NCBI GenBank assembly: GCA_002898015.1
Contig: BDTM01000035.1
Coordinates: 42,401 to 106,400 of the forward strand
Origin: a bacterium BMS3Bbin03
Lineage (GTDB): Bacteria; Zhuqueibacterota; JdFR-76; BMS3Abin05
DNA length: 64,000 bases
Reading direction: 5' to 3'
Position numbers and translations under genes: made by a program
Notes under the pieces: generated by a model
Databases searched by the model: none
Told to the model about the DNA's origin: nothing
Seen by the model: the letters and a program-made list of their open reading frames with translations, nothing else
In this document: piece after piece, positions 1-64,000 of the stretch
How the letters are laid out: each line of letters starts with the position of its first letter
How positions within the stretch are numbered: the stretch's first letter is position 1

Positions 1-800
1 CGGCTTTTTAATATCTTTGTCGTAGGCCTCTTTTGTGAGATCGCCGTTGGAAAGCATCATGTAAAGCACGGTGTTCCGCCGGCGGATGGATCGATCGTAA
101 TGGCGAATCGGTGAATAGCGTGCCGGTGATCGTAAAAGTCCCACAAGCACGGCGCTCTCATCGACGGTCAGGTCCTGGACTTTTTTATTAAAATAATACT
201 CTGCGGCGCCTTTAATTCCGTAAGCGCCATGCCCATAATACACATGATTCAGATACATTTCCAGTATTTCGGGTTTGGAATAGTGGCGTTCAATCTGGAC
301 GGCCGTAATCAGCTCCCTGATTTTGCGTGTTAGTTTCTTCTTTTTGGTAAGATACAGCTCACGCGCCAATTGCTGGGTAATCGTGCTGGCGCCCTGTGAT
401 TTCGACATGTGCACGACATCGATAAAAGCAGCCTTGATCGTACGTTTCAAATCAAAGCCCCAGTGATTCCAGAATCTTCGGTCTTCCGTGTCGATCAGCG
501 CCTTTTTCATGTGATCCGGGATGTCTTTCAGGGGGACGATTTCCCTTTTTTGGGTGTAAAGCTCTTTTATGACGACATTGTTTGCGGAATAGATTTTTGT
601 GGCCAATTTCGGCTCGTAATGTTCCAGTTCGGTTAAAGAAGGCAGCCCTTGAAAAATATAAATGGTGTACCAGATGAGCAGCGCCAGCAGCACAATCCCG
701 ATACTTCCGCCAATCAGACGGGCTCTATTTTTAAGAAGAGAATTAAAATCGAACGAAGGGCTTTTTTTGTGATTCTCTTCCGAACGTAATCGTCGTCTCA
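1..800 (-). CDS. Penicillin-binding protein 1A-type, N-terminal transglycosylase (GT51) region; partial, C-terminus lies beyond the window start
   Basis: Reverse-strand translation from the ATG at about 800 gives MRRRLRSEENHKK..., a transmembrane anchor, and GT51 motifs (RFWNHWGFD, SQGASTITQQLAREL, RKIRELITAVQIE, YLNHVYYGHGAYGIKGAAEYYF). The reading frame is still open at position 1. Confidence 0.8.
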
Positions 801-891
801 TAAATTGAAATGAATCTCCATGCTAAAATGTATCCCGGTACATTGCCGATTTTACAACTTAAACTAATACGTTTAAGCCCAAAAAGAGTTC

Positions 892-1662
892 CTAATCGTG
901 AATGCCTCTAAATGAATCGTCTTCAGCCGGATGCCATATTCGCGGCTCAAGCGTCGTGCCGTCGAAAACGGCGTACGTAAAATGAACCATCCAATCTCCA
1001 AGATTGATATAAACTTTTTCCCCTTCTTTGTGAAAGACGGAACGGTGCGTGTGTCCCATGACCACAATTTCGTACCCTTTCCGGAATTGTTCCCGTGCAT
1101 AAGTCAGATACTCGGCATCTTCCGCAGCCGCCTGCTCCGGAGCAAGCATATAATGATTCCGGCTTAAATGGGATGCGTACCGGGCAATCGGAATGCCGAT
1201 GTCGGGATGGATCCAGCGGTAAAGCCAAATCACAAAAGGATTTTGCAGAATCTTTTTCAGTATTCGGTACCCGACGTCTTTTTCAACAAGACCGTCGCCG
1301 TGGAAAAAATAAAAAGATTTTCCGAGAATCGTTTCGGTGTGGACACCGTGATAGGTGCGAATTCCCATTTGTTTCTCGAAAAAACGGCGCATCCAGAAAT
1401 CATGATTTCCCGAAATAAACGTAATTGGAATATCACGTTCGCGGAGAAGCATCAGCTTTGAAAGAATGTGCTGGTAGTAGGTGGGGATGGCGTGTTTATA
1501 TTCAAACCAAAAATCAAACAGATCACCCAGAATATAAAGGGCAAAATCTTCCTGTGTATTTAAAAAACTAAAAAATGATCGTAAATATTTTTCTTTGAGT
1601 ATCTCATTTTCCTGATCGTGCGATCCGATATGAACATCCGAAATGAAATAGACCTTTTTCAT
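892..1662 (-). CDS. Calcineurin-like metallophosphoesterase, UDP-2,3-diacylglucosamine hydrolase (LpxH)-like
   Basis: 256 aa. The N-terminus MKKVYFISDVHIG...ILGDLFDFW and the GNHD, GHTH and GDW metallophosphoesterase motifs are typical of the LpxH family. Confidence 0.6.
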   Translation of the reverse strand: MKKVYFISDVHIGSHDQENEILKEKYLRSFFSFLNTQEDFALYILGDLFDFWFEYKHAIPTYYQHILSKLMLLRERDIPITFISGNHDFWMRRFFEKQMGIRTYHGVHTETILGKSFYFFHGDGLVEKDVGYRILKKILQNPFVIWLYRWIHPDIGIPIARYASHLSRNHYMLAPEQAAAEDAEYLTYAREQFRKGYEIVVMGHTHRSVFHKEGEKVYINLGDWMVHFTYAVFDGTTLEPRIWHPAEDDSFRGIHD

Positions 1663-2044
1663 TATTCCTTATTTTATCTCAAAGATATTGAATTCATTAA
1701 ATAAATTGATTTTTAAAAATTTAACACAAGTTTTTATGAAATGCAAGCGTAATTCTCAAAGAGTATTGAGTTTTCTTCAAATACAGGGTTCAATAGCTGA
1801 TTTCTGTCAGGGCTCTATTCCCCAAAAAAAACGGCTTCTCTGAATGGACACCCAATCCCTGCGGGGGTTTTAAAATCGGGATGTCCCCTGAAAAGCGCCG
1901 TTTGCGAGGCGAGATACATCCGCCACGGGGGTGAGCCCGTGGGAAAAGAGAGAAGAAAATGTTCCAGCCCCCGCCGGAGCCGATATTTTGGCTTTCAAAA
2001 ACTTCTTGACTTGTTTAAAAGAATTCGTTACACTAAAATTAAGA

Positions 2045-2910
2045 TGAAAGAATATTCGGCAAAAGCCTGTGCAAAAATCAATATCGGCTTAAAGGTTTTG
2101 GGCCGGCGCGCGGACGGCTACCACGACATTGAAACCATTTTTCAGTCGATTGATTTATGTGATGAAATTTCAATTTCGACGGCTGAGAAAGGCATTCAAA
2201 TTATTTCCGGTCACAGGGATGTTCCGGCGGACGAAACGAACCTCTGCTGGCGGGCCGCCCAATTGCTGCAGGCGTTCTCCGGGGAAAAGCGCGGCTGCAA
2301 TATCCATATTGCAAAACGCATTCCCGTGGGTGCCGGACTCGGCGGCGGAAGCTCGGATGCAGCCGTGACACTGCGGTTACTGAATCGGCTCTGGAATTTA
2401 GGCTTGGATGACGAAGTTCTTTTTAAAATAGCGTTAAAATTGGGTGCGGATGTCCCGTTTTTTTTAAATCCGGGCAGTGCCGTCGCTTATGGAGTGGGTG
2501 AAGAATTACGCCGCTTTGAGAATAAATGTGTTTTTTTTGGAGTTGTGGTCTATCCCAATATTAGAATTTCCACCGCCTGGGCGTACGGAAATCTTAAATT
2601 AAACTTGACAAATAAAAAAAATTATATTAAATTAGAGACATATTTTGTGGAAAAGCTGTTATTACAAGAATATCCGCTTTTTTTTTCAAATGATTTTGAA
2701 TCTCTTGTATTGGAATTTTATCCCGAATTAAATGAAATCAAAGCCTTAATTTTGAAATCAGGGGCTGATTTTGCCGGGTTGTCCGGAAGTGGTTCTGCGT
2801 TTTTCGGATTGTTTCAGCAAGAGGAAAAGGCTAAAGCAGCTCTAACGTTATTTGACAGTCATCCTTACCAAAAGTTTTTTGTGCGTCCTTACCGGGAAGT
2901 ACCCGATTAA
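2045..2910 (+). CDS. ispE: 4-diphosphocytidyl-2-C-methyl-D-erythritol kinase
   Basis: The GHMP kinase signature AKINIGLKVLGRRADGYHDIETIF and the ATP-binding loop PVGAGLGGGSSDAA are present. I placed the start at the internal Met (MKEYSAKA...) rather than the longer ORF-track start. Confidence 0.85.
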
Positions 2911-2986
2911 CTTTCTTCGGTTTTCCTGAAATAAATATAGAATTTCTGAATAGAAGGGAAATATTCAAAAAAAGAGGGAGAGGGAA

Positions 2987-3295
2987 ATGGAAATAACCGA
3001 AGTAAGCATCACACCGTTGGAAGAATCACGTTTGAAAGCCTATGTAAATATTACATTTGACGAAGTGTTCGTCATACATGGTTTGCGCGTGATTCAAGGG
3101 AACCACGGCATGTTTGTATCTATGCCCGCACGAAGGCTTCCAGATGGCTCTTATAAAGATATTGCCCATCCTATCACGAATGCCTTCCGCCTAAAAATCC
3201 AGCAAGTGGTTTTAGATGCTTACAAAGAGATAATCAGTGAAAATACGCTCGAGAAAACCGAGGATCAAAAACAAGAAAATGTAGCAGTCCAGTAA
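2987..3295 (+). CDS. spoVG: SpoVG family protein
   Basis: 102 aa. MEITEVSITPL...KAYVNITFDEVFVIHGLRVIQGNHGMFVSMP is a strong SpoVG signature. The GAGGGAGAGGG Shine-Dalgarno site lies upstream. Confidence 0.85.
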   Translation: MEITEVSITPLEESRLKAYVNITFDEVFVIHGLRVIQGNHGMFVSMPARRLPDGSYKDIAHPITNAFRLKIQQVVLDAYKEIISENTLEKTEDQKQENVAVQ

Positions 3296-3344
3296 GATTG
3301 GTTCCGGTATTGTGTGGTGTGGTGGCTGTTTTGGGTTAAAAAAA

Positions 3345-4295
3345 ATGTCAATGAACAATGATTTGAAGTTATTTTCGGGCACTGCTAATCCCGCATTGGC
3401 CGAGCGAATTGCCGATAGTTTGAATCGCCCGCTGGAGTCTTTATCCATTCGGCGCTTTAGCGATGGTGAGATCTGGGTGAAATATGTTGAAAATATCCGT
3501 GGAACGGATGTTTTTCTCATTCAGCCCACCTGCTCGCCGGCTGAAAATATCTTGGAATTGCTGATTATGATCGATGCGGCGAAACGGGCATCCGCGCGGC
3601 GCGTGACGGCGGTTCTCCCTTATTACGGGTATGCCCGCCAGGATCGCAAAGACCAGCCGCGGGTGTCAATTTCTTCGAAACTGATGGCAAATCTAATCAC
3701 AACGGCCGGCGCGGATCGTGTCCTTACCATGGATTTGCACGCCGCCCAAATTCAGGGTTTTTTCGATATCCCGCTTGATCATCTGTATTCATCTTTTGTC
3801 TTCGTTGAATATTTCCGTAAAAAAAATATTGAAAATCTGGTGGTCGTTTCACCGGATATCGGCAGCATTAAAATGGCTCGTGCCTATTCAAAACGGTTGG
3901 GTGCCCAGTTGGCGCTGGTTGACAAGCGACGGCCCAAACAAAATGTGGCCGAGATCATGCACATTATTGGCGATGTGAAAGACAAAAACGTGCTTATTGT
4001 GGATGATATGGTGGATACGGCCGGAACTTTGGTCGGAGCGGCGGCAGCCATGAAAAAGAAAGGGGCCAGGCGTGTTTTTGCAGCCTGTACCCATGCCTTA
4101 ATGTCGGGGGATGCCGTAAAAAGGATCGATGAATCCCCCGTCGATGAAATGGTTGTGACCGATACAATTCCGGTGGCAAAAGAAAAAATGATTGGAAAAT
4201 TAAAAATATTGTCTGTGTCGTCGATTTTTGCTCAGGCAATTGAGAGAATTCATAAAGAAGAGTCTATTAGTATTTTATTTGATGTTGAAAAGTAG
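3345..4295 (+). CDS. prs: Ribose-phosphate pyrophosphokinase
   Basis: LKLFSGTANPALAERIA..., the PRPP-binding motif VLIVDDMVDTAGTL, and GYARQDRK are present. The start was set at the MSMNND Met. Confidence 0.9.
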   Translation: MSMNNDLKLFSGTANPALAERIADSLNRPLESLSIRRFSDGEIWVKYVENIRGTDVFLIQPTCSPAENILELLIMIDAAKRASARRVTAVLPYYGYARQDRKDQPRVSISSKLMANLITTAGADRVLTMDLHAAQIQGFFDIPLDHLYSSFVFVEYFRKKNIENLVVVSPDIGSIKMARAYSKRLGAQLALVDKRRPKQNVAEIMHIIGDVKDKNVLIVDDMVDTAGTLVGAAAAMKKKGARRVFAACTHALMSGDAVKRIDESPVDEMVVTDTIPVAKEKMIGKLKILSVSSIFAQAIERIHKEESISILFDVEK

Positions 4296-4309
4296 AAGGG
4301 AGAATCTGT

Positions 4310-4957
4310 ATGGCCGAAGCAGTTATTAAGGCAGATTTGCGTGAAAAAGGTAAAAAGTCCGAATTAAAACAACTTCGGAAAATGGGTAAAATTCCCGCTG
4401 TGTTTTATAGTTCCCATAAAAATTCCGTCACGATTACTCTGGATGAAAAAGAAATGCGCCATTTATTTTTGGCAGGCACCAATATTTTTGACCTGGATAT
4501 GGGGAAGGGAAGAAAAAAGGCCTGCATCGTGCGGGAGATCCAGGTTGATCCCGTGACGGACCAGATTGTCCATGTCGATCTTCTGGGGATTAAGGCATCG
4601 GAAAAAGTGACCATGAAAATCCCCGTTTTGCTTATCGGCAGTGCGGTGGGTGTAAAAGATTTTGGCGGCATTCTGGAACATCAATTACGAGAAATTGAAA
4701 TATCTTGTCTGCCCAAAGACATTCCTGCGCATATCGAAGTAAACGTCTCTGAACTTAACCTGGGCGACAGCATAAGTGTCAGGGACCTGAAGCCTGAAAA
4801 TATCGAAATTTTAACGGATTCCGAGCAGACAATTGCTTCCGTGGTTCATCCGAGAAAAGCAGAAGTCGTCGAAGAAGAAGTTATCGTTGAGGAGGAAGTA
4901 CAGCCTGAAGTGATTCATGGGAAAGAAGAGCCCAAGGAAAACGAATCAACGAAATAG
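4310..4957 (+). CDS. rplY: 50S ribosomal protein L25 / general stress protein Ctc
   Basis: MAEAVIKADLREKGKKSELKQLRKMGKIPAVFY is the L25/Ctc N-terminal domain, and the acidic C-terminal extension is typical of the Ctc form. The position between prs and pth is conserved. Confidence 0.85.
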   Translation: MAEAVIKADLREKGKKSELKQLRKMGKIPAVFYSSHKNSVTITLDEKEMRHLFLAGTNIFDLDMGKGRKKACIVREIQVDPVTDQIVHVDLLGIKASEKVTMKIPVLLIGSAVGVKDFGGILEHQLREIEISCLPKDIPAHIEVNVSELNLGDSISVRDLKPENIEILTDSEQTIASVVHPRKAEVVEEEVIVEEEVQPEVIHGKEEPKENESTK

Positions 4958-5070
4958 TGCGCGGAAGGCGAGTCACAAGTCCCGGTACGGCCCTGCATTT
5001 GTCGCACCGCTTTGGTTTAAAAGCCTGTTTTTTATTCATGAGCCGTTTTAGTTCTTTGGAAATGTAAGCT

Positions 5071-5661
5071 ATGGCAGACGACGCGAATTCACGCTATTTA
5101 ATCATCGGATTGGGGAATCCCGGCAAAAAGTATCAACACACCCGTCACAATGCCGGTTTCCTGGTGGTTGACGCTTTTGCCGAAAAGCACGGCCTGAGTT
5201 TTCGGCAGGGCAGAGGGGACTATCTCCAGGCAAACGGGGTTATCAATCGCAAAAAGATCAGTCTGATTAAGCCATTAACCTTCATGAATAATAGTGGTTT
5301 AGCCGTTCAACAGGCGGTTCATTTTTTTAAGGTCGATCTTTCGAATATCCTTGTGGTCGTGGATGATTTTCAGATTCCGCTCGGAACCATTCGAATTCGG
5401 AAGCAGGGAAGCGGCGGCGGGCACCATGGGCTGGCTTCCATTATTAGTCAGCTTCAAACACTCAATTTCCCCCGAATGAGAATAGGGATCGGAAAAGAGC
5501 AGGCCATTCCAAATTGGGTAACGTTTGTGTTATCTGATTTTGCCCGGGAGGAATTTGAGACGTTTAATGCGGTTGTCCCCATCGCAGTTGAGGCTATTTT
5601 GTGTTTTATTGAAGAAGGAATTGAAAAGACGATGAATCAATACAATCGAAAAAACGACTGA
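5071..5661 (+). CDS. pth: Peptidyl-tRNA hydrolase
   Basis: YLIIGLGNPGKKYQHTRHNAGF is the canonical Pth N-terminus. Confidence 0.9.
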   Translation: MADDANSRYLIIGLGNPGKKYQHTRHNAGFLVVDAFAEKHGLSFRQGRGDYLQANGVINRKKISLIKPLTFMNNSGLAVQQAVHFFKVDLSNILVVVDDFQIPLGTIRIRKQGSGGGHHGLASIISQLQTLNFPRMRIGIGKEQAIPNWVTFVLSDFAREEFETFNAVVPIAVEAILCFIEEGIEKTMNQYNRKND

Positions 5662-5702
5662 ACATTAGAGCCAGTTTATTTTCTTTGAAAACGGAGGTTT
5701 AA

Positions 5703-6086
5703 ATGAAACAAAATTTGTACGAAACAATAATCATCATAGATCCACAGTTAGATCAGGAGAAAATTGAAGAGTTAGTGAATAAAATTCAGAAAATAATTAC
5801 GGACAGCGGCGGCTCCATTCGAAAAGTTGATCAATGGGGTAAAAAACGGATGGCGTATGAAATTAAAAAGAAACAATACGGGTATTATATTTACTTCTTC
5901 TATGAATCCGACGGCAGCGTGATCGATGCGATAGGAAAAGATTTTCGTTTAAATGAGTTTATTTTGCGCGATTTAACGGTTAAATTGGATATGAAAGCCG
6001 TCCGGCAAATGGAAAAAGGGAAAATAGTCGATTTTAGAAAATTCGGACGGATGAATCAAAATCGAATGCACAGAGCCAACGCATAA
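5703..6086 (+). CDS. rpsF: 30S ribosomal protein S6
   Basis: MKQNLYETIIIIDPQL...KVDQWGKKRMAYEI is the S6 signature. A GGAGG Shine-Dalgarno site lies upstream. Confidence 0.85.
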   Translation: MKQNLYETIIIIDPQLDQEKIEELVNKIQKIITDSGGSIRKVDQWGKKRMAYEIKKKQYGYYIYFFYESDGSVIDAIGKDFRLNEFILRDLTVKLDMKAVRQMEKGKIVDFRKFGRMNQNRMHRANA

Positions 6087-6134
6087 AAAAGTTTGTCCAG
6101 CATAAAAAAAATAGGAGATCTAAAATTGATTCGG

Positions 6135-6353
6135 ATGAGAAAAAAACGGATTTGTCGTTTTTGCGAGAATAATATTGAATATATTGATTATAAAGAAGAA
6201 AAACTGCTCCAAAGATTCACAACAGAGCAAGGGAAAATCATACCTCGCAGAATTTCCGGCACCTGTGCGCACCACCAACGCCAGTTAGTCAGGGCCATTA
6301 AACGGGCTCGCCATCTGGCATTAATACCATTTGTGGCAGAACACACAAACTAA
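6135..6353 (+). CDS. rpsR: 30S ribosomal protein S18
   Basis: [10 protein letters not shown]...IDYK...[33 protein letters not shown] is present. The start is ambiguous: ATG 6135, TTG 6126 or the ORF-track start at 6093. An AGGAG site at about 6113 favours 6126 or 6135. Confidence 0.8.
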
Positions 6354-6397
6354 TTTTTAAAAGATCACACATTATCACGATAGGGAGTTAAGGTGAG

Positions 6398-6841
6398 ATG
6401 AAAGTCATTTTGAAGCAGGATGTTGAATCTGTCGGGTCGGTTGGCGACATCGTTGAAGTGAAAAACGGATATGCCAGAAATTATCTTGTGCCCCAGGGCA
6501 TGGCGCTCGAGGCGACCCGGGGGAATTTAAAACAAATTGATCAGGAAAAGAAAACTCTGGAGCTGCAAAAAAACAGAGAGAAGAAGACCGCCGAAGAATT
6601 GGCAAACAAATTGAACAACACGTCCATAACCATTTCAGTTCCGGTGGGAGAAGAGAACAGGCTGTTTGGATCTGTGACTTCTCAGGATATTGCCGATTCT
6701 TTAAAAGAAAAAGACTTTAAGATCGATAAACGGAAAATTATCCTGGAAGAGCCGATCAAGGTGTTAGGCATCTATTCTGTTCCGATTAAAATTCATTCTG
6801 AAGTAGAGGCTAAAGTAAAAGTCTGGGTCGTTAAAAAGTAG
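6398..6841 (+). CDS. rplI: 50S ribosomal protein L9
   Basis: MKVILKQDVESVGSVGDIVEVKNGYARNYLVPQG is a strong L9 signature. Confidence 0.9.
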   Translation: MKVILKQDVESVGSVGDIVEVKNGYARNYLVPQGMALEATRGNLKQIDQEKKTLELQKNREKKTAEELANKLNNTSITISVPVGEENRLFGSVTSQDIADSLKEKDFKIDKRKIILEEPIKVLGIYSVPIKIHSEVEAKVKVWVVKK

Positions 6842-6884
6842 AGTGCCCTTTCAGGCCGCTTTTTACTTTTAATCAGGATTTCCT

Positions 6885-7589
6885 ATGACTCTTTTCTGGT
6901 TACTTGTATTAGCACATTTGGTGGGCGATTTCCCTCTTCAAACAGATACAATCTTCTTTTACAAAAATAAATACAAGTGGGGAATCCTTTTACATGTGAG
7001 TATTTGTGCAGTAATGAATGTTGTGTTTACTGTGCCTTATCTAAAATATCCGTCCTTTTGGGGGGTTCTTTTCCTTCTGTTTATCTCACATGTTTTTTAT
7101 GATTCGGGAAAAATCTGGTTTGCCGGGAATATAATCAAAGACAGTGTATTTCTCTTTTTGTTTGATCAATTTTTACACGTATTCACCATCTGGCTGCTCA
7201 GTATCATATTTATCGGAATGCACCCGGTACTCAAGATCAGTAATGCGATACCGTTTTATTCAAACAGAATTTTAATTATTCAATTGTCCGGATTCCTTTT
7301 CGCCGTTTTTGCTCTGGCGCCGCTTGTTTTTTATGTTAAGCTTTTTATAAATACCCGATTTAGCCGGGGGGAAAAAAAGTCCCTTGTATTTCCCGAGTTT
7401 AAAGAACGCATCCCCGGGTATATTGAACGATTTTTTCTGGTTCTTTTCGCATTTTTGGGTGGGTGGTATTGGCCGGGGGTTCTGCTTGTTTTCGGAATCA
7501 GAATTTATTATCAGCGAAAATTTGATTGGCCTGTTTTGATTTTTGGAAGCGGAATCGCTCTTTTAACCGGTGTGTTAATTCGATTTTAG
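6885..7589 (+). CDS. Polytopic membrane protein, DUF3307-like
   Basis: 234 aa with multiple hydrophobic helices. The HLVGDFPLQ motif is characteristic of the DUF3307 family. Confidence 0.5.
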   Translation: MTLFWLLVLAHLVGDFPLQTDTIFFYKNKYKWGILLHVSICAVMNVVFTVPYLKYPSFWGVLFLLFISHVFYDSGKIWFAGNIIKDSVFLFLFDQFLHVFTIWLLSIIFIGMHPVLKISNAIPFYSNRILIIQLSGFLFAVFALAPLVFYVKLFINTRFSRGEKKSLVFPEFKERIPGYIERFFLVLFAFLGGWYWPGVLLVFGIRIYYQRKFDWPVLIFGSGIALLTGVLIRF

Positions 7590-7667
7590 TTTTTATCAAT
7601 TGATTTTTCTTTTAATATTCGTTAAATTTCAAACAAAAGGGTTGGGAAAAATTTTGCGGAGGTGAAG

Positions 7668-7886
7668 ATGGAAGAAATTGTATTTCCGGAATGTCAAAAA
7701 TGCAGCACTGGTGTATTGGTGCCGTTGTCTGATTATGGAAGAGATGGAGCCACCATTATGTACAAAGCGTGGGTCTGTACAAATCCGGAGTGTGGTTTCC
7801 ACATTCGAATTGACAATGGAGAAGTCAGTTTTGGCCAGACAAAGGATCAATCGAATCGAAGGAAAAGAATAGTTTTAAAGAGATGA
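7668..7886 (+). CDS. Small zinc-ribbon protein (CxxC...CxxC)
   Basis: 72 aa with CQKCSTG and CTNPECG cysteine pairs. A GGAGGTGA Shine-Dalgarno site lies 5 nt upstream of the ATG. The ORF-track start at 7662 sits too close to this site. Confidence 0.45.
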   Translation: MEEIVFPECQKCSTGVLVPLSDYGRDGATIMYKAWVCTNPECGFHIRIDNGEVSFGQTKDQSNRRKRIVLKR

Positions 7887-7965
7887 AGCATCTCAAACAG
7901 GATAAAAGAATTTTCCTTTTGCGCTATTTTTCTTCTTGTGAAAAAAAACCATTCATCAAAATTCT

Positions 7966-8889
7966 ATGAATATCTTTCGAAAAATATTTTTTGATTATAA
8001 GATTAAACTCTTCATTGTGGCAATAGCCGTTTTGCTCTGGTTGTATGTTTCCATTGAAGATACTTACGAATATAATTTTCCGGTCCGAATCGTTCCCGTT
8101 AATGTGCGTTCCAATTACCTGATTGTGAATAATTATCCCAGAGAGGCCCTGGTTAAATTTCGCGGGAAGGGAAAAAATCTATTTGCCCTAAAAAGTTCGG
8201 ACAAACAAATTCGATTTGATCTTGCGCATTATCGCAGAAAAGCTATTTATCGATTGAGACCCGAGATGGTGGAAGTGCCGTCCGATTTGTCGGTTCAGGT
8301 GCTTCAGATTGTGAATCCCGATACGGTTGTATTTGTACTGGAGCGCAAATCGGAAAGGGAACTGCCCATTATTCCCAATATTTCAATGGTATTGGAACCC
8401 GGGTACATCGTTGTGGGTGAAATAAAAATAACACCGCCGAAGGTTCGCGTTTCGGGCCCCAAAAGTGTGGTCGATACGTTAAAAATTCTGCACACCCGGA
8501 AGTTATTTTTTGAGCATGTAAAATCTGATTTGAACGGTAAGGTCAGGCTGGTGTTCCAGGAGAATCATCATTTAACCGTGACGCCAAAATGGGTCCGGTA
8601 TTCGATTAATGTCCAGCAGTTGGGTGAGAAGACGGTTAAGGACATTCCCGTAAAATTGTTGAATGCTCCGGTAAAAGGTAATTTCAGGGTTATTCCTTCC
8701 ACAATTTCCGTGACGATCGAAGGAGGCGTCGACCTTTTGGATAAGATTACAGCGAAGGATATTTATGTGTATATTGATTACAAACAGCGAAAAATTGATC
8801 ATGACGAATATAAAGCGATTATAGAACTGCCTCCCGAGACACGCTTTTCCAATGCCTTTCCGCACACGTTTAAAGTTGTTACGGATTAA
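7966..8889 (+). CDS. YbbR-like domain protein (CdaR-type)
   Basis: There is an N-terminal transmembrane helix followed by repeated YbbR-like beta modules (VRIVPVN..., VRVSGPKSV..., ISVTIEGG...). Confidence 0.55.
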   Translation: MNIFRKIFFDYKIKLFIVAIAVLLWLYVSIEDTYEYNFPVRIVPVNVRSNYLIVNNYPREALVKFRGKGKNLFALKSSDKQIRFDLAHYRRKAIYRLRPEMVEVPSDLSVQVLQIVNPDTVVFVLERKSERELPIIPNISMVLEPGYIVVGEIKITPPKVRVSGPKSVVDTLKILHTRKLFFEHVKSDLNGKVRLVFQENHHLTVTPKWVRYSINVQQLGEKTVKDIPVKLLNAPVKGNFRVIPSTISVTIEGGVDLLDKITAKDIYVYIDYKQRKIDHDEYKAIIELPPETRFSNAFPHTFKVVTD

Positions 8890-8891
8890 TA

Positions 8892-9920
8892 ATGAAAGTA
8901 CTCGGGATAGAGTCGTCCTGTGACGAAACGGCTGCCGCCGTTCTGGAGGACGGAAAACTATTGTCCAATGTAATATTATCCCAACTGGACGTTCATCGAA
9001 AGTACGGAGGCGTTGTGCCGGAGCTGGCCTCCCGGGCGCACGTGCAGGCCATATTGCCCATCATCCGGGAAGCTCTGAACGAGGCCCATCTCGGCCGGGA
9101 AGCGATTGACGGAATTGCCGTCACCTACGGCCCCGGACTGATTGGTTCGCTGTTGGTCGGGCTGAATGTGGCAAAAGGGATGGCGGCTGTATTGGATAAA
9201 CCGTTGATTGGGGTGAATCACATCGAGGGACACATTTTTGCCAATTCACTGGATCATCCCGAAATGGATTTGCCGTTTTTGGCCCTGATTGTTTCCGGAG
9301 GGCACACGCAATTAGTGGATGTGCAGGACTGGGGGAAGTACGCCATTGTCGGAAAAACAATCGATGATGCCGCCGGAGAAGCTTTCGACAAGGTGGCGAA
9401 ACTGCTGGGGCTGGGTTACCCGGGAGGTCCGGAGATTAATCGTCTGGCAAAAACCGGCGATCCGGATTTTGTGAAATTCCCGAGAGCCTGGATGGGTGCC
9501 GATAATTTGAATTTTAGTTTCAGTGGATTAAAGACGGCCGTTTTAAATTACGTGGAATCAAAATCGGATGAATTTAAGCAAAAACATCTTGCCGATATTG
9601 CGGCCGGTTTTCAGCAGTCGGTAGTGGACGTGTTGATTGAAAAATCCCGAAAAGCGCTTGTGCGATTGGGTTACAAAACAATGGCGCTGGCGGGGGGAGT
9701 GGCTCGAAATTCGGCCTTAAGAAAGGCGTTTCTGAAAATGGGGGAGCAGAACAATCTCACAATTTATTTACCGGATTACGATTTTTGCACCGACAATGCG
9801 GCAATGATTGCCAGAGCGGGTGAATTCTATTTTCAACGGGGGCAGACATCGACCCTGGACCTGGATGCCGATCCGTCGCTGAAACTGCCGGCCAATTATC
9901 CGAAGGGTGCGGAGGCGTAA
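8892..9920 (+). CDS. tsaD: tRNA N6-adenosine threonylcarbamoyltransferase
   Basis: MKVLGIESSCDETAAAVL... and the HxxGH metal site (VNHIEGHIF) identify the Kae1/TsaD family. Confidence 0.9.
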   Translation: MKVLGIESSCDETAAAVLEDGKLLSNVILSQLDVHRKYGGVVPELASRAHVQAILPIIREALNEAHLGREAIDGIAVTYGPGLIGSLLVGLNVAKGMAAVLDKPLIGVNHIEGHIFANSLDHPEMDLPFLALIVSGGHTQLVDVQDWGKYAIVGKTIDDAAGEAFDKVAKLLGLGYPGGPEINRLAKTGDPDFVKFPRAWMGADNLNFSFSGLKTAVLNYVESKSDEFKQKHLADIAAGFQQSVVDVLIEKSRKALVRLGYKTMALAGGVARNSALRKAFLKMGEQNNLTIYLPDYDFCTDNAAMIARAGEFYFQRGQTSTLDLDADPSLKLPANYPKGAEA

Positions 9921-9927
9921 GTCGGGA

Positions 9928-12117
9928 ATGATTGCAGGTTTGAGTTTTAGCCTTTCGATTCAGGGGAGTTCGATTCTTTTAGCCGGACTGGTGATTTTTT
10001 CCATCGCCCTGGCCGTCTGGCTGTATTTGTACACGTATCCCCCAATTTCAAAGGGGCTGCGTATTTTTCTGGGAATTCTCCGCACACTGGCGCTTTTATT
10101 GATCGTGCTGCTTATCTTTCATCCGATTTTCCACGTGGTACGGCTTTATCTTCAGCGGCCGGATATTGCCGTTCTTGTCGACACCTCCCGCAGCATGACA
10201 ATCAAAGACGGACGTCGAATACGCGCCAATGTGGAGAAAGAAGTGCTTCGACAAAAAACGTTTAAAAATTTGAGCAAGCGGTACAATCTTCATTATTATT
10301 ACTTTTCGAATCGTGCCAAACCCTTTAAGGTGTCGAATCTGGATTCCCTGAACTTTAAATGGGATGGAACGGACATTTCACAATCCCTTTTAGATGTTCG
10401 GAAGGCTTTGCTCAATCAATATTTTTCCGGTGTTATTCTGATTTCAGATGGAATTTATAACGTGGGTGAAAATCCTCTTTTTCTGGCCAAAAATTATAAT
10501 GTGCCGATTTATTGCATCGGTATCGGCGATTCCACCGAAAAGAAAGATGTCTTAATTGCCCGGGTTCTGACGAACCGGATTGTGTATGCCAAAAATAAAA
10601 TACCGGTTGATGTCGTGGTGACCCAGTATGGATTTAAAGGGTCCAAAGTGATGGTGGTTTTGAAAAGAAATGGAAAAGTCATTGATTCGCAGCCGGTTAC
10701 GCTTGGTCCTTCAAAACAGGAGGAAACCGTCAGGTTGTATTTCACGCCGTTAAAAGAGGGATTTCAAAAATATGAAGTCGTCATTCCGCCTTTGAAATCG
10801 GAATTTACGACTTTAAATAATAGGCGCAGTTTTTACGTCAAGGTTTTAAAGAGCAAGCTGAAGGTGCTTATTCTGGCCGGCGGACCGTCCACGGATGTGA
10901 AATTTATCCGGCGCATTCTGGACGACGACGAGAACATCGATGTCAGAGTCGTGGCTCAAAAACGGTACGGGGGATTTTATGTCATTCCGGCGTCAGCCCG
11001 TTGGGAGACTGAACGGTTCGATGCCTTTGTGATGATTGGATTTCCAAGGTGGGGGATTCGCCCGGGTTTAAAACGGTTTTTACAGGCAAAATTGCTTCGG
11101 CCGAAAAAATCCCTGCTTTTTATCGACGGGGATAATTTGCGGTTGACTGATTTGCAGTTTCTGCAGCCCGTATTGCCTTTTAAAATCGATCTCACACCGG
11201 CACGTTTGTCGCAAGTCTATCTGGAACTCACATCGGCGGGTGAACAGGAGGATATTTTACGCGTCACAAATAATATGGAATCCAACATAAATCTCTGGCA
11301 GGATTTGCCGCCGGTCGATACGTATCTGCGGAATTTTTCGCCTTTGCCCGGGACGAAGGTATTGGCCGAAATTAATCCCGGACGGTCCAAATTGCCGCCC
11401 AATGCCCGGTTTAAAAAACCGCTTATTCTTTTGAGAAATCTGGATGGGCAGAAATCCATCGCGCTCCTGTTTGAAAATGTCTGGCGTTGGGATTTGATGA
11501 TGTGGGGCGTCGGAAAGAATGATGAAGTGCTGAATAAGTTTTTGTCCCGGTCCATCCGCTGGCTCTCGACGCGTGTCGAAAATAAACCCGTGCAACTGCG
11601 CACAGATAAGCAGATTTACCGAAGCGGAGAAGAGGTGGTTTTTCTGGGACAGGTTTACGACAAAGCTTTTAAACCGGTCGACGGCGCAGATTTTCGAGTA
11701 ACGGTCAGGAGCAAAAAAGATACCGTAAATCTTCTTCTGGAAAATGCGGGCAATGGAAATTACCAGGGAAAATTCCGCATTCAAATCCCCGGTGCTTACA
11801 CGTACAGAGGAACGGCGCGTTTGAATCGGTTGCTGTTGGGAGAAGCAAAGGGGAAGTTCTCGGCGGGAGAATTTCAAATCGAATTTCTGCAGACACGCAT
11901 GAATCAAAAACTGCTCCGGGAACTTTCGCAAAGCACATCCGGAAAATATTACAATCCGGACCAGGTGTCGCAGATCGAAAAAAACATTCGGATTCCCAGC
12001 CGGGAACTTTCGTCGGAAACGGAGTACAATCTCTGGAATTTTTGGTTCATCCTGGGCCTGATTGTACTGCTTTTCACAATTGAATGGAGCATCCGCAGGC
12101 GAAAAGGATTGTTGTAA
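9928..12117 (+). CDS. vWA-domain membrane protein (BatA-like N-terminal double transmembrane anchor, C-terminal transmembrane anchor)
   Basis: About 730 aa. There are two N-terminal transmembrane helices, a vWA MIDAS-like stretch (VLVDTSRSM), and a C-terminal transmembrane helix (FWFILGLIVLLFTIEW). The start is ambiguous between 9907 and 9928. Confidence 0.55.
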   Translation: MIAGLSFSLSIQGSSILLAGLVIFSIALAVWLYLYTYPPISKGLRIFLGILRTLALLLIVLLIFHPIFHVVRLYLQRPDIAVLVDTSRSMTIKDGRRIRANVEKEVLRQKTFKNLSKRYNLHYYYFSNRAKPFKVSNLDSLNFKWDGTDISQSLLDVRKALLNQYFSGVILISDGIYNVGENPLFLAKNYNVPIYCIGIGDSTEKKDVLIARVLTNRIVYAKNKIPVDVVVTQYGFKGSKVMVVLKRNGKVIDSQPVTLGPSKQEETVRLYFTPLKEGFQKYEVVIPPLKSEFTTLNNRRSFYVKVLKSKLKVLILAGGPSTDVKFIRRILDDDENIDVRVVAQKRYGGFYVIPASARWETERFDAFVMIGFPRWGIRPGLKRFLQAKLLRPKKSLLFIDGDNLRLTDLQFLQPVLPFKIDLTPARLSQVYLELTSAGEQEDILRVTNNMESNINLWQDLPPVDTYLRNFSPLPGTKVLAEINPGRSKLPPNARFKKPLILLRNLDGQKSIALLFENVWRWDLMMWGVGKNDEVLNKFLSRSIRWLSTRVENKPVQLRTDKQIYRSGEEVVFLGQVYDKAFKPVDGADFRVTVRSKKDTVNLLLENAGNGNYQGKFRIQIPGAYTYRGTARLNRLLLGEAKGKFSAGEFQIEFLQTRMNQKLLRELSQSTSGKYYNPDQVSQIEKNIRIPSRELSSETEYNLWNFWFILGLIVLLFTIEWSIRRRKGLL

Positions 12118-12127
12118 AGGGGGAATA

Positions 12128-14677
12128 ATGAAATTTCTTCTTCTTTTTTCGTTCATTTTTTTGGTTCTGTTTTCATTCGTGCAAACGGTCTTTCCTCAGG
12201 TGCGGCTTTCTGAAATTATGTTTGATCCGGTCGGCAGTGAATACACCGATGAGTTTATCGAAATTTACAATCGAAGCCTGTCGGATTCGATCAATCTTTC
12301 AGGCTGGAAAATCGGCGATGAAAAATCGCTGGATGCCGTCACGGAGGCAGGGTCCGGATTAGTGCTGGCCCCGGGGCAGTACGGGCTCATCCTGGATCCC
12401 GGGTATTTTACACACTCGACCGCGTACGATTCACGCATTCCGCCCGGCGCTCTAATTCTGACCATAACCGGCAATTCGTTTGGAAGCGGTGGATTGAGCA
12501 ATTCAAAACCGGAGACGGTTTATCTGGTCAACGCAGCAGGGGATACGGTCGATGCTTACCGGTACACACTAGACAATCCGCCGGGTTTTTCAGACGAAAA
12601 AATAAACATGAATCAGAATTCAAATACAAATAATTGGAAGAACGCCCTGATCCTAAACGGCACGCCAGGGTATCTGAATAGTGTGGCACGGCGGACACAA
12701 GATGTGGCTCTGATTGCCGCCGATTGGGATTCGCTTCAAGTCCGAAACGGCGGGGCATTTTCTCCCCTTTTCAGAATCAAAAATGCGGGGACAGTTTCTG
12801 CCTCGGGCATGAATTTGGCCGTTTACGAGGACAAAGATTTTAATGAAGAGTTTGAAACCTCCGAAATAATTTTTCAGAAGGCTGTTCCGGAAACCCTTTC
12901 TGCGGAAGATTCCCTTGCGCTAAAAATCAATCTCGGGAAATTAGCTCCCGGCCTTCACCGGTTTAAGGCGGTGTTGAACTGGGCGTCCGATGAAAATATC
13001 CGGAACAATTTTCTCCTGTTTAAAGTGCCGGTAAAATTTTTGCCGCATTCTCTCCTGTTTTCGGAAATCATGTACCGTCCCGCGGCAGGCTCTCCGGAAT
13101 GGGTGGAAATCAAAAATGTTTCCGGAGCCGCTGTCCGGCTTTATCGATGGTATTTTTCAGATGAAAACACAAACCGGGCCGGTGAGGTGTTCCGGGATCC
13201 CGTCCGGCTTCAGCCGAACGGCTACGTGGTTCTGGCACAATCCGAAATTCCGGATGCGCCGGATTCACTTCGGTCCCGCGAAATTATTGTTCCGAATTGG
13301 CCCACATTGAACAACTCGGGTGACGAAGTGTGGTTGTTCGATCCGGCCGGTGCGCCGATTGCGCAGACGGACTACTCGATTCAGCCTTTAACACCGGCCG
13401 GATTTTCGCTCGAACGCATGGAATTTGCAATCGATCAGGCGGATTCGGATGCCTGGGGCGTCAGCCGAATCGCGGGCGGCACACCTGGCAGTCCCAATTC
13501 CATCAACCCGTTGTTCGTGGACGGTGTTCTTGATTGTGCGCCTGAAAATGATCCGGTAAAAGTTTATTTTAAAGATTCGGTGATTGTAAATTTCCTTTTT
13601 AAAAATGAAGGCAGGCGGAAGATCGGGGAGAGCCGGGTTAAAATTTATGAGGATCGAAATCAAAACGGGGCATTTGAGCCAGAGGAACAAATTCAGGAGG
13701 AGTCGTTTTGTTCAGAAACCTTAAATCCGGGAGATTCCGTCAATTGCAGCGTTTATCTTGATGGATTATCTTCGGGCAAACATTCTCTGTCGGCATTTTG
13801 GGAGGTTCGGGAGGAGCAAAATCCGGCCGACAACCGGGTTTCTTTTTTCGTCTGGCGGGGTTTCCCGGAATCGGCCGTCGTGCTCAACGAAGTCATGTAC
13901 GATCCCCGTCCCGGCCGGCCGGAATGGGTGGAATTATTCAATCCCGGGGCAGAAGCCGTATCGCTGCAGGATTGGCTGATTTGTGATACACGAAAAGCCC
14001 TTGGGAAGGGGGCATTTAGGCCGCCGTCTTTCATTCTCCCTGAAGATTTCAAAGTCCTCACCCGGGATTCATCCTTTTTTACGGTTTACCCGGATGTCGA
14101 TAAAGACCATGTTCTGGTTGATAAAAATTTCCCCACATTGAACAATTCGGGCGATTCATTATTTTTAATAGATTTATCCGGTGCGACGATTGACAGCCTG
14201 GTTTACCGCTCTGCCTGGGGCGGACAAAACGGCCGTTCCCTGGAGAGAATTCGCTCCGGGAATTCGACTGCGGACAGCACCAACTGGAGTGCCTCGGTCG
14301 CCGAATCGGGGTGCACCCCCGCGGCACCGAACAGCATTTTGCTTCACACGGAGGCGTCGGGCAATTGGCTGACGATTGCGCCGGATCCATTTTCTCCGGA
14401 CGGGGATGGAAGAGATGATTTTGTGACGTTCACCATTCAGACAAAATTTCCAACAGCCGTGGCTGAATTGAAAATTTTTGATTCTGTGGGCAGGGAAATT
14501 CGGAGATTACTGGCCAATCAGCCTGTTGGGAGCCGGTACGAATGCATCTGGGACGGCCGTGATGTCAACGGAAAGATTCTGCCCATGGGGATTTACATTG
14601 CCTATTTGGAAATTTATGTGAATCAAAGGAAACAAAAGTCGACTAAAAAAGTATTTGTATTAGCAAAACGAATGTGA
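12128..14677 (+). CDS. Secreted protein with three lamin-tail-domain (LTD) repeats and a T9SS C-terminal sorting domain
   Basis: It has a signal peptide (MKFLLLFSFIFLVLFSFVQT). The LTD-like motif repeats three times (SEIMFDPVGSEYTDEFIEIYN, SEIMYRPAAGSPEWVEIKN, NEVMYDPRPGRPEWVELFN), each followed by a beta-sandwich. The C-terminus (PDPFSPDGDGRDDF...KIFDSVGREI...WDGRDVNGK...GIYIAYL...KKVFVLAKRM) fits the Por-secretion tail pattern. Confidence 0.6.
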   Translation: MKFLLLFSFIFLVLFSFVQTVFPQVRLSEIMFDPVGSEYTDEFIEIYNRSLSDSINLSGWKIGDEKSLDAVTEAGSGLVLAPGQYGLILDPGYFTHSTAYDSRIPPGALILTITGNSFGSGGLSNSKPETVYLVNAAGDTVDAYRYTLDNPPGFSDEKINMNQNSNTNNWKNALILNGTPGYLNSVARRTQDVALIAADWDSLQVRNGGAFSPLFRIKNAGTVSASGMNLAVYEDKDFNEEFETSEIIFQKAVPETLSAEDSLALKINLGKLAPGLHRFKAVLNWASDENIRNNFLLFKVPVKFLPHSLLFSEIMYRPAAGSPEWVEIKNVSGAAVRLYRWYFSDENTNRAGEVFRDPVRLQPNGYVVLAQSEIPDAPDSLRSREIIVPNWPTLNNSGDEVWLFDPAGAPIAQTDYSIQPLTPAGFSLERMEFAIDQADSDAWGVSRIAGGTPGSPNSINPLFVDGVLDCAPENDPVKVYFKDSVIVNFLFKNEGRRKIGESRVKIYEDRNQNGAFEPEEQIQEESFCSETLNPGDSVNCSVYLDGLSSGKHSLSAFWEVREEQNPADNRVSFFVWRGFPESAVVLNEVMYDPRPGRPEWVELFNPGAEAVSLQDWLICDTRKALGKGAFRPPSFILPEDFKVLTRDSSFFTVYPDVDKDHVLVDKNFPTLNNSGDSLFLIDLSGATIDSLVYRSAWGGQNGRSLERIRSGNSTADSTNWSASVAESGCTPAAPNSILLHTEASGNWLTIAPDPFSPDGDGRDDFVTFTIQTKFPTAVAELKIFDSVGREIRRLLANQPVGSRYECIWDGRDVNGKILPMGIYIAYLEIYVNQRKQKSTKKVFVLAKRM

Positions 14678-14684
14678 GGCAGGG

Positions 14685-15083
14685 ATGGGAAAGACATTCA
14701 AAACGGAACTTCAAGTGCGCTCCTACGAATTAGATTTTTACGGACATGTCAATAATGCCATTTATTTGAACTACCTTGAATACGCTCGGGGGAACTATCT
14801 TGAGCAGGTTGGATTTTCTTTTAAAGGCCTTATCAAACAGGATGTTTATCTGCTTGTCGCCCGGGTGGAAATGGATTACAAAGCCCCGGCGCACATGTCG
14901 GATTGGCTTGAAATTGAAGGCTTCATTGAAAAATTCGGGACGAAGAGCCTGGTTTTTCGTCAGATTATTCGAAACAGAACCAGTGCAGAACTGGTTTTGG
15001 ATGCGAGATCAACCCTTGTTTTTGTCAATGGAAAGAGGAAGACAATTCCGATTCCGGATAATTTCAAAGAGAAATTTCTTTAA
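14685..15083 (+). CDS. Acyl-CoA thioesterase, hotdog fold (YbgC/4HBT family)
   Basis: 132 aa. YELDFYGHVNNAIYLNYLEYAR is typical of the 4HBT family. Confidence 0.7.
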   Translation: MGKTFKTELQVRSYELDFYGHVNNAIYLNYLEYARGNYLEQVGFSFKGLIKQDVYLLVARVEMDYKAPAHMSDWLEIEGFIEKFGTKSLVFRQIIRNRTSAELVLDARSTLVFVNGKRKTIPIPDNFKEKFL

Positions 15084-15105
15084 CCTGTAACCGAAGGAGG
15101 CAAAC

Positions 15106-16188
15106 GTGCAGCGAATATTTGAAAAAATTAGAGAAAGCGCCGGGTTAGAAATTTCTCAATATGCGTTCGACAAAATATTAAGGGCGATGGCCACAGATTC
15201 TTATGGATGGAGAATTGTGGATATTTCGGATCAGCCGTTTAATTTGGTGGCGGAAACACTCAAGCAAATGGAAAATACCGGTTATCTTAAATTTGTGGGC
15301 AGCCGAATCGATCTCACCCGGAATGGGAAGAATCTGCTGCGCCAGCGCGGGATCTACCCAAAAGCCGACTTCCGGTGCACCCATTGCAAAGGCACCGGAT
15401 ACGATGTGTCGACTTACGAAGAAATGATTGCGAAATTTAACGAAACGCTTGAAAAGCTGCCGCGCCCGGAGTCGATTCAGAATCGCTGGATTATGACCCC
15501 GGAGTCGATTTTCAGGCGCGCCATGCTGATGGTACAAAAGGGTAATTCGGCCGGTAAGGAAATCGTGATTTTGAAAGATGCCGATTTGTTGAGCCTCGCA
15601 CTTGCATTAACCCGGCTCCCCGATAAAATTACGGTTCTGGAGGACAATCGTGAAATGGCGGATTATCTGTTCAATTTGTCGCACACCGCCCGTCTTCCGA
15701 TCGAAGTTCACGAATATGATCTGAAAGATGCCATACCTAAAAAATTCTTTGGCAAATACGATGTGTTCATGGCCGATCCGCCGGAAGGCTATGAAAGTCT
15801 GATGCTTTATTTAAAACGGGGGTTGGCGCTTCTTCGCCCGGGGGAAGGCCAGGCAGGATTTTTCGGGTTAACGCACACGGAGGCCTCTCTTCGGAAATGG
15901 CAGACCCTGCAGCGGGAATTATTGCTGATGAACGATATCGTCATCACGGATATTTTGTATGAATTCACCGAATATGAAAATGAAAATTTTCAACCGGATA
16001 AAATCCAGGCGGATGTTCCCATCTTTCAACAAAAGCCGACCGTCCCGTGGTACAAATCTTGTGTGTATCGTCTGGAGACTCTCGAGGAATTTGAGCCGCT
16101 CAGCGAGCCAATTGAAATCCATGACGATTTAATGAATGAAGAACAATTGGCTTATTCAAAAAAAACGGAGATCAAAGAGGAAACGTGA
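15106..16188 (+). CDS. DUF43/BpsA-like protein (candidate branched-chain polyamine aminopropyltransferase, Rossmann fold)
   Basis: 360 aa. The N-terminal domain looks like a winged helix. The C-terminal Rossmann region has IVILKDADLLSLALAL, which resembles the GDDDLxSxA loop I recall for DUF43/BpsA. This assignment is made from memory of the family only. Confidence 0.4.
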   Translation: MQRIFEKIRESAGLEISQYAFDKILRAMATDSYGWRIVDISDQPFNLVAETLKQMENTGYLKFVGSRIDLTRNGKNLLRQRGIYPKADFRCTHCKGTGYDVSTYEEMIAKFNETLEKLPRPESIQNRWIMTPESIFRRAMLMVQKGNSAGKEIVILKDADLLSLALALTRLPDKITVLEDNREMADYLFNLSHTARLPIEVHEYDLKDAIPKKFFGKYDVFMADPPEGYESLMLYLKRGLALLRPGEGQAGFFGLTHTEASLRKWQTLQRELLLMNDIVITDILYEFTEYENENFQPDKIQADVPIFQQKPTVPWYKSCVYRLETLEEFEPLSEPIEIHDDLMNEEQLAYSKKTEIKEET

Positions 16189-16238
16189 AAATAAGGATTC
16201 CTCGTTCATGCAGAATATTTAAAAAAGACCACTCATAA

Positions 16239-18863
16239 TTGAAAAATTCCTTTCTGGAAAAGCGGCTTGAAATTTTCAGGCGTCATCGGGGGAAATGGGA
16301 GGGCGCAGCCGCGGCGCAGGAGCTGACGCAGCTCACCGATGAGCTGATCACCCGGACTTTTTCGGATCAGTTCGGAGACCAAAATTCGGGTGTGGCCGTT
16401 TTTGCGCTGGGCGGATACGGGCGCTGCGAGCTCAATCTTCATTCCGATGTCGATTTATTGATTGTCACCGAAAACTCGAGTGCCGCTTTTCAACGATCAC
16501 TTCAGAAGATCATTCAATCCTTCTGGGACCTTGGGCTGGAAGTCGGGCATCAGGTGCAATCGATCGAGCAAACGATTGAGCTTGCCCTGCAGGAATGGAC
16601 CTTTCGGACGACTTTGCTGGAAATGCGCACTTTATGGGCCGATTTAAATCTGGTTGCGGAGGTTCAGAAGAACCTTCAAAGCCGGGTCATCTTTAAAGAC
16701 TACAAATCATTTCTCAAGACGATTCTCGCGGAGACAGAGACGCGTCATCAAAAATACGGCAATTCGCCGCAGTTACTGGAACCCAATCTCAAAAATGGAA
16801 TGGGGGGGCTGCGTGATTTTCACACACTGCTCTGGCTTTACCACAGCCACCCGGACTTTTCCCGGAAATTTGAAATACATCGAACCGCCCGCTCCGCCAC
16901 GCTTCATCTTTTAGAGAATTTCTTTCATCAGGCTTTTTTGCTGGAGGGCGATCATTTTGCTCTGAAACACGCGTTTGAATTTTTCATGACGCTGAGAAAT
17001 GAACTGCATTTTCTGACCGGGCAGAAAACCGACCGGCTGGAATATGGGCTGCAAAAGAAAATCACTTCAACACTCGGTTATGAAGATGTCCCGGAAATTC
17101 TGGCTGTTGAACAATTTCTGCGGGAATATTACTTGCACGCCCGTAAAATTTACCACACGTATCAAATTTTGTCTGAACTGTTCATACCCAAAATGACCTA
17201 TTTGCAAAAAGTCGAGGCCGATTCTTCGCAAGAAACACTTGCGCCGGCGATTTCAAGAATCGGCAATTCCATTGTGTTCAGCGGCGTTTCCACCCGGAAT
17301 TTTTCCGACCAGCCGGAGCTTCTGATGAAGATTTTTTTCTGGAAGCAAAAATATGATCTGAAATTGGGGGAATTCCTGAGAAGCCTGCTTTACCACCAGG
17401 CACAGAATCTGAATGAAGATTTCCAGAGAAATCAGGAAGTCATTCGTGTGTTTTTGCAGATTATGCAGAATCCCGAACGGTTGGGGGACGTCCTGCGGAC
17501 CATGCACGAGCTTGAGATTCTGGATCGCTTTCTGCCCGAGTTTTCAGCCATCACGGCTCTGGCGCAGCACGATCTCTATCATTACTATTCTGCAGATGAG
17601 CATACGCTTCTGGCCATTCAAAATGTGGCTGATTTAATGAACAGGGAAAAAGACCCATTCGAACTAAAATCGACATTAGAAAAACTGCCCCAAAAGGAAA
17701 TCTTGTTTTTGGCGCTTCTTTTTCACGACGTCGGAAAAGCGCTCCCCGGTTCGCATATTGAAACCGGCGTTGTACTGGCCAGGGAAGTTTTTGAGCGCTG
17801 GAAATTTTCGGGAGAAGCGGCTGAAAGAGTGCTTTTTCTGATTGAAAATCACTTAAAGATGGAACAATTTGCCTTCCGGAGGAATAGCGAAGATCCCTCC
17901 ACTTTGCAGCAATTTGCGAAAATTGTGCAGAACGTTCAAAATTTAGAATTGCTGTACCTGTTAACTTACGGCGATTTATCGGCTTTAAATCCAACCATCT
18001 GGTCTGAGTGGAAGGCCATTCAATTGTGGGAGCTCTTCCGGAATACGAAGCGCTATTTAATGGGTAAAAGCTTTTCTGCGCCTTTAAGTGAAAAAGAATT
18101 GATCCGTCTGTCCGAAGAAGTTTTGGCTTTTCTTTCTCCGGACATGAATCAAAACACGGTGTTAAAACACTTAAAACTGCTGGAAGAAGATTACTTAAAA
18201 ACATTTGAATCGCGTGAAATCGCACGGCATTTGGGGTTAATTGCCGATCTTCAGCAGCGCACGGCTTCTTTTGATTTTCGGGATCTCCGGACGCACTGGG
18301 ACGTCACCATTGTGACCCTGGATAAACCGCATTTGCTGGCCGAGATCTGCGGCGTGCTGGCTGCGAATGATCTGAGTATCTTTTCGGCTCAAATCTTCAC
18401 CCGCCGGGACGGTGTGGTGATCGACAGATTTCGTGTTCTGCCCTTTTCGAGCAATATTCAATTTTCCGAAATTGTTCAAAAAGACATCCTGGAGGATTTG
18501 ATCCGGGTCCTGTCCGGAAGAGAAGATTTAGGGCGCCTCCTCGCGCAGCACAAACGCCGCTGGAAACGCCGAAAATTTAAGGAAAGCGGCCGGCCGGATG
18601 AAATTGTGTTTGACAATCAGCTCTCGCCGGATTTCACAATCATCGACATTTTTACCGATGATGCGCCCGGCCTGCTCTACCAGATTGCGGACACCCTTTC
18701 AAAAAGCGGTGTCGATATTAGATCCGCTAAAATTTCTACACGGGTCGATCAGGCCTCCGACAGCTTTTATGTGGTCGACGATCAGGGACAAAAAATTTTG
18801 GATAAAACCCGCCAAATCAAAATTAAAGAAAGTGTCCTGCAGTCCCTCCGGCGCCGGCTCTGA
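16239..18863 (+). CDS. glnD: [Protein-PII] uridylyltransferase / uridylyl-removing enzyme
   Basis: 874 aa. It has a nucleotidyltransferase motif (VFALGGYGRCELNLHSDVDLLIV), an HD domain (LLFHDVGK), and two C-terminal ACT-like domains. The start is probably TTG at 16239. Confidence 0.8.
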   Translation: MKNSFLEKRLEIFRRHRGKWEGAAAAQELTQLTDELITRTFSDQFGDQNSGVAVFALGGYGRCELNLHSDVDLLIVTENSSAAFQRSLQKIIQSFWDLGLEVGHQVQSIEQTIELALQEWTFRTTLLEMRTLWADLNLVAEVQKNLQSRVIFKDYKSFLKTILAETETRHQKYGNSPQLLEPNLKNGMGGLRDFHTLLWLYHSHPDFSRKFEIHRTARSATLHLLENFFHQAFLLEGDHFALKHAFEFFMTLRNELHFLTGQKTDRLEYGLQKKITSTLGYEDVPEILAVEQFLREYYLHARKIYHTYQILSELFIPKMTYLQKVEADSSQETLAPAISRIGNSIVFSGVSTRNFSDQPELLMKIFFWKQKYDLKLGEFLRSLLYHQAQNLNEDFQRNQEVIRVFLQIMQNPERLGDVLRTMHELEILDRFLPEFSAITALAQHDLYHYYSADEHTLLAIQNVADLMNREKDPFELKSTLEKLPQKEILFLALLFHDVGKALPGSHIETGVVLAREVFERWKFSGEAAERVLFLIENHLKMEQFAFRRNSEDPSTLQQFAKIVQNVQNLELLYLLTYGDLSALNPTIWSEWKAIQLWELFRNTKRYLMGKSFSAPLSEKELIRLSEEVLAFLSPDMNQNTVLKHLKLLEEDYLKTFESREIARHLGLIADLQQRTASFDFRDLRTHWDVTIVTLDKPHLLAEICGVLAANDLSIFSAQIFTRRDGVVIDRFRVLPFSSNIQFSEIVQKDILEDLIRVLSGREDLGRLLAQHKRRWKRRKFKESGRPDEIVFDNQLSPDFTIIDIFTDDAPGLLYQIADTLSKSGVDIRSAKISTRVDQASDSFYVVDDQGQKILDKTRQIKIKESVLQSLRRRL

Positions 18864-18865
18864 TT

Positions 18866-21800
18866 CTAAAGCCCCCTGCGGCTCAACTGATTTTTGGTTT
18901 TTCGGAGGATCTCCCGGACGGTTTCCATTTGCGATCGCAAAGTTTTAAGAAACGCTTCGCCCGTTTCGAACCCCAGTGCTTTTGCAAGAAAATCCAATTT
19001 TTCCGGTTGTAACGGAATTCTGGCTTTCGGGCGTTCCAGTCCGATGTGAAGATAGGTTTCAATCAAACGGTAGAAATGGTAGCTTTCTCTTAAACGGCCG
19101 GCATCATCCGCAGAAAGAATTCCGCGGTCTGCTAATTTCGGAAGAATGTCTATTGGTGTTCCCCGCCGAATTTCTTCGAATTTCCGTCCGTATTTTAATT
19201 GAAGCGCCTGCGTCAGAAACTCAATATCGACAATACCGCCGGGGCTGTTTTTAAAATCCAGCTCCTTTGAAAATCCCCTGCGGGCTTTCCGGTGGATATT
19301 CTCGAGCATTGAAAAGATCTCTTCAATCTGTTTTCTTTCATACGCTGAATGAAATATGAAGTCTTGCAGAAAAAGCGACAGTTTATCCCAGACGGCGGGA
19401 TTGCCTGCAATCAAGCGCACGCGCAGCAGGGCCTGACGTTCCCACAATTGAGAACGGTTCAGGAGATACTTTTTGTACGAATCGACTGAAATAAGAAGGG
19501 GCGCCTGAGCGCCCTCCGGCCGCAGGCGCGCATCGATTTTATAAAGTTGTCCCCACGGGGTGATCCGGTTGAGTCCGGAAATAAGCTTTTGAAGCACGGC
19601 TTCCTGTGTTTGAAGGGGAGGATCCTTTTCTTCAGCCGTTAGAAAAATGACATCCAGGTCTGAGCCGAAATTGAGCTCCTGTGATCCGAGCTTGCCCAGG
19701 GCTAAAACGGCTGCCGGAAAAGCGCCGCGCCATGCGTGGCCGGTCAACACATGCGACAGAGTCAATTCGAGCGTCCCGTCTGCCAGAGCGGAAAGTTCTC
19801 GAAACGCCTGCTCGGGCGAAACCAGTCCGGCTTCAAACCGAACACCAATCCGGACAAAATGAAAATTCTTGAGCCGGAGCAACTGATTGAACCAGTTTTT
19901 TGCGTTCGTCGACTCCATTCTCTGAGAAAAATCCGTTTTAAATGAGGTTTTTGCAAAAGGCAAATGCAGGTTTTCCACATTCGTTAAAATTGAGAGAAAT
20001 TCGGGAAACAGCCCGAACGACCGGGCAAAAAGCGGCGCTCTTCCGCAAATTTGTGCGAGGAGGGAGAGAAATTTCGGGTTTTCATTCATTAGATTGTACA
20101 GGTTTTGAGGACTTCCGTAAGCGCCTGCCGCGTTTGAAAATTGCAGCAACGCCTGATCCGCGGAGGGCTGCCTCTGAACTTCTTTAAGGAGTTTTGGGAA
20201 AAGAGATTGAAAAGAATGTCCTGCCGCCGGCGTTAACGGTTTTTGACGGCTTCCTTTTAAAAGTTTCTGAATGGCCTGGTGGCTTTGTTCCGCCTTTTTG
20301 AATCCCAGTTCAATGAAATGTGATTTTACAGCGGGTGTCAGCTTTTCGGAGAGCAGAATTTCTTCGGAAAAATCATCCGCTTGCGGGGGCACGGTTTCCC
20401 CCATAATGGAATTGTAAATCTTACCGACTTTTTTAGTGTGAAGATGGACGGCTTTCCGAAAATCCCGTCTATTTTGAAATCCCATTTTCCGGGTAAGAAT
20501 AATGAGTTTCTTCGAATCGGTCGGCAGGAGATGTGTCTGGCGCCAATTTTCAAGTTGAAGATGGTGTTCAATCTTTCTGAAAAAAATGTAAGCCTCTTTC
20601 AGATCGACGGCTTCTGAATCCGTGAGCAGTTTTCTGTAGTGCAGATTCTCAATCGCCTTAAGGGAGTTTGATTCCCGAATATCCGAAAAAATTCCGCCGT
20701 TCATAAGCTGCAGTGCCTGGATAGAAAATTCAATATCCCGGATGCCGCCGTGCCTGAGTTTAATATTGACTTGATCCGTTTGCTGCCCGGCTAATTTTTC
20801 TTCGATGGTACGTTTGATTTCACCGATTTCTTCCAGCGGACTTTTAAAGAATGTTTTCGGATAAACAAAGGCCTGGAGAGCGTTTAAATAGGCGTGTCCA
20901 AATGGAAGATTTCCGGCCACGGGTCGTGCTTTAATCAGCATTTGGCGTTCCCAGAGCTGGCCGCGAAGTTCGTAATAATGCAGATAGCTGGCAAACGATC
21001 GTGCCAGCGGTCCGGAAGCGCCGTCCGGACGGAGCCGCGTGTCCACACGATACAGGGCCTCGCCGTTTGAGAATGTGCTCAGCGTGTGGACAATTTTTTC
21101 GGCGAGCTGATTAAAATATTCGTGAGTGGTAAAGGCTTTTTTCGTGTCGAGGCGCGTTCCCACGCCTTCTTCCGAATAAACAAAAATAATGTCAATATCC
21201 GATGAATAATTAAGTTCTCTGCCGCCCAGTTTTCCTAGGCCGATAATTGAAAAATCTTCTGTTACCGTCCCGAATTTTTTGTTAAATTCCGCTGAATGAA
21301 GCGTCAGCACGGTTTCAACAATCGCGTCCGCCAGATCGGACAGATTTCGTACAGTGGTTTGAAAATTACTCCAGCCCATAATGTCCAATGTGCCGATGCG
21401 AAGGATCTCCCGCCGTTTCAAGCGTTTTAACAGCTCGACTTTTTTCTCCGTCGACGTATATTGGCCGGACATCGTGTTAAATTCCCTGTAAAAAGAATCA
21501 GGGTCAAATTCGATCTGGTTAATTCCGGAAGTGACGAGCCAATAAAAATATTCCGGATGCCGGATCATGATATCGGCGAGATAATTGCTGTGCCCGAAAA
21601 GCGTCAGCAAAATTTCGAGGAAGTGCGGGTACGCCGATAAAAAATGGTAAAACGACGTTTGATTGATGACGGCCTGGGCCATTCTTTCAAAATGATTGAG
21701 GGCCTGGTCCGGGTCAGGAACGGCGGCGAGAATTCGGCCTATTTCTGGCCGGAGTTTTTGGAAGAGAGGCTTGCCAAAAGGATTTGTCTGAAGGCGATCA

Positions 21801-21880
21801 AAATTGGATTTCGCCGAACGGGGATTTTTGAAAATAGTCCAATTCATTATCATTTTAATATACAAAGCATCCGTTGACAA
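18866..21880 (-). CDS. glnE: Glutamine synthetase adenylyltransferase / adenylyl-removing enzyme
   Basis: About 1000 aa. It has two nucleotidyltransferase modules (GLGKLGGRELNYSSDIDIIFV and ALGKLGSQELNFGSDLDVIFL), each with a GlnE-type helical domain. It is convergent with glnD with a 2-nt gap. The start is either TTG at 21880 or ATG at 21853. Confidence 0.8.
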   Translation of the reverse strand: MSTDALYIKMIMNWTIFKNPRSAKSNFDRLQTNPFGKPLFQKLRPEIGRILAAVPDPDQALNHFERMAQAVINQTSFYHFLSAYPHFLEILLTLFGHSNYLADIMIRHPEYFYWLVTSGINQIEFDPDSFYREFNTMSGQYTSTEKKVELLKRLKRREILRIGTLDIMGWSNFQTTVRNLSDLADAIVETVLTLHSAEFNKKFGTVTEDFSIIGLGKLGGRELNYSSDIDIIFVYSEEGVGTRLDTKKAFTTHEYFNQLAEKIVHTLSTFSNGEALYRVDTRLRPDGASGPLARSFASYLHYYELRGQLWERQMLIKARPVAGNLPFGHAYLNALQAFVYPKTFFKSPLEEIGEIKRTIEEKLAGQQTDQVNIKLRHGGIRDIEFSIQALQLMNGGIFSDIRESNSLKAIENLHYRKLLTDSEAVDLKEAYIFFRKIEHHLQLENWRQTHLLPTDSKKLIILTRKMGFQNRRDFRKAVHLHTKKVGKIYNSIMGETVPPQADDFSEEILLSEKLTPAVKSHFIELGFKKAEQSHQAIQKLLKGSRQKPLTPAAGHSFQSLFPKLLKEVQRQPSADQALLQFSNAAGAYGSPQNLYNLMNENPKFLSLLAQICGRAPLFARSFGLFPEFLSILTNVENLHLPFAKTSFKTDFSQRMESTNAKNWFNQLLRLKNFHFVRIGVRFEAGLVSPEQAFRELSALADGTLELTLSHVLTGHAWRGAFPAAVLALGKLGSQELNFGSDLDVIFLTAEEKDPPLQTQEAVLQKLISGLNRITPWGQLYKIDARLRPEGAQAPLLISVDSYKKYLLNRSQLWERQALLRVRLIAGNPAVWDKLSLFLQDFIFHSAYERKQIEEIFSMLENIHRKARRGFSKELDFKNSPGGIVDIEFLTQALQLKYGRKFEEIRRGTPIDILPKLADRGILSADDAGRLRESYHFYRLIETYLHIGLERPKARIPLQPEKLDFLAKALGFETGEAFLKTLRSQMETVREILRKTKNQLSRRGL

Positions 21881-22150
21881 ATCAACAAAGAAGTGCTTTT
21901 TATAAAAAGGAACCTTGCAGATGGTCGGGAATTGAGCAGTTGGTTAATTTATTGTCATATTTTTAACCGAAATTGCACCATTTTAGAACAGTATCCGCAG
22001 TCATCTTTGGAGTAAGCCCATTAAATTGGGTCTAATCCGGGATATTCAAAATTGTAACAAAATTGCAGCAATTTGTAAAATAATGAGTTAACACTTTCTC
22101 TGTCATTGAATTGAAATATTTCTCATTTTTTAGGCGAAATAATAAAATCT

Positions 22151-22165
22151 TGGCATATTGGTTGC
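22151..22165 (+). promoter_or_regulatory. Candidate sigma54 (-24/-12) promoter, TGGCAT-N5-TTGC
   Basis: TGGCATATTGGTTGCT matches the TGGCAC-N5-TTGCW consensus with exact spacing. It lies about 65 nt upstream of the response-regulator ATG at 22230. Confidence 0.35.
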
Positions 22166-22229
22166 TGGATACTAAAGTGAATTTGAGAAAAGAAAGAAAA
22201 CGTAATTTTGCTGAGAGAGGATGTAACCG

Positions 22230-22910
22230 ATGAGAGAAGAGAAAATTTTAGTAGCTGTTGCGAATAACCTTCTCCGAACGAAAATAGCCAGAACACTCAG
22301 GGAAGTCGGATTCGGCGTGGCGGGCGCCAAGGATGGCAAAGATGTCATTGCGCGCGTGAACGAAGCCCTGCCGGTTATCTTATTCATGGATGTGGACTTA
22401 CCGGAAATTTCGGGATGGACCATCTGCAAGGAATTAAAGGATAATCGACTGACACGCCGAATTGGTATTATCTTAAGCGCGTATGAATCCGATGAGAATG
22501 ATCGCGTGAAAGGATTGGAATTAGGGGCCGATGATTTCATCGATTATCCGTTTGGAATGCGGGAAATGCTCGCCCGGGTAAAGGCTTTGTATCGCCGCAT
22601 TCGTTTGGATCGAAATCAAATCAAAGTGCGGGACATTGAAATCGATCTGGACGAGCATCGCGTTAAAAAGGCCGGCCTGCCCATTGATTTAACCTACATT
22701 CAATTTAAATTACTCTACTTGCTGGCATCACGGAGAGAAAATGTCTTCTCACGCCAGGAAATATTGGAGCGGGTCTGGGGGCATAAAATCTATGTCACCA
22801 ATCGAACCGTGGACGTTCACATAAAACGGCTGCGTGAAAAATTAGGCGAAGCAAAGTACCCGTCCAAATATATCGAGACGATTCATGGTGTCGGCTATCG
22901 TTTCATGTAA
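22230..22910 (+). CDS. Atypical OmpR/PhoB-family response regulator (receiver-like domain lacking the acidic pocket and conserved Lys, plus winged-helix DNA-binding domain)
   Basis: 226 aa. The C-terminal winged helix (RTVDVHIKRLREKLG...GVGYRF) is canonical. In the receiver domain, ILVAVANN replaces the usual ILVVDDD, and DYPF replaces (T/S)KPF. The phospho-Asp position is retained (FMDVDLP). Confidence 0.7.
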   Translation: MREEKILVAVANNLLRTKIARTLREVGFGVAGAKDGKDVIARVNEALPVILFMDVDLPEISGWTICKELKDNRLTRRIGIILSAYESDENDRVKGLELGADDFIDYPFGMREMLARVKALYRRIRLDRNQIKVRDIEIDLDEHRVKKAGLPIDLTYIQFKLLYLLASRRENVFSRQEILERVWGHKIYVTNRTVDVHIKRLREKLGEAKYPSKYIETIHGVGYRFM

Positions 22911-22980
22911 AAATAATTAAATGTTTTTGAAAAACTGACGATGATATAATAAATCGATAGAAGTCAAAGATTTTCTTCCT

Positions 22981-23019
22981 CCCAAGGGGCCTTCGGCGAG
23001 AGCCGGGGGCTTTTTTTTA
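22981..23019 (+). terminator. Probable intrinsic terminator (GC-rich structured segment plus T8 run) between convergent genes
   Basis: CCCAAGGGGCCTTCGGCGAGAGCCGGGGGCTTTTTTTT lies directly after the regulator stop codon. The stem is imperfect. Confidence 0.4.
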
Positions 23020-23170
23020 TTGAGACCATTTAAAGAACCAGCCGGGTTATTTCATAAACCGCGGAGTGCGCCGAGGACGCCGAATTATTTCCATTAAGAT
23101 TAATCATAAAAAAGGTAAAAAATTCAGCCGCCAAGCCGCCAAGTCACAGTTGGTTTATTCATGGGCGGCT

Positions 23171-25137
23171 TTACAACTGCTTTTCCACCCATTTTCCAAG
23201 ACCGCCGGCAACAATTAATTCCTGTGCGGCGGTTCCGACGGGACCGAAAGCATATTCTTTTCCAGCAGCCGTCAAGAGGGCTTTTTTGAAATCCAATCTT
23301 GCCCGAATCCCCGTTCGGATGGTGAGTGCTTCGGTGCCAAATTGCTTTTTGAGATCCGTCACCAGCCCGGGTGCTTCGAGCACCAGAAATCCATTGTTAA
23401 TCGCATTCCGTTTGTAGGTTTCACTGAACGAACCCGCCAGTACCAGTTTTATGCCGCCGTATTTCAGCGCTGTGGCCGCCTGCTCCCGGGAACTCCCGGT
23501 GCCGAAATTAAATCCGCCGACCAGAATATCGCCTTTTTTGACAAGGGTTCGAAATTGCGGATCATAATTTTCCATGACCACGCCTGCCTGCTGCTCCGGC
23601 GTAAAATCATCGATGTAAGTGTATTTGCCGGGATAAATCCCGTCCGTATTCAGATTGTCCTGCGGGCAGAAAACCAACTCGCCTTCGATGACGTCCGGGA
23701 AACCGGGAAGAATGGCAATTTCCCGTGCGGCATGCCCGGGCCTTTCGTGATCGATGATAGATGCTTCCGGCTTCAGATCATCAAAATCACCGGGGTAATC
23801 GATTTTTCCGGCGATTGCCGAAGCGGCCACAACCGCAGGAGACGCCAGGTACGCATGCGCTTTGGGCGAGCCCATTCGCCCCTTGTAATTTCGATTGGTG
23901 GCCGAGATCCCGACTTCCCCGTCTTTCAGCAAACCTTCCCCAAGTCCGATGCAGGGGCCGCAGCCCGGCGGGAGGGGAGTGGCGCCGGCGTTTAGGAGTG
24001 TCTGCCAATCGCCGCGCCGGTCACTTTCGGCCTGTACGTCACGGGAAGCGGCCGCAATATAAAATTCGACGCGGGGAGAAATCCGCCTGCCTTTTACGAC
24101 TGCCGCCGCCTCCGCCAGATCACTCACCCGGCTGTTCACACAGGAAACGACGTAGGCCCGGTCAATTGCAACGGCCTTTCTGCGTATTTCCATAATGGGT
24201 GCGGCAATCTTGACCGTGTCCGGTCCGGACACATGCGGCTGAACGGAGTGTAAATCCAGCACAAGCTCTTTTGCGTAAAAAGCGTCTTTATCTGCAGAAA
24301 CAGGCTGGGCTTCCAACGCCTGAATGCGCGTTTCACAAATGCGCGGATGGGCGTCTTTCCAATCGGCATCGGAGGCCACGCCTTCGGGACCGCGTTCGGC
24401 GACAAAAGCGGCGCGTGCACGCAGCCACCGAATGGTTGTCGCATCGATGGGAAACACACCGGCCAGCGCACCCCATTCCGTGGTCATATTGGCAATGGTC
24501 AGGCGCTGATCAATGGCGAGGTTCCCGACACCCTCGCCCGCAAATTCAATGGCATGGTTGAGCACTTCATCGTGATTAAACAATCCCGCCAGCGTCAGGA
24601 TGACGTCCTTGCCGCTTACACCCGGACGAAGGCTTCCGGTGAGAACCACTTTTGCCACAGGCGGAACCTGCCACCACGTTCGGCCGGTTGCCCAGATTGC
24701 CGCCGCATCCGTACGCACGACCGGCGTTCCCAAACAACCCAGCCCCCCGTACATATTCGAATGACTGTCCGAAGCCACCACCAGAGTGCCCGGCCAGGCG
24801 TAGCCCTCCTCCACCATTATTTGATGGCCAATGCCTCTGCCTGCCGGATAAAAATCGCTGCCCATTTCCGCGGCAAACGCTTCGATTTTAGCGTATTTTC
24901 GCCGGTTCTTTTCGCTTTTGTCCTGTATGTTATGATCCAGTGCAAAGACCACCTGCCGGGGGTCCGCCAGTTTTTTCGCGCCGATCGCATGAAATTTCGG
25001 AATCACAGCGCCGGTATTGTCGTGCGTCATGACGTAAGCCGGCCGAATCGATAAGAAATCGCCGCTGTGAACAAGCGTGTCTTTGTCCAGCCCGACGGCA
25101 AAACGCCCGGCAATTTTTTCAATCAAGGTTTGGCTCA
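23171..25137 (-). CDS. Aconitase-family hydro-lyase with fused large (LeuC-like) and small (LeuD-like) domains
   Basis: About 655 aa from the internal Met MSQTLIEKIAGRF. The N-terminal part is LeuC-like (MTHDNTGAV..., Fe-S ligand region GPCIGLGEG...). The C-terminal part is LeuD-like (GGFNFGTGSSREQAATAL). The upstream 49 codons of the longer ORF look non-coding. Confidence 0.65.
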
Positions 25138-25344
25138 TGAAATCGGTCTCCTCTAAAATCTTTTTGATCCTGAATGAAATTTCCGCGAAGATTTGCGCGG
25201 TGAACGCGCACAAAATCCAATGCGGAATTTCGACAGGCATAAATTCATATCGGTTCAATTTAAAACATAAAATGCAAAAAATCAAAAAGAAAAAGCCGTT
25301 AATCCTGCGAATGATTTCTGTTGCTTTTCAGGGGGCGATTCATT

Positions 25345-25412
25345 AAATTAATTAGGAATTAGGAATTAGGAATTAGGAATTAGGAATTAGGAATTAGGAA
25401 TTAGGAATTAGG
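25345..25412. repeat. Perfect 7-bp tandem repeat (AATTAGG) x9, a simple-sequence repeat
   Basis: Nine identical heptamers, read directly from the sequence. They end 9 nt before the GGGAGGG Shine-Dalgarno site of the acetyltransferase gene, in the divergent intergenic region. Confidence 0.95.
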
Positions 25413-25421
25413 GAGGGTGTT

Positions 25422-26006
25422 GTGGAGGAAGCTGTTTATATTCATCCGAAAGCGCTTGTTGAAACCGATACAATTGGCGCACGCACACGCGTCTGGGCTT
25501 TTGCTCATGTGATGAAGGGCGCCGAGATTGGCAGCGACTGCAATATTTGTGATCATTCCTTTGTGGAATCGACGGTCAAAATTGGGAATCTTGTGACGGT
25601 CAAAAACGGTGTGGCCATCTGGGAGAAAGTCACGGTGGAGGACGGGGTGTTTTTGGGGCCGTACTGTGTGTTTACAAATGACATGAATCCGCGTGCCGAG
25701 GTCAAGAAGGGGCCTGCAGGTCTCATTCCCACCCGGATTTGCAGAGGGGCCTCCATTGGTGCCAATGCCACTATCGTGTGCGGCATCACCATTGGCCGAT
25801 ATGCTTTTATCGGGGCGGGGGCGGTGGTGACGAAGGATGTCCCGGACTTTGCGATGGTTTACGGAAATCCGGCCGGAATTCACGGTTATATGTGCGCGTG
25901 TGGCGAGAAAATAGAAACCTTCGGCAAACCCTGTCCGAAGTGCGGACGGATTTACAAAAAAGATGGGGAGAAGGTTGTTTGTGCAGAGGGGTGTCAAGCG
26001 AAATGA
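25422..26006 (+). CDS. Hexapeptide-repeat (left-handed beta-helix) acyl/acetyltransferase with a C-terminal Cys-rich zinc-ribbon tail
   Basis: GTG start 4 nt after GGGAGGG. Hexapeptide repeats are visible (IGSDCNICDHSFV, IGNLVTVKNGVAI, IGANATIVCGITIG, IGAGAVV). The tail is CACGEK...CPKCG...CAEGC. Confidence 0.7.
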   Translation: MEEAVYIHPKALVETDTIGARTRVWAFAHVMKGAEIGSDCNICDHSFVESTVKIGNLVTVKNGVAIWEKVTVEDGVFLGPYCVFTNDMNPRAEVKKGPAGLIPTRICRGASIGANATIVCGITIGRYAFIGAGAVVTKDVPDFAMVYGNPAGIHGYMCACGEKIETFGKPCPKCGRIYKKDGEKVVCAEGCQAK

Positions 26007-26100
26007 TGACTGGGCAAATGCCGTGGAAAACAAATTTTAGCGGCTGCATGAGGCAAACAGTCACAGTGCAGAACGCGATGCAGATCGGGGCTGCGGGAAG

Positions 26101-26598
26101 ATGAAAACGGTGCGGTCGCTCGCGTTGGGCGGTATTCTTGCGGCTCTTTACGCGGCGCTGACAATTTTGTTTGCTCCGATTAGTTACGGCCCTTTACAGG
26201 TGCGGGTTTCGGAAGCGCTCACCGTGCTGCCGTTTTTAACACCGGTGGCGATTCCGGGGCTTGCCGTCGGCGCCCTGCTGGCCAATATTTTTGGCGGATT
26301 TGGCCCCTGGGATATTATCGGAGGGAGCTTTTTAACCTTAATCGCCGCTTATGTAACCCGCCTGACGGCCAAAACGGGGAAACCCTGGCTGGCTCCGGTT
26401 CCGCCGATTCTGATCAATGCTTTTGGGGTAAGCGCTTATTTGCAATTTTTGGTAACGGGCTTTCAACCCGGGATTAAAACCTATTTCTATTTTGTAGTCA
26501 CCATCGGCCTGGGAGAATTGATTGCGTGTTTCGGGCTCGGATATCCGCTGCTGCGCTTTTTGATGAAGAAGAAATTGTTTGTTAAAAATAATGCGTGA
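26101..26598 (+). CDS. QueT-like small membrane transporter (queuosine-precursor transporter family)
   Basis: 165 aa with 5-6 transmembrane helices and Gly-rich helices. It resembles the QueT/ECF-S-like family. Low certainty. Confidence 0.45.
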   Translation: MKTVRSLALGGILAALYAALTILFAPISYGPLQVRVSEALTVLPFLTPVAIPGLAVGALLANIFGGFGPWDIIGGSFLTLIAAYVTRLTAKTGKPWLAPVPPILINAFGVSAYLQFLVTGFQPGIKTYFYFVVTIGLGELIACFGLGYPLLRFLMKKKLFVKNNA

Positions 26599-26687
26599 AT
26601 CCCCTGTCCCGGGAGCGGTCATTCAGGATTTTTGAAGCGGATGAGCCTATTGTCAGAAATAATCTCATACAAAATTTTAAGGTCACT

Positions 26688-27770
26688 ATGACAAAAACAA
26701 AGCACACTTTTGTAGATCGACGGGATTTTCTCAGGAAAAGCTTCGTGGGGATGGCATCCGTTCCGCTTTTATCACTCCGCACTTCGGAGAAGAATCATTT
26801 CTCAAAAAGCCGGCCGTTGATAAAACCACCGCGATTGCAGAACGGGGACACCATTGCACTGGTCACACCTGCCAGCGGACCGTTTGAGTCCAGCACGATT
26901 TGGAAAACACGCGTTCGCCTGCAAAATCTTGGCTTTCGTGTGAAACTGGGAAAACACATTTCCGAGAATTACGGGTATCTCGCCGGATCGGACCGGGATC
27001 GGGCCGAAGACTTACACACGATGTTTAAAGATTCTTCCGTTCGTGCGATTGTGGCACTGCGCGGCGGCTATGGCTCCGGGCGTTTGCTGAACCATCTGGA
27101 TTTTGAGCTGATTCGGAACCACCCCAAAATACTCATCGGCTACAGTGACATTACATCGCTCCTGCTGATGGTTTACAAGCTTTCCGGACTGGTGGTTTTC
27201 CACGGACCGGTGGGTGTTTCCGATTTTACCGATTATACACAGAAATATTTCCGGATGATGCTTTCATCAACAAAAGCGGCCGGGCCTATTGATTTTCCGG
27301 AGCCGGAGGATCCCCTCCTGCCGGCGAACCAAACCTGGCCCATTCATGGGGGACGAGCCGCCGGCCGAGTGGTAGGCGGCAATCTGACCCTGGTTTGCGC
27401 CAGTCTGGGAACGCCGTATGAAATCGAAACAAAGGGAAAACTTCTTTTCCTGGAAGATACTGAAGAAGAACCCTATTCCCTTGACCGCATGTTTACACAA
27501 TTGGATAACGCCGGGAAACTGGACGAAGCGGCGGCGATTGTTCTGGGGCACTGTGAAAAGTGCGGCCCCCGTGATTTTAAGCCCGGGTTCGATCGTACAT
27601 TAAGCGTGGAAGAGGTGTACCGCGATCGTCTGGGGCATCTTAAAAAGCCGATTTTAGCGGATCTTCCCATCGGCCATCTCCACGATAAAATCACCGTCCC
27701 TCTGGGAATCCGGGCCGCGGTAGATGCCGATAAACGGCAATTTATTTTTGAAGAAGCGGCGGTCTCCTGA
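26688..27770 (+). CDS. LD-carboxypeptidase (peptidase S66, LdcA/MccF family) with a twin-arginine (Tat) signal
   Basis: The Tat motif is DRRDFLRKSFVGMASVPLL. The S66 catalytic region is GDTIALVTPASG...GYSDITSLLL (nucleophile Ser), and a conserved C-terminal His region is present. The start was set at MTKTKHT. Confidence 0.7.
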   Translation: MTKTKHTFVDRRDFLRKSFVGMASVPLLSLRTSEKNHFSKSRPLIKPPRLQNGDTIALVTPASGPFESSTIWKTRVRLQNLGFRVKLGKHISENYGYLAGSDRDRAEDLHTMFKDSSVRAIVALRGGYGSGRLLNHLDFELIRNHPKILIGYSDITSLLLMVYKLSGLVVFHGPVGVSDFTDYTQKYFRMMLSSTKAAGPIDFPEPEDPLLPANQTWPIHGGRAAGRVVGGNLTLVCASLGTPYEIETKGKLLFLEDTEEEPYSLDRMFTQLDNAGKLDEAAAIVLGHCEKCGPRDFKPGFDRTLSVEEVYRDRLGHLKKPILADLPIGHLHDKITVPLGIRAAVDADKRQFIFEEAAVS

Positions 27771-27979
27771 AGCCGAATTATTTGCAGGATGAGGAACCCG
27801 TAAAACACACGCCGGAAACTGAACAACGCCTCGTCTGAACGCCTCCCCTCTTCGACGTTTACCGGTTCATTTGAAATGGTTTAAAATTCATATCTTTCAT
27901 TTGCGGTCCGGTGATTTTACGGCTGAATCGTGACGTTTTTTCTCATGAAAAATGCCTGTTAAAAATTCTAATTTAATGC

Positions 27980-28007
27980 TTGACATTGGAAAAAAAAATC
28001 TTATATT
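27980..28007 (+). promoter_or_regulatory. Sigma70-like promoter, TTGACA-N16-TATATT
   Basis: TTGACATTGGAAAAAAAAATCTTATATT has a consensus -35 and a near-consensus -10. It lies about 240 nt upstream of the outer-membrane-receptor gene. Confidence 0.4.
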
Positions 28008-28179
28008 ATTAGTGAAATTAAGAAATTGTCATAAAATTACCTGCTCGATAGTATAAAGAAATCTTTAAGGTGACAGATCTTTCCGAAGTTTAAGCGTTCA
28101 ATTCTTGAGGGAATTTTTAAAGCAAATTCAATTGCCGGGGAACGGGGTTTTTTAGTTCATTGCTTTTCAGGAGGAGGTG

Positions 28180-28227
28180 ATGAATCTTTCCTTTTTTTAT
28201 TCTGCTGTATTCTATTTCATGATTTAA
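28180..28227 (+). CDS. 15-codon leader ORF (MNLSFFYSAVFYFMI) with a strong Shine-Dalgarno site
   Basis: AGGAGGAGGTGATG is followed by 15 codons (4 Phe, 2 Tyr) and a TAA stop. It ends 20 nt before the GGAAGGAGGT site of the downstream outer-membrane-protein gene. Confidence 0.3.
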   Translation: MNLSFFYSAVFYFMI

Positions 28228-28246
28228 AAGGAAGGAGGTCGTATCG

Positions 28247-31039
28247 ATGGGACTGCGTCGTATTTGTCCAATCGCTGGGGTTTTCCTGCTTTCTTTTCTG
28301 ATGTTGTATCCCCTGTTTTTATGGGCGGGAACCACCGGAAAAATTGCAGGATACGTCCGTGACAAAAGCAACAACCAGCCCTTACCGGGAGCCAATGTAA
28401 TCATTGTTGGCACGCAAATGGGGGCGGCCACGGATGCAAATGGTTATTTTTATATCATTAACATTCCGCCTGGTGTTTACAAAGTACAGGTCCGGATGAT
28501 TGGGTATGAAACGGTTTTGATGAAAAATGTTCGGGTGCAGGTTGATCGAACCACAAAAACCAATTTCTCTCTTCCGTCCACCGTTTTAAAATTGGGAAAA
28601 GAAATCGTGGTAACGGCGGAACGTCCTTTAATCGAACCGGATATCACAACCAAAACCAACACCATTTCTGCAGAAGAATTAAAGACGATGCCCGTGAGAG
28701 GCATCGCAGATATTATGACATTACAATCGGGTATCATGGAGGTCATGGGATCTTTCAACAAAGTTCCCGGATTTGATTCCCGCGGAATTGATGATGTGCA
28801 TGTGCGCGGCGGGCGGAACGGTGAAATTGCCTACATGATCGACGGGATGTATGTGGAGGATGCGATTTACGCCGGGATGGGCACGCTGCTCAATCGGGAA
28901 GCTATCCAGGAATTGACCATTATTACCGGGAATTTTAACGCGGAGTATGGTCAGGCCCAATCTTCGATCGTGAATATTGTGACAAAAGAAGGCGGCGCAC
29001 GGTATACCGGATTAATGGAAGCCAGTACCGGTGAAATTGCAGGAAAGCTTGGTTCCAAGCCGGATGACCTGCGTGATGCGCACCAATTAATCGGTTCGTT
29101 CGGCGGTCCCGTGCCGCTGATCAAGCGCATGAATTTCTTTCTTTCCGGAAGTCAATCGTTTAAACGCTACGCGGTTTATCAATTCGACAACATCGTTTAC
29201 GATCCGAAGAATCCGGATAAAAGCACCTGGTCTTACGGTGCCTATCGAAAGGCATTTGAATGGGATACCATCCCGGGGTGGCGCGCATTTGGATTTAACC
29301 ACACCTGGGATTTTTCCGGAAAACTCACTTACCGGTTTAATCCCAGCATGAAATTAATATTAACGAATCGTTTAACAGAACGTCTGTTTCGGAATTTCGA
29401 TTGGGCCTGGCAGTATGCGGAGGCGGGCCGGCACGTGGTGAAGGATAGAACGGATCAACAGGGCCTGATCTGGACGCACCAGCTCAGTTCGTCCACATTT
29501 TATAATATTCGCGCCAGCCGTTTCTGGAAAGGGCGGACCTTTCGGGTGCACGGCATCAATAATCACGAATTGACGCCCGGGCATGCGGACAAGCTGATTG
29601 AACTGGGTGCCACAAGAGACTCAAGAGGATTTGGACCTCAGGAATACCCCACACGGGCCACAGTAGGGGGCTTTTATACGCCCATGAAATTTGTGCGTTT
29701 TGACACCCTAACGGACGGAGAGATTCGTCAGGTTTACACCGGAAGTGCCACACAATACTGGACACGCACCTATCAACAAACCTATGAATATTCATTATCA
29801 CTCACCAGCCAGATTCAGCGTCATCACCAGATTAAAACGGGTGTCGAGTACAAGACCTATGATCTGTATTTTCTTGAATTTCAATATCCGTGGATTCCAA
29901 ATCCCTACTCCGAATATTATATGAACCATCCGGAGGAAGGAAGCTGGTACCTCCAGGATAAAATGGAATACGAAAACCTGATTATAAATGCCGGCATACG
30001 CTTTGATTATGCCAATTCAAAAGGGTCTATGTGGGAAGACCCGACAAACCCGGGCAGTCCGGTGGTGACCGGGAAAAAGAAATATCAGTGGTCGCCCCGG
30101 CTCGGAATCGGGCATCCCATTACGGACAAAGCCACATTCCATTTTGCTTACGGGCAATTTTTTCAGGTGCCTGAATATCGGAACCTGTACACCAATAACG
30201 ACCGCGATCTCTCCACGCCCCGGCCTTTGTTTGGAAATCCCAATCTGAAGGCACAGCGAACCATTGCGTACGAAGTTGGCATTCGTCAGCAAATCGGACA
30301 AAATTGGGCGGTTGACATCACGGCCTGGTCAAAAGAAAGCAGTGAGTTGACGGGGACCATTAACGTAACCGGTTTTGACCCGCACGGCATCGGTTTGTAC
30401 GATTATTATGTGATGGTAAACCATGATTACGGAAGTTCTCGCGGATTGGATATCAGCATCCAAAAGCGTTACAGCAATTATTTTCGCGGGCAGCTTAACT
30501 ACACCTATTCGGTGGCAAAAGGCAATCAGCGGTATTCGTGGTCAGGATACTGGAACAGTGTCACGGATGAAACCGAACCCAAGAAGGAATACCTGATGCC
30601 CTGGGATCAGCCGCACACACTGGATGCCAACGTTTCGATCATCTTCCCGCGGTATTTCGGCCCGAAAGTCTGGAAATTTAAACCGTTATCCGAGTTTTAT
30701 ATGAATTTTATTGTGCGGCTCCACAGCGGGTATCCGTATACTCCGAGTTCCGGCGGTCAATCGTTAGAGCCGAACTCGGGAAGGCGCCCCTGGTTCTTCT
30801 CGATCGATACGATGATTCGCAAAGATATCCGGATTTTGGGGAATACAAAAATAGCCTTGTTTTCCAGAATTTACAACTTAACGGATCGAAAAAACCCCAT
30901 TTACGTGTATTCAGAGACGGGAAGTCCAACGGATCCGGGGCCTTACGCCAGTAAAACAGCTACTTCGACCTATTACGACAGACCGCATTATTTTGGCCCA
31001 AGGCGGACTATCGACTTTGGTTTGCAGTTTTTATTTTAA
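28247..31039 (+). CDS. TonB-dependent-receptor-like outer-membrane beta-barrel with an N-terminal carboxypeptidase-regulatory-like domain
   Basis: 930 aa with a signal peptide. The CarbopepD_reg-like fold is GKIAGYVRDKSNNQPLPGANVIIVG...DANGYFYIINIPPGVYKV. A plug-like region and a long Tyr/Gly-rich amphipathic barrel follow. The protein ends in a terminal Phe (GLQFLF). Confidence 0.65.
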   Translation: MGLRRICPIAGVFLLSFLMLYPLFLWAGTTGKIAGYVRDKSNNQPLPGANVIIVGTQMGAATDANGYFYIINIPPGVYKVQVRMIGYETVLMKNVRVQVDRTTKTNFSLPSTVLKLGKEIVVTAERPLIEPDITTKTNTISAEELKTMPVRGIADIMTLQSGIMEVMGSFNKVPGFDSRGIDDVHVRGGRNGEIAYMIDGMYVEDAIYAGMGTLLNREAIQELTIITGNFNAEYGQAQSSIVNIVTKEGGARYTGLMEASTGEIAGKLGSKPDDLRDAHQLIGSFGGPVPLIKRMNFFLSGSQSFKRYAVYQFDNIVYDPKNPDKSTWSYGAYRKAFEWDTIPGWRAFGFNHTWDFSGKLTYRFNPSMKLILTNRLTERLFRNFDWAWQYAEAGRHVVKDRTDQQGLIWTHQLSSSTFYNIRASRFWKGRTFRVHGINNHELTPGHADKLIELGATRDSRGFGPQEYPTRATVGGFYTPMKFVRFDTLTDGEIRQVYTGSATQYWTRTYQQTYEYSLSLTSQIQRHHQIKTGVEYKTYDLYFLEFQYPWIPNPYSEYYMNHPEEGSWYLQDKMEYENLIINAGIRFDYANSKGSMWEDPTNPGSPVVTGKKKYQWSPRLGIGHPITDKATFHFAYGQFFQVPEYRNLYTNNDRDLSTPRPLFGNPNLKAQRTIAYEVGIRQQIGQNWAVDITAWSKESSELTGTINVTGFDPHGIGLYDYYVMVNHDYGSSRGLDISIQKRYSNYFRGQLNYTYSVAKGNQRYSWSGYWNSVTDETEPKKEYLMPWDQPHTLDANVSIIFPRYFGPKVWKFKPLSEFYMNFIVRLHSGYPYTPSSGGQSLEPNSGRRPWFFSIDTMIRKDIRILGNTKIALFSRIYNLTDRKNPIYVYSETGSPTDPGPYASKTATSTYYDRPHYFGPRRTIDFGLQFLF

Positions 31040-31106
31040 GCTGAATCATTTGTGGTGTCAATTAAGGATTTTAATTGTAGCTGTTGTGAATGATGGAGGT
31101 CTTGTA

Positions 31107-34100
31107 ATGAATATCAAACAAAAAACGCTTTTTATATTGATACTTGGGCTTGCAATCGGCTTTTGGGGGCTGCAGTTTTCAAGCCTTGCGGCAGATAAAA
31201 AATCGGCCAAAAACAGCTATCTTAAGAAACCCCAAAGAAATATCGATTTTGCAGCGGGAATTTTGGATGCCGGTAAATTACAAAATGCTGTTTTTAATGA
31301 CGGGCGATTGGCCACATGGGCGTACCGGCCCTCCGTACCGGCCGCTTTTTACAAGGGTTGGTCCTATATTCCCGATTTAAGTATGATCATTGGTATCCCG
31401 GAGGATTCCAGTTGGACCCCTAAAAAACTGGATCCGGTCACAAATAAAATGATCAGTATGGGACCCACTGTTTCAGAGAGATTTGTGGCCAGTGACTGGG
31501 GCCCCAGTGCGGGAGCGAATGGAAAGTTACATTCCGGAGATGCCACCGTCGGCGATGTTCTGACCGGAACCAGCATAGGCGCTGTTCCGCTGATGGCCAC
31601 GAGCACGATTAAAAAAAGCTGGCCCAAAGATGACAGCGGCAACCGGTTCTGGCCGGGACCCTGGGCAGTAGACCCAATAACGGGAAAGGTTTTAAAAGGG
31701 CATTTTACCTCGGACAAAGACATCTTTTTCAGCATCACCGATTATGATGTCAATGACCAGGATGTTCCCTATGCGGATTCGGATAACGACACCCTGCAGG
31801 GGTACCCCATCGGGCTGAAATTGGATATCTCCGGCTATTCATACGGCCGGTCCTACGCAGAAGACATCTTATTCTTTCCGATGAAAATCATTAACACAAG
31901 CAAAAATAATTATCATGGGATGTATGTTGGCTTTTATATGGATGCCGACATCCCGGAGTACAACTTAAAAACGACCGTTAACGACCGTATGGACTGGATG
32001 AGTTTCATTAAGGATGAATATGATCCTGAAACGGATTCCACCTATCATTACAATATGGCGTACATTTACGACTACCGCTGGGGCACCGGGGATTTTAGCG
32101 GTGTATCCGATCCGGATGCCTGGAAAGTGTATGCCAGCATGAAATTGCTGGACACACCCGTTAACCCCAAAACCGGAGAACAACTGGGAATCACGGATTG
32201 GCACTGGTTCCAATGGGAGAACCGCCCGGGGATCATTGATTCCAAACGGCAGGAACTGATTCAATATAAAGTCATCAGCGGCGATACATCCGGATTGACC
32301 CCGGAAGAAAGCGATGCCTATTTCTGGCCCGATCCTTCCGGTCATCTGGATCCGCATTTTGATTCGCCCGAAGGCATTCGAACGATGTATCCGGATGGAT
32401 TGGACTGCGTGTTTATCATGAGTTCGGGGCCTTTTGACCTGGCCGCCGGGGATACGGCCGTGTTTTCATTTGCCATGATTATGGGAGATAATTTAAAAGA
32501 TCTTAAATTTAATGCCCGTACCGCCCAGTTTATGTATAATTTGCACTATCAGGGTGCCAATCCGCCGATAGCCCCACACGTCACGGCAGTTCCCGGAAAA
32601 GGGCGAATAACCCTTTATTGGGATCGCGTGGCGGAATCTTCTATCGATATTATGACGGGATACCAGGATTTTGAAGGGTATCGAATTTACCGCACGACGA
32701 GTAATCCCGTCAACAATGAATGGGGTACCGAAATTCGAAATGATCTGGGAAACGTGGTTGAGTTTGTGCCGGTCGCCCAATTTGACTTAGCTGACGGGAT
32801 CAAAGGTCCCGATCCTCAGAACCCTTATTTCAATCTGGGGAATGACACAGGCTTGAAACACTCCTGGACAGATTCCACCGTTTTGGACGGCGTGACCTAC
32901 TGGTATGCCGTCGCCCCTTATGATCGCGGTGTTCGTCCCGAAACCGAATTCAATCCGGATCATTGGCCCCTGCTGGCAGCCCTTGAAACCGCAAAAGGCA
33001 CAAACCCGGATGCGACACCGAATTTGGTGGAGGTTGTGCCCGGTCCAAAGCCTTCCACATATGTGCCGCCGGAGATTGTCCTGAAACCGAAGCCCGGAAC
33101 TCTCGGAAATGGAAAAATCAAAGCTTCGATCATCGATCCGGTGGCCATTACCGGACATACTTATGAAATCAGTTTTGATGATACAACCACGCGTGGAAAA
33201 CTTCTTTACAACGTCTGGGATGCGACCGATCAGGCATGGGCTCTAAAAGGAGCCGATGAAACCCGGGGGCAGGAAGGGCCGTTCTTTGACGGTTTGCAGC
33301 TTTTGATTGATAATTATCAATCAATCGGACTATTGGCGGATTCCTCGGGGTGGACCACCGCGACAGGCGATTCAACGGATGTGACATGGACTTATTCGGC
33401 GACCGGTTTTAGTAATCCGCACAATTATGAAATTCGATTCACGGATGAAGGAGATACGAGTGTGTTCATGCCTCCGCTGATAAGAGTGCCCTTCGAGGTC
33501 TGGGATGTGACCGTCGATCAAAAATTGGATTTTATCAGTTTTGCGGCGAGTACGGACACAACGCCGGAGATGAAAAATACCTGGACAAGCGGCGATGCGT
33601 TTATGATTCGTGAAAAAGTGAGGGGCCGGGTGCGAAGTACCTTCAGCTTTAAATTGGAAGGGATTCCGGATACCGTCATCACAACAATCGATACGACGAT
33701 TAATGGGGCGGACACGACAATTGTGGACACGACCATTACACCCAAAATACCCCCGAAAACGGGTGACGTGCTGCACCTGATCACGACAAAACCGTTTAAA
33801 CGCGACCGTGATGTTTTTGTGCTTGAAACTTCCCATTACAAACTCGAAAAAAGGATTCAGCAAAAAGAATTAAAAATGGTTCGGGTGGTGCCCAATCCTT
33901 ACATTGTTTCGGCAGAATGGGATTTAAATCCGTACATCCGGCATATTCAGTTTCGGAATTTGCCGAACGAGTGTGTGATTCGTATTTTCACATTAACAGG
34001 AGACAAGGTTAAAACGATTCATCACAAGAACGCGACGCAGGGATGGGAATTCTGGAATATGCAGACGTATAACGGGCAGGAAATCGCGTATGGCTTGTAT

Positions 34101-34163
34101 TTATACATAATTGAAACGCCGGACGGCAAGACGCAAATGGGTAAATTTGCGGTTATTAAATAG
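31107..34163 (+). CDS. Large secreted protein with a variant T9SS-type C-terminal beta-sandwich, candidate PorU-like from synteny
   Basis: About 1018 aa. The signal peptide is MNIKQKTLFILILGLAIGFWGLQFSSLAA. The C-terminus (VVPNPY...NLPNECVIRIFTLTGDKV...GLYLYIIETPDGKTQMGKFAVIK) resembles a Por CTD. It sits immediately upstream of the PorV-like gene. GGAGGT lies 6 nt before the ATG. Confidence 0.5.
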   Translation: MNIKQKTLFILILGLAIGFWGLQFSSLAADKKSAKNSYLKKPQRNIDFAAGILDAGKLQNAVFNDGRLATWAYRPSVPAAFYKGWSYIPDLSMIIGIPEDSSWTPKKLDPVTNKMISMGPTVSERFVASDWGPSAGANGKLHSGDATVGDVLTGTSIGAVPLMATSTIKKSWPKDDSGNRFWPGPWAVDPITGKVLKGHFTSDKDIFFSITDYDVNDQDVPYADSDNDTLQGYPIGLKLDISGYSYGRSYAEDILFFPMKIINTSKNNYHGMYVGFYMDADIPEYNLKTTVNDRMDWMSFIKDEYDPETDSTYHYNMAYIYDYRWGTGDFSGVSDPDAWKVYASMKLLDTPVNPKTGEQLGITDWHWFQWENRPGIIDSKRQELIQYKVISGDTSGLTPEESDAYFWPDPSGHLDPHFDSPEGIRTMYPDGLDCVFIMSSGPFDLAAGDTAVFSFAMIMGDNLKDLKFNARTAQFMYNLHYQGANPPIAPHVTAVPGKGRITLYWDRVAESSIDIMTGYQDFEGYRIYRTTSNPVNNEWGTEIRNDLGNVVEFVPVAQFDLADGIKGPDPQNPYFNLGNDTGLKHSWTDSTVLDGVTYWYAVAPYDRGVRPETEFNPDHWPLLAALETAKGTNPDATPNLVEVVPGPKPSTYVPPEIVLKPKPGTLGNGKIKASIIDPVAITGHTYEISFDDTTTRGKLLYNVWDATDQAWALKGADETRGQEGPFFDGLQLLIDNYQSIGLLADSSGWTTATGDSTDVTWTYSATGFSNPHNYEIRFTDEGDTSVFMPPLIRVPFEVWDVTVDQKLDFISFAASTDTTPEMKNTWTSGDAFMIREKVRGRVRSTFSFKLEGIPDTVITTIDTTINGADTTIVDTTITPKIPPKTGDVLHLITTKPFKRDRDVFVLETSHYKLEKRIQQKELKMVRVVPNPYIVSAEWDLNPYIRHIQFRNLPNECVIRIFTLTGDKVKTIHHKNATQGWEFWNMQTYNGQEIAYGLYLYIIETPDGKTQMGKFAVIK

Positions 34164-34200
34164 ACACAAAACTGCCATTAAATTTTTCGGAGGAAAATCA

Positions 34201-35223
34201 ATGAAACGCGTGATTTTAACGATGACTCTGATTTTGGGCCTGTTCTGGAATCTGGCGCAGGCACAGGAAATGAGCCGCGTGGCCACTGCCAGCGCCCAGT
34301 TTTTAAAATTCGGTGTGGGTGCACGTGCCCTGGCTCTTGGCAGCGCTTATGTGGCTTTTGAAAATGATCCGTTTTCACTCTATTGGAATCCCGCCGGTAT
34401 CGCCTCCATACAGGGTACGGCTGTGGCTGTTTCCAGGAGTAATTATTATGGCGGCATATCGCACAACTTTTTTGGAACCGTTCTGGGTCTGGCGGAAGGC
34501 GCTTTAGGCCTGAGTGTGACTTACATGGGTACAAATGAAATTGAAGTGACTACGCTTTCTTCGCCCGACGGAACCGGAACCTATTACGATGTCAGCGGTA
34601 TGAGCGTCGGATTGACGTATGCCCGAAATATTACCAACGTTTTAAAAATGGGAATCACGGCGAAACTGGTTCGGGAGCGTATTTACCGGGAAACGGCTAA
34701 CGCACTTGCAGTTGATTTCGGCTCCATCATCAACACCGGATTGGGAGGCGTCAAACTGGCCATGTCACTGACGAATCTTGGGCAATCCATGCAATTGCGG
34801 GGTCCCGATTTGCGCGTCTCGCACGACCGGTATCCCAATAATCCTGCAGAGGCGAACGTAAAAGCGGATTTATTTACGGACAAATGGCCGCTGCCGATGG
34901 TGTACACCATTGGCATCAGGACAGATATCGTGGGGGGTGATGGAATGAATATTCCCAGCCAGGTGCATCGATTGACCGTTGCATTTTCCGCCAATGATGC
35001 CTGGGATGCGGTTTTAAGAGCCAATTACGGACTGGAATATGAATGGCGAAACTTGTTCTCCATCCGAGCGGGTTTCATGCAAAAGTACGATACAGCCCGT
35101 TTTACACTTGGCGGCGGCGTGAGGTATCAATTGGGACGTACAACGATGCTGCTTGACTATGCGTATGTAAATTACAGTTATTTGGGCAGTACCAATCATT
35201 TTTCTCTGGAATTTCACTATTAA
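34201..35223 (+). CDS. porV: PorV/LptO-like outer-membrane protein (T9SS shuttle, FadL-like barrel)
   Basis: It has a signal peptide and the N-terminal motif SAQFLKFGVGARALALGSAYVAFENDPFSLYWNPAGIA, which matches the conserved PorV N-terminal box (FL.I..GARA..MG.A....D..S..WNPAG). The barrel is Gly/Tyr-rich and ends in an aromatic residue. Confidence 0.6.
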   Translation: MKRVILTMTLILGLFWNLAQAQEMSRVATASAQFLKFGVGARALALGSAYVAFENDPFSLYWNPAGIASIQGTAVAVSRSNYYGGISHNFFGTVLGLAEGALGLSVTYMGTNEIEVTTLSSPDGTGTYYDVSGMSVGLTYARNITNVLKMGITAKLVRERIYRETANALAVDFGSIINTGLGGVKLAMSLTNLGQSMQLRGPDLRVSHDRYPNNPAEANVKADLFTDKWPLPMVYTIGIRTDIVGGDGMNIPSQVHRLTVAFSANDAWDAVLRANYGLEYEWRNLFSIRAGFMQKYDTARFTLGGGVRYQLGRTTMLLDYAYVNYSYLGSTNHFSLEFHY

Positions 35224-35264
35224 ATTGCTTATATTACTTTGTGTTAATTTCTTATAGTCCCCTG

Positions 35265-35407
35265 AAAGGAGGTGAGGTAGCCCAACCCATTTGAATGAAT
35301 CCTATCTTATGAAATCGCGAAAGGAGGTGATATAGCAGTTGTATCGGATGCTGAATTCGATGAAAAAGTTGCGATTTAATCAAAAGCATGAAGGAGGATT
35401 AAAATGA
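35265..35407 (+). promoter_or_regulatory. 5' leader with repeated AAAGGAGGTGA (perfect anti-Shine-Dalgarno complement) motifs and overlapping mini-uORFs
   Basis: AAAGGAGGTGA occurs at 35265-35275 and 35330-35340, and GAAGGAGGA at 35390. A 19-codon uORF (35348..35407, MLNSMKKLRFNQKHEGGLK) ends in ATGA, overlapping the main ATG at 35404. Confidence 0.5.
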
Positions 35408-37542
35408 AGAAAAATTTTTGGGTTGCATTTTTAAGTTTGATATTGGTTTTAGCGCTGTCGTTGACGGTAATGGCGAATAACAAAAGATATGCGGTCATTC
35501 GTCCGGGTGTCCCGGGTCAGCAGAGCGATGTCATTTTTATGACCCCGAGTGAGTTGAATTCACCCAATGTGGTGCAAATTATTCAAAAGCGGTTTGCAAA
35601 ACTGAGTGCCTCCGAGGGCATTATTGATACGTTAAAACATACATTTAGCGGCGTCAACTTCGGTTTTGCAGATGGCGATACAATGGCTGCTTTCTTTCGT
35701 CCGCCTGCCGGCTGTATTGTGAAATCCGTTATCATGACCTTTCAGAAATGGGGCGGTCAATTAACATCAGCCATTAATCTCTCAATTTATGGGTCCAATT
35801 ACCATGCCACTGAAATTCCGGATAGTCTTTTATATGGTAATTTCAGTCCCATCAATCTGGGATGGTGGACTGCAAGTGGAAATTGGGCACCACAGGTGCC
35901 TTATAGCTTCTATCCTTTAGGTGACCTTCTCTGGGGCGATTTTCCCATCAGTCTGGATCCGTCGAAAGATTCCCAAACCATTGATACACCGATGATTTAT
36001 CTGGGTTTCGAACCGGATGTGAAGCGGAATGACTTCATGATTGTGGCGCGCCCGGTGCAGGGAAGCGGCCAGTCGACCACCGGTATTTCGGCAGGCGCTG
36101 CCAACGGTGATCCCATGTTTGTGGGCTTCAAATGCTATCATGCCGGTCGTCTCGGTGAAACAACCACACCCTCCTGGTGGATTCGCGAATATGCCTGGAC
36201 AGTATGGGTCGTGGTTGAATTTTATGAAAATACCCCACCGAGTATTGATATTACAAAGATGTCCAATACGTTTTCCGCCGGACCATTTACGGCAAAAGCC
36301 ATGATAAAAGATCTTGATGCACATGATGCGACTCAGGCCGGCGTGGCGGAAGCCTATTTGCATTACAGCACGAATGGTGCGGCATGGGATTCTGTGGCCA
36401 TGAGCGGTCCGGCATCCGGAGGTGAATTCTCTGCCGTGATTCCGGCGGTGACAGCCCCGACATTTGTGTATTATTATATAACGGCAAAAGACCCACCCGG
36501 ACTTTATACCACAACAGCGGCGGCGCCCAAGAAATTCTATGTCGGCATTAAAACCGGTTCAAACATTCTGCTGTTCAACCAGGGCGGCGGATACGCTTCC
36601 GTATTTGATTCTGTTTATATAAACGATCTGGATGCGCTTGGGTATAAATATGACTATATGTTTGGCAGTGTCGACGAGACCGTAAAAGCGGAAAACTACA
36701 AATACGTCATCGTTCCCGCAAACGGCAATCCTATGCCGTCTTTATCCGATAGTCTGGGTTTAAACAAATTTGTAACGCTGTTGGATAATGGCGGAAATCT
36801 ATTGGTCAGCTCTGACGAAGCATTCGGATACTATACCTATGGTTGGCCGGGAGATACCCTGGCAACACCGGGCGGTTTCTTCCATGATTATCTTCATGTG
36901 AAAGAAGAATTCAGCGATGCCCCCTACGACAAGATCATGGATGTGCCGGGCGACGGTTTTGCAGACGCCTTAACCGATACGATTAAATTAACATTTCCGT
37001 CTGGTGTAGAAAACTATAGTGATGCCGTTTTGCCTACGGCAGATGGCTCCATGTTGTTTACGGTTACGCCGGATACATTTGCCAGCAAAACCGGCGGAAC
37101 TGTTAATGGTGCAGGTATTCTGTACAACGGAAATTATAAGGTTGTCTACTTGCCGTTTATTCTTGCAACATTAAACCAAAATGATCGCCAGACCATTATG
37201 AAGAGTGCGTTGGATTTCTTCGGTGCTACGAGCGATGTGTCGGAAGAAAATACGAATTCTCCGTACACGTACACATTACATCAGAATTACCCGAACCCAT
37301 TCAATCCGACGACGAATATCTCCTACAGCGTGGCGAAAGCGGGACAGGTGAATGTGGCTGTTTTCAATGTGATCGGCGAAAAAATTGCCGAGCTTGTAAA
37401 CGGTTATAAAACTGCCGGTTCTTATGGCGTGACGTGGAACGGAAAAGATAATGCCGGGCAGAATGTGGCCAGTGGTGTGTATTTCTACAGGATCAAAGCC
37501 GGTAATTTTACAATGACTAAAAAAATGGTTTTAATGCGGTAA
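35404..37542 (+). CDS. Secreted protein of unknown function with a T9SS C-terminal sorting domain
   Basis: 712 aa with a signal peptide. The C-terminus is NYPNPFNPTTNISYSV...VAVFNVIGEKIAELVNGYKTAGSYGVTWNGKDNAGQNVASGVYFYRIKAGNFTMTKKMVLMR, a canonical Por_Secre_tail. Confidence 0.7.
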   Translation: MKKNFWVAFLSLILVLALSLTVMANNKRYAVIRPGVPGQQSDVIFMTPSELNSPNVVQIIQKRFAKLSASEGIIDTLKHTFSGVNFGFADGDTMAAFFRPPAGCIVKSVIMTFQKWGGQLTSAINLSIYGSNYHATEIPDSLLYGNFSPINLGWWTASGNWAPQVPYSFYPLGDLLWGDFPISLDPSKDSQTIDTPMIYLGFEPDVKRNDFMIVARPVQGSGQSTTGISAGAANGDPMFVGFKCYHAGRLGETTTPSWWIREYAWTVWVVVEFYENTPPSIDITKMSNTFSAGPFTAKAMIKDLDAHDATQAGVAEAYLHYSTNGAAWDSVAMSGPASGGEFSAVIPAVTAPTFVYYYITAKDPPGLYTTTAAAPKKFYVGIKTGSNILLFNQGGGYASVFDSVYINDLDALGYKYDYMFGSVDETVKAENYKYVIVPANGNPMPSLSDSLGLNKFVTLLDNGGNLLVSSDEAFGYYTYGWPGDTLATPGGFFHDYLHVKEEFSDAPYDKIMDVPGDGFADALTDTIKLTFPSGVENYSDAVLPTADGSMLFTVTPDTFASKTGGTVNGAGILYNGNYKVVYLPFILATLNQNDRQTIMKSALDFFGATSDVSEENTNSPYTYTLHQNYPNPFNPTTNISYSVAKAGQVNVAVFNVIGEKIAELVNGYKTAGSYGVTWNGKDNAGQNVASGVYFYRIKAGNFTMTKKMVLMR

Positions 37543-37584
37543 TTTAGACTTCATAAGAAGAAAATTGCATGTGTTTAACGAATG

Positions 37585-37623
37585 GCAGAGGATGGGAAAC
37601 CGTCCTCTGCTGCTTATTTTTTG
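37585..37623 (+). terminator. Rho-independent terminator
   Basis: The GCAGAGGA / TCCTCTGC stem is 8 bp with a 10-nt loop, followed by TGCTTATTTTTTG. Confidence 0.6.
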
Positions 37624-37823
37624 TTTATTATCAATCCGTAAAGGATGCGGTTACGGTGTCGCCGGCTTCATATCTGCGTTTTTACAGGTTCCGAGCGTTC
37701 TTGCAAAATACGTTTGCCGAAATAGTGGTCTATCCGGTGCGTTGCCGTCCTTCCCAGAAAAACTTTTCATCACCAGCAAATTGGTAATCTTGCGTTTATA
37801 TTAAATGAATATTTAAGGAGGCT

Positions 37824-40800
37824 ATGAAACGGATGAGACGAACAATTTATTTTTTGCTTGTTATGGGCATCGTGTTTTCAAGTGCCATTTTAAAAGCCGA
37901 GAGACCTGTAAAAAGCCAAAAATACCTGTTTGATGGAAGAGGGTACGTTCAACCTCACAAAGTGCTTTTAAAAGTAAAAACTTTTGCTTCCCTGAGGATG
38001 AAAGGGATTACTTTTTACAAGCCGGCATCTATAACCGGCCTGGCGTCGGTCGATCGGGTATTGGAAAAGTTTGAAGTAAAGTCCGTTAAAAAATATTTGC
38101 AGCACAAGCCCATTCCTGCCGGAATACCCGATGATATTGACCGGATTTATGAAGCACGATACGCCTCAGATGCACCGCCGTGGGAAGTGGCAAAGGAACT
38201 GGCAAAAGATCCGAATCTGGCGTATGCGGAACCCGTGCCGGTGTTTTTTTTAGAGGATACACCCAATGATCCCATGTATTCTCAACAGGCTCATCTGCCT
38301 CAAATTCATGCGCCCGAAGCCTGGGGTGTTCAAAAGGGCGACAGTTCTGTGGTTATTGCCATCGTCGATTGTGGCGTGGATTACAAGCATGAAGATTTAG
38401 CGGCAAATTCCTGGATTAATGAAAAGGAAAAAAATGGTCTGCCGGGAGTTGATGATGATGGAAACGGCTACGTGGACGATATTTATGGGTGGGATTTTGG
38501 CGAAAACGATCCGAATCCGATAAATCCCCCTCCGGATCCGCTCGGTTATTATGCCCACGGTACCCATGTGGCGGGATTGGCGGCGGCCGTCACAAACAAT
38601 GGTGTGGGGGTTTCGGGATCAAGCTGGAACTGCCGGTATATGGCGGTTAAAGCGGCTAAAGATGATGACCCGCGGTCCATTACGAATGGGTATCAGGGGA
38701 TCACGTATGCGGCAGATAACGGCGCCGATGTCATCAATCTGAGCTGGGGCGGCGGCGGTTATTACCAGGCCGGTCAGGATGTGGTGGAATATGCGTACAA
38801 CAAGGGATCCCTTGTTGTGGCTTCTGCCGGAAATGATCCAAATGATAAAGTGCATTACCCGTCCGGCTATCGCTATGCACTGAGCGTGGGTGTGGTTGAT
38901 TCTCACGATCGCAAACCGGCCTGGGGTACCTGGGGTCTTTCCGTAGATGTGATGGCGCCGGGCGTTCAGGATTTATCGACTCTGCCGGGAAACAAATACG
39001 GCAGGATGTCGGGCAGCTCCATGTCTGCCCCCGTGGCTGCCGGAGTGGTCGCTCTTGTGAAAGCCCGGCATCCGACTTGGTCTGTGCAGCGCATTATGAA
39101 ACAGGTTGCTTTTACCGCCGATAATATCGACGCCGAAAATCCGGGTGTCGAAGGATTGCTTGGCGGGGGAAGAATCGATGCCTATCGTGCTGTAACGGAG
39201 ACAAACCCCACACCTTCGCCCCCTAAAATAAAACTGATCAGCACGAAGATTTCCGATTCGGATTATGGGAACGGCAATGGGGTATTCGAACAGGGTGAAA
39301 CGATTACGATTGAACCTAAATTCCATAATTACTCCATGGGGACAGGAACAAATGTTCAGTTCTCTCTGAACACAGGTGACGATTCCAGCATTGTACTGAT
39401 TGCCAAATCAAGTACCGTCTCTTTTGTGGATGAGGAATCTGTTTTTGGTTTGCCGGAGAAGTTTTCTTTTTTAATAAAACAAAATGCGCAGTCTCACATG
39501 ACGCGATTTTTCATCGGATACACGACGAGCGAAGGATTCACGAGAGCGGATAGTTTCGATGTCTTGATCGGCAAGACTCCTGTCCTTATTGTTGATGACG
39601 ATGACGGCCAGAATAATGTTCAGGGGTTCTACATTTCGAGTTTAAAAACATTGGGCGTGAATTACGGAATCTGGACTCATGTAACGATGGGAACGCCTTC
39701 CAGCAGCTATCTTTCGAGTTTTCCGATTGTAATCTGGTCTTGCGAATGGGCCTTTCCGTCATTGGACTCCAGTGACCGGGCGGTATTACAAAAATATCTG
39801 GACGGCGGCGGGAACCTGTTTATTTCGGGGCAGGATATTGGTTGGGATTTGGTCGATCCCACAAGCGACGATCATAATGCTTCAAGCGAACAATTCTTTA
39901 AAGATTATCTGCATGCGGAATATGATGCAGATAATGCGAATGATAAGCGGGTCCGGGGTGTTTTCGGAGATCCCATCGGCAATGGCTTAAATTTTGAAAT
40001 TAACCAGCCGGGGCGGGATATTACAAATCAGTATCCCGATGTTCTGAGCCCTCTCCCCGGTGCGTTCCCCGTGTGGCAGTATGAGATAAATGGGGGTTAC
40101 GGAGGTGTGCGATTTGCCGGAGATTACCGGGTGGTTTATTTTGGTTTCGGTTTTGAAGCCATTGATGCGCCTACCGCCATCACCCAGGCGGGCGAGTATT
40201 CAAAAAATCGCGTGACCGTGATGCGAAGAGTGCTCGATTATCTTAATCCTATTCAGATGACGCCTTTAAAAGATTCGGAAAATATGGAAATTACATTTCC
40301 TGTGAATGCGATTCTGAAGGGTGATACGGTTGATCTGAAGGGAATGGTGCTTTATTGGAAATTTAAAGATGATTCCGTGTTCCGGGCCGTCCCAATGAGT
40401 CGTCAGGACCGTTTGTTCAAGGCCACGATCCCGGCCGCGCATCGCACAACGCATATTGATTATTATCTGGAAGTGGAGAATCAATATTATAAATGGAGTG
40501 CCCCGCCGGGAGCACCCCGTAACTATTATCAATTTTTTGTAGGACCGGACACGATTCCTCCCGTAATTGTTCATGAAAATCTTCCGGACATGTTTAATGG
40601 TGAAAAACCGTATTCCGTTCATGTCAAAGTGACCGATAATATCAGTCTGGATATGAATTCGGTTTTTGTTCACTATAAAGTCCGTTCCGTTGAGGACAGC
40701 CTTCAGCTCAGCCCCGGGGCGGAAACCGGTCTGTTTAAAGGGTCGATCCCGCCGGTGGCCGCTTATGGGGATACGCTTGTGTATTGGTTTACGGCAAAGG

Positions 40801-41639
40801 ATCGATCTTTGTTAAAAAACAGAGCCGTGTCTCAAAAATATCGTTTTCTTGTGGGATTGGACAACTTTGAACGGGGGTTATCCGGCTGGGTTGTTAACCC
40901 GCCCGGGTGGGGGCTGGACAATACGAATGCGCACTCCGGGGAATTTTCCATAAACGACAGTCCGGGTAAAAATTACGGTTTGAATGAAGTCACCATCATC
41001 CAAACGGATTTTGGATTCGATTTTTCCAGGGCCAAAAAAGCAATGCTGAGCCTGTGGACGAAATATTATCTTGAATTTGGTCATGATTTTGGTTATATTG
41101 AGGTTAGTCCGGATGGTGGGTCCACATGGAAACAATTGGGTGAAAAAATCGGCGGTGTTTCAACCCGGTGGAAAGAAATCACGCGTTCACTCACGCCTTA
41201 CACCGGAGCCGGTTTCGATCAGGTCAAACTGAGATTTCGAATGGTTTCGGACAATCATCAGGGTCCCCCCTTTATGGGCTGGTATATCGATGACGTTCAA
41301 GTCATAGAAGGTAAAGATCTAACAAGCGTCGCGTCAAACTCAAATGAAAATACGATCCCTAAAAGCTGGGAAGTATCTCAAAATTATCCAAATCCTTTTA
41401 ATCCTGAAACTCGAATTTCTATCCGGGTGCCCGGAAAACAGCTCGTAAGAATCGATGTCTATAATAGTATTGGGCAGCATGTGATCACCCTTGTCAAAAA
41501 AGTTTTACCTGCGGGGAATTATCAGTTTAATTGGAAAGGTGTGAACCCAAAAGGGGAAGAAATGCCGTCCGGACTCTATTTTTTAAGGGTCAGAGGTAAA
41601 AAATTTACAAAAATTCAAAAAATGGTTCTCATGCGCTAA
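37824..41639 (+). CDS. Subtilisin-like serine peptidase (S8) with large accessory domains and a T9SS C-terminal sorting domain
   Basis: 1271 aa. The catalytic triad is in context: Asp in VIAIVDCGVDYKHEDL, His in HGTHVAGLAA, Ser in GSSMSAPVAAGVVALV. The C-terminal CTD is NYPNPFNPETRISIRV...GLYFLRVRGKKFTKIQKMVLMR. Confidence 0.8.
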   Translation: MKRMRRTIYFLLVMGIVFSSAILKAERPVKSQKYLFDGRGYVQPHKVLLKVKTFASLRMKGITFYKPASITGLASVDRVLEKFEVKSVKKYLQHKPIPAGIPDDIDRIYEARYASDAPPWEVAKELAKDPNLAYAEPVPVFFLEDTPNDPMYSQQAHLPQIHAPEAWGVQKGDSSVVIAIVDCGVDYKHEDLAANSWINEKEKNGLPGVDDDGNGYVDDIYGWDFGENDPNPINPPPDPLGYYAHGTHVAGLAAAVTNNGVGVSGSSWNCRYMAVKAAKDDDPRSITNGYQGITYAADNGADVINLSWGGGGYYQAGQDVVEYAYNKGSLVVASAGNDPNDKVHYPSGYRYALSVGVVDSHDRKPAWGTWGLSVDVMAPGVQDLSTLPGNKYGRMSGSSMSAPVAAGVVALVKARHPTWSVQRIMKQVAFTADNIDAENPGVEGLLGGGRIDAYRAVTETNPTPSPPKIKLISTKISDSDYGNGNGVFEQGETITIEPKFHNYSMGTGTNVQFSLNTGDDSSIVLIAKSSTVSFVDEESVFGLPEKFSFLIKQNAQSHMTRFFIGYTTSEGFTRADSFDVLIGKTPVLIVDDDDGQNNVQGFYISSLKTLGVNYGIWTHVTMGTPSSSYLSSFPIVIWSCEWAFPSLDSSDRAVLQKYLDGGGNLFISGQDIGWDLVDPTSDDHNASSEQFFKDYLHAEYDADNANDKRVRGVFGDPIGNGLNFEINQPGRDITNQYPDVLSPLPGAFPVWQYEINGGYGGVRFAGDYRVVYFGFGFEAIDAPTAITQAGEYSKNRVTVMRRVLDYLNPIQMTPLKDSENMEITFPVNAILKGDTVDLKGMVLYWKFKDDSVFRAVPMSRQDRLFKATIPAAHRTTHIDYYLEVENQYYKWSAPPGAPRNYYQFFVGPDTIPPVIVHENLPDMFNGEKPYSVHVKVTDNISLDMNSVFVHYKVRSVEDSLQLSPGAETGLFKGSIPPVAAYGDTLVYWFTAKDRSLLKNRAVSQKYRFLVGLDNFERGLSGWVVNPPGWGLDNTNAHSGEFSINDSPGKNYGLNEVTIIQTDFGFDFSRAKKAMLSLWTKYYLEFGHDFGYIEVSPDGGSTWKQLGEKIGGVSTRWKEITRSLTPYTGAGFDQVKLRFRMVSDNHQGPPFMGWYIDDVQVIEGKDLTSVASNSNENTIPKSWEVSQNYPNPFNPETRISIRVPGKQLVRIDVYNSIGQHVITLVKKVLPAGNYQFNWKGVNPKGEEMPSGLYFLRVRGKKFTKIQKMVLMR

Positions 41640-41656
41640 TACCGAAAAAGGAGGTG

Positions 41657-41779
41657 ATGAGATTTTTATCCGAAAAATATTATTTACAAAAAGGAGGTGA
41701 GGCGAACAAAAAAATCCTTGTTGCGGATGAAAAAACCAGTCATGGATTAAAATTTATCGACTGGCAAATCGTAAAATAA
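41657..41779 (+). CDS. 40-codon small ORF in the cargo-gene leader (MRFLSEKYYLQKGGEANKKILVADEKTSHGLKFIDWQIVK); speculative
   Basis: It starts 2 nt after AAAGGAGGTG and contains a second AAAGGAGGTGA internally. It ends 27 nt before the next cargo gene. Confidence 0.2.
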   Translation: MRFLSEKYYLQKGGEANKKILVADEKTSHGLKFIDWQIVK

Positions 41780-41806
41780 TTTCAAACCAAAATGGAGGGT
41801 AACAAC

Positions 41807-44800
41807 ATGAGTAAAAGGTTGTTTTTATTTGCCACTGCGGTCATGTTGGCTGTATTTGGTGTGTTTGCGGTTTATGCTTCGAATAGTCCCCAAAAGTCGG
41901 TTGTGACAAGCAAGGTTAAAACCGTTCAGAAAAAGAAATTTCAAATGATTCGTTCTAACGGAACTGAAGCGGCCACGGCTGCCACACCATTATTCTTCGA
42001 TGATTTTGAAGGCACTAATCCCACATGGTGGCCCGATGCAAGCTGGAACAACACGGGTGATCCCGATCCCAATACCGGGCGCCAGTTTTCGAGAAAATCG
42101 ACGTGGGAATACACCGACTCATCGTATAGCAGCCCCACGCATAGCTGGCATAATTTGGTCAATGCCAATCAGGATCTGGACTTCTTGTTCTCACCTGTGT
42201 TTCACGTACCGGATTCGGTGACGATTGACGGGATTACCAGTGTACTAAAGGGCGGCTTTATCCAGTTTATGGCCAAAAAAGGCGGCAAAGGCATACTGAA
42301 TGTTTTTGTGAGCGCAGCCACTCCCCTTTGGGAAGTTGTATCCGATGATCCTCACAGCGGAGCCAATAATTATAATATGACTCAACCCAGTAACCCGATG
42401 CTGCATCAGTGGTTAATTTCTCCGAAAATTGATTTAACCGGAAAAACGGCGCCCAAACTGGATTTCTGGCACAATTATATTTCCGAAGACAAGTGGGATT
42501 ATCTGGCTGTAGATGTGTCTACCGACAGTTTTGCCACTTATACGAATCTGGCGTATTATACGGGCGAACAGGATGCCTATACAGAAGTAAATCTGGATTT
42601 GTCGGCTTTCGCCGGCGAGCAAATCTGGTTCCGTTTCCGCTACGTAGCCGATTATGGAGCAACAGCAGATAACGCGCATTGGGATGTGGATGACATTCTG
42701 GTTGCCGATGGCACCGATACGGTATTCTTTTCCGGTGCAGAAACTGAACCTGACCCCTTTACAAAGGCCGGGTTCATGGGCGGTACATCTGTTGCGGCAT
42801 TTAATACCGAACAGGATTGGGGCCTTGTCGATTTGGGTAATGTCCTTCTGAAAGGCGTTAAACCGGGTGTGGATGCGCGTTTGGCGTTTCAATGGACTAC
42901 TTCAGGAGACACCACGTTAACCGGCGCAGGCATCTATGTGGATGATGTCTCCGTTATTCCAATGGGAATGCAGCATGTCGATTTAGAAGCTGTTGGCGCC
43001 GCCGGCTTAAACAACGCTGCCCTTGGCAGACCGCTTAATGCAAAAGTTGTGGTTGCCAATGCGGGTCTCGATACGTTAAGCGGCCGTATTTCATGGCTGG
43101 CAAAAGTCTTTAAAAATGTAACTCCCGACAGCAGTGCTCTTGTCGGCAATATGGTTGGTTTTCAGCAAGTCAGTGGTTTCACTCCCGATTCAGTTATCTA
43201 TATTCCAACGCTGCAAAACACACGTTGGGTTCCAAAAGAACCGGGTGATTACACATTGGATGTGGATGTCATTTTCAATGGTGACACTTACATGTCCAAT
43301 AATAATGTGAAGGTAGATTTCACCGTACTCGGGCCTCCTTTTGCCATTCCGGTCTATCGTGAAGATTTCGAGCCCAGAGCCGGCCAGACGTCCTTAGCAG
43401 ATTTCGGGTGGACGGTTGACAATGGCGGCGGCGGTTCACACACTTGGGTTTATGATACCTGGATATATGGCTGGGGTCCGGTCATATCAGGATATTTTTA
43501 CGATTGGACGGCTGATTCTGCCAGTGCGGCACAGGCATTAGATGAAACGCTGACCAGTCCTGAAATTGACATTTCTAAGGTCAATTCGCATAATGTCCTG
43601 TTTTTGAACTGTTATATCTATTTCCGGCCCGGCCACGCCGGTCTGGGAGCCCCCTGGGGTGCGCAACCCAGCGATATGACGATTCAATATTCCGTAGACG
43701 GCGGCGCCTGGCAGCAAGCATTCTACTGGGCTGATAACGATACACTGCCCGGAGATTACAATCGTTGGCCGCAGACCCGGTTGGGTGTGCCGTATTATCA
43801 CAAAACCGACATGGTGCTTCCCGGAGCAGCCGGTGGAAAAACACTCCAGATCCGCGTCAACTTCACTTCTACGAACTCGTATCTCTTTGGCATCAACTTC
43901 GATGAGGTCATCATTTACCAGGGTCTGATTAATCCATTGTTAGGCAAGGTGAAAGATGTGCCCAACGATAATGGTAAACAAGTCCGCTTGAATTGGATGA
44001 GATCCTGGAACGATCTGATGACCGCTAAGGGTGAAGGTTTGCAGAATCCGGTGACGCATTACAATGTCTGGAGAGGCTTTGGAATCCCGGGCGCGGGAGA
44101 AGCCAGACATGTGACTTCAACGGAAGCCATGCTGCGTGGTGCTGCCGGCATGAAAATTGGTGACAAAGTCATCGTCGATGACAACAACATGCTGTGGGAA
44201 CTGGTGGGCTCTGTTCCGGCAATGGGATGGAAATTCTATTCCTACGTCGCTCCGACCCTTGAGGATTCTGTCAGCACCTCATTCATGGTTTCTGCTCATC
44301 TGACCAATCCGATGGTATTCGATTACTCAAATATCAGTGCAGGCATATCCATCGATAATCTGGCGCCGCACATACCGGGTGGACTGACGGGTGGTCAGGT
44401 AGATTCCCATGTAAAAATCGTCTGGCAGCCGGTAACCGATAATGACCTGATGTTCTATACGGTTTATCGCAGCCAGGGAAATGGTAATTTGGTGCGATTG
44501 ACAAGAACAACGAGCACCTCTTATGTAGATGCGAATGTCACTCTGGAGAAGACTTATCATTATGCCATTACCGCCACCGATTTTGGGTGGAATGAGAGTC
44601 AAAAATCGGAAAAACTGTCGGTTTCCGTGACCAGTGTGAATGAAAAAGTTTCTAATGCAATCCCGACGGATTACGCATTGAATCAAAATTATCCGAATCC
44701 ATTCAATCCGACCACGGAAATTCGCTACGCGATTCCAAAGAGTGCAAATGTGACCATTTCAATTTATAACGTATTTGGTCAGAAAGTACGCACGCTGGTA

Positions 44801-44944
44801 ACCGGATACAAGTCTGCCGGCTATTATGTGGCAAACTGGAATGGCCGTTCCGATAATGGTCGCGAAGTCTCTTCCGGTATTTATTTCTATGAAATTCATG
44901 CCGGTACATTTACGGCCACAAAGAAGATGACTTTAATGCGGTAA
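41807..44944 (+). CDS. Secreted protein with an FN3 domain and a T9SS C-terminal sorting domain
   Basis: There is a GGAGGG site 6 nt before ATG 41807, and a signal peptide. The FN3-like module is VKIVWQPVTDNDLMFYTVYRSQGNGNLVRLTRTTSTSYVD. The C-terminal CTD is NYPNPFNPTTEIRYAI...GIYFYEIHAGTFTATKKMTLMR. Confidence 0.65.
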   Translation: MSKRLFLFATAVMLAVFGVFAVYASNSPQKSVVTSKVKTVQKKKFQMIRSNGTEAATAATPLFFDDFEGTNPTWWPDASWNNTGDPDPNTGRQFSRKSTWEYTDSSYSSPTHSWHNLVNANQDLDFLFSPVFHVPDSVTIDGITSVLKGGFIQFMAKKGGKGILNVFVSAATPLWEVVSDDPHSGANNYNMTQPSNPMLHQWLISPKIDLTGKTAPKLDFWHNYISEDKWDYLAVDVSTDSFATYTNLAYYTGEQDAYTEVNLDLSAFAGEQIWFRFRYVADYGATADNAHWDVDDILVADGTDTVFFSGAETEPDPFTKAGFMGGTSVAAFNTEQDWGLVDLGNVLLKGVKPGVDARLAFQWTTSGDTTLTGAGIYVDDVSVIPMGMQHVDLEAVGAAGLNNAALGRPLNAKVVVANAGLDTLSGRISWLAKVFKNVTPDSSALVGNMVGFQQVSGFTPDSVIYIPTLQNTRWVPKEPGDYTLDVDVIFNGDTYMSNNNVKVDFTVLGPPFAIPVYREDFEPRAGQTSLADFGWTVDNGGGGSHTWVYDTWIYGWGPVISGYFYDWTADSASAAQALDETLTSPEIDISKVNSHNVLFLNCYIYFRPGHAGLGAPWGAQPSDMTIQYSVDGGAWQQAFYWADNDTLPGDYNRWPQTRLGVPYYHKTDMVLPGAAGGKTLQIRVNFTSTNSYLFGINFDEVIIYQGLINPLLGKVKDVPNDNGKQVRLNWMRSWNDLMTAKGEGLQNPVTHYNVWRGFGIPGAGEARHVTSTEAMLRGAAGMKIGDKVIVDDNNMLWELVGSVPAMGWKFYSYVAPTLEDSVSTSFMVSAHLTNPMVFDYSNISAGISIDNLAPHIPGGLTGGQVDSHVKIVWQPVTDNDLMFYTVYRSQGNGNLVRLTRTTSTSYVDANVTLEKTYHYAITATDFGWNESQKSEKLSVSVTSVNEKVSNAIPTDYALNQNYPNPFNPTTEIRYAIPKSANVTISIYNVFGQKVRTLVTGYKSAGYYVANWNGRSDNGREVSSGIYFYEIHAGTFTATKKMTLMR

Positions 44945-44962
44945 TTTGTTCCTGTTCAAAAA

Positions 44963-44994
44963 GCCATCCGGGATTTCCCGGGTGGCTTTTTTAT
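44963..44994 (+). terminator. Rho-independent terminator
   Basis: GCCATCCGGGATTTCCCGGGTGGC forms a 10-bp stem with one G-U wobble, followed by TTTTTTATATTTTTT. Confidence 0.75.
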
Positions 44995-45027
44995 ATTTTT
45001 TAGCAACGACCCAAATGGGAGGAAAAC

Positions 45028-45705
45028 ATGCGCCGGATAGTTGTCATTGTTTTGAGCAGTGTTTTTTTTAGCATAATAGCCGCGGGTTGTGGGGGGAATT
45101 TGAAAACACTAAATGAACCGCCTGCTTCTAAAAATACAATCCTGATTATCGGACAGGTGATTTTACAAAACTATTTTTACAATACCGATCAAACGGAAGT
45201 GATTAAAGATGGTATTCAGGTCGCCGTGATCGGAAAAATTGAGAAAAACGGGAAAAATAAGATTGTGGGCTATTGGGCCACAACCGATAAGAACGGCTAT
45301 TTTTATCTGGCGGATCTGCCTCCGGGTCAATACAATTTAAAGGGAATCAAAAGCGTGGTGGCCCGTGGGACATTGATCACGATTATAAATCCCCTGAAAT
45401 ATACAGGCAGTATCTTTCAGATTCAGCCGGGTGAAATTGTTATTTTTGACGGTACTTATCTCCCGTACAAAGCGCAAAACAGAGTGATCGATTTGCTGCA
45501 CAATGTCTTTACGATTGACAAGACCAGCGAAAATACGGGTAATGTGAATCATCGGACCTATCTGTCCCTGAAAAATGCAAAACTGGTCACGGGTGAGATG
45601 ATAACCGAACCGCCTGTTCCAAAATATTTTCTCTCCAAATATCCGGCAAATCCCTGGAAACCCTATCTGGAGAAAGTATTGATCAATGAAGAAAAGTCGG
45701 AATAG
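45028..45705 (+). CDS. Lipoprotein with a carboxypeptidase-regulatory-like beta-sandwich
   Basis: The lipobox is IAAGC. The TDKNGYFYLADLPPGQYNL motif is present. The Shine-Dalgarno site is GGGAGG. Confidence 0.5.
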   Translation: MRRIVVIVLSSVFFSIIAAGCGGNLKTLNEPPASKNTILIIGQVILQNYFYNTDQTEVIKDGIQVAVIGKIEKNGKNKIVGYWATTDKNGYFYLADLPPGQYNLKGIKSVVARGTLITIINPLKYTGSIFQIQPGEIVIFDGTYLPYKAQNRVIDLLHNVFTIDKTSENTGNVNHRTYLSLKNAKLVTGEMITEPPVPKYFLSKYPANPWKPYLEKVLINEEKSE

Positions 45706-45718
45706 GATTTATAAAGAA

Positions 45719-47392
45719 TCATTTTAGCTCTAACCAGATCGGATTTGAAAAAGAAGCTTTACCGGTGTCTGTGGCAGCTTCCAGCCTCAGATAAACTTCT
45801 TTCCGGGAGAGTTCAATTTTTCTAAAAATTCGGCTTCTGAAATTCGATTCTTTTCTTTCTTGGAATCTTAATTGTGTCTCCTGAATCTTTGCGCCGGATC
45901 TGTCAATTTTTCCAAGGAGCAATTTTATTTTGTGAAGCTTTCCAAATTCCGGCGTGGATTTAAAATCGGCCTGAATTTCAAAAGTACCTCCTGAAATTGT
46001 AGATCCCATTTCTGCGATTTCGCGGTTTTCATTTTGGGCCGTAAAATTCAGGGCCGGCCCGTCCGTGATGAAACAACGGCCTCTTTTCAGAGCGTTCAGG
46101 ATCGCTTCAAACGAGAAAGAATCCGCAAATACGCCGGTTCGCGTTTTGCCTAAAATTTGGCTGTTCTTTTCATGCATCTTGAAAAACGGAAAACGAACCT
46201 GGCGGTAGCGGTTAAAATTTCCATGCGCATCCGTTCCGGCGTAAATATATTTTTTGTATCCCCTGGCCAGACTCCATTTCCACAGGCGGAGCCCGTCTAT
46301 AAAACCCTGGTCGATAGCACCGTTGAGAATTTGCAAGCCTGACAGATTTTTATGAAGAATATCCTGCATTTCCCATTTTCCGCGATTAATGAGAATGCTC
46401 TCCAATTTTGGGACGGGCACCGCGGGGTGTGCGGCGATTGCGGCGGCTGTATCCGGAATTTTTTGCAGAAGATCCGGAATGCTGCTTTCCGAATAAAATT
46501 TAAACCACTTTTCAGCCCCATCGCCGCTTCCTTTGTGAAACCGGGGATCGTTGAGAATCAGGAAATGCACGTTTCGGTTACGCCTGTTTCTGACGGTGAC
46601 CTCTTCCCCGGAAATCATGATCGGCTTTTTTCCGTTTGACGGTTTGTTCAATTGAGAAAGTTCTTTCCGGAATCGTTTCCATTTTGTAAGTTTGGGATCA
46701 TTCTTGATATAATTGTCGATGAAATCATCCAGATCGTAGGAGTGGTCTGTTACGGCCACAAAGGAGAGCCCGACCGCTTCGGCCGCCTCCTGAATGGCGG
46801 GTAAAGGCGCACCGAATTCAACCTGATCGCTTGTGTAATTGGAGTGGGTATGCAAATCACCGTAAAACAAACCCGGCAGGCAGGGAAGTTTGGACGAGCT
46901 GATTTTGACGCACAGCGGCGCGTGTGACGTCCCCGTATAATTGTCATTTTGAAAATTGTAAATCTTTTTTTTATGTCGAATCGTAATGGTAACATTCAGT
47001 TCGATCGTCCCTGTGTTCATGCCGGAAGGGTCGAGCCAAAACTGTCTGTGCCAGAAAGGGCTGTCCAGTTTAAGCGAATTGTCAAAAAGAATTTTGTGCG
47101 AAAGTCCTTCTCCGTTTAATTTGAAATCAACCCGAATAGTCCGAAGCTCAATCGGGAAAAGGTGGGCATCTTTAATAATGACGAGCACGGGCAGTTTTTG
47201 TCCGGGTTCGAGCCGGTGGGGGGCATCCGCCAGAATTTCCGGAAAAAGGTGCTTCAGGCGGCTGTAAATTCCCTTGAACTGATAGTGAATTTCGGCATAA
47301 AAGAAACCCGCCGAAAACAAATAACACGTCCATTGGAACAAATTCCCGGAATGATTTAAATAAAAAGAGTGTTCCCAGATCATAAATGACAT
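45719..47392 (-). CDS. PHP-domain metal-dependent phosphoesterase with an extra C-terminal domain
   Basis: 557 aa. The PHP motifs are GDLHTHSNYTSD, VAVTDHSYD and GTDAHG. Confidence 0.6.
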   Translation of the reverse strand: MSFMIWEHSFYLNHSGNLFQWTCYLFSAGFFYAEIHYQFKGIYSRLKHLFPEILADAPHRLEPGQKLPVLVIIKDAHLFPIELRTIRVDFKLNGEGLSHKILFDNSLKLDSPFWHRQFWLDPSGMNTGTIELNVTITIRHKKKIYNFQNDNYTGTSHAPLCVKISSSKLPCLPGLFYGDLHTHSNYTSDQVEFGAPLPAIQEAAEAVGLSFVAVTDHSYDLDDFIDNYIKNDPKLTKWKRFRKELSQLNKPSNGKKPIMISGEEVTVRNRRNRNVHFLILNDPRFHKGSGDGAEKWFKFYSESSIPDLLQKIPDTAAAIAAHPAVPVPKLESILINRGKWEMQDILHKNLSGLQILNGAIDQGFIDGLRLWKWSLARGYKKYIYAGTDAHGNFNRYRQVRFPFFKMHEKNSQILGKTRTGVFADSFSFEAILNALKRGRCFITDGPALNFTAQNENREIAEMGSTISGGTFEIQADFKSTPEFGKLHKIKLLLGKIDRSGAKIQETQLRFQERKESNFRSRIFRKIELSRKEVYLRLEAATDTGKASFSNPIWLELK

Positions 47393-47453
47393 TCCATTTT
47401 TTAGTTTCTTTGCGGTTTAACCGGCTCTGCCCAAAAATCAAAAAGTGAACGGG

Positions 47454-48467
47454 TCATTCTGTCCGAATCGTCCGTTGAAATGTTTTCTCGAATTCATATT
47501 TCAGTTTAGGCCACACACTCAAGTAAAAGTACGGATCCCTTTTGTAGAGGAACGAGGGATCAAAATAGCAATTGATTGTGCAGTTTTGACAAAAAGAGTA
47601 GCGTCCCTGATTTTTCAGAGCTTCTCTGCGTTGTTTTGAATTCAGCGCTTCTGGCAATGATGTCCCGATCGGAATGGTCTGGCTGCGATGGTGAAAACAG
47701 GGGAGAAGAAGCTCATTTTGGGGGGAAATAACGACGGTGGATGAAACCCCCCGGCACCGCGGATTTCCCCGCTGATTGCCTCCCGAGCGTATGAAATGGT
47801 GATAAGCACGATTCACATAAACATAAGACGCATTTTGAAATATTTCAATGTATTTTAGGGCGCTTTCCGAAATACCGGTATTCCCGAAGTAGCTGAACAC
47901 AGGATTGGTGACTAACAGGAGTTTTCGTTTTTGTGCAAATGTTACAAGCTGCGGCATTTCTTTGGCATTTTGAGCGGTAACCGTAAAAAGTAAATCCGGT
48001 TTTTCTCCCAGAGAGAGCGCCAAATCGATGCTTTCCATCAACCGCTCAAAAACAGGAACGCCGCGAAGGGTGTTCAGGCGTTTCGGATTTAAGGAATCCA
48101 ATGAAAAGTGCAGAATATCAACCAGGCCTTTTAGCTGCTGTGCACGGCCCGGGTAAAGAATCGTATTGGTGGTGACGCTGGTGATAAAGCCGAGGCGTTT
48201 GGCTTCTTTGAGCATTTGAGGCAGGTCTTTGTTCAGCAGGGGTTCACCGCCGGTAAAATCAACAAAAATGACGCCCATCCGGCGAAGATCCTGTAGATTT
48301 CGAATGACCTCTTTCAGCCCGGCATCCTGAGAGTGTTTGTAATCTTCCCGCTGCCAGAAATCACAGAAAACGCAGCGCGCATTGCAGCGGTACGTGACGT
48401 AATAATTGCAGAGGATGGGACGGTTTTTAAACACATTGGTGAAGTTCTTCAGGTTGTTTAAAATCAT
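47454..48467 (-). CDS. Radical SAM enzyme
   Basis: 337 aa. The CxxxCxxC motif near the N-terminus is YRCNARCVFCDFW. A glycine-rich SAM motif (DFTGGEPLL) is also present. Its stop overlaps the start of the downstream GT2 gene (ATGA-type coupling at 48464-48467). Confidence 0.75.
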   Translation of the reverse strand: MILNNLKNFTNVFKNRPILCNYYVTYRCNARCVFCDFWQREDYKHSQDAGLKEVIRNLQDLRRMGVIFVDFTGGEPLLNKDLPQMLKEAKRLGFITSVTTNTILYPGRAQQLKGLVDILHFSLDSLNPKRLNTLRGVPVFERLMESIDLALSLGEKPDLLFTVTAQNAKEMPQLVTFAQKRKLLLVTNPVFSYFGNTGISESALKYIEIFQNASYVYVNRAYHHFIRSGGNQRGNPRCRGVSSTVVISPQNELLLPCFHHRSQTIPIGTSLPEALNSKQRREALKNQGRYSFCQNCTINCYFDPSFLYKRDPYFYLSVWPKLKYEFEKTFQRTIRTE

Positions 48468-49594
48468 GAGCGAATGGTGTTTCCCTTGTAATGGTCTTTT
48501 TTCCAGTGAATGGAATTGGAAAAAGCGAAAAAAGTGAACACGGTTGTGTACAGGAAATAAAAAATTTCAAAAAACGGGAAATAAGACAAAAGGCTCAATT
48601 TTCGATTGGGAATCAAGGTACGAAAGAGTAAGACCAAATCCGTTATGAAAATCAGAATAATTCCAAATGCGGCGGTGGCGTACGTCGAACTGAAAAAAAG
48701 AGAAACCGGAAGAAGCAGATGATTTAAAAAACTTACGCTCATAAGCAGAAGCCCGAAAAAACGGACACTTTTTCCGCCGACGACCCATCGTTTTCGCTGT
48801 TGGAAAAAACCTTTCAGGGTGGGTTCGGGGAAGCTGGTCACCGTTGTATCCGGATGGATTGGAAAGCGAATTTCCCAATCGGTGCGCTTGCAGACAATCC
48901 GGAGGAATGCAAAATCTTCCGTCACGCTAAAGCCGATGTGCGGATATCCCCCCACCTGGAAGTAAACCCGCCTTCGCAGCGCCATGTTGTTTCCAATGCA
49001 ACTGGATGGTTTTCCAAGACCTGTGGCTCCGGAGGCGGCGGTTAAAAGATACGCCCAATCCAGCGCCTGCACGCCCTCCCACAGCGTGTGCCTCGTGTGC
49101 CGCGCCGCAAGGTACGTCTGGCCGCACACCACGCCGACGTCGTCATTGAAATAAAGAAGCATGCTTTCGATCCAGCGTTCGTTCAAAATACAATCCGCAT
49201 CCGTTAAAAAGACAAATTCACCCGTGGCAATTTCCATTGCCTTGTGAATGGCATTCTCTTTTCCGGACATGTAATTCTCAATTTTATTGATGTGAATGGC
49301 CTGAATGTAATCGTGCTGACGCGCCATTTCATCGAAAATAGAACCCGTTCGATCAGAGGAGCGGTCATTCGCAAGAATAACCTGCAGGCGGCCTTTTGGA
49401 AAAGAAAGCCTCAAAAGCGACTGCAAAAAGACCGGCAGATTTTGTTCCTCATCTCTTGCAGCGAGAATCACAGTAACCTTTGCTTTCGGATTTAAGGAAT
49501 AGGTCTTCTGTTTTAAGAAAGTGCCGATCAGCAGCAGAACACCCATACCGATGTACAAAAATACGAGGATTTCCAGAAAGTCTTTTGAGATCAT
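48464..49594 (-). CDS. Membrane-integrated family 2 glycosyltransferase (GT2)
   Basis: There are N-terminal transmembrane helices, a GT-A core with DxD (LTDADCIL) and a QxxRW-like motif (QQRKRWVVG), and C-terminal transmembrane helices. Confidence 0.75.
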   Translation of the reverse strand: MISKDFLEILVFLYIGMGVLLLIGTFLKQKTYSLNPKAKVTVILAARDEEQNLPVFLQSLLRLSFPKGRLQVILANDRSSDRTGSIFDEMARQHDYIQAIHINKIENYMSGKENAIHKAMEIATGEFVFLTDADCILNERWIESMLLYFNDDVGVVCGQTYLAARHTRHTLWEGVQALDWAYLLTAASGATGLGKPSSCIGNNMALRRRVYFQVGGYPHIGFSVTEDFAFLRIVCKRTDWEIRFPIHPDTTVTSFPEPTLKGFFQQRKRWVVGGKSVRFFGLLLMSVSFLNHLLLPVSLFFSSTYATAAFGIILIFITDLVLLFRTLIPNRKLSLLSYFPFFEIFYFLYTTVFTFFAFSNSIHWKKDHYKGNTIRS

Positions 49595-50262
49595 TGGGCG
49601 TTCTCCCGCAGCTTTTTTAGGCGAAACAGTTCAGAAAGGGGGCTGAAGGAAAAGCCTCTGTCCAGAAGATGCCTGAGAATGGCGGGCAAAGCTTGAATCG
49701 TCTGCGAAACATTTTTCCCTGAATCGTGAAATAAAACCACCGATCCCGGTTTCACGGAAGTCAGTACATTCCGAACGATGTCTTGGGCAGATGTTTTTTC
49801 CTTGTAATCTCTGGAATCCACATTCCACAGCACCATTTGAAGGTTCTGCGCTTCCGATATTTTTTTCATGGCCGGACGAAAGCGTCCGTAAGGCGGCCGA
49901 AAAAGGAGGGGCTGTAAACCACAGGCTTGATGAATGAGTCCATTGGTCCGTTGAATTTCTTCCGAAATAAACGATTTTTTGCGAAGCCATAAAGGCACAT
50001 GACTGAAGCCGTGGTTCCCGATTGAATGGCCTTCCCGTGTGCATTGGCTGAGAAGTCCGGGCGCCGCAGGGATTTTTTCGCCTTTGATAAAAAACGAGGC
50101 TTTTGCACGAAAATCTTTTAAAATCGACAAGACTTGCGGCGTAGAATGGACATCCGGACCATCGTCGAACGTGAGAAAGACAATGCGTGCCTCTGTTGGG
50201 ACCCGAAACAAAACCCAAGGGAAAATTTTTTCTGCCGGGGAGAAAAAAACGGAATCATTCAT
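49591..50262 (-). CDS. Polysaccharide deacetylase (CE4, NodB domain)
   Basis: The motifs TFDDGPD and HSIGNHGFSH match CE4 motifs 1 and 2. Confidence 0.8.
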   Translation of the reverse strand: MNDSVFFSPAEKIFPWVLFRVPTEARIVFLTFDDGPDVHSTPQVLSILKDFRAKASFFIKGEKIPAAPGLLSQCTREGHSIGNHGFSHVPLWLRKKSFISEEIQRTNGLIHQACGLQPLLFRPPYGRFRPAMKKISEAQNLQMVLWNVDSRDYKEKTSAQDIVRNVLTSVKPGSVVLFHDSGKNVSQTIQALPAILRHLLDRGFSFSPLSELFRLKKLRENAQ

Positions 50263-50281
50263 TTATAATACCCTGCCTCAT

Positions 50282-51415
50282 CTATCCGCGATTGAACCTG
50301 CCCTTCCATTCGTAATTTCCATTTAATCCCTTTAGACTAACCCATAAAATATAAGGAATCTGGAAAAATTGGGCAAGAAGAAAATATTTCAGTAAATCAA
50401 TTCTTCCGGTAAATCCGGCGCCTTTGTAAACGATTTGAAAATCGACACCCCATTTTACGGAAAAAGCAATCAAAATATAAAACCAGGGAAATCCGAGCAC
50501 CAGCCAGACCGGCCAGAGAAAGAGAGCCAAATAAAATAAATAGACCGAAATTAGAAAAAAAACGATCGATTTATTCAGGTAGTGGGGACTATTACTGGCC
50601 CAGCGCGTTCGTTGATTGAGAAATGCCTTTAAATTTTTCACGGGCCGGGTAAAATTATTCGTATTTTTTTCAACCGCAAATCGAATTTTCCAGTCGGTCA
50701 GATTGTGAATTTTCTGCACAAGCAAGTTGTCATCTCCGGACGGGATATGGTCGATGTCATGAAAGCCGCTCACCTCTTCGAAAACGCACCGGCGGTAGCT
50801 TAAATTGGCGCCGTTGCTGATGACGGGCTTGCCTTTGCCGATAGCGCCGGCGCCGGCGGTGACCAGCCCTAAAAATTCCAGGGATTGGATTTTGTGGAAG
50901 AGTGTTTTTTCAAATTTGGGGTGAATAAGAATGTACCCGGAAACCGCACCCACATCCGGTTTGTAGTGCCTGGCAAGTCCTGTCAGCCAGGTGGGCTGAA
51001 CCGTACAGTCCGCATCGACGGTGGCGATGATTTCACTTTCTGTGTGCTCGATTCCATATTGAAGAGCTGCCTTTTTATATGCCTTCTGCGCGTGATTTTC
51101 CCGGTATTGAAACAATTGAACACGGCCGGGGAAACGTTTCTCAAATGTCCGGACAATCTCTGCCGTCTGATCGGTTGAATGATCGTCGATGACGGCAATT
51201 TTATATAATTCGGGCGGATAGGTTTGATTAAGAACAGAATTTAGACAAATTGTAATATTGGCTTCTTCATTTCTGGCGGGAATCAAAATCTGAAAAAACG
51301 GCTTTGCTTCGGATGTGCCCGGCTTGAGGCGCAGCAGCCCGCTGTAATAACCGCTGATTTTGATGAGATAAAAAAGGATCAGGAACAAAAGCAGTCCTGC
51401 AAAAAAAATAATCAT
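50282..51415 (-). CDS. Membrane-integrated family 2 glycosyltransferase (GT2)
   Basis: It has an N-terminal transmembrane helix, IATVDADCTV as the DxD motif, QRTRWASN as a QxxRW-like motif, and a C-terminal transmembrane bundle. Confidence 0.75.
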   Translation of the reverse strand: MIIFFAGLLLFLILFYLIKISGYYSGLLRLKPGTSEAKPFFQILIPARNEEANITICLNSVLNQTYPPELYKIAVIDDHSTDQTAEIVRTFEKRFPGRVQLFQYRENHAQKAYKKAALQYGIEHTESEIIATVDADCTVQPTWLTGLARHYKPDVGAVSGYILIHPKFEKTLFHKIQSLEFLGLVTAGAGAIGKGKPVISNGANLSYRRCVFEEVSGFHDIDHIPSGDDNLLVQKIHNLTDWKIRFAVEKNTNNFTRPVKNLKAFLNQRTRWASNSPHYLNKSIVFFLISVYLFYLALFLWPVWLVLGFPWFYILIAFSVKWGVDFQIVYKGAGFTGRIDLLKYFLLAQFFQIPYILWVSLKGLNGNYEWKGRFNRG

Positions 51416-52356
51416 GACCTTCCTCTCAAGGGATGTTTTTCTTTAATCAAAAAGTAAAGCCCCGCCAGACCCGGAATTAATAAATTGATTACGAATAAAA
51501 GAATGGGGCCGTTAAATGCCGCCGCAGAAGAGACGGAAAATTTTTTGAAAAAAAATACCGAAGCCCCTTCCCGAATACCAAGATCCCCGATTGAAATCGG
51601 CAGGATTGTTTTTATAAAAAATACCGTCGGAATTGTTATGGCACCGGCCTGAACGGGCACCTTCTCAAAGGCATTTACTAAAATATAAAATTGAAATGAA
51701 AAAATCAAGTAAGCGGCAAATGAAAGAAGAAAAACTTTCCGGCCTCTTTGATTATTCAGTATTTCCAGACCATAAATTAAACGGTGAAGGGGATGATCCT
51801 GTGGAAAATGGCCTCCGATCTTGAGTACCCATGCCTTAAAAAGTTCGGGAAATATGGGAGAAATGAGAAGAATTGTAAAAAACAGTTCAAGAATAATTTT
51901 TATCGTGCCGTTTAACGTGGCGATAAACGGAAATTCGGAAAGAAATAGTAGGGCTGTCCACCCGCCAATGCCGATTACGATGAGCATCGTGTAAATTTTA
52001 TCAACCGCCACAACCCCCATGGCGATGACCCAGTCGGTTTTTTTGACGAAAAAAGCTCTGGAATATTCGCCGATCCGGCCCGGAGTCGTAAATCCAATTG
52101 CAAGACTGATCAGAAATTCACGCATGGCTTCTGAGAAAGTGGACGCCGGACGAATCCACCTCACCATGTAATGCCATTTGTAAATTTGAAGATACAGATT
52201 CACCGGCATCAGGATAAAAGCCAGAATGATGAGCGACAAATCCGCCGTAAGAAAGGCCTGACCAATTTGTGCCGGCCTGATTGTCCAGATGAGTGCGCCT
52301 AAAATGAGAAGCGCCAGTGCGATTTTAATGCCCCGAAAAGCCGTTTTACTGATCAT
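51412..52356 (-). CDS. Polytopic membrane protein, flippase-like (PF03706/HpnL-like, lysyl-PG-synthase transmembrane-region family)
   Basis: 314 aa with about 8 transmembrane helices. The topology and partner genes match the UPF0104/PF03706 family, which commonly pairs with GT2 enzymes. The start and stop overlap both neighbouring genes. Confidence 0.5.
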   Translation of the reverse strand: MISKTAFRGIKIALALLILGALIWTIRPAQIGQAFLTADLSLIILAFILMPVNLYLQIYKWHYMVRWIRPASTFSEAMREFLISLAIGFTTPGRIGEYSRAFFVKKTDWVIAMGVVAVDKIYTMLIVIGIGGWTALLFLSEFPFIATLNGTIKIILELFFTILLISPIFPELFKAWVLKIGGHFPQDHPLHRLIYGLEILNNQRGRKVFLLSFAAYLIFSFQFYILVNAFEKVPVQAGAITIPTVFFIKTILPISIGDLGIREGASVFFFKKFSVSSAAAFNGPILLFVINLLIPGLAGLYFLIKEKHPLRGRS

Positions 52357-53470
52357 GAGATTCCACAGATGAATTTTCTTTCCAGTGAATGGGTAAAAAG
52401 AAGCTTAAAATGCCGATAATCCAGACTTCCGCCGGGTAAAAATATTCCCAGAAAAACATCATGTTCATCGGGAGATCAAATTTAAATTTTCGTTGTGCTG
52501 TTGTAAAAATAGTAAAATCAATCAAAAGCTTTGTTACAAACAAACCGGCAATGAGCCAAGAGTGCTTTCCAAAAAACAAAAGAACCGGAAGAAGAAGTAA
52601 AATAGTGTGACTCAGATAAAACAGGCCGTACAGAATTTTAGAAGGGAAATTGTAATATTTCCCGGCAGAAAAATGGCGAATGCGCTGGCTGAAAAAATGC
52701 TTCCATGACATTGGCGGACTGCTGACGACAGTACTTTTGGGGGTATCTGCAAAGGCCAGTTTGTAAGACGTTTTCTTCCGCACCAGGTGCAAAAACAGAT
52801 CGTCGTCACCGGAAATGGAGTGCGCAATCGGAGTGAAGCCGTTCACTTTTTCGTACACGGATTTTCGGTAGGCCAGATTTCTGCCCGTGGCCGTCATCGG
52901 AATTTGCCAGGCAAGTCCTGCTTTGGCAACCAGGTTATCGAACACGCTTTCGATTGCCGTAAACTTTTGAAGAAAGCCGTTCTTTTGTGCCTGAAGCGGG
53001 GCGAATCCGACCACAATGCCCGTTTCACGCGTGAAGCAGGGGAGGGTTGCTTCGATCCAGGTGGCAGCGGGGCGGCAATCCGCATCGGTGAAAAGTAAAA
53101 TTTCACTCCGGCTCTTTTCGATTCCCAGGCTGAGAGCAAATTTTTTGGCGGGCATGTTCAGGGATGTCTCTTCGATTCGAATGACGCGCAGATTGGGCAA
53201 TTTTTGCTGCCACTCATTTAAAATTTTCGGTGAATCATCCGACGACCGGTCATCGACAATTATAATTTCAAATTTGTTTTGCGGAAATGTTTGGCTTTGT
53301 AAAGATTCCAGTAAAGCCGGCAGATTGGCGGCTTCGTTGTGTGCCGCGATGATAACCGAAATAAAATGCGGAAGCCGGTCTGTTTTTTCGAATGAATAAA
53401 ACAGACCTTTTATGAGAAATAAAATCCAGATCAAATAAATGAGGAAAATTGTCAGAATAAAGATAATCAT
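52346..53470 (-). CDS. Membrane-integrated family 2 glycosyltransferase (GT2)
   Basis: It has an N-terminal transmembrane helix, FTDADCRP as the DxD motif, SQRIRH as a QxxRW-like motif, and C-terminal transmembrane helices. It is the first gene of the minus-strand operon. Confidence 0.75.
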   Translation of the reverse strand: MIIFILTIFLIYLIWILFLIKGLFYSFEKTDRLPHFISVIIAAHNEAANLPALLESLQSQTFPQNKFEIIIVDDRSSDDSPKILNEWQQKLPNLRVIRIEETSLNMPAKKFALSLGIEKSRSEILLFTDADCRPAATWIEATLPCFTRETGIVVGFAPLQAQKNGFLQKFTAIESVFDNLVAKAGLAWQIPMTATGRNLAYRKSVYEKVNGFTPIAHSISGDDDLFLHLVRKKTSYKLAFADTPKSTVVSSPPMSWKHFFSQRIRHFSAGKYYNFPSKILYGLFYLSHTILLLLPVLLFFGKHSWLIAGLFVTKLLIDFTIFTTAQRKFKFDLPMNMMFFWEYFYPAEVWIIGILSFFLPIHWKENSSVESHDQ

Positions 53471-53540
53471 TATCCAAACAATTTAGGATTTTCTGGAAAA
53501 ATAAGCAAGGTATTTCTAAAATAAAAAGCAAAACCTGAGG

Positions 53541-53606
53541 TTTAACAATAAAAAATGGGCTTCGCAGTTCTTCTCTGAGTATACCCAAGCATCCTGAGCG
53601 AAGCCC
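53541..53606 (-). terminator. Candidate intrinsic terminator on the minus strand (9-bp GGGCTTCGC/GCGAAGCCC stem, large loop, then a U-run)
   Basis: On the minus strand the hairpin is followed by ATTTTTTATTGTT. It lies just downstream of the small ORF at 53650..53853. Confidence 0.4.
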
Positions 53607-53649
53607 GATCCCGGATTAAGGGAAGTTTTCGGGAGGGAAAACAAATTTC

Positions 53650-53853
53650 TTAAAATTCGAAATAAAATGTGCCGTCTTTATTGATACCCATTTTACCCGT
53701 AAAGAGAATAAAATTCGGGTTTTGTTCTTCCTTATATTGCTGAGCTTTTTTTATATTTCGTGTGCATTTAATTTTATAACCCTTGTTTTTCATTTTGTTT
53801 GAAAGTGATTGACCGAATCCCTGATTACTGCCCAAAATAAGTATTTTCTTCAT
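53650..53853 (-). CDS. 67-aa ORF resembling only the N-terminal Rossmann segment of a short-chain dehydrogenase (possible gene remnant)
   Basis: MKKILILGSNQGFGQSL carries the SDR glycine motif (GxxxGxG), but the ORF stops after about 65 residues. It has its own downstream terminator. Confidence 0.3.
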   Translation of the reverse strand: MKKILILGSNQGFGQSLSNKMKNKGYKIKCTRNIKKAQQYKEEQNPNFILFTGKMGINKDGTFYFEF

Positions 53854-54153
53854 GGTTTTCCTTTTTGCGGTTTTAACGGGTGCGGAGATTTTTAAAAGAA
53901 CATTTTTCGGATAACGACTGCCAAAATCATACCAAAAAACACGAAACGACAAAATAGGCTAACACCTTGATTATTAAGAACAAATATCCCGCATTATTTT
54001 ATTATTTAACAACGATTGTCACGAATCGACGCAACCATTTTAAAGCATGTCTTCAACTGAAACAGAATTTGCTTGCAATTCTTGTTTTTCTTTTTTACAC
54101 TGATTTGGATCGATGTGGATACCTGAATTAAAAATTCTGAAGGAGAAGCGCTA

Positions 54154-54837
54154 TTGAAAGATAGACGATTATTGTTTGCCGAGCTGTCGAAACGGTTGAA
54201 AGATTATTTTGGCGAACCGGAGCGGCCGGATGGCCTAAATCCTCTTGACGTGCTTATTGAGACCATTTTGTCCCAGAATACAAACGATCGCAACCGGGAT
54301 ATTGCCTTTAAACAATTAAAACAGCACTTTCCAACCTGGGAGGAGACGGAAAAAGCCCCTGCTGAATCCGTCGAAGAAGCCATTCGTCCCGCCGGCCTGG
54401 CGAGACAGAAGGCGCCGCGGATTCAACATATTATTAAATGGATCGAAAATGAATATGGAACACTCGATATTGGTTTTATCTGTGATTGGGATATTGATGA
54501 GGTGATTCAGACGTTTACTCAGCTTAAAGGCATCGGCATCAAAACGATTAGTGTCGTTTTGATGTTCGCCTGCGGAAAAAATGTATTTCCGGTTGATACG
54601 CATATTCACAGGATCTCGAAACGGCTGGGACTGATTTCAGAAAAAACATCTGCCGAGAAGGCCCATTCGATTCTTGGCGATTGGGTGCCGCCGGAGGAAG
54701 CCTATTCCGTTCACATCAATTTGCTCAGGCTGGGACGAACAATTTGCCTGGCCAGAAAACCGAAATGTGATAAATGTCCCGTTTGGGATTTGTGCGATTA
54801 CGGCCGTCAACATAAAGACCAGGGAAATCCGCGCTGA
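54154..54837 (+). CDS. Endonuclease III-like HhH-GPD base-excision glycosylase with a [4Fe-4S] cluster loop
   Basis: TTG start with an AGGAG site 8 nt upstream. The helix-hairpin-helix motif is LKGIGIKTISVVL, the GPD Asp is present, and the C-terminal CxxxxxxCxxCxxxxxC loop is CLARKPKCDKCPVWDLC. Confidence 0.8.
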   Translation: MKDRRLLFAELSKRLKDYFGEPERPDGLNPLDVLIETILSQNTNDRNRDIAFKQLKQHFPTWEETEKAPAESVEEAIRPAGLARQKAPRIQHIIKWIENEYGTLDIGFICDWDIDEVIQTFTQLKGIGIKTISVVLMFACGKNVFPVDTHIHRISKRLGLISEKTSAEKAHSILGDWVPPEEAYSVHINLLRLGRTICLARKPKCDKCPVWDLCDYGRQHKDQGNPR

Positions 54838-54951
54838 AAAAGGGGATTTGGATTTTTATTTCTCAATATTTACGAAAAAACATACAAGATGGAGATGACA
54901 GTTAAGTAGTGCTACGTCTGCCTCTGTTTGTGCCATATGACCGCCGGCGGA

Positions 54952-55002
54952 CGGGAATTGAAAACACACACGCCTCTCCGCCGGAGACAATTGGCATCAA
55001 CC
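54952..55002 (-). repeat. Copy 1 of the extragenic repeat family (GGTTGAYGCCAAT-N4-C-N-GGCGG module plus adjacent CGGGAATTGAAAACACACAC module)
   Basis: The reverse complement GGTTGATGCCAATTGTCTCCGGCGGAGAG aligns with copies at 59851 and 61448. The adjacent CGGGAATTGAAAACACACACGCCTC aligns with 59873-59900. Confidence 0.7.
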
Positions 55003-55041
55003 GAATGGCCAATTTCATCCATTTGCTAGAAATCACATATC

Positions 55042-55326
55042 GTCCTTACAGGACTTCAAATCATTGGATTTGGCACTTCGCTATAAACATACCGTCCCTA
55101 CGGGACTTTCAAGAGATTTGACAAACAAATATGACTTACAACCGAATACGGCAGTATAATGTTTTTCATGTAAAATTAGATTTGTTGCTTTTTCGAATCT
55201 CTGACATGATAGAGCCACTTTATTGAAAAGATATTGTCTTTGATGCTATTTCCATTTTTTATGTCCCGTTAGGGACAAAATGTTTATAGAAGATTAATAA
55301 ACACACGATTAAAGTCCCGTAGGGAC
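55042..55326. repeat. Four copies of a 13-14 bp palindrome GTCC(C/T)(G)TA(C/G)(A/G)GGAC, arranged as two pairs 47-52 bp apart
   Basis: gtccttacaggac (55042-55054), gtccctacgggac (55094-55106), gtcccgttagggac (55263-55276), gtcccgtagggac (55314-55326). A fifth copy, atccctacgggat, lies at 59619-59631. Confidence 0.8.
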
Positions 55327-55736
55327 GAAATGTAATTGCCATTATAAATCGTTGAACTCTTAAGTTAACGGCTATGGTTTGCGGCGGAGAGCTCCGCCTG
55401 TGACTATCGCCGTCAACCCAAGCTGAAGCTCTCCGCCGCAGGCGGATTGTCGTGAACTTCAGCTCGCGGATCACAATCCATCTCCTGTTTTCCGGTGTTT
55501 TAACCCCCAAGGATCGAATGAATCGGGGTTAAAACCCCCTTTAGATTTGCTTTTTATTCGGTATCCACGCTCTAAAGAGCGTGGCAAGTCAAATAAATCA
55601 ATCAGATTTTCACAATATTGTTTTGGGTTGACTATTATGGCCGCCGGCAGATGGGAAAATATTGAAATAGGCTTAAAATAATCATATATTTTAATGAAAA
55701 TTTTGTCTAATTTTAAATTAGGAAAGGTTTTGATTT

Positions 55737-57269
55737 ATGGCCGCTCGAAAATTGCGTTATTTGAAATATATTATTTTTATTTTAGTGGGTGTGATCGTTG
55801 GTGTCTCTTTGACGCTTCGATTGGACCTCACCAATTCCAGCAAGGCGAACGAATTTAAGCCGGCCCTGAAACCGGACTTTCGTTTTGAAGAACCGGCCGC
55901 TAAACCTCCGGCCAACTCCATTGCCCTGAAAAATCTTCAAAATGCTTTTATTGAAATATCGCAGGCGGTAAAGCCGTCTGTTGTGAATATCAACATCACA
56001 AAAAGTGTTTCAATGAAAGACTTGGGGAAGTTCCATGGAAAAAACAAAGATTTTTGGGAATTTTTTAACAAGAAATTTTTTCGCAAGAATCCGCCGAAAC
56101 AATTTCGTCAGGGATATTCGGGATCGGGTATTATTATCGCCAGAGACGGGTACATCTTGACGAATACACACGTGGTTGAAGATGCCGATGAAATCGAAGT
56201 GACGCTTTACGACAAACGCACGTATCCGGCGCAAATTGTCGGACTGGATCCGCTGACTGAAATTGCCGTGGTTAAGATTAAAGCCGACAGCCTGAAGCCG
56301 GCCAGTCTCGGCAATTCCGATAACGTGCAGGTGGGGCAGTGGGTACTCGCTTTTGGGAATCCATTGGAATTAAAATTTACGGTTACCGCCGGCATCGTCA
56401 GTGCGTTGGGACGGCAGATGCGAATTATTCAGGATAATTTCGGAATTGAAAATTTTATTCAAACGGACGCCGTGATTAATCCCGGGAACAGCGGCGGGGC
56501 GCTCGTGAATTTGAACGGACGCGTGATTGGAATCAATACCGCTATTGCGTCAAAAAGCGGTTTTTATGAAGGATATGGATTTGCGATTCCCATCAATCTG
56601 GCAAAAGTCATTGCCCGGGATCTGATCACAACGGGTAAAGTCATTCGTGCCTACCTTGGCATTGCCATGAGTACAGTGGACGAGCTGCGGGCAAAAGCCT
56701 ACGGATTGAAACAGCCGGTGGGCGTTTATGTGGACAATATTTTAGGGGACGGGCCTGCGGGCAAGTCCGGTGTGCGGGAAGAAGACATTATCCTGGCCAT
56801 TAATGGGAAAAAAGTAAATTCTCCCAATCAGATCCAAAATTACGTCGCACTCCATCGTCCGGGTGATAAGGTGACACTTAAACTATATCGGGATCACAAG
56901 ATTCTGAAAATTCCGGTGACTCTGGGTGAGCGGGAAACATCTGTACCCCTTGTCCAGAATGCTCGGAAAAACAAGGAAACCGAAAAACAAAGTTTGGGAT
57001 TGACCGTCCGGAACATGACGAAAAAGGATCGAAAAGAACTCCGGATAAAGCAGAAAAAAGGGGTCATTGTGGATTCGGTCGAGCCGTTCAGCAAAGCGTT
57101 CGATGCCCGGTTTCGTCCGGGATACTTGATTCTGGAAGCAAACCATCAACCGCTGAAAACGAAAAGGAACTTTGAGAAAATTCTCAAGAAGGCAAAGTCC
57201 GGAGATGTCGTTATTTTTCTCGTTCAGGGCGGAAACCAGACGACGCACCTTTTTCTTGAGATTCCCTAA
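55737..57269 (+). CDS. htrA: HtrA/DegP-family periplasmic serine endoprotease (S1C) with PDZ domains
   Basis: There is a signal anchor. The catalytic His is in ILTNTHVV, Asp follows, and the catalytic Ser is in GNSGGALVNLNGRVIGINTAI. Two PDZ-like domains follow. Confidence 0.85.
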   Translation: MAARKLRYLKYIIFILVGVIVGVSLTLRLDLTNSSKANEFKPALKPDFRFEEPAAKPPANSIALKNLQNAFIEISQAVKPSVVNINITKSVSMKDLGKFHGKNKDFWEFFNKKFFRKNPPKQFRQGYSGSGIIIARDGYILTNTHVVEDADEIEVTLYDKRTYPAQIVGLDPLTEIAVVKIKADSLKPASLGNSDNVQVGQWVLAFGNPLELKFTVTAGIVSALGRQMRIIQDNFGIENFIQTDAVINPGNSGGALVNLNGRVIGINTAIASKSGFYEGYGFAIPINLAKVIARDLITTGKVIRAYLGIAMSTVDELRAKAYGLKQPVGVYVDNILGDGPAGKSGVREEDIILAINGKKVNSPNQIQNYVALHRPGDKVTLKLYRDHKILKIPVTLGERETSVPLVQNARKNKETEKQSLGLTVRNMTKKDRKELRIKQKKGVIVDSVEPFSKAFDARFRPGYLILEANHQPLKTKRNFEKILKKAKSGDVVIFLVQGGNQTTHLFLEIP

Positions 57270-57288
57270 TCGGAAGGAATTTGGATTG

Positions 57289-57489
57289 AACTATTTTGAA
57301 AGAATACGATTGAAAGATCGATTTGCGATTCGCGGGACAATCTTCATTGTACTGGGGACAATTGGGCTGTTAGTTGAATTGCTTTTTCGGACCCGGCCGC
57401 AGATTTTTGTCATTCTTTTGTACGGCGGGTTGATCGGTGTGTCGCTGTTGATCATTTTTACCATTACCGACCCGCAGCTTCGTGAATAG
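57289..57489 (+). CDS. Small two-helix membrane protein (about 66 aa); speculative
   Basis: TTG start 9 nt after GGAAGG. It has two hydrophobic helices (IFIVLGTIGLLVELLF and IFVILLYGGLIGVSLLIIFTI). Its stop overlaps the GTG start of the downstream peptidase by 8 nt. Confidence 0.3.
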   Translation, partial: NYFERIRLKDRFAIRGTIFIVLGTIGLLVELLFRTRPQIFVILLYGGLIGVSLLIIFTITDPQLRE

Positions 57490-59494
57490 AAAATTTACAA
57501 TCCTTTTATCGCTTATTTTACTGCTTTGCTGGAAGCAGCCCTTTTTATTTGCTCAGGGGCTTATTTCTGTTTCTTCCCTTGAAAAACCAGTCCGTTCTGC
57601 AAGCCCGGCTATTCCCGGCAATCGCCCTGACGATCGGGCGGGGCGGGGAATTAATATATTAAAATACAGTGTTTATTTGGAACCGTCGTTTCTCACGAAA
57701 TCTCTTTACGGGAAATGCACACTCACTTTTGAAATAACAGATGCCATTCCCGACAGTACGGTTCGTTTAAATCTGGTGAATCTCAAGGTCGATTCCGTGA
57801 CCTCCGGAGATCGATCGTGGGCGTTTTTTCAGAAGGATAGTCTGCTGTTTTTGCAATCGCCAACCGGATTTCAAATCGGAGATACGGTTTCTGTGACGAT
57901 TGTTTATCAAGGCTACCCGACAAACGATTCATTCGGCGGATATTTTGCGACAAAGCGCATTATTTACACGGTGGGTGAGGGCCTGTACACGCAGCCGCCG
58001 TCCATGACGCGCCGGTGGATTCCTTCCGTAGACAGGCCCGATGCTAAGGCACTGCTCAAAATGACGGTCAGGGTTCCGTCCGGAAACATTGTGGGCTCCA
58101 ACGGGCTGCTGGTTAAAGTCATTCACAATTCCGATCAAACCGATGCATTCGTCTGGCAGGAAGATTTTCCGATTGCGCCCTATCTGATGTCCATCGGTAT
58201 CTCAAAGTTTGCACGATTCAACCAGGTTTATGTGAATGCTTCGGGCGATACGCTGCCGATTCAGAATTTTGTTTATCCTGAAGACAGCCTAAAAGCCGTT
58301 GAAGATTTTAAAAATTTACCGGACATGATCCGCTTCTTCTCACAAAAATTTGGACCGTACCCCTTTAAAAAATACGGCATGCTGGAAGCCCCTATGGGAG
58401 GGGCGATGGAGCACCAAACCCTTACCACTCTGAGTAGTTTTCTGATCACAGGCGACCGGCGTTACGAAGGCATCATTGCCCATGAACTGGGACATCAGTG
58501 GTGGGGGGATTGCGTCACGCTGGCCGATTGGGGGGACATCTGGCTCAATGAGGGATTTGCCACCTATTCCGATGCGCTGTACACCGAGCACGCTTACGGT
58601 GAGAAGGCATTTCGCGCCAAGATGGATGGCTTTGCCGCACTTTATTTTCGTGAAGATGACACGGTGGGCCGGTTTCCGATTTATGATCCTCAAAAAATGT
58701 GGGGCGCCACGGTTTATGAAAAAGGGGCCTGGGTGCTGCACATGCTGCGCGGCGTTGTGGGCGATTCCGTTTTTTTTGAGATTATGCGGTCTTACCGGTC
58801 ATCTTTTGAGTACGGCAACGCCACCATCGCAGATTTTCAGCAGGCGGCGGAATCCGTTTCCGGGGAAGATCTGGATTGGTTTTTTCACGAATGGCTTTTT
58901 GAAGCGGGCTATCCGATTTATCAGTTTCGGTGGCAGGCGAAACCCGCCAATCCGGGTGGAACCGAAGTTGTTCTGAACATTCGGCAAATTCAAACCAAGG
59001 CGCCGCTCTTCCGAATGCCGATCCAGTTCGGATTTGATTTTGAAGACACGACTTTTATCAAAACGATCCATGTGAATCAGGATGAGCAAAATTTTCACTT
59101 CACCTTCAATGGAGCTCCCAGTCGAGTTGTTTTTGATCCCAATCAATTTGTACTGAAGAAGCTGTACAATCTTTCCACACTCTATCCGCCGGAGGAATTT
59201 CGGCTCCTGCAAAGTTACCCGAATCCGTTTTATGCGGGTGAATCCTCACAAAAAATAATAATCGTTTTCTGGACGCGCTCAAAATACAGCCAATATTATG
59301 TTCAATTAAAGATTTACAATTCACTGGGGCAAATCGAGCGAATCCTCGTGGACGGAAAAATCCCTCCCGGTTACCACGAACGCACCTGGCGTGCCTGGTC
59401 CGACGAAGGCCGTCCTGTACCTGCCGGCGTCTATTTTTGTGTGTTGACCCAGGGAAACGAAACACAAACCCGTAAAATTGTGGTCGTCCGTTAA
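57482..59494 (+). CDS. M1-family zinc metallopeptidase (aminopeptidase N-like) with a T9SS C-terminal sorting domain
   Basis: It has a signal peptide. The GAMEH exopeptidase motif is present. The zinc site is HELGHQWWGD...WLNEGFATY (HExxH-x18-E). The C-terminal CTD is SYPNPFYAGE...GVYFCVLTQGNETQTRKIVVVR. Confidence 0.8.
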   Translation: MNRKFTILLSLILLLCWKQPFLFAQGLISVSSLEKPVRSASPAIPGNRPDDRAGRGINILKYSVYLEPSFLTKSLYGKCTLTFEITDAIPDSTVRLNLVNLKVDSVTSGDRSWAFFQKDSLLFLQSPTGFQIGDTVSVTIVYQGYPTNDSFGGYFATKRIIYTVGEGLYTQPPSMTRRWIPSVDRPDAKALLKMTVRVPSGNIVGSNGLLVKVIHNSDQTDAFVWQEDFPIAPYLMSIGISKFARFNQVYVNASGDTLPIQNFVYPEDSLKAVEDFKNLPDMIRFFSQKFGPYPFKKYGMLEAPMGGAMEHQTLTTLSSFLITGDRRYEGIIAHELGHQWWGDCVTLADWGDIWLNEGFATYSDALYTEHAYGEKAFRAKMDGFAALYFREDDTVGRFPIYDPQKMWGATVYEKGAWVLHMLRGVVGDSVFFEIMRSYRSSFEYGNATIADFQQAAESVSGEDLDWFFHEWLFEAGYPIYQFRWQAKPANPGGTEVVLNIRQIQTKAPLFRMPIQFGFDFEDTTFIKTIHVNQDEQNFHFTFNGAPSRVVFDPNQFVLKKLYNLSTLYPPEEFRLLQSYPNPFYAGESSQKIIIVFWTRSKYSQYYVQLKIYNSLGQIERILVDGKIPPGYHERTWRAWSDEGRPVPAGVYFCVLTQGNETQTRKIVVVR

Positions 59495-59546
59495 CAATGA
59501 TCCTTTGATGACCCTTTTAATTTTTGGCACCCAGCCGAAGTCCCTT

Positions 59547-59573
59547 CCCGCCGCAGGCCATTGGCGTCAACTT
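59547..59573 (-). repeat. Copy 2 of the extragenic repeat family
   Basis: The reverse complement AAGTTGACGCCAATGGCCTGCGGCGGG starts 53 nt after the peptidase stop codon. Confidence 0.7.
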
Positions 59574-59850
59574 AAATTTGTAATTTGGCGGAATTTTCCT
59601 AAAAACAAAAAACATATCATCCCTACGGGATTTGAAGCGATTTTGGTATCATTGTACTACAAACATTTCGCCCCGCTGGGGCTGTGTTGTAACTCGTTAT
59701 TTATGAATAGCTTGATACCGACCCAATGAAAGCGCCGTTAGGTACGACATGTTATTTTTGTTTTCTGAAGAGCAAGATTAGCCAGGAATACTATAAAATG
59801 CGAAGCAATTATTTATAAATACTGCGTTTACAAAACTCTAAATAGCAATT

Positions 59851-59900
59851 AGGTTGACGCCAATAGCCGCAGGCGGGCGGGAATTGAACACACACCCCTC
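59851..59900 (+). repeat. Copy 3 of the extragenic repeat family (both modules)
   Basis: AGGTTGACGCCAATAGCCGCAGGCGGGCGGGAATTGAACACACACCCCTC is present. Together with copy 2 it forms inverted copies about 300 bp apart. Confidence 0.7.
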
Positions 59901-60227
59901 TTGGCCGAAGGGAAAGCTCTCCGCCCTTAGCAGAGAAACTTCACCGCACAGGTAATAGCCGTCAGCTTAAGCTCGCGGAACACAATCCATTCACTATGAA
60001 AACGTGGTGAATCTTTCTTATTACGCTTGTTTTGTTTTGTCTGTGATGTAACAATTTCTTGCCGGTTTATAAATTTCTTTTCCAGAATATCTAATGAATA
60101 AAAAATTGTGGTTCCTTTTCCCATTCTTCTATTTATCCCTTGATAATGGCGGGAGAATTATTTAATTTAAAAAAATCAAAATGCGTTTCGATTCTGTTAA
60201 AATCTTTTTCACTTATTGGAGTAACTG

Positions 60228-61274
60228 ATGAAAGTATTCTCTGTTCGCTGGATTTTACCGGGATTGCTGCTCATTTCCGGAGGCTGGGGGTGTTCCCAAA
60301 ACAAAGGAGCTAAAGTGGATCATTTATTTCGGGATTACCAGGGTAACCGGCCCGGTGCGGCTGTGATGATCATCAAAGATGGTCATCCCCTTCTGACCAA
60401 AACCTACGGCATGGCCAATCTTGAGAAAAAAATTCCGGTGAGCCCCGCCGCCAATTTTCGTCTGGCCTCCGTAACCAAACAGTTTACGGCCATGAGTATC
60501 CTTATGCTGGTGGAGCGGGGCCGGTTGAGACTTTCCACCACATTGGGTGAGCTTTTTCCGGATTTTCCGGCATACGGCCGAACCATCACGATTGATCAAT
60601 TGCTGCACCACACCTCCGGGCTTCTGGCCTACGAGGACATCATCCCGGACACCGTCAAAAAGCAGGTTAGGGACAGGGATGTGCTGGCGCTCATGATGCG
60701 GCAGGACAGCACCTACTTTCCGTCCGGCACGGCCTACCGCTACAGTAACACCGGCTACGCTGTTCTGGCAATGGTGATTGAAAAGGTTTCAGGCTTGTCC
60801 TATGCGGATTTTGTGCGTCAAAATATTTTTGAGCCTCTGGGAATGACCCAAACCGTGGCTTACGAAAAGGGCATTTCGACGGTGCCCGATCGCGCGTTCG
60901 GATACACAGTGGAAGGCGATTCCATTGCCTTGACGGATCAGAGCACCTACAGCGCCGTATTGGGTGACGGCGGCATTTATTCCTCCATTAACGATTTGTT
61001 CAAATGGGATCAGGCACTCTACGGGAACAGACTTCTTTCCTTTCAAACACAGAATTACGCCTTCACGCCGCAACTGGAGCACTACGGCTGCGGCTGGCGG
61101 ATTGACCGGTACAAGGGGCACCGGCGGATTCATCACACGGGCAGCACCATGGGATTCCGAAACGTCATTCAGCGCTTCCCGGACGATCATTTCACCGTGA
61201 TTATTTTGACCAACCGAAAAGCCCCCGGTGTGGCTCCCCTGGCAGAAAAACTTGTGGACTGGTACCTGCTGTAA
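60228..61274 (+). CDS. Serine hydrolase of the beta-lactamase (class C / PBP-like) family, lipoprotein
   Basis: The lipobox is GGWGC. The SxxK motif is in ASVTKQF, a YSN-like motif is in YRYSNTGY, and HTG stands in for the KTG motif. Confidence 0.7.
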   Translation: MKVFSVRWILPGLLLISGGWGCSQNKGAKVDHLFRDYQGNRPGAAVMIIKDGHPLLTKTYGMANLEKKIPVSPAANFRLASVTKQFTAMSILMLVERGRLRLSTTLGELFPDFPAYGRTITIDQLLHHTSGLLAYEDIIPDTVKKQVRDRDVLALMMRQDSTYFPSGTAYRYSNTGYAVLAMVIEKVSGLSYADFVRQNIFEPLGMTQTVAYEKGISTVPDRAFGYTVEGDSIALTDQSTYSAVLGDGGIYSSINDLFKWDQALYGNRLLSFQTQNYAFTPQLEHYGCGWRIDRYKGHRRIHHTGSTMGFRNVIQRFPDDHFTVIILTNRKAPGVAPLAEKLVDWYLL

Positions 61275-61447
61275 AGCAGGGGGGTGAGCCGCCGAGGTAA
61301 CGGAGATTTGTCTTCGCGATGAACCAAATTTTAATTTACCGGTTCTTATTTTTACCATTAACTTTATTTTAATCCTCCAATCCTTTTAATTCCATAATCC
61401 TGTCCAAATATTTAAAAAATGATAAACAAGATATTCTATCGGATCCA

Positions 61448-61480
61448 GAGGTTGACGCCAATTATCTCAGGCGGATAGGG
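61448..61480 (+). repeat. Copy 4 of the extragenic repeat family
   Basis: GAGGTTGACGCCAATTATCTCAGGCGGATAGGG lies in the convergent intergenic region. Confidence 0.7.
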
Positions 61481-61491
61481 GCGTGTTCTCT

Positions 61492-62376
61492 TTATTGGCG
61501 GCGATATGCCAGACGGAGGCCCTCTTCCACAGTCAAAAGCGGGGTGGTTAGAATGGATTTGGCAAGAGAAATATTCAGAGAGACATCCTGAGGCCGCTGG
61601 GCAGAAGGATTTGGATCAAACATGGATTTCCGAATGAGCAAATCGTCCGAAACCCCCAGGATATTGGCCAAGATTTTTCCAAATGAGTAGCGATCGATTC
61701 TCTGAGATCCTCCAAGGTGCAGGATTCCCCTGAATTCGGAAGAAGCCAGCTCCAAAAGGGCATTGACCAGGTTTTCGACCCAGATGGGTGTGCGAAATTG
61801 ATCGGCGAACAGGGGTGTGGGTTGTTTTTTCTCCCAGGATTGCCGGAGCCACTCTGAAAAGGAATATCGATGGAGCGGCGATTTTCCATACAGGATGGCG
61901 ATCCGCAGGACAACCGCATTCAAACAGGTTTCCAACACGACCCGCTCGGCGGCCGCTTTTGTTCTGGCATAATGGCTGAGCGGATTGACCGGATCTTCTT
62001 CTGAATAATTCCCTTTTTTGCCGTCAAAAACCAGATCGGTTGAAATGTAAATGAACCGGCTTCCAATCTTTTGGGCCTTTTCCGCCAGGAATTTTGTGGC
62101 CTCAACATTCAGTAAACGACAGGCGGAAGGATCGGCTTCACACACATCGACTTGTGTTTGTGCCGCCGTGTGGATGATGACATCCGGGCGGAAATTCTTG
62201 AAAAGGGCCTCGACATCCGGCCCGGAAGTCAGGTCCGCTCGCAAAAGCCTTGAATGCGCCGGATTTTGAGCAGCATGGGCAAAATGGAGGGCTGTTGTTT
62301 CCCACGTTTCGGCGGCTTTCCGGAGAAGCACACTTCCCAGAAAGCCCGAAGCGCCCGTAATAAGGATTTTTTTCAT
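61492..62376 (-). CDS. NAD(P)-dependent reductase, dTDP-4-dehydrorhamnose reductase (RmlD)-like
   Basis: The start was set at the internal Met MKKILITGASGFLGS (GxxGxxG motif). The catalytic YxxxK is YARTK. The size, about 294 aa, is typical of RmlD. The upstream 55 codons of the longer ORF look non-coding. Confidence 0.65.
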   Translation of the reverse strand: MKKILITGASGFLGSVLLRKAAETWETTALHFAHAAQNPAHSRLLRADLTSGPDVEALFKNFRPDVIIHTAAQTQVDVCEADPSACRLLNVEATKFLAEKAQKIGSRFIYISTDLVFDGKKGNYSEEDPVNPLSHYARTKAAAERVVLETCLNAVVLRIAILYGKSPLHRYSFSEWLRQSWEKKQPTPLFADQFRTPIWVENLVNALLELASSEFRGILHLGGSQRIDRYSFGKILANILGVSDDLLIRKSMFDPNPSAQRPQDVSLNISLAKSILTTPLLTVEEGLRLAYRRQ

Positions 62377-62395
62377 TTGCCCGGGCGTGATGAAT

Positions 62396-63151
62396 TTAAA
62401 ATTGCCTTTGAATTTGAATTGCCCACAATTTTCCTTCTGCAGTATTGAAGACGGTTTCAAATTTCCACGGTAAAACACCGGTCTGCAGCTTCTTGTTGTG
62501 CTGCCGTGTGGTCCAGATGGCATCGATGCCGCTGATGACATGGTTCATAAAAACGACGCCCAGAGTAATGACGGCGTTGCGGTAAGCGGTTTCACTTTGA
62601 ATGCGCAATTGATTAAACTTTTTTCGTGATGCCCCGGAATCCCATTCCCACCAGTTTTCTTCCGTCAAAGGGTAGGTGAGGTCGTATCGGCGCAGCCGGC
62701 GCTGGTACTCGTTGTATTCCAGAATATCCTGGTAATAACTGATGTTTGTGACGAACCGTTTGGGTTTGTTTTTAAACAGGGCGCCGGCATGAATCGCTGC
62801 GAATGCCTTGTAATCTTTTGCTTTCATAGCCCCGTACAACTGGAATCCGGCGAGCGCAGCGCCCAGAATTCCCTCGGAAACCCAAAAAGCCCTGGCATGA
62901 TTCTTCGCACCGGCGTTCCACTCGCCCCACCCGGGCAGCAGCAGCGATTGTAAAAAAGCTTTTCCGGGAGGAATTGGTTTGCGGGAGAGTGTAGATTCCT
63001 GTTTAAACAGCAATGGTGAAGAAAGTGTCACAAGCAGGGGTTTCTCAGGGAAAAAAGAGACCGCCTCTGTTTTTTGCGCCAGGAGCAAATGGCCTGTGCC
63101 TCCGGAAAAAGTCAACATCACCAAGATCGAAACGAATTTGTGCATTACCAC
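62396..63151 (-). CDS. Secreted hypothetical protein, paralog A of a tandem pair
   Basis: It has a signal peptide. It shares LLPGWGEWNAG...AF and NHVISGIDAIWT motifs with the adjacent gene, and they overlap by 7 nt. Confidence 0.5.
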   Translation of the reverse strand: MVMHKFVSILVMLTFSGGTGHLLLAQKTEAVSFFPEKPLLVTLSSPLLFKQESTLSRKPIPPGKAFLQSLLLPGWGEWNAGAKNHARAFWVSEGILGAALAGFQLYGAMKAKDYKAFAAIHAGALFKNKPKRFVTNISYYQDILEYNEYQRRLRRYDLTYPLTEENWWEWDSGASRKKFNQLRIQSETAYRNAVITLGVVFMNHVISGIDAIWTTRQHNKKLQTGVLPWKFETVFNTAEGKLWAIQIQRQF

Positions 63152-63936
63152 TCCGTCTTTAACTGCGCCATAAAAACCGGCCGGTTGTTCAAATAAATAT
63201 ATTTCATTTGGACTTTTTGCTTCACTGTTTTATTGAAAACTTTAGCGGTCCAGGCGGCATCCATGGCGCTGATCACATGATTTGCAAGTACGATTGCCGT
63301 CATTGCGGTGGCCACTTTTAGTGCCCGGTTGCTTCGTTCCCGCAATTCCATATAAAACAAACTTTTTTTAGATGTGTCCTGCTTGACGATGTCGGGATCG
63401 GGATTCTTGACATCGTCCCAGCCGGCGTTGAATTCCATGTATTTCCCAATCATCTCGTAATATTGCTGGGTTTTTGTGTTGGGCAATGCGTGGGCAAAAG
63501 TCTGTTTCTGTTCCGCCGGCAGTGCGTTGAACCATTGTAACCACCGTTCTTTGCTCCAATTTTGATCCGCGTAGATTTTAAACTTGTTTTCTAAATTCGC
63601 CCCGTCTTTATGATAGTAAAAATAAGCCGCCCAGCTCCCGATTTCCACACCGGCAAAAAAGGCCGCTTTCCATTTGGATTCTGCGTAAAACTCACCGGCG
63701 CCCGGCAGAATGGCAGAAAACAGAAGCGCCCTTTTGGGCGATTTGCGGATTGCCTTTGGTTGGGCCGGTTTCTGATCATTAAAATTAAGGGCATTTTCCG
63801 CAGACAGTCCCTGACTCTGAAAAGGTTTCCCCCAAAAGCCGGGCCTGAGTACAACGGATTGAGTTGGTTCCTTCGCCCAGACGAATCCCGCCGAAAAAAG
63901 TACAAACAAACCGATTATTCTGAAAATTGACTTCAT
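63145..63936 (-). CDS. Secreted hypothetical protein, paralog B of a tandem pair
   Basis: It has a signal peptide. The motifs ILPGAGEFYAES...AAFFAGVEIG and NHVISAMDAAWT are present. An AGAGGTGATC Shine-Dalgarno site precedes the ATG. Confidence 0.5.
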   Translation of the reverse strand: MKSIFRIIGLFVLFSAGFVWAKEPTQSVVLRPGFWGKPFQSQGLSAENALNFNDQKPAQPKAIRKSPKRALLFSAILPGAGEFYAESKWKAAFFAGVEIGSWAAYFYYHKDGANLENKFKIYADQNWSKERWLQWFNALPAEQKQTFAHALPNTKTQQYYEMIGKYMEFNAGWDDVKNPDPDIVKQDTSKKSLFYMELRERSNRALKVATAMTAIVLANHVISAMDAAWTAKVFNKTVKQKVQMKYIYLNNRPVFMAQLKTEW

Positions 63937-64000
63937 TTTTGATCACCTCTTTACAAGTTTTAAATTGTTATATTCTAATTTTACATCAACTTAATATCGG

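Follow-up and report, generated by a model that had tools for sequence, protein, structure and literature searches.

To our knowledge, stabilizers of the STAB-SD type are documented almost only in Firmicutes, and their documentation rests on one well-studied case. In the cry3A leader of Bacillus thuringiensis, a non-initiating Shine-Dalgarno (SD) sequence ~125 nt ahead of the start is bound by the 30S subunit and acts as a block to RNase J1 (PMC4113751). Because this SD halts 5'-to-3' degradation, it defines a stable processed transcript (PMC4113751; for the STAB-SD itself, Agaisse and Lereclus 1996, and for the role of RNase J1, Mathy et al. 2007, both via PMC4113751). STAB-SD-like motifs have also been described in the inlA, inlC and uhpT leaders of Listeria monocytogenes (PMC5449094), and the upstream regions of cry genes contain up to three SDs each (PMC12970973).

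The locus described here lies in a 64-kb stretch of DNA (hereafter the window, the whole of the sequence analysed) assigned to the BMS3Abin05 lineage, for which a literature search found no papers; one protein of the window shares 100% identity with an entry listed under 'bacterium BMS3Abin05'. The placement in a Calditrichaeota-type lineage is based on how P0140 and P0144, two orthologues of a neighbouring gene, are labelled (Calditrichaeota bacterium). The window contains a row of genes encoding exported proteins: a TonB-dependent receptor (28247), a PorV-like protein (34111), a type IX secretion system (T9SS) cargo (35404-37542), an S8 subtilase with a T9SS sorting domain (37824-41639, + strand), and an InhA-like MAM/T9SS C-terminal-domain cargo (41807-44944, + strand), the product of which begins with a signal peptide. 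The leader of the last gene, immediately downstream of the S8 gene, carries two copies of an unusually long SD-like sequence. With modest confidence, we favour the interpretation that these two copies are non-initiating 'super' SD sites on the mRNA, forming a tandem element of the STAB-SD type, because the anatomy of the leader matches that class.

Long Shine-Dalgarno matches in the window

Read from 5' to 3', the TAA of the S8 gene (41637-41639) is followed by taccgaa, a first AAAGGAGGTGA, TG agattt..., aca, a second AAAGGAGGTGA, ggcgaac and, at the start of the cargo gene, aaaATGGAGGGTAACAACATG (41807). Copy 1 (AAAGGAGGTGAT then G; 41647-41659, + strand, with the 11-mer at 41647-41657) lies 7 nt 3' of the S8 stop codon and matches the anti-SD over 12 nt (-19.6 kcal/mol), and an ATG is placed 2 nt after its GGAGG. 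Copy 2 (AAAGGAGGTGA; 41690-41700, + strand) lies 43 nt after copy 1 and has an 11-nt match (-18.1 kcal/mol). The initial annotation had given the positions of the two copies as 41647 and 41691, the first of which is correct and the second off by one. The GGAGGTGA cores of the two copies start 157 and 114 nt, respectively, before the ATG at 41807, which has its own ribosome-binding site (RBS), GGAGGG (41794-41799; RBS and start together 41794-41809, + strand), with a duplex energy of only -9.8 kcal/mol.

In the whole window, AAAGGAGGTGA had four exact matches, all on the + strand (35265, 35320, 41647 and 41690), and no further match was found on either strand when one mismatch was permitted. 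The remaining pair forms another array, in the leader of the T9SS cargo gene 35404. Its copy 1 (GAAAGGAGGTGA; 35265-35275, + strand) is kept in the orthologous loci L129-L133, and its copy 2 (GAAAGGAGGTGAT; 35320-35331, + strand), likewise shared by the orthologues, has a 13-nt match from 35319 (-23.1 kcal/mol), its GGAGGTGA starting 81 nt before the ATG at 35404. Outside the motif, the 35-kb and 41-kb leaders displayed no similarity, and a duplicated cassette was therefore rejected as the source of the two arrays. In addition, the leader of the TonB-dependent receptor gene 28247 carries a single 10-nt copy (AGGAGGTGAT then G; 28172-28181, + strand), which ends 66 nt short of the gene; the RBS of the gene itself, AAGGAGGT, is at 28232. 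A metagenome locus (L035) carries two copies upstream of a receptor resembling that encoded by 28247; in this locus, a long near-perfect inverted repeat with ~20-bp arms (atactcgttacgggttg...caacccgtaacgagtat, about 5350-5500) lies between the tandem copies and the TonB-receptor gene.

Base for base, AAAGGAGGTGAT is complementary to the canonical 3' tail of bacterial 16S rRNA, ...GAUCACCUCCUUU. The canonical tail was assumed because the organism's own 16S 3' end lies outside the window, and a search of the fetched loci for a 16S 3' end found none; the anti-SD of Calditrichae is given as CCUCCUUU in a published survey (PMC10783764). All 111 GGAGG sites in the window were counted, and each was extended along the anti-SD complement. 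Twenty-six of them lie 2-13 nt before a long ORF, and these matched only 5-8 nt of the complement. The five longest matches in the 64 kb (13, 12, 12, 11 and 10 nt) were the four copies and the site at 28172-28181, none of which stands at a real start. A sixth site, GGAGGTGA at 7658, serves as an ordinary RBS. The small ORF that it precedes (72-74 aa; RBS and ORF within 7658-7886) encodes two CxxC pairs, is zinc-ribbon-like and lies between a DUF3307 gene and a YbbR-like gene. The predicted duplex energies with the canonical tail ranged from -18 to -23 kcal/mol for the leader copies (11-13 nt), as against about -10 to -12 kcal/mol for the true RBSs of the same genes. The leaders thus contain what defines the position of a STAB-SD, a site complementary to 16S rRNA (canonical tail assumed) well upstream of the gene's own RBS. 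The proposal of the initial annotation that the motif is a ribosome-binding or standby element draws its support from this perfect complementarity over 11-13 nt.

An organism that uses GGAGG-type SDs as widely as this one could in principle produce such sites by chance, or retain them as a neutral, functionless relic of SD-rich sequence. However, dinucleotide shuffles of the window gave a mean of only 0.02 exact matches, and none of 100 shuffles reached the four that were observed, making a chance origin scarcely credible. The initial annotation had noted that a motif frequency equal to the k-mer background would undo its interpretation; four exact 11-mers where 0.02 were expected, and real RBSs that match over 5-8 nt only, place the motif far from that background.

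Conservation of the motif and divergence of the leaders

Relatives of the 41807 protein came from one reference genome (L001) and, for all others, from metagenome assemblies; they comprised close orthologues with 68-72% identity (L001, its near-duplicate L004, L002, L003 and L005), L006 with 40% identity, and L007 together with its near-duplicate L008 with 37% identity. Seven non-redundant relatives of the 41807 gene (37-72% amino-acid identity) and five of the 35404 gene (33-73%) were compared, and each has one to three copies in its leader. For the 35404 gene, these relatives are L129-L133 (73, 69, 48, 34 and 33% identity), G+C-rich contigs included. The exact motif was therefore kept in 12/12 non-redundant related loci of two genes in which the leader flanks had diverged, and its retention down to 33% protein identity again contradicts the view of the motif as a neutral relic. 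In the 41807-type leaders, (A)AGGAGGTGA occurs twice in L001-L006 and once in L007/L008, and it is almost absent elsewhere in these loci. When the close leaders (the window, L001, L002, L003 and L005) were aligned, the conserved parts were the end of the upstream gene, AAGGAGGTGATG at copy 1 (invariant across all five), copy 2, and the start codon together with its true RBS; essentially nothing else could be aligned. At the true RBS and start of the 41807 gene, the block AAAA(T/C)GGAGGGTA..AACATGAGTAAAA was kept in the orthologues.

The geometry of the leaders was also roughly preserved. Among the close MAM-cargo leaders, 114-116 nt separated the last GGAGGTGA from the ATG in all five, and among the leaders of the 35404 orthogroup the figure was 73-84 nt in six; the intervening sequence (41693-41807 and 35323-35404 in the window, and its counterparts in the orthologues) was nevertheless not conserved. 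Copy 1 invariably began 7-12 nt past the stop codon of the preceding gene in the five close orthologues. The spacing between copies was 40-62 nt in most leaders and 94 nt in L006 (values of 40, 42, 43, 46, 48, 55, 62 and 94). Several of these spacings (40, 43, 43, 40, 55 and 94) equal 1 modulo 3, but conservation of reading frame between copies was rejected because the spacing in L003 is 42 nt and the L003 leader ORF ends before copy 2.

Every copy lies on the sense strand, and the spacing is variable (40-94 nt). A direct repeat upstream of co-functional genes could be an operator or promoter element that acts at the level of DNA, with a transcription factor binding there to control the cargo genes, but a constant strand and a spacing of 40-94 nt with no helical phasing are not what such an element would display, the motif lies downstream of the predicted promoters in L006 and L089, and its identity to the anti-SD complement would have to be a coincidence; we consider this explanation very improbable. 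In L089, the predicted promoter (TTGACA-17-TATATT) stops 8 nt short of the first GGAGG, so that a transcript starting from it would carry copy 1 at its extreme 5' end. In L006, a perfect predicted promoter is located about 70-80 nt upstream of copy 1 (82 nt for its -10 element), and in most other leaders no convincing promoter was predicted. Across the leaders, the predictions neither put copy 1 consistently close to a transcript 5' end nor revealed a promoter that keeps a constant distance from it.

Structure prediction gave no indication of a structured cis-regulatory RNA. No Rfam family matched the whole window at the gathering score, and at E<=10 nothing relevant was found in 35100-42000; the consensus fold of the five orthologous leaders amounted to a negligible -5.5 kcal/mol over 188 columns, so that neither an Rfam family nor a conserved secondary structure accompanies the motif. 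Sequestration of the motifs in RNA structure, raised by the initial annotation, was not borne out, as the predicted unpaired probability of the copies (~0.5) equals the leader mean and there is no consensus fold; nor was the true RBS consistently buried. A 12-bp hairpin (CCAGTCATGGAT/ATTTAT-GACTGG; 41736-41764, + strand) was predicted between copy 2 and the true RBS. L001 and L003 have hairpins of other sequence at a comparable position, and in the 35404 orthogroup (window, L129 and L130) hairpins follow closely on copy 2. A conserved hairpin after copy 2 was nevertheless rejected, since only some leaders have one and the z-scores ranged from -3.2 to +1.7.

These observations bear on the possibility that the copies bind a trans-acting regulator of secreted and outer-membrane proteins, either a CsrA-like protein recognizing GGA or a small RNA with an anti-SD-like CU-rich UCACCUCCUUU. 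Several GGA sites in one leader are typical of CsrA targets and are present here, and the motif marks a specific subset of exported-protein genes, not all of them. The conserved block, however, is 11-13 nt long, well in excess of a GGA core, and reproduces the complement of the 16S tail at every base, and the copies are not consistently presented in hairpin loops. Moreover, the same tandem pattern is found on contigs whose G+C contents span ~30-67% and which are probably from unrelated lineages (see below), for which a universal rRNA partner is a better fit than a lineage-specific factor. We therefore regard a trans-acting regulator as improbable; it fits the data less well than the STAB-SD-type interpretation, as do the DNA operator and chance.

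Short ORFs in the leaders

As the initial annotation stated, the ATG at 41657 opens a 40-codon ORF that contains copy 2, and the translation of this ORF, MRFLSEKYYLQKGGEANKKILVADEKTSHGLKFIDWQIVK, is exactly as quoted there (41657-41779, + strand; ATG 41657-41659 to TAA 41777-41779). The final base of copy 1 is at the same time the A of this ATG. Copy 2 is read in the ORF as K-G-G-E, and from the stop codon it is 14 nt to the GGAGGG at 41794-41799 and 27 nt to the ATG of the cargo gene (41807). At the equivalent ATG of copy 1, the ORFs comprise 40 (window), 52 (L002), 10 (L003), 20 (L001) and 50 (L005) codons, and the equivalent ATG at copy 2 of L006 opens only 6 codons. The only residues shared by the leader ORFs are KGG(D/E), which are encoded by copy 2 itself, and in L003 the leader ORF terminates before copy 2. 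Homologues of the 40-aa ORF, which would have marked it as a real protein, were sought with HMMER among 1.84 billion representative proteins; this exhaustive, profile-free search returned only the ORF itself, a 40-aa gene call in public data (P0145), and two marginal internal matches to long proteins.

The SD-ATG gap is also unfavourable. A gap of 2 nt is well under the range that supports SD-led initiation, and the real starts in the window have gaps of 5-8 nt, the ATG at copy 1 being closer than any of them. At no copy did a start codon at workable spacing open a conserved ORF. With no homologues, unrelated ORFs in the orthologous leaders and an ATG only 2 nt after GGAGG, the 40-codon ORF is best read as an incidental open frame and not as a conserved gene. 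What would identify a leader peptide or a regulatory upstream ORF (uORF), namely a conserved sequence, length or stop position, is absent, and, as expected of a STAB-SD, no functional protein is predicted in silico to arise from the site.

The conclusion of the initial annotation that conservation acts on the RNA and not on a peptide agrees with these results, the motif being exact in all 12 loci and the small ORF having no homologues. It had further argued from the same motif occupying different reading frames in the two leaders. The motif is present in both, but the 35-kb leader holds no + strand ORF of at least 20 codons containing either copy, so that there is no frame in that leader with which to compare. 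The motif is conserved independently of its flanks, is accompanied by no conserved peptide or structure, and is associated with genes for exported proteins.

One feature of the motif was not accounted for by complementarity to 16S rRNA. In leaders with a T9SS context (the window, L001-L007, L013, L035, L042, L057, L074, L080 and L089), the lineage consensus was AAAGGAGGTGATG, and the base following GGAGGTGAT was G in 18/30 copies and C in 3/30; the G creates an ATG 2 nt after GGAGG. Pairing with 16S rRNA does not call for this extra G, and ribosome parking by itself leaves its enrichment unexplained. This unexplained G keeps alive the main rival of our interpretation, in which the copies initiate short uORFs of arbitrary sequence and it is translation of the leader as such that matters. 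Such translation could cover the long leader against Rho termination or nucleases, or it could serve as a coupling or standby relay, in which ribosomes that terminate at the S8 stop codon are handed on by copy 1 and then copy 2 until they reach the true start.

Besides the ATG that directly follows GGAGGTG in those 18 copies, where the pairing-favoured C is found in only three, a relay of this kind would suit the position of copy 1 shortly after the upstream stop codon in all five close orthologues and the fixed 114-116 nt between copy 2 and the ATG. In both L002 and L005, the end of the uORF overlaps the main start. In the 35-kb leader, a 22-codon TTG ORF (MYRMLNSMKKLRFNQKHEGGLK; 35339-35407) starts 11 nt after copy 2 of that array, and its TGA overlaps the ATG at 35404 (ATGA), an arrangement that would also suit coupling. 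Nevertheless, the GGAGG-ATG gap of 2 nt contrasts with the 5-8 nt at real starts, ~40% of the copies have no adjacent start codon at all, including copy 2 at 41690 and both copies of the 35-kb leader, the ORFs are erratic in both length (6-52 codons) and end point, and many leaders, such as those of L006 and L089, have no upstream gene from which ribosomes could be coupled. We thus judge translation of the leader to be unlikely as the function of the copies, although it is the strongest of the alternatives.

Distribution beyond the two orthogroups

Within the window, the element does not behave as a general signal of T9SS cargo, a possibility that was rejected because the S8 gene 37824 and the C-terminal-domain (CTD) genes 12128 and 31107 have no motif. 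In the lineage loci, only 1 of 11 CTD genes beyond the two orthogroups carries it, and the raw enrichment in these loci (14/24 versus 2/84) is inflated by the way in which the loci were collected. The element in the lineage loci is therefore gene-specific and not general to T9SS cargo.

Metagenome contigs were scanned for AAGGAGGTGA-N28-58-AAGGAGGTGA, which yielded at least 120 loci. Among the matches listed, the copies lay inside long ORFs, as coding repeats, in 43; the second copy was the true RBS in 28; both copies were far upstream of the next gene, as in the window, in 27; and the contig had no downstream gene in 22. By a crude predictor, a signal-peptide-like N-terminus was called in 26 of the 55 proteins encoded downstream of the intergenic matches listed, compared with 47 of 303 other ORFs in the same loci (p = 7e-7). 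The downstream genes among the matches listed encode T9SS cargo (L013, L057, L074 and L089), an S8 protease (L080), a TonB-dependent receptor (L035) and about seven ABC solute-binding proteins. The contigs with the tandem pattern before exported proteins range from about 30% to 67% G+C, a span which indicates that the lineages are probably unrelated.

In the 28 listed loci in which the second copy is the true RBS (L015, L025, L027, L029, L030, L037, L039, L052, L059, L119 and others), the first copy lies 40-70 nt upstream of it, and the downstream gene in many of them encodes a lipoprotein-like or ABC solute-binding protein. These loci suggest that an upstream decoy SD is common to highly expressed genes for exported proteins in several phyla.

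Ribosome parking and comparison with known systems

Under the STAB-SD-type interpretation, each copy would pair with the 16S 3' tail over 11-13 nt, far more strongly than the real RBS 114 nt downstream, and this stronger pairing is the reason to propose that a 30S subunit or a stalled initiation complex docks at each copy without any meaningful protein being made. The spacing of 40-62 nt (94 nt in L006) would leave room for both copies to be occupied simultaneously. The parked ribosomes would guard the leader against 5'-end-dependent decay, either by an RNase J-type 5'-to-3' exonuclease or by the entry of a 5'-end-dependent endonuclease; among the part of the window ORFs that was scanned, no RNase gene was identified. 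At the 41-kb locus, no terminator was predicted between the S8 gene and copy 1 or the cargo gene 41807, and copy 1 begins 7 nt past the S8 stop codon. On this arrangement, and by analogy with cry3A, the parking ribosomes probably act after processing of an S8-cargo co-transcript, where they would set the 5' end of a stable, processed, cargo-only transcript. A side effect may be that ribosomes are held near the true start, and the net outcome would be high and stable expression of an abundant secreted protein. Upstream of this locus, a strong intrinsic-terminator-like hairpin with a T-run is located at 37583-37612, 3' of the cargo gene 35404; the S8 gene that follows this terminator has a 280-nt leader in which the motif is absent.

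As a long shot, the AAAGGAGGTGATG 13-nt sites at their fixed geometry might form dead-end initiation complexes, in which the SD duplex and the ATG are too close together, and thereby sense the availability of free ribosomes. They would then define a post-transcriptional regulon in T9SS-using Calditrichaeota-type lineages that gates secreted proteases and outer-membrane receptors by translational capacity.

The locus provides a clean, comparatively supported example of the STAB-SD type in an uncultured lineage, a new phylum and a new class of genes, arranged in tandem before a T9SS cargo and a TonB receptor, with the element still present where the proteins encoded downstream are only 33% identical. 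If confirmed, ribosome parking at decoy SDs would be a widespread means of boosting the mRNAs of exported proteins, and 5'-end-dependent decay would be implied in the Calditrichaeota-type phylum. Confirmation would also yield a rule for annotation, in that a very long SD match far from a start would denote a leader element and not the start of a small gene. The element could be usable as a portable expression enhancer.

Compared with classical standby sites, such as those of Escherichia coli tisB and the MS2 coat gene, which are unstructured, have no SD complementarity, lie near the start and serve a structured RBS, the copies described here are alike in that an upstream site is proposed to hold the 30S subunit before the real start. 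They differ in that structure does not consistently occlude the true RBS, which stands at a distance of 73-116 nt, the copies themselves being unpaired with a probability of ~0.5. The resemblance to control by upstream ORFs or leader peptides lies in the ATG that follows many copies and opens short leader ORFs; unlike in such systems, the peptide, its length and its stop position are unconserved, and the SD-ATG gap is 2 nt. The upstream SDs of Listeria and of the cry genes are cases from Firmicutes and are mostly untested, whereas the present element belongs to a Calditrichaeota-type lineage, and we know of no report for the Listeria or cry motifs of comparative conservation as deep as 33-73% protein identity.

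The closest counterpart is the cry3A STAB-SD. In both cases, a perfect complement of the 16S 3' end is located ~100 nt or more upstream of the start in an untranslated leader, starts no conserved protein, and precedes a non-cytoplasmic protein that is, or here would be, very highly expressed. Copy 1 directly follows an upstream transcribed region, which recalls the processed -558 to -129 transcript of cry3A. In contrast to cry3A, the element in the window has two copies (one to three elsewhere), its complementarity extends over 11-13 nt instead of 9 nt, and the motif often runs directly into an ATG. The present element is found in a Gram-negative lineage of the Calditrichaeota type, and the genes that follow it encode T9SS cargo and a TonB receptor.

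Follow-up and report, generated by a model that had tools for sequence, protein, structure and literature searches.

A minus-strand run of seven genes, extending from position 53470 down to 45719, is a real, co-directional operon that is conserved among many mostly uncultured relatives of Bacteroidetes (FCB group). We propose, with a probability of roughly 0.45, that these genes would build, step by step at the cytoplasmic face of the membrane, a glycolipid or lipid-linked short oligosaccharide that carries a free-amine sugar; the most likely outcome would be a membrane lipid that receives a short amino-sugar head group and is then flipped outward. The operon seems not to have been described so far: no description was found in the searchable literature, which agrees with the original prediction of an undescribed system.

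Gene calls were taken from the open reading frame listing of the window (the whole 64-kb stretch of DNA analyzed), and domains were assigned with Pfam and NCBIfam profiles (Table 1). The original prediction had listed the first six genes in this order with PHP merely adjacent. Its domain assignments and the start/stop overlaps that it gave (52346-52356, 51412-51415, 49591-49594, and 48464-48467) were all confirmed and the six-gene order stands, but the unit comprises seven genes, with PHP forming a core together with GT2c. Successive junctions from GT2a to PHP measure -11, -4, +19, -4, -4, and +61 nt. Judging from its sequence, a terminator-like hairpin between GT2a and an upstream 67-aa ORF is the probable 5′ boundary of the operon; its predicted fold (-26 kcal/mol, z = -1.9) is weakly better than those of shuffled sequences, and a generic promoter/terminator scan returned sites not above chance number. 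Genes stand in the same order in a ‘Deferribacteres’ MAG (L007), in Ignavibacteriales (L012, L013), and on many metagenome contigs, and the arrangement is therefore not a chance juxtaposition. The host of the operon described here is a hydrothermal MAG.

Table 1 Features of the operon, in gene order.
Feature	Position	Strand	Length (aa)	Profile match or description
GT2a	52346-53470	-	374	PF00535, 88.5 bits
PF03706 (LPG_synthase_TM) flippase-like	51412-52356	-	314	87.7 bits (cut-off 33.4)
GT2b	50282-51415	-	377	PF00535, 89 bits
CE4 deacetylase	49591-50262	-	223	PF01522, 106.8 bits
GT2c	48464-49594	-	376	PF13641, 82.7 bits
Radical SAM	47454-48467	-	337	PF04055, 82 bits
PHP-like protein	45719-47392	-	557	NF038032, 96.5 bits (cut-off 80)
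Terminator-like hairpin	53557..53606	-		9-bp GC-rich stem then T-run, read from sequence

The module is widespread, occurring in KSB1, Calditrichota, Latescibacteria, Zhuqueibacterota, and Ignavibacteriales, and its most conserved part is GT2c together with PHP. GT2c is the nearest gene upstream of PHP in 44 of 61 metagenome loci, and two loci (L015 and L085) consist of a minimal GT2c-PHP pair; every locus of the GT2c orthogroup has a radical SAM and/or PHP neighbor (as in L007, L008, L009, L010, and L012-L015). Other genes are tied to partners of their own: CE4 always directly follows GT2b, and the PF03706 gene has kept its place immediately behind GT2a in many metagenome loci as well as in L007, L012, and L013. 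The commonest full form, GT2a-flippase-GT2b-CE4-GT2c-PHP (8 of 24 loci), does not include the radical SAM gene, which is present in 9 of 80 homologous loci and absent from most. Wherever present it adjoins GT2c, and it is a lineage-specific insertion, an accessory placed between that gene and PHP. Among the variants, a GT28-C/MurG-like GT-B enzyme occupies the GT2c slot in four loci, four others include Wzi, an outer-membrane protein that anchors the capsule, and a signal-peptide-bearing DUF3108 protein is added in some; in Ignavibacteriales, genes for LPS-core heptosyltransferase and Wzy_C/O-antigen ligase are found close to the cluster.

The three GT2s are ancient, non-redundant, membrane-embedded paralogs of the GT21/PgaC/NodC architectural type. 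All are polytopic in a scan for transmembrane (TM) segments (GT2a with one N-terminal and about three C-terminal segments), and all carry a DAD motif, joined by a QRIRH variant of QxxRW in GT2a, QRTRW in GT2b, and TED and QRKRW in GT2c. Each is 26-31% identical to the other two (GT2b 26-29% to GT2a and GT2c), yet has positional orthologs across phyla (for GT2a, L007_1467 at 48% and L012_5068 at 39%; for GT2b, L007_3522 at 66%, L010_6963 at 40%, and L012_7184 at 36%), which argues for distinct steps. GT21, the ceramide-glucosyltransferase type, is matched above the Pfam cut-off by all three (PF13506; 45.1, 37.1, and 53.2 bits for GT2a, GT2b, and GT2c). The best NCBIfam match is MftF for GT2a (77 bits, far under the cut-off of 280) and PgaC_IcaA (cut-off 422) for GT2b (75.5 bits, with MftF second at 72 bits) and GT2c (94.7 bits). 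The PF03706 protein, whose gene shares its first 11 nt with the end of GT2a, has about eight hydrophobic segments and scores 40.2 bits against TIGR00374 (cut-off 43.2); proteins of the PF03706 family are called flippase-like by analogy with MprF.

CE4 is a NodB-homology metal-dependent de-N-acetylase with intact motifs (TFDDG, H-x3-H, RPPYG, and LFHD). It belongs to neither PdaB (154.5 bits, cut-off 237) nor NodB (134.5 bits, cut-off 240), as both scores are under the cut-off; the nearest sequences in the PDB are GlcNAc deacetylases of chitin and peptidoglycan (133 bits). Since no signal peptide or TM segment was seen in CE4, the enzyme is predicted to be cytoplasmic, and its orthologs of 206-210 aa are too short to hold a signal peptide. 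Signal peptides are likewise absent from the radical SAM and PHP proteins, so the chemistry as a whole would be cytoplasmic. PHP is a PHP-fold trinuclear-metal hydrolase of the CehA/McbA type (NF038032) set between two beta-sandwich domains; its N-terminus is a short hydrophobic helix modeled with low confidence, from which we would guess that the protein may associate with the membrane. The PHP fold is shared by nucleases, histidinol phosphatases, and carbamate hydrolases, and we know of no described lipid phosphoesterase of this fold.

The radical SAM enzyme has a C-terminal SPASM/twitch-like Cys-rich domain, which lines up with the segment assigned to SPASM by Pfam in the protein P0310, and eight of its cysteines (C28/C32/C35 and C238/C257/C293/C296/C300) are invariant in 33 homologs; no B12-binding domain was found with Pfam, NCBIfam, or structure comparison. 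Its AlphaFold model (pLDDT 92) is matched best in Foldseek by BlsE (7vob; E 6e-14, TM 0.67/0.69), which is also the best PDB sequence match (45.5 bits, 20% identity), and the enzyme groups with SPASM/twitch proteins, MoaA, viperin, and BlsE. The closest solved structures (BlsE, DesII, viperin, MoaA, and AbmM) act on sugars or nucleotides; SuiB, PqqE, SkfB, and anSME are also among the structural neighbors. BlsE is a cytosylglucuronate decarboxylase and, with DesII, BtrN, and AbmM, one of the sugar-modifying twitch/SPASM enzymes. Some distant relatives (P0339, P0347, P0370, and P0363) are fused to GT2 domains.

In the glycolipid scheme that we favor, PHP would be a peripheral phosphoesterase that provides GT2c with its lipid partner or completes that lipid; it might, for instance, strip off a phosphate or phospho-head group and so expose a hydroxyl for GT2c to glycosylate, much as PlcP does for Agt and Pgt when glycolipids are made under phosphate stress. 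GT2b would add an N-acetyl-hexosamine, to be deacetylated by CE4 on the cytoplasmic side of the membrane, and GT2a would attach another sugar; the PF03706 protein may then carry the completed lipid over to the outer leaflet, where it would be displayed in the envelope. In the lineage with the insert, the radical SAM enzyme could remodel the sugar handled by GT2c, with C-H abstraction leading to oxidation, decarboxylation, epimerization, or ring rearrangement (cf. BlsE). We infer all of these chemical steps from superfamily membership. Characterized GT28-C/MurG-like members act on lipid acceptors, and the presence of such an enzyme in the GT2c slot would by analogy support a lipid acceptor here; the Wzi and DUF3108 proteins of variant loci support an envelope destination. 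Counting against the scheme, PgaC/IcaA is the best match for GT2b and GT2c, QxxRW and TED motifs are common to processive polysaccharide synthases, PHP stands alone in 4 of 24 long loci, and PHP-fold functions are diverse.

A serious rival, although less probable than the glycolipid scheme, is a synthase-dependent exopolysaccharide or oligosaccharide: at least one GT2 would be a processive PgaC/NodC-like synthase of a β-linked HexNAc chain, which CE4 would partly de-N-acetylate (giving a PNAG-, chitosan- or Nod-backbone-like product), PHP and the radical SAM enzyme would trim or decorate, and the C-terminal TM helices of the GT2s, together with the PF03706 protein, would export. Besides the PgaC_IcaA matches, the NodC, CelA, and EpsD models also match the GT2s, DAD, TED/GDD, and QxxRW motifs are present, the one N-terminal and about three C-terminal helices resemble NodC, CE4 is nearest chitin/peptidoglycan deacetylases and NodB, and Wzi is embedded in variant loci. 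All of these scores are 4-6 fold under the family cut-offs, however, and the three conserved, distant ~375-aa paralogs better fit successive single transfers than one synthase. Also counting against this rival, CE4 is cytoplasmic, unlike PgaB and IcaB, and the smallest form of the module pairs GT2c with a phosphoesterase. PgaA, PgaD, PilZ, a TPR-porin, or a c-di-GMP component was not found in or near the operon, bearing out the earlier view that this is not a standard PNAG or cellulose locus, and a NodA-like acyltransferase is absent. Rather less probable is an ArnC/ArnD- or LgmA/LgmC-type pathway, in which a GT2 would load HexNAc on undecaprenyl phosphate, CE4 would deacetylate it at the cytoplasmic face, the PF03706 protein would flip it, an unlinked GT-C would pass the sugar on to lipid A or another envelope polymer, and PHP would recycle polyprenyl (pyro)phosphate. 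The logic of GT2, cytoplasmic CE4, and flippase is that of ArnC/ArnD/ArnEF, carrier-lipid recycling suits a phosphoesterase, and the LPS-related neighbors of the Ignavibacteriales cluster fit such a route. The ArnC model NF007986 matches all three GT2s weakly (19-30 bits), and the ArnC structure 9hwj matches GT2c weakly; these matches cover just the N-terminal Rossmann-like part, however, and ArnC-type enzymes lack the QxxRW motif and N-terminal TM helix present here. No GT-C (ArnT-like) gene was found in any examined locus, and three paralogous GT2s are left unexplained.

We give very little credence to a mycofactocin-type system, in which a SPASM radical SAM enzyme (MftC-like) and a GT2 (MftF-like) would decorate a peptide-derived or soluble scaffold. 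The MftF matches of GT2a and GT2b, a 39.9-bit match to the mycofactocin radical SAM model, and structural neighbors such as SuiB and PqqE suit it, but every score is far under the cut-off, the GT2s are all polytopic, and the radical SAM gene is missing from most clusters. There is no precursor-peptide ORF: neighboring genes abut one another or overlap, and 61 nt, the length of the one larger gap, would not hold one. An RRE/PqqD domain is also absent; the radical SAM core begins at about residue 20. Equally improbable is the pathway that the original prediction had invoked, namely tailoring of a hopanoid or analogous polycyclic/polyol lipid head group by HpnI, HpnK, and an HpnJ ring contraction, with HpnL. 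The enzyme-class logic does match, HpnI and HpnB models match the GT2s weakly, and HpnL is likewise of the PF03706/AglD type; membership in the Hpn families, however, did not hold up. HpnI scores 29.4, 44.4, and 60.1 bits against the GT2s (the last being GT2c; cut-off 310), the HpnK and HpnL (TIGR03476) models gave no match to the operon proteins in NCBIfam at E ≤ 0.01, and HpnJ is not within the best 25 of 61 radical SAM family matches. The supposed HpnJ falls instead in the SPASM/twitch group, an outcome that the prediction itself had set against its reading. On these Hpn scores and the radical SAM type, the HpnI/J/K/L module was rejected at the family level. The radical SAM gene is also optional and uncoupled from CE4: it occurs without CE4 in at least five loci (L008, L009, L014, L062, and L065), leaving a ‘deacetylate then rearrange’ (HpnK to HpnJ) dependence unsupported. 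No squalene-hopene cyclase (SHC) or other hpn gene was found within the 64-kb window, and according to a survey, Bacteroidota have SHC extremely rarely or not at all.

Compared with known systems, the operon resembles PgaABCD/IcaADBC and NodC/NodB in pairing a membrane GT2 bearing QxxRW with a CE4 de-N-acetylase, which is cytoplasmic like NodB and unlike the periplasmic PgaB/IcaB. It falls short of these equivalogs (PgaC, 56-95 bits versus 422; NodC, 24-44 versus 550; NodB, 134 versus 240) and differs in having three paralogous GT2s, a PHP hydrolase, and a radical SAM enzyme without PgaA, PgaD, or NodA. The Hpn module of Burkholderia and Alphaproteobacteria uses the same classes of chemistry, in that a PF03706/AglD-type membrane protein accompanies a radical SAM enzyme, a de-N-acetylase, and a membrane GT2 that transfers HexNAc to a lipid, but none of the four operon proteins is in an Hpn family: the deacetylase is CE4 rather than the YdjC-type HpnK, the radical SAM enzyme is SPASM/twitch-type rather than B12-type, and there are three GT2s rather than one, with PHP as a core partner, radical SAM optional, and the shc context absent. 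The radical SAM enzyme aligns end to end with an archaeal hypoth_equivalog, TIGR03961 (PTO1314), its best NCBIfam match (118 bits, E 5e-34; residues 10-310 versus profile positions 15-312 of 332), yet is not a member given the cut-off of 306; no mention of TIGR03961 was found in the literature. BlsE and the radical SAM enzyme of the operon have in common a partial TIM barrel and a Cys-rich C-terminal domain, but the operon enzyme has five invariant C-terminal cysteines, and its genomic partner is a membrane GT2 rather than a nucleoside-antibiotic pathway. Pgt, a GT21-type enzyme, is in this respect like the GT2s with their PF13506 matches. Agt is a GT4 enzyme, unlike GT2c. The PlcP-Agt and PlcP-Pgt operons (Phaeobacter, SAR11, and Agrobacterium/Mesorhizobium) pair a metal-dependent phosphoesterase that yields diacylglycerol with the lipid glycosyltransferase that uses it (PMC4796936), the same two-gene logic as the GT2c-PHP gene pair; PlcP, however, is a calcineurin-like metallophosphoesterase rather than a PHP fold with beta-sandwich domains, and its operons have no CE4, PF03706, or radical SAM genes. 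Finally, the calditol synthase Cds of Sulfolobus is a radical SAM enzyme with a proposed role in remodeling the glycosyl head group of a membrane lipid; its route requires an unidentified phosphatase ahead of the glycosyltransferase (PMC13459092, a review); compared by pathway roles, this triad of glycosyltransferase, radical SAM enzyme, and phosphatase corresponds to GT2c, radical SAM, and PHP, although Cds is archaeal and acts on tetraether lipids, unlike the bacterial operon described here.

The operon consists of seven genes on one strand, running from GT2a through a PF03706 flippase-like gene, GT2b, a CE4 deacetylase, GT2c and a radical SAM gene to PHP (GT2a, GT2b and GT2c are membrane family-2 glycosyltransferases, and PHP denotes a PHP-fold metallohydrolase), and it lies between an endonuclease III gene, which is divergent, and a convergent gene for a lipoprotein-like protein. 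The gene junctions, from 5' to 3', are -11, -4, +19, -4, -4 and +61 nt, which bears out the start/stop overlaps that had been described for this region; the co-directional run had also been read correctly, but the PHP gene, previously taken for a mere neighbour, is part of the unit. A short ORF upstream of GT2a gave no match in a Pfam search and is followed by a terminator-like hairpin at 53557-53606 (9-bp GC-rich stem and T-run; z = -1.9). A sigma-70/terminator scan, which is generic and does not cover FCB promoters, yielded no excess of sites over shuffled sequence.

Features of the operon and of other parts of the window (window positions)
Feature	Position	Strand	Description
GT2a	52346-53470	minus	374 aa, family-2 glycosyltransferase (Pfam/NCBIfam)
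PF03706 LPG_synthase_TM	51412-52356	minus	314 aa, 87.7 bits vs cut-off 33.4
GT2b	50282-51415	minus	377 aa, family-2 glycosyltransferase (Pfam/NCBIfam)
CE4 deacetylase	49591-50262	minus	223 aa, PF01522, 106.8 bits vs cut-off 23.1
GT2c	48464-49594	minus	376 aa, family-2 glycosyltransferase (Pfam/NCBIfam)
Radical SAM	47454-48467	minus	337 aa, PF04055
PHP-like	45719-47392	minus	557 aa, NF038032 CehA/McbA metallohydrolase, 96.5 bits vs cut-off 80
67-aa ORF	53650-53853	minus	upstream of GT2a; begins MKKILILGSNQGFGQ; called gene in source assemblies
Type IX secretion genes	12062-14677, 34111-35223, 35404-37542, 37824-41639, 41792-44944		directly downstream of operon

In the radical SAM protein, the core motif CX3CX2C (C28/C32/C35) is accompanied by five other invariant cysteines (C238, C257, C293, C296 and C300). 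Its best NCBIfam match is the archaeal PTO1314 family (TIGR03961), which is uncharacterised; the match is full-length but scores 118 bits where 306 would be needed, and the protein is distantly related to this family without belonging to it. MoaA, viperin and SPASM maturases follow. The structure model (pLDDT 92) is nearest to BlsE (Foldseek E 6e-14, TM 0.67/0.69, 20% identity), which is also the best PDB match by sequence (45.5 bits), and the subsequent structural neighbours are SuiB, MoaA, anSME, viperin, DesII and AbmM. The SPASM profile PF13186 did not match the protein at E ≤ 0.01; its C-terminal cysteine region aligns with the Pfam-SPASM segment of P0310, a 31%-identical relative. Only 195 clusters were recovered at E ≤ 1e-30 among 1.84 billion representatives, and the clade is therefore compact. 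Distant relatives include GT2–radical SAM–radical SAM and radical SAM–GT2 fusions, all with uninformative names. Four large, uncharacterised examples (P0339, P0347 and P0370, of 1141-1251 aa, and P0363, of 1011 aa) each contain one GT2 and two radical SAM domains, carry SPASM on at least one of the latter, and are ~26% identical to the window protein; one of the four comes from a Candidatus Omnitrophota MAG. These fusions provide independent 'Rosetta-stone' support for a probable functional partnership between GT2 and radical SAM enzymes.

The PHP protein belongs to the CehA/McbA group of PHP-fold proteins, and the canonical PHP metal ligands are all invariant in 27 homologues. Its model (pLDDT 86) consists of a short N-terminal helix, an Ig-like sandwich, a PHP barrel and a C-terminal sandwich; we looked for a signal peptide and a strong transmembrane segment and found neither, and a sequence search of the PDB gave no match.

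A protein identical to the window radical SAM is encoded by 'bacterium BMS3Abin05' (GCA_002898095.1), an NCBI-unclassified marine hydrothermal MAG. Homologues of the radical SAM protein at 50% identity or more, and of the PHP protein at 40% or more, occur in Calditrichota, KSB1, Latescibacteria, Zhuqueibacterota, Ignavibacteriales and 'Bacteroidota' MAGs, where they are named solely 'radical SAM protein', 'hypothetical protein' or 'CehA/McbA family metallohydrolase'. We compared the operon with homologous loci in other genomes and metagenome contigs, designated here by L numbers. All seven genes occur in the same order in a 'Deferribacteres' MAG (L007); two Ignavibacteriales loci (L012 and L013) have GT2a–PF03706–GT2b–CE4–GT2c–PHP, without radical SAM; L015 has GT2c–PHP alone; L009 and L014 have DUF3108–GT2c–radical SAM–PHP; and in L008 GT2c–radical SAM–PHP is preceded by five GT2s together with a methyltransferase, PF03706, Wzi and DUF3108. 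The Latescibacteria locus L010 has GT2b–CE4–GT2c–radical SAM, with no PHP gene adjoining it. A pattern scan of genome contigs with the single radical SAM protein returned one locus, the peptide patterns being too specific; one metagenome scan with a PHP alignment returned 560 confirmed loci, and PHP-protein clusters number more than 1,000. Eighty retained metagenome loci were annotated by BLASTP against the window proteins. Upstream sequence of 1.3 kb or more was available for 61 loci; the nearest same-strand gene upstream of PHP was GT2c in 44 of them, radical SAM in 6 and CE4 in 5, with no such gene in 6. GT2a–PF03706–GT2b–CE4–GT2c–PHP was the most frequent architecture (8/24 loci with at least 6.8 kb upstream), and radical SAM was present in only 9 of the 80. 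A GT-B glycosyltransferase fills the GT2c slot between CE4 and PHP in L057 (2839-3900), L068 (8901-9980) and L070 (8895-9995), all of them loci scored above as having CE4 nearest PHP, and L072 shares this layout; these enzymes carry Glyco_tran_28_C, are MJ1255/VC2487- and MurG-like at scores below the cut-offs, and apparently represent a non-orthologous replacement.

Each of the three window GT2s exceeds the Pfam GT21 cut-off, has one hydrophobic segment at the N-terminus and about three at the C-terminus, and contains the motifs DAD, GDD/TED and Q(R/K)xR(W/H), the last appearing as QRxRH in GT2a-type and as QRKRW in GT2c-type proteins. In an all-against-all comparison across loci the GT2s fell into three orthogroups defined by position. 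Window GT2c shares 32-63% identity with the GT2 that adjoins the radical SAM or PHP gene at each of the other loci, and only 26-30% with GT2a and GT2b. Recent redundant duplication of the three was ruled out because each has positional orthologues across phyla. The locus comparison and the GT2 orthogroups together therefore divide the operon into three sub-modules, [GT2a–PF03706], [GT2b–CE4] and [GT2c–(radical SAM)–PHP], of which the last is the core, with radical SAM as an optional insert. The flippase-like protein belongs to PF03706, matching all 302 of 302 profile positions, and CE4 is likewise a member of its Pfam family, with the catalytic motifs of the Asp-His-His metal triad (TFDDG, HGFSH, RPPYG and LFHD) intact and conserved in orthologues. 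No signal peptide was found in the window CE4 or in its orthologues of 206-210 aa, so that deacetylation is predicted to be cytoplasmic, as it is for NodB or ArnD and unlike that by PgaB, IcaB or PgdA.

Other genes accompany the module in the window and elsewhere. The type IX secretion system (T9SS) run downstream of the operon encodes a PorV-like protein as well as four large cargo proteins whose sorting domains are of the Por_Secre_tail/CHU_C type, among them an LTD-domain protein, a subtilase and an InhA-like MAM protease; T9SS cargo proteins and PorV are hallmarks of the FCB group. L009 likewise has a PorV gene, directly upstream of its DUF3108–GT2c–radical SAM–PHP genes. A link between the glycoconjugate and T9SS cargo anchoring, of the kind known for A-LPS in Porphyromonas, is conceivable. 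The window further encodes a branched-chain polyamine synthase (15106-16188; BpsA_C, 189 bits), a marker usually tied to (hyper)thermophiles, which agrees with the hydrothermal origin of the MAG, and convergent GlnD-like (PII uridylyltransferase; 16239-18863) and GlnE-like (glutamine synthetase adenylyltransferase; 18866-21880) genes that bear no relation to the operon. In L014 (Zhuqueibacterota), a DUF4258/MqsA-antitoxin-like pair (11288-11828) sits between the radical SAM and PHP genes, and the DUF4258 gene type also lies beside L010. The Ignavibacteriales-type contigs of L012, L013 and L015 share a conserved neighbourhood with PRK-like kinase, M16 peptidase, aminotransferase and NADH dehydrogenase genes upstream and an M50 site-2 protease and BNR/sortilin-like proteins downstream; Wzy_C and GT9 heptosyltransferases occur near the module in L012 and L013.

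The original prediction likened the operon to the hopanoid HpnI/J/K/L module, a reading that is now very improbable given that every family test failed. HpnI (TIGR03472) scored 29.4, 44.4 and 60.1 bits with GT2a, GT2b and GT2c against an equivalog cut-off of 310. HpnJ is a class-B radical SAM enzyme of ~470 aa with an N-terminal B12-binding domain; the protein here has only the Pfam domains PF04055 and PF13353, with no B12-binding domain at E ≤ 0.01, and HpnJ is absent from the best 25 of its 61 NCBIfam matches, those listed being SPASM/MoaA/viperin-type. It appears to group instead with the SPASM/PqqE/anSME type, the grouping named beforehand as counting against a hopanoid role. HpnK, which has a YdjC-type fold, is not among the eight NCBIfam matches of CE4, all of them CE4 families. 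HpnL (TIGR03476), whose domain is found mostly in Pseudomonadota near shc, did not match the PF03706 protein at E ≤ 0.01, the sole NCBIfam match being the TIGR00374 flippase-like domain (40.2 bits vs 43.2). Neither squalene-hopene cyclase (SHC) nor HpnH was found within the 64-kb window or the flanks of 10 related loci, and SHC is reported absent or rare in Bacteroidota. The SPASM-type affinity of the radical SAM protein might bring to mind a mycofactocin- or RiPP-like pathway, but we rejected this because a precursor ORF and an RRE domain are missing and the radical SAM gene is optional; the MftF model scored 56-77 bits with the GT2s (cut-off 280), none of which approached any NCBIfam equivalog cut-off.

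A synthase-type exopolysaccharide or oligosaccharide is a more serious alternative, and although we consider it unlikely, the PgaC/NodC-like motifs of the GT2s and the presence of Wzi in variant loci speak for it. PgaC/IcaA (TIGR03937) nevertheless scored only 56.0, 75.5 and 94.7 bits with GT2a, GT2b and GT2c against 422, and a search of the gene content found none of the PNAG partners PgaD/IcaD, PgaB/IcaB and the porin PgaA. The scores for NodC (43.5 bits for GT2b, 24.5 for GT2c; cut-off 550) and NodB (134.5 bits for CE4; cut-off 240) likewise fell short, and no NodA-like acyltransferase gene was found with the operon, the common ground with NodB being cytoplasmic location. The predicted cytoplasmic CE4, the three distant GT2 paralogues and the minimal form GT2c–PHP also argue against such a polymer. 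The set of GT2, CE4 and flippase would equally suit a polyprenyl-phosphate amino-sugar pathway of the Arn/Lgm kind; the GT2s are however of the wrong type and the loci examined contain no GT-C transferase, making this explanation improbable.

The combination of soluble cytoplasmic enzymes, membrane-embedded transferases and a flippase-like protein makes lipid-anchored assembly followed by translocation the most plausible reading, and we tentatively propose, with a probability of roughly 45%, that the operon builds a lipid-anchored sugar structure at the inner surface of the cytoplasmic membrane, from where it is translocated. GT2b would add a hexosamine that CE4 would then de-N-acetylate, and the GT2a–PF03706 pair would complete and flip the product. 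The radical SAM enzyme, which is tied to GT2c and not to CE4, may act on the sugar that GT2c handles or on the nucleotide donor of that sugar. The MurG/GT28-like enzyme that replaces GT2c in some loci would fit a lipid acceptor, and the Wzi and DUF3108 proteins of variant loci suggest that the product is destined for the outer envelope.

All the domain superfamilies, and the envelope glycoconjugate operon as a general kind, are already known. The conserved gene combination is unfamiliar, and neither the pairing of a PHP-fold hydrolase with a GT21-like transferase nor the GT2-coupled twitch radical SAM clade matches a curated family or any paper found. Our literature search found no description of the gene cluster, in keeping with the original prediction of an undescribed system. 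The module is abundant and conserved across large, mostly uncultured phyla (KSB1, Calditrichota, Latescibacteria, Zhuqueibacterota and Ignavibacteriales), where its annotation is merely generic ('glycosyltransferase', 'radical SAM', 'metallohydrolase'). An ordinary exopolysaccharide would be of modest interest. Identifying the product would extend the known cell-envelope chemistry of the FCB superphylum and show what is done by a PHP-fold family that lacks a solved or characterised member. It would also reveal which reaction is catalysed by a compact radical SAM clade with repeated coupling or fusion to GT2, and might yield a new intact-polar-lipid biomarker for sediment and hydrothermal settings.

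Among known systems, the PlcP–Agt/Pgt module places a phospholipase C next to a diacylglycerol glycosyltransferase and is induced by phosphate starvation. The core of GT2c and the putative PHP phosphoesterase may parallel these operons, in which the phosphoesterase makes diacylglycerol and the adjacent transferase glycosylates it (PMC4796936). PlcP is however a calcineurin-like phospholipase C, whereas the hydrolase here has a PHP fold and falls outside that family, and the likeness is functional only. A recent review argues likewise for calditol synthesis: the lipid must lose its phosphate before the glycosyltransferase can use it, 'alluding to an unknown phosphatase', and a radical SAM enzyme then remodels the sugar (PMC13459092). 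One may speculate, although we regard this as quite unlikely, that FCB bacteria possess an unrecognised class of envelope glycolipid made by a dedicated PHP-fold lipid phosphoesterase and the GT21-like transferase paired with it, with a head group remodelled by radical SAM chemistry. In Calditrichota/KSB1-type lineages, the window organism included, the GT2-coupled twitch enzyme would turn the first sugar into a head group of non-canonical structure, such as a carbocyclic, a deoxy or a decarboxylated sugar; such a head group would correspond, in these bacteria, to calditol or to the bacteriohopanetetrol cyclitol ether, but would be produced by an unrelated enzyme family.

Follow-up and report, generated by a model that had tools for sequence, protein, structure and literature searches.

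In the 64,000-nucleotide stretch of DNA analysed here (the window), a short motif recurs on both sides of the htrA-pepN genes, and the question is what kind of element it belongs to. The conserved 12-13 nucleotides were found to be the tip of a terminal inverted repeat, CATTGGCGTCAACTTAA (the element end is also written CATTGGCGTCAAC). By its sequence, this tip very probably belongs to an IS4-family DDE transposon that comes closest to those of the IS231 subgroup. The element is ordinary mobile-DNA debris and is neither a new regulatory repeat nor a REP-like one.

We confirmed that the repeats are real. With at most one mismatch, GGTTGAYGCCAAT was observed four times in the window against 0.31 expected, and none of 100 shuffles reached four. 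The matches lie at 54990-55002(-), 59560-59572(-), 59852-59864(+) and 61450-61462(+), where an earlier note on this DNA had placed its four copies. At two mismatches the bare 13-mer loses significance (8 matches against 4.1 expected) and therefore weaker copies need context. A CCGCC-type flank combined with the 12-mer (up to two mismatches) gave six sites against 0.12 in shuffles, adding those at 55406-55417 and 55446-55457, while two further degenerate ends (55364-55375 and 59955-59966) were found by eye. The resulting six solid and two weaker copies all fall in three intergenic regions of the ~90 kb examined and, as had also been claimed, lie downstream of stop codons, at a distance of 65-180 nt. 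The remaining ~54 kb of the window lacks copies, and so does ~25 kb of additional sequence read from this species. A second module reported as common to two places is likewise present, with CGGGAATTGAANACACAC at 54952-54969 and 59878-59895, and 0 of 100 shuffles reached its observed count.

The copies at 59547 and 59851 form a 29-nt inverted repeat, 83% complementary and 273 nt apart, at the ends of an intact MITE. This element (copy 1) and its target site are composed as follows.

59559..59865, unstranded: copy 1, intact non-coding MITE of 307 bp (inverted repeat I5)
59559-59575: left inverted repeat of copy 1, CATTGGCGTCAACTTAA
59849-59865: right inverted repeat of copy 1, TTAGGTTGACGCCAATA
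59550..59558, unstranded: left target-site duplication, GCCGCAGGC, read directly
59866..59874, unstranded: right target-site duplication, GCCGCAGGC, built like the perfect duplications of 10 and 12 bp in six related loci (L162, L165, L178, L190, L198 and L206)
59547-59549 and 59875-59877: outer palindrome arms, CCC and GGG respectively
59612..59760: internal hairpin units (ACAT-N3-stem-loop-stem) at 59612-59631(+) and 59663-59682(+), and a degenerate unit at 59733-59760(-)
59878..59897, plus strand: module B, CGGGAATTGAACACACACCC, outside the region common to copies 1 and 2
54941..54971, plus strand: paralogue of the site into which copy 1 inserted, itself unoccupied, with palindrome CCGCCGGCGG(A) and then module B, CGGGAATTGAAAACACACAC

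In copy 1 the right tip carries A in place of the expected G, and the element folds via pairing of its termini (z -4.2). Its duplications are a perfect direct repeat (9/9), while an inverted comparison of the flanks is poor. The empty site was reconstructed as CCCGCC-GCA-GGCGGG, and the 9-bp duplication fits this odd-length 15-bp palindrome with cuts 3 nt from each end. Over 29 nt, the site at 54941-54971 shares 90% identity with 59867-59895, the stretch that holds the right duplication and module B. Module B at 59878-59897 is host flank beside an occupied target, outside the MITE. On the reverse strand, module B was noticed to be vaguely T-arm-like, without pairing.

A second copy of 359 bp (copy 2, locus L157) is located upstream of Sua5 in the same species. 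Copies 1 and 2 are identical from tip to tip except for two SNPs and a 52-bp indel, copy 2 carrying one extra 52-bp hairpin unit. Their identity stops exactly at the repeat tips and their flanks differ; the repeats flanking copy 2 match at only 7/9 positions. These are the two near-identical copies documented in the ~90 kb of this species that was read, and they lie at unrelated loci (pepN and Sua5). The earlier guess that the 59547/59851 pair is a MITE is therefore supported, as copy 1 is short and non-coding, has inverted-repeat ends with a 9-bp target duplication and occurs more than once.

Assemblies are disturbed at these elements. For example, the contig L001 leaves the window sequence at the motif and continues into the Sua5 locus, NODE_67 of a sister assembly departs from the window right after GGTTGACGCCAAT, and the contigs of GCA_002898095.1 break in intergenic region IG2. 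A site-specific breakpoint after the 13-mer in L001 was considered and rejected, since the divergence is the boundary of the second MITE copy: L001 is a hybrid with copy 1 on its left and copy 2 on its right. The MITE finding accounts for the contig breaks or mis-joins of three assemblies in IG2 and for one public pepN-Sua5 contig. Open reading frames across the MITE copies are repeat artefacts, and four predicted small ORFs are explained in this way.

The earlier note had read the clusters on both sides of the 4.5-kb segment as possible marks of a mobile or recombining htrA-pepN module. If the repeats were recombination sites or borders of such an exchangeable module, the switch in L001, the broken contigs of GCA_002898095.1 and the divergence of NODE_67 would also be explained. 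We consider this very unlikely, as the L001 switch follows from the MITE copy upstream of Sua5 and no recombinase is found nearby. Furthermore, htrA, a 67-aa ORF and pepN are kept together without these repeats in relatives with 57-62% PepN identity (related Calditrichota), which argues that the segment is not a mobile module. One relative (L213) also keeps the downstream SDR, 249-aa and DUF5683 genes, so the arrangement in the window is ancestral. The mRNA-stabilising role that had been suggested is neither needed nor indicated. In related species the corresponding loci carry none of these elements.

Remnants of three kinds are present in the window, namely the intact 307-bp MITE, one decayed MITE and four solo ends. 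Intergenic region IG1 contains the older decayed copy together with solo ends. The decayed copy and the solo ends are listed below.

54989..55376, unstranded: copy 3, an older decayed MITE of the same type (inverted repeat I25; flank plus 12-mer test)
54988-55001: left end of copy 3, (C)AATTGGCATCAAC
55364-55376: right end of copy 3, GTTAACGGCTATG
55035..55333: internal hairpin units of copy 3 at 55035-55054(+), 55087-55106(+), 55262-55283(-) and 55314-55333(-) (direct repeat D13)
55405..55417, plus strand: solo left-end fragment, (T)ATCGCCGTCAAC, with flank CTCCGCCTGTGAC, head to head against the right end of copy 3
55445..55481, plus strand: solo left end, ATTGTCGTGAAC, with subterminal 'D' module CTCGCGGATCACAATCCAT and flank CTCCGCCGCAGGCGG (direct repeat D16)
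59954..59990, plus strand: degenerate left end, (A)ATAGCCGTCAGC-TTAAG, with 'D' module, upstream of a beta-lactamase-family gene (D16)
61451..61463, plus strand: solo right end, GTTGACGCCAAT(T), between convergent genes, with target-type flank ATCTCAGGCGGATAGG at 61464-61479

Copy 3 is collinear with copy 1 (alignment A1), including the internal hairpin units, which were found nowhere else in the window. The direct repeat D16 joins the end at 55445-55481 with 59955-59990 at 83% of 36 nt, its core being identical at 20 of 21 positions. The flank at 61464-61479 resembles a palindrome in the pseudo-tRNA of L157. Target duplications were sought for copy 3 and the solo ends and none was recognisable.

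Transposase-bearing relatives with the same ends were found in other organisms. A first metagenome pattern (copy-specific left end plus 8 nt) gave no match. A genome-contig scan with GTTGAYGCCAAT-N8-GCGG was too loose, and the matches listed were mostly coding or due to chance, while about 11 non-coding ones among those listed led to a 1.8-kb Ginsengibacter contig (L069). A control scan of viral contigs returned 32 single chance matches. The Ginsengibacter contig carries a 403-aa ORF bounded by inverted CATTGGCGTCAACTTAA, which matches DDE_Tnp_1 in Pfam (2e-18) and the NCBIfam IS4 family transposase model (193.8 bits against a cutoff of 115) and contains the Y(2)R(3)E(6)K motif as YKVRWQIEIVFKSWK. 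The same ends were observed in all of its homologues at L158-L165 (48-61% identity), and the short contigs among these stop 2-5 nt outside CAT. A DDE transposase flanked by these ends is also found in L159, L162, L165, L169, L188, L192 and L209. Perfect target duplications are present in six loci, with 10 bp in L162, L178, L190, L198 and L206 and 12 bp in L165. A metagenome scan (46 loci) gave four full insertion sequences with transposase and at least ten MITE-sized pairs, and it is the source of the 10-bp duplications of L178, L190, L198 and L206. A PIN-toxin cassette is bounded by the same ends in L176. No cognate transposase turned up either in the window or in ~25 kb of further sequence read from this species.

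The proposed assignment to a known group draws on these ends. The IS231 subgroup has the end signature CAT-------AA--TAA--- with direct repeats of 10-12 bp, where 5'-CAT, AA at positions 11-12 and TAA at positions 15-17 are conserved (PMC2266710, Table 1), and CATTGGCGTCAACTTAA fits this signature at 8/8 conserved positions. An end of a Bacillus thuringiensis IS231A copy (pKK3), CATGCCCATCAACTTAAGAA, matches at 13/17 positions. The duplications are about one helical turn long, with 10 and 12 bp in the relatives and 9 bp in copy 1 compared with 10-12 bp in IS231. A single-ORF DDE/YREK transposase was found in the related loci, while the window holds none. The best plasmid matches of the L069 transposase are the Bacillus IS231 transposases (IS231A/C/O/R; 698/773 records, E down to 4e-31) at only 26-29% identity, so that the probable placement in the subgroup is drawn mainly from the ends and the duplication length.

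As in IS231 and the MIC231 cassettes, the ends begin with 5'-CAT and carry the signature, target specificity is marked, and non-autonomous derivatives share the ends, here as MITEs and the PIN-toxin cassette. The hosts differ, however, from the Bacillus cereus group in which IS231 occurs. IS231-type ends were described in 2008 as almost confined to that group and are now seen in hosts of FCB/PVC type (Bacteroidota, Verrucomicrobiota, KSB1, Ignavibacteriales and Calditrichota), where distant transposases accompany them. The MITEs themselves differ in nothing essential from other bacterial MITEs: they are small (307-388 bp), non-coding and intergenic, with terminal inverted repeats, duplication, internal hairpins and multiple copies, and their interior is a series of ACAT-hairpin repeats, more of them in some copies than in others. 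The family had been called novel; its kind is already known, but this particular element has no name in the literature searched, where string searches with the end sequences returned unrelated primer matches only.

The insertions carry 9-12 bp target duplications and are flanked on either side by one half of a GC-rich palindrome, (T/C)CC-CGC...GCG-GG(A). The consensus first proposed for the repeat ended in N4-C-N-GGCGG. It joins two different things, the inverted-repeat tip of the element, GTTGACGCCAAT, and the N-GGCGG tail, which would be target-site sequence outside the element, because the insertion scheme places a palindrome arm beyond the tips. The whole N4-C-N-GGCGG tail probably represents the duplicated target plus an arm of the palindromic target TCCCGC-N3-4-GCGGGA. 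We infer from the sequences that the elements have transposed. A transposase acting in trans would bind the ends and excise the element, which would be inserted by staggered cuts ~3 nt in from either end of the palindrome. As the duplication covers most of the palindrome, each insertion would leave two near-complete targets, and these leftover targets may favour new insertions beside old ones, giving the head-to-head nests in IG1 and IG2. The elements would lengthen the intergenic regions and cause breaks or confusion in assemblies, with nothing to suggest a further function.

A duplicated short symmetric target, with flanks that mimic an extended inverted repeat, is also characteristic of IS10, which targets GCTNAGC, and of IS1397 and ISKpn1, which target REP sequences. 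These belong to other families or subgroups and their target sequences differ from the present one. The target of IS231A differs as well from the CCCGC...GCGGG palindrome; it is reported to be preferentially GGG-N5-CCC (Hallet et al. 1994). The current understanding of transposition is unchanged by these elements, and their sharply defined palindromic target could serve for testing target-site selection.

Intergenic GC-rich clusters with alternating orientation and assembly disturbance are also seen with the REP/BIME elements of enterobacteria and pseudomonads, and the earlier note had likened the repeats to these. On that reading, a REP-associated tyrosine transposase would have spread the family, and its copies would stabilise mRNA or be bound by proteins. 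Head-to-head pairs do fold well (z -3.8 to -5.5; -4.2 for the pair at 55360-55422), and it is conceivable that the target palindromes are in themselves a host repeat. Single units, however, are not palindromes and fold no better than shuffles (z -0.22, -0.40 and -1.20 for single copies), no Rfam match was found, and copies are missing from the rest of the sequence searched. REPs are palindromes without duplication that are linked to RAYT tyrosine transposases. In the present case the repeated unit is the end of a transposon, and it is the target that is palindromic; target duplications are present and the copies end exactly where transposase-bearing insertion sequences end. We therefore regard a REP-like family as highly improbable.

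The strong local hairpins, and the tolerance of G-U pairs by the minus-strand version of some pairs, could also point to a conserved element around the protease genes, either a structured non-coding RNA or a cis-regulatory sequence. This is the least credible explanation, since the element is absent at orthologous loci and near-identical copies are found beside the unrelated genes pepN and Sua5. An Rfam search of the whole window at gathering score returned nothing, and an E-value search of 54800-61600 gave chance-level matches only (E <10). A tRNA scan of the window detected no tRNA.

Integron attC and dif-type sites were considered and dropped because of core mismatch and gene context. GTTGACG/CGTCAAC fits only 5/7 core positions of the attC consensus (RYYYAAC...GTTRRRY), the palindromic forms span 37-55 nt compared with 55-140 bp, and the flanking genes are conserved housekeeping genes.

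A bolder extension of the IS231-like assignment is that these ends may define an undescribed branch, widespread in FCB/PVC, with a strict, self-regenerating palindromic target that gives rise to nests, and that in this genome it may have taken up the beta-lactamase-family gene (59954-61463) in the form of a MIC231-like cassette, as it did with the PIN toxin module of L176. We hold this as speculative and rather unlikely. The ends around that gene are unequally decayed (three mismatches compared with none) and without duplication. They are inverted in the right orientation, and L213 and L214 lack the gene in the corresponding slot.

Four matches to GGTTGAYGCCAAT at no more than one mismatch were found in the window against 0.31 expected, and none of 100 shuffles reached four; every copy claimed by the earlier note is present. 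The bare 13-mer at two mismatches was not significant in the window; a CCGCC-type flank together with the 12-mer at up to two mismatches gave six sites there against 0.12 in shuffles.

Repeat ends and associated features in the window
54990-55002, minus strand, GGTTGAYGCCAAT with at most one mismatch (motif scan)
59560-59572, minus strand, GGTTGAYGCCAAT with at most one mismatch (motif scan)
59852-59864, plus strand, GGTTGAYGCCAAT with at most one mismatch (motif scan)
61450-61462, plus strand, GGTTGAYGCCAAT with at most one mismatch (motif scan)
55364-55375, degenerate end (by eye)
59955-59966, degenerate end (by eye)
54952 and 59878 (starts), module B (CGGGAATTGAANACACAC), at 59878 host flank beside the copy 1 target
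59559-59865, MITE copy 1, bounded by CATTGGCGTCAACTTAA and TTAGGTTGACGCCAATA
59550-59558 and 59866-59874, perfect direct repeat GCCGCAGGC flanking copy 1
54941-54971 (IG1), unoccupied paralogue of the copy 1 site with module B, 90% identical over 29 nt

The copies are restricted to three intergenic regions, IG1 (54838-55736), IG2 (59495-60227) and IG3 (61275-61491), among nth, htrA, an M1 peptidase gene with a T9SS tail, a beta-lactamase-family gene and an RmlD-like reductase gene, and none occurs in the remaining ~54 kb of the window. Rfam and ARAGORN searches gave no match.

A loose pattern scan of species-representative genomes returned mostly coding and chance matches. About 11 non-coding matches among those listed, from Bacteroidota, Verrucomicrobiota, KSB1 and Ignavibacteriales, have the longer form TTAA-GTTGACGCCAAT-GCGC-N4-GCGGG in common, and several lie at the end of a contig. 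On L069, a 1.8-kb Ginsengibacter contig, two inverted motif copies enclose a 403-aa ORF whose product, a DDE transposase (Pfam 2e-18) with the Y(2)R(3)E(6)K motif, scores as an IS4-family equivalog at 193.8 bits, above the cutoff of 115. Contigs of 1.4-2.5 kb carry most of its 962 homologues, a length that fits collapsed repeats. Four homologues (48-61% identity, at eight loci) lie without exception between CAT(T/A)(G/A)GCGTCAA(C/G)(T/C)TAA ends, the short contigs among them stopping 2-5 nt beyond CAT, and perfect duplications of 10 bp (L162) and 12 bp (L165) were observed, both flanked by TCC...GGA. The same ends flank IS4-family transposase genes, so the 13-mer belongs to a terminal inverted repeat, 5'-CATTGGCGTCAACTTAA, and forms its tip. 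The earlier consensus joins this tip to target-site DNA: its "N4-C-N-GGCGG" tail is read as the duplication plus one arm of a palindromic target.

Members of the IS231 subgroup have CAT-------AA--TAA--- ends, 10-12 bp direct repeats and the YREK signature; they are markedly target-specific and often carry passenger DNA (De Palmenaer et al., PMC2266710). The ends described here agree with that subgroup at 8/8 conserved positions and with IS231A of B. thuringiensis pKK3 (CATGCCCATCAACTTAAGAA) at 13/17. When the L069 transposase was compared with a plasmid collection, 698 of the 773 records were Bacillus IS231-family transposases, at 26-29% identity (E down to 4e-31). We file the element in the IS4 family, with IS231-like ends; at so low an identity the transposase may or may not belong to the IS231 subgroup. 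The end sequence has no occurrence in the searchable literature; the repeat is real and belongs to an ordinary class of mobile DNA of a kind already known.

The suggestion of a MITE was borne out by the inverted repeats, the perfect duplication and a second near-identical copy at another locus. The empty site rebuilt for copy 1 is the palindrome CCCGCC-GCA-GGCGGG. Copy 2 lies on L157 (same species, another sample) between tRNA-Pro/tRNA-Arg genes and Sua5; from tip to tip the two differ only by two substitutions and one additional hairpin unit of 52 bp (alignment A2), and similarity ends at the tips. In the related species L166 no element was found upstream of Sua5. Two partial tRNA-Arg 3' copies were noted downstream of tRNA-Pro and tRNA-Arg(TCT) (L157 ~850-990), in which the anticodon-stem position reads ATCCGCCTGAGGCGGAT, the MITE target palindrome; copy 2 is located in the second. 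The flank of the solo end in IG3 (61464-61480) resembles this palindrome region.

Alignment showed IG1 and IG2 to be collinear patchworks that run from a minus copy through at least two plus-strand ACAT-hairpin units and one or two minus-strand units to a plus copy, beyond which further copies lie head to head. Such units are found only between inverted copy pairs. The MITE interiors (55035-55333, 59612-59760) are built of ACAT-N3-GTCCC-TAC-GGGAC units, their number differing between copies by the 52-bp indel, and a MITE from Ignavibacteriales that shares these ends (L143 560-660) contains similar CTACAAGCAT-hairpin units. Only inverted pairs out-fold shuffles (z -3.8 to -5.5); single copies do not (z -0.2 to -1.2), which contradicts the proposed REP/BIME-like family. 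AttC sites, structured RNA and site-specific recombination sites were likewise each contradicted by a tested feature. Two further strong hairpins lie in IG1, GGTGTTTTAACCCCC...GGGGTTAAAACCCCC (55497-55545) and CCACGCTCTAAAGAGCGTGG (55562-55588). ORFs of 65-83 aa span the repeats (54909-55121, 55259-55510, 59478-59729, 59927-60124) and are probably artefacts of repeat sequence; three public assemblies annotate one of them as a gene.

Insertion would proceed by a transposase supplied in trans acting on the ends, with staggered cuts ~3 nt inside each end of a 15-16 bp palindrome giving 9-10 bp duplications. Since such a duplication takes in most of the palindrome, each insertion would have a near-complete target on either side; this would account both for the head-to-head junctions, such as 55364-55417 and a 37-nt palindrome of L001, and for the way copies nest in a few intergenic regions.

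A specific metagenome pattern, CCGCC-N7-ATTGGCGTCAAC-NTAA, recovered 46 loci, many of them ~100 nt from a contig end with the element continuing off it. Four are full insertion sequences (transposases 32-37% identical to that of L069) and at least ten are pairs of MITE size (149-477 bp) whose interiors are unrelated. L178, L190, L198 and L206 each show a perfect 10-bp duplication, CGC-N4-GCG, set between (T)CC and GG(A). The same inverted ends, with an 8/10 duplication, bound a 1.17-kb element (L176 2775-3944, also L179) that encodes a 79-aa ORF and a PIN-domain protein but no transposase, so it is a MIC-type cassette with a toxin-antitoxin-like passenger. MIC231 cassettes are mobilised in trans by IS231 (PMC6199540). 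The beta-lactamase-family gene of the window (59954-61463) is a weak candidate for such a cassette: its ends are correctly oriented and relatives lack the gene, but it has no duplication and the two ends have decayed unequally.

Peptidase homologues at 62% and 57% identity are on Calditrichota contigs, which retain the Zn-peptidase/htrA/67-aa ORF/pepN order; L213 has extra genes after htrA and also keeps the downstream reductase/249-aa/DUF5683 genes. No such ends or hairpin units were found in ~40 kb from these relatives. Synteny kept without the repeats argues that they are lineage-specific insertions that enlarged IG1 and IG2 and that htrA-pepN is vertically inherited, contrary to the mobile htrA-pepN module proposed before. 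The 67-aa ORF (~57286-57489), which overlaps the pepN start and whose position is conserved in L213 and L214, probably encodes a genuine small membrane protein.

A public 95.8-kb contig, L001 (ERZ1742237 NODE_67), agrees with the window as far as 59864 and from there runs into Sua5, joining it to pepN via a hybrid of two MITE copies. Comparison of L001 12049-12480, window 59530-59900 and L157 961-1392 showed the left flank and SNPs of copy 1 with the indel and right flank of copy 2. Ancestral-type synteny in L213 and an orphan right junction on NODE_982 favour a mis-join between two MITE copies that are ~99% identical, which is the probable reading; otherwise the junction would be a recombinant between them. 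Contigs of GCA_002898095.1 also end within IG2.

Elsewhere in the window, a tandem heptamer (AATTAGG, ~10 copies) was observed at 25350-25419, and three large ORFs have similar 3' ends (37270-37545, 41378-41642 and 44672-44947; 68-79% identity) that encode T9SS C-terminal sorting domains.
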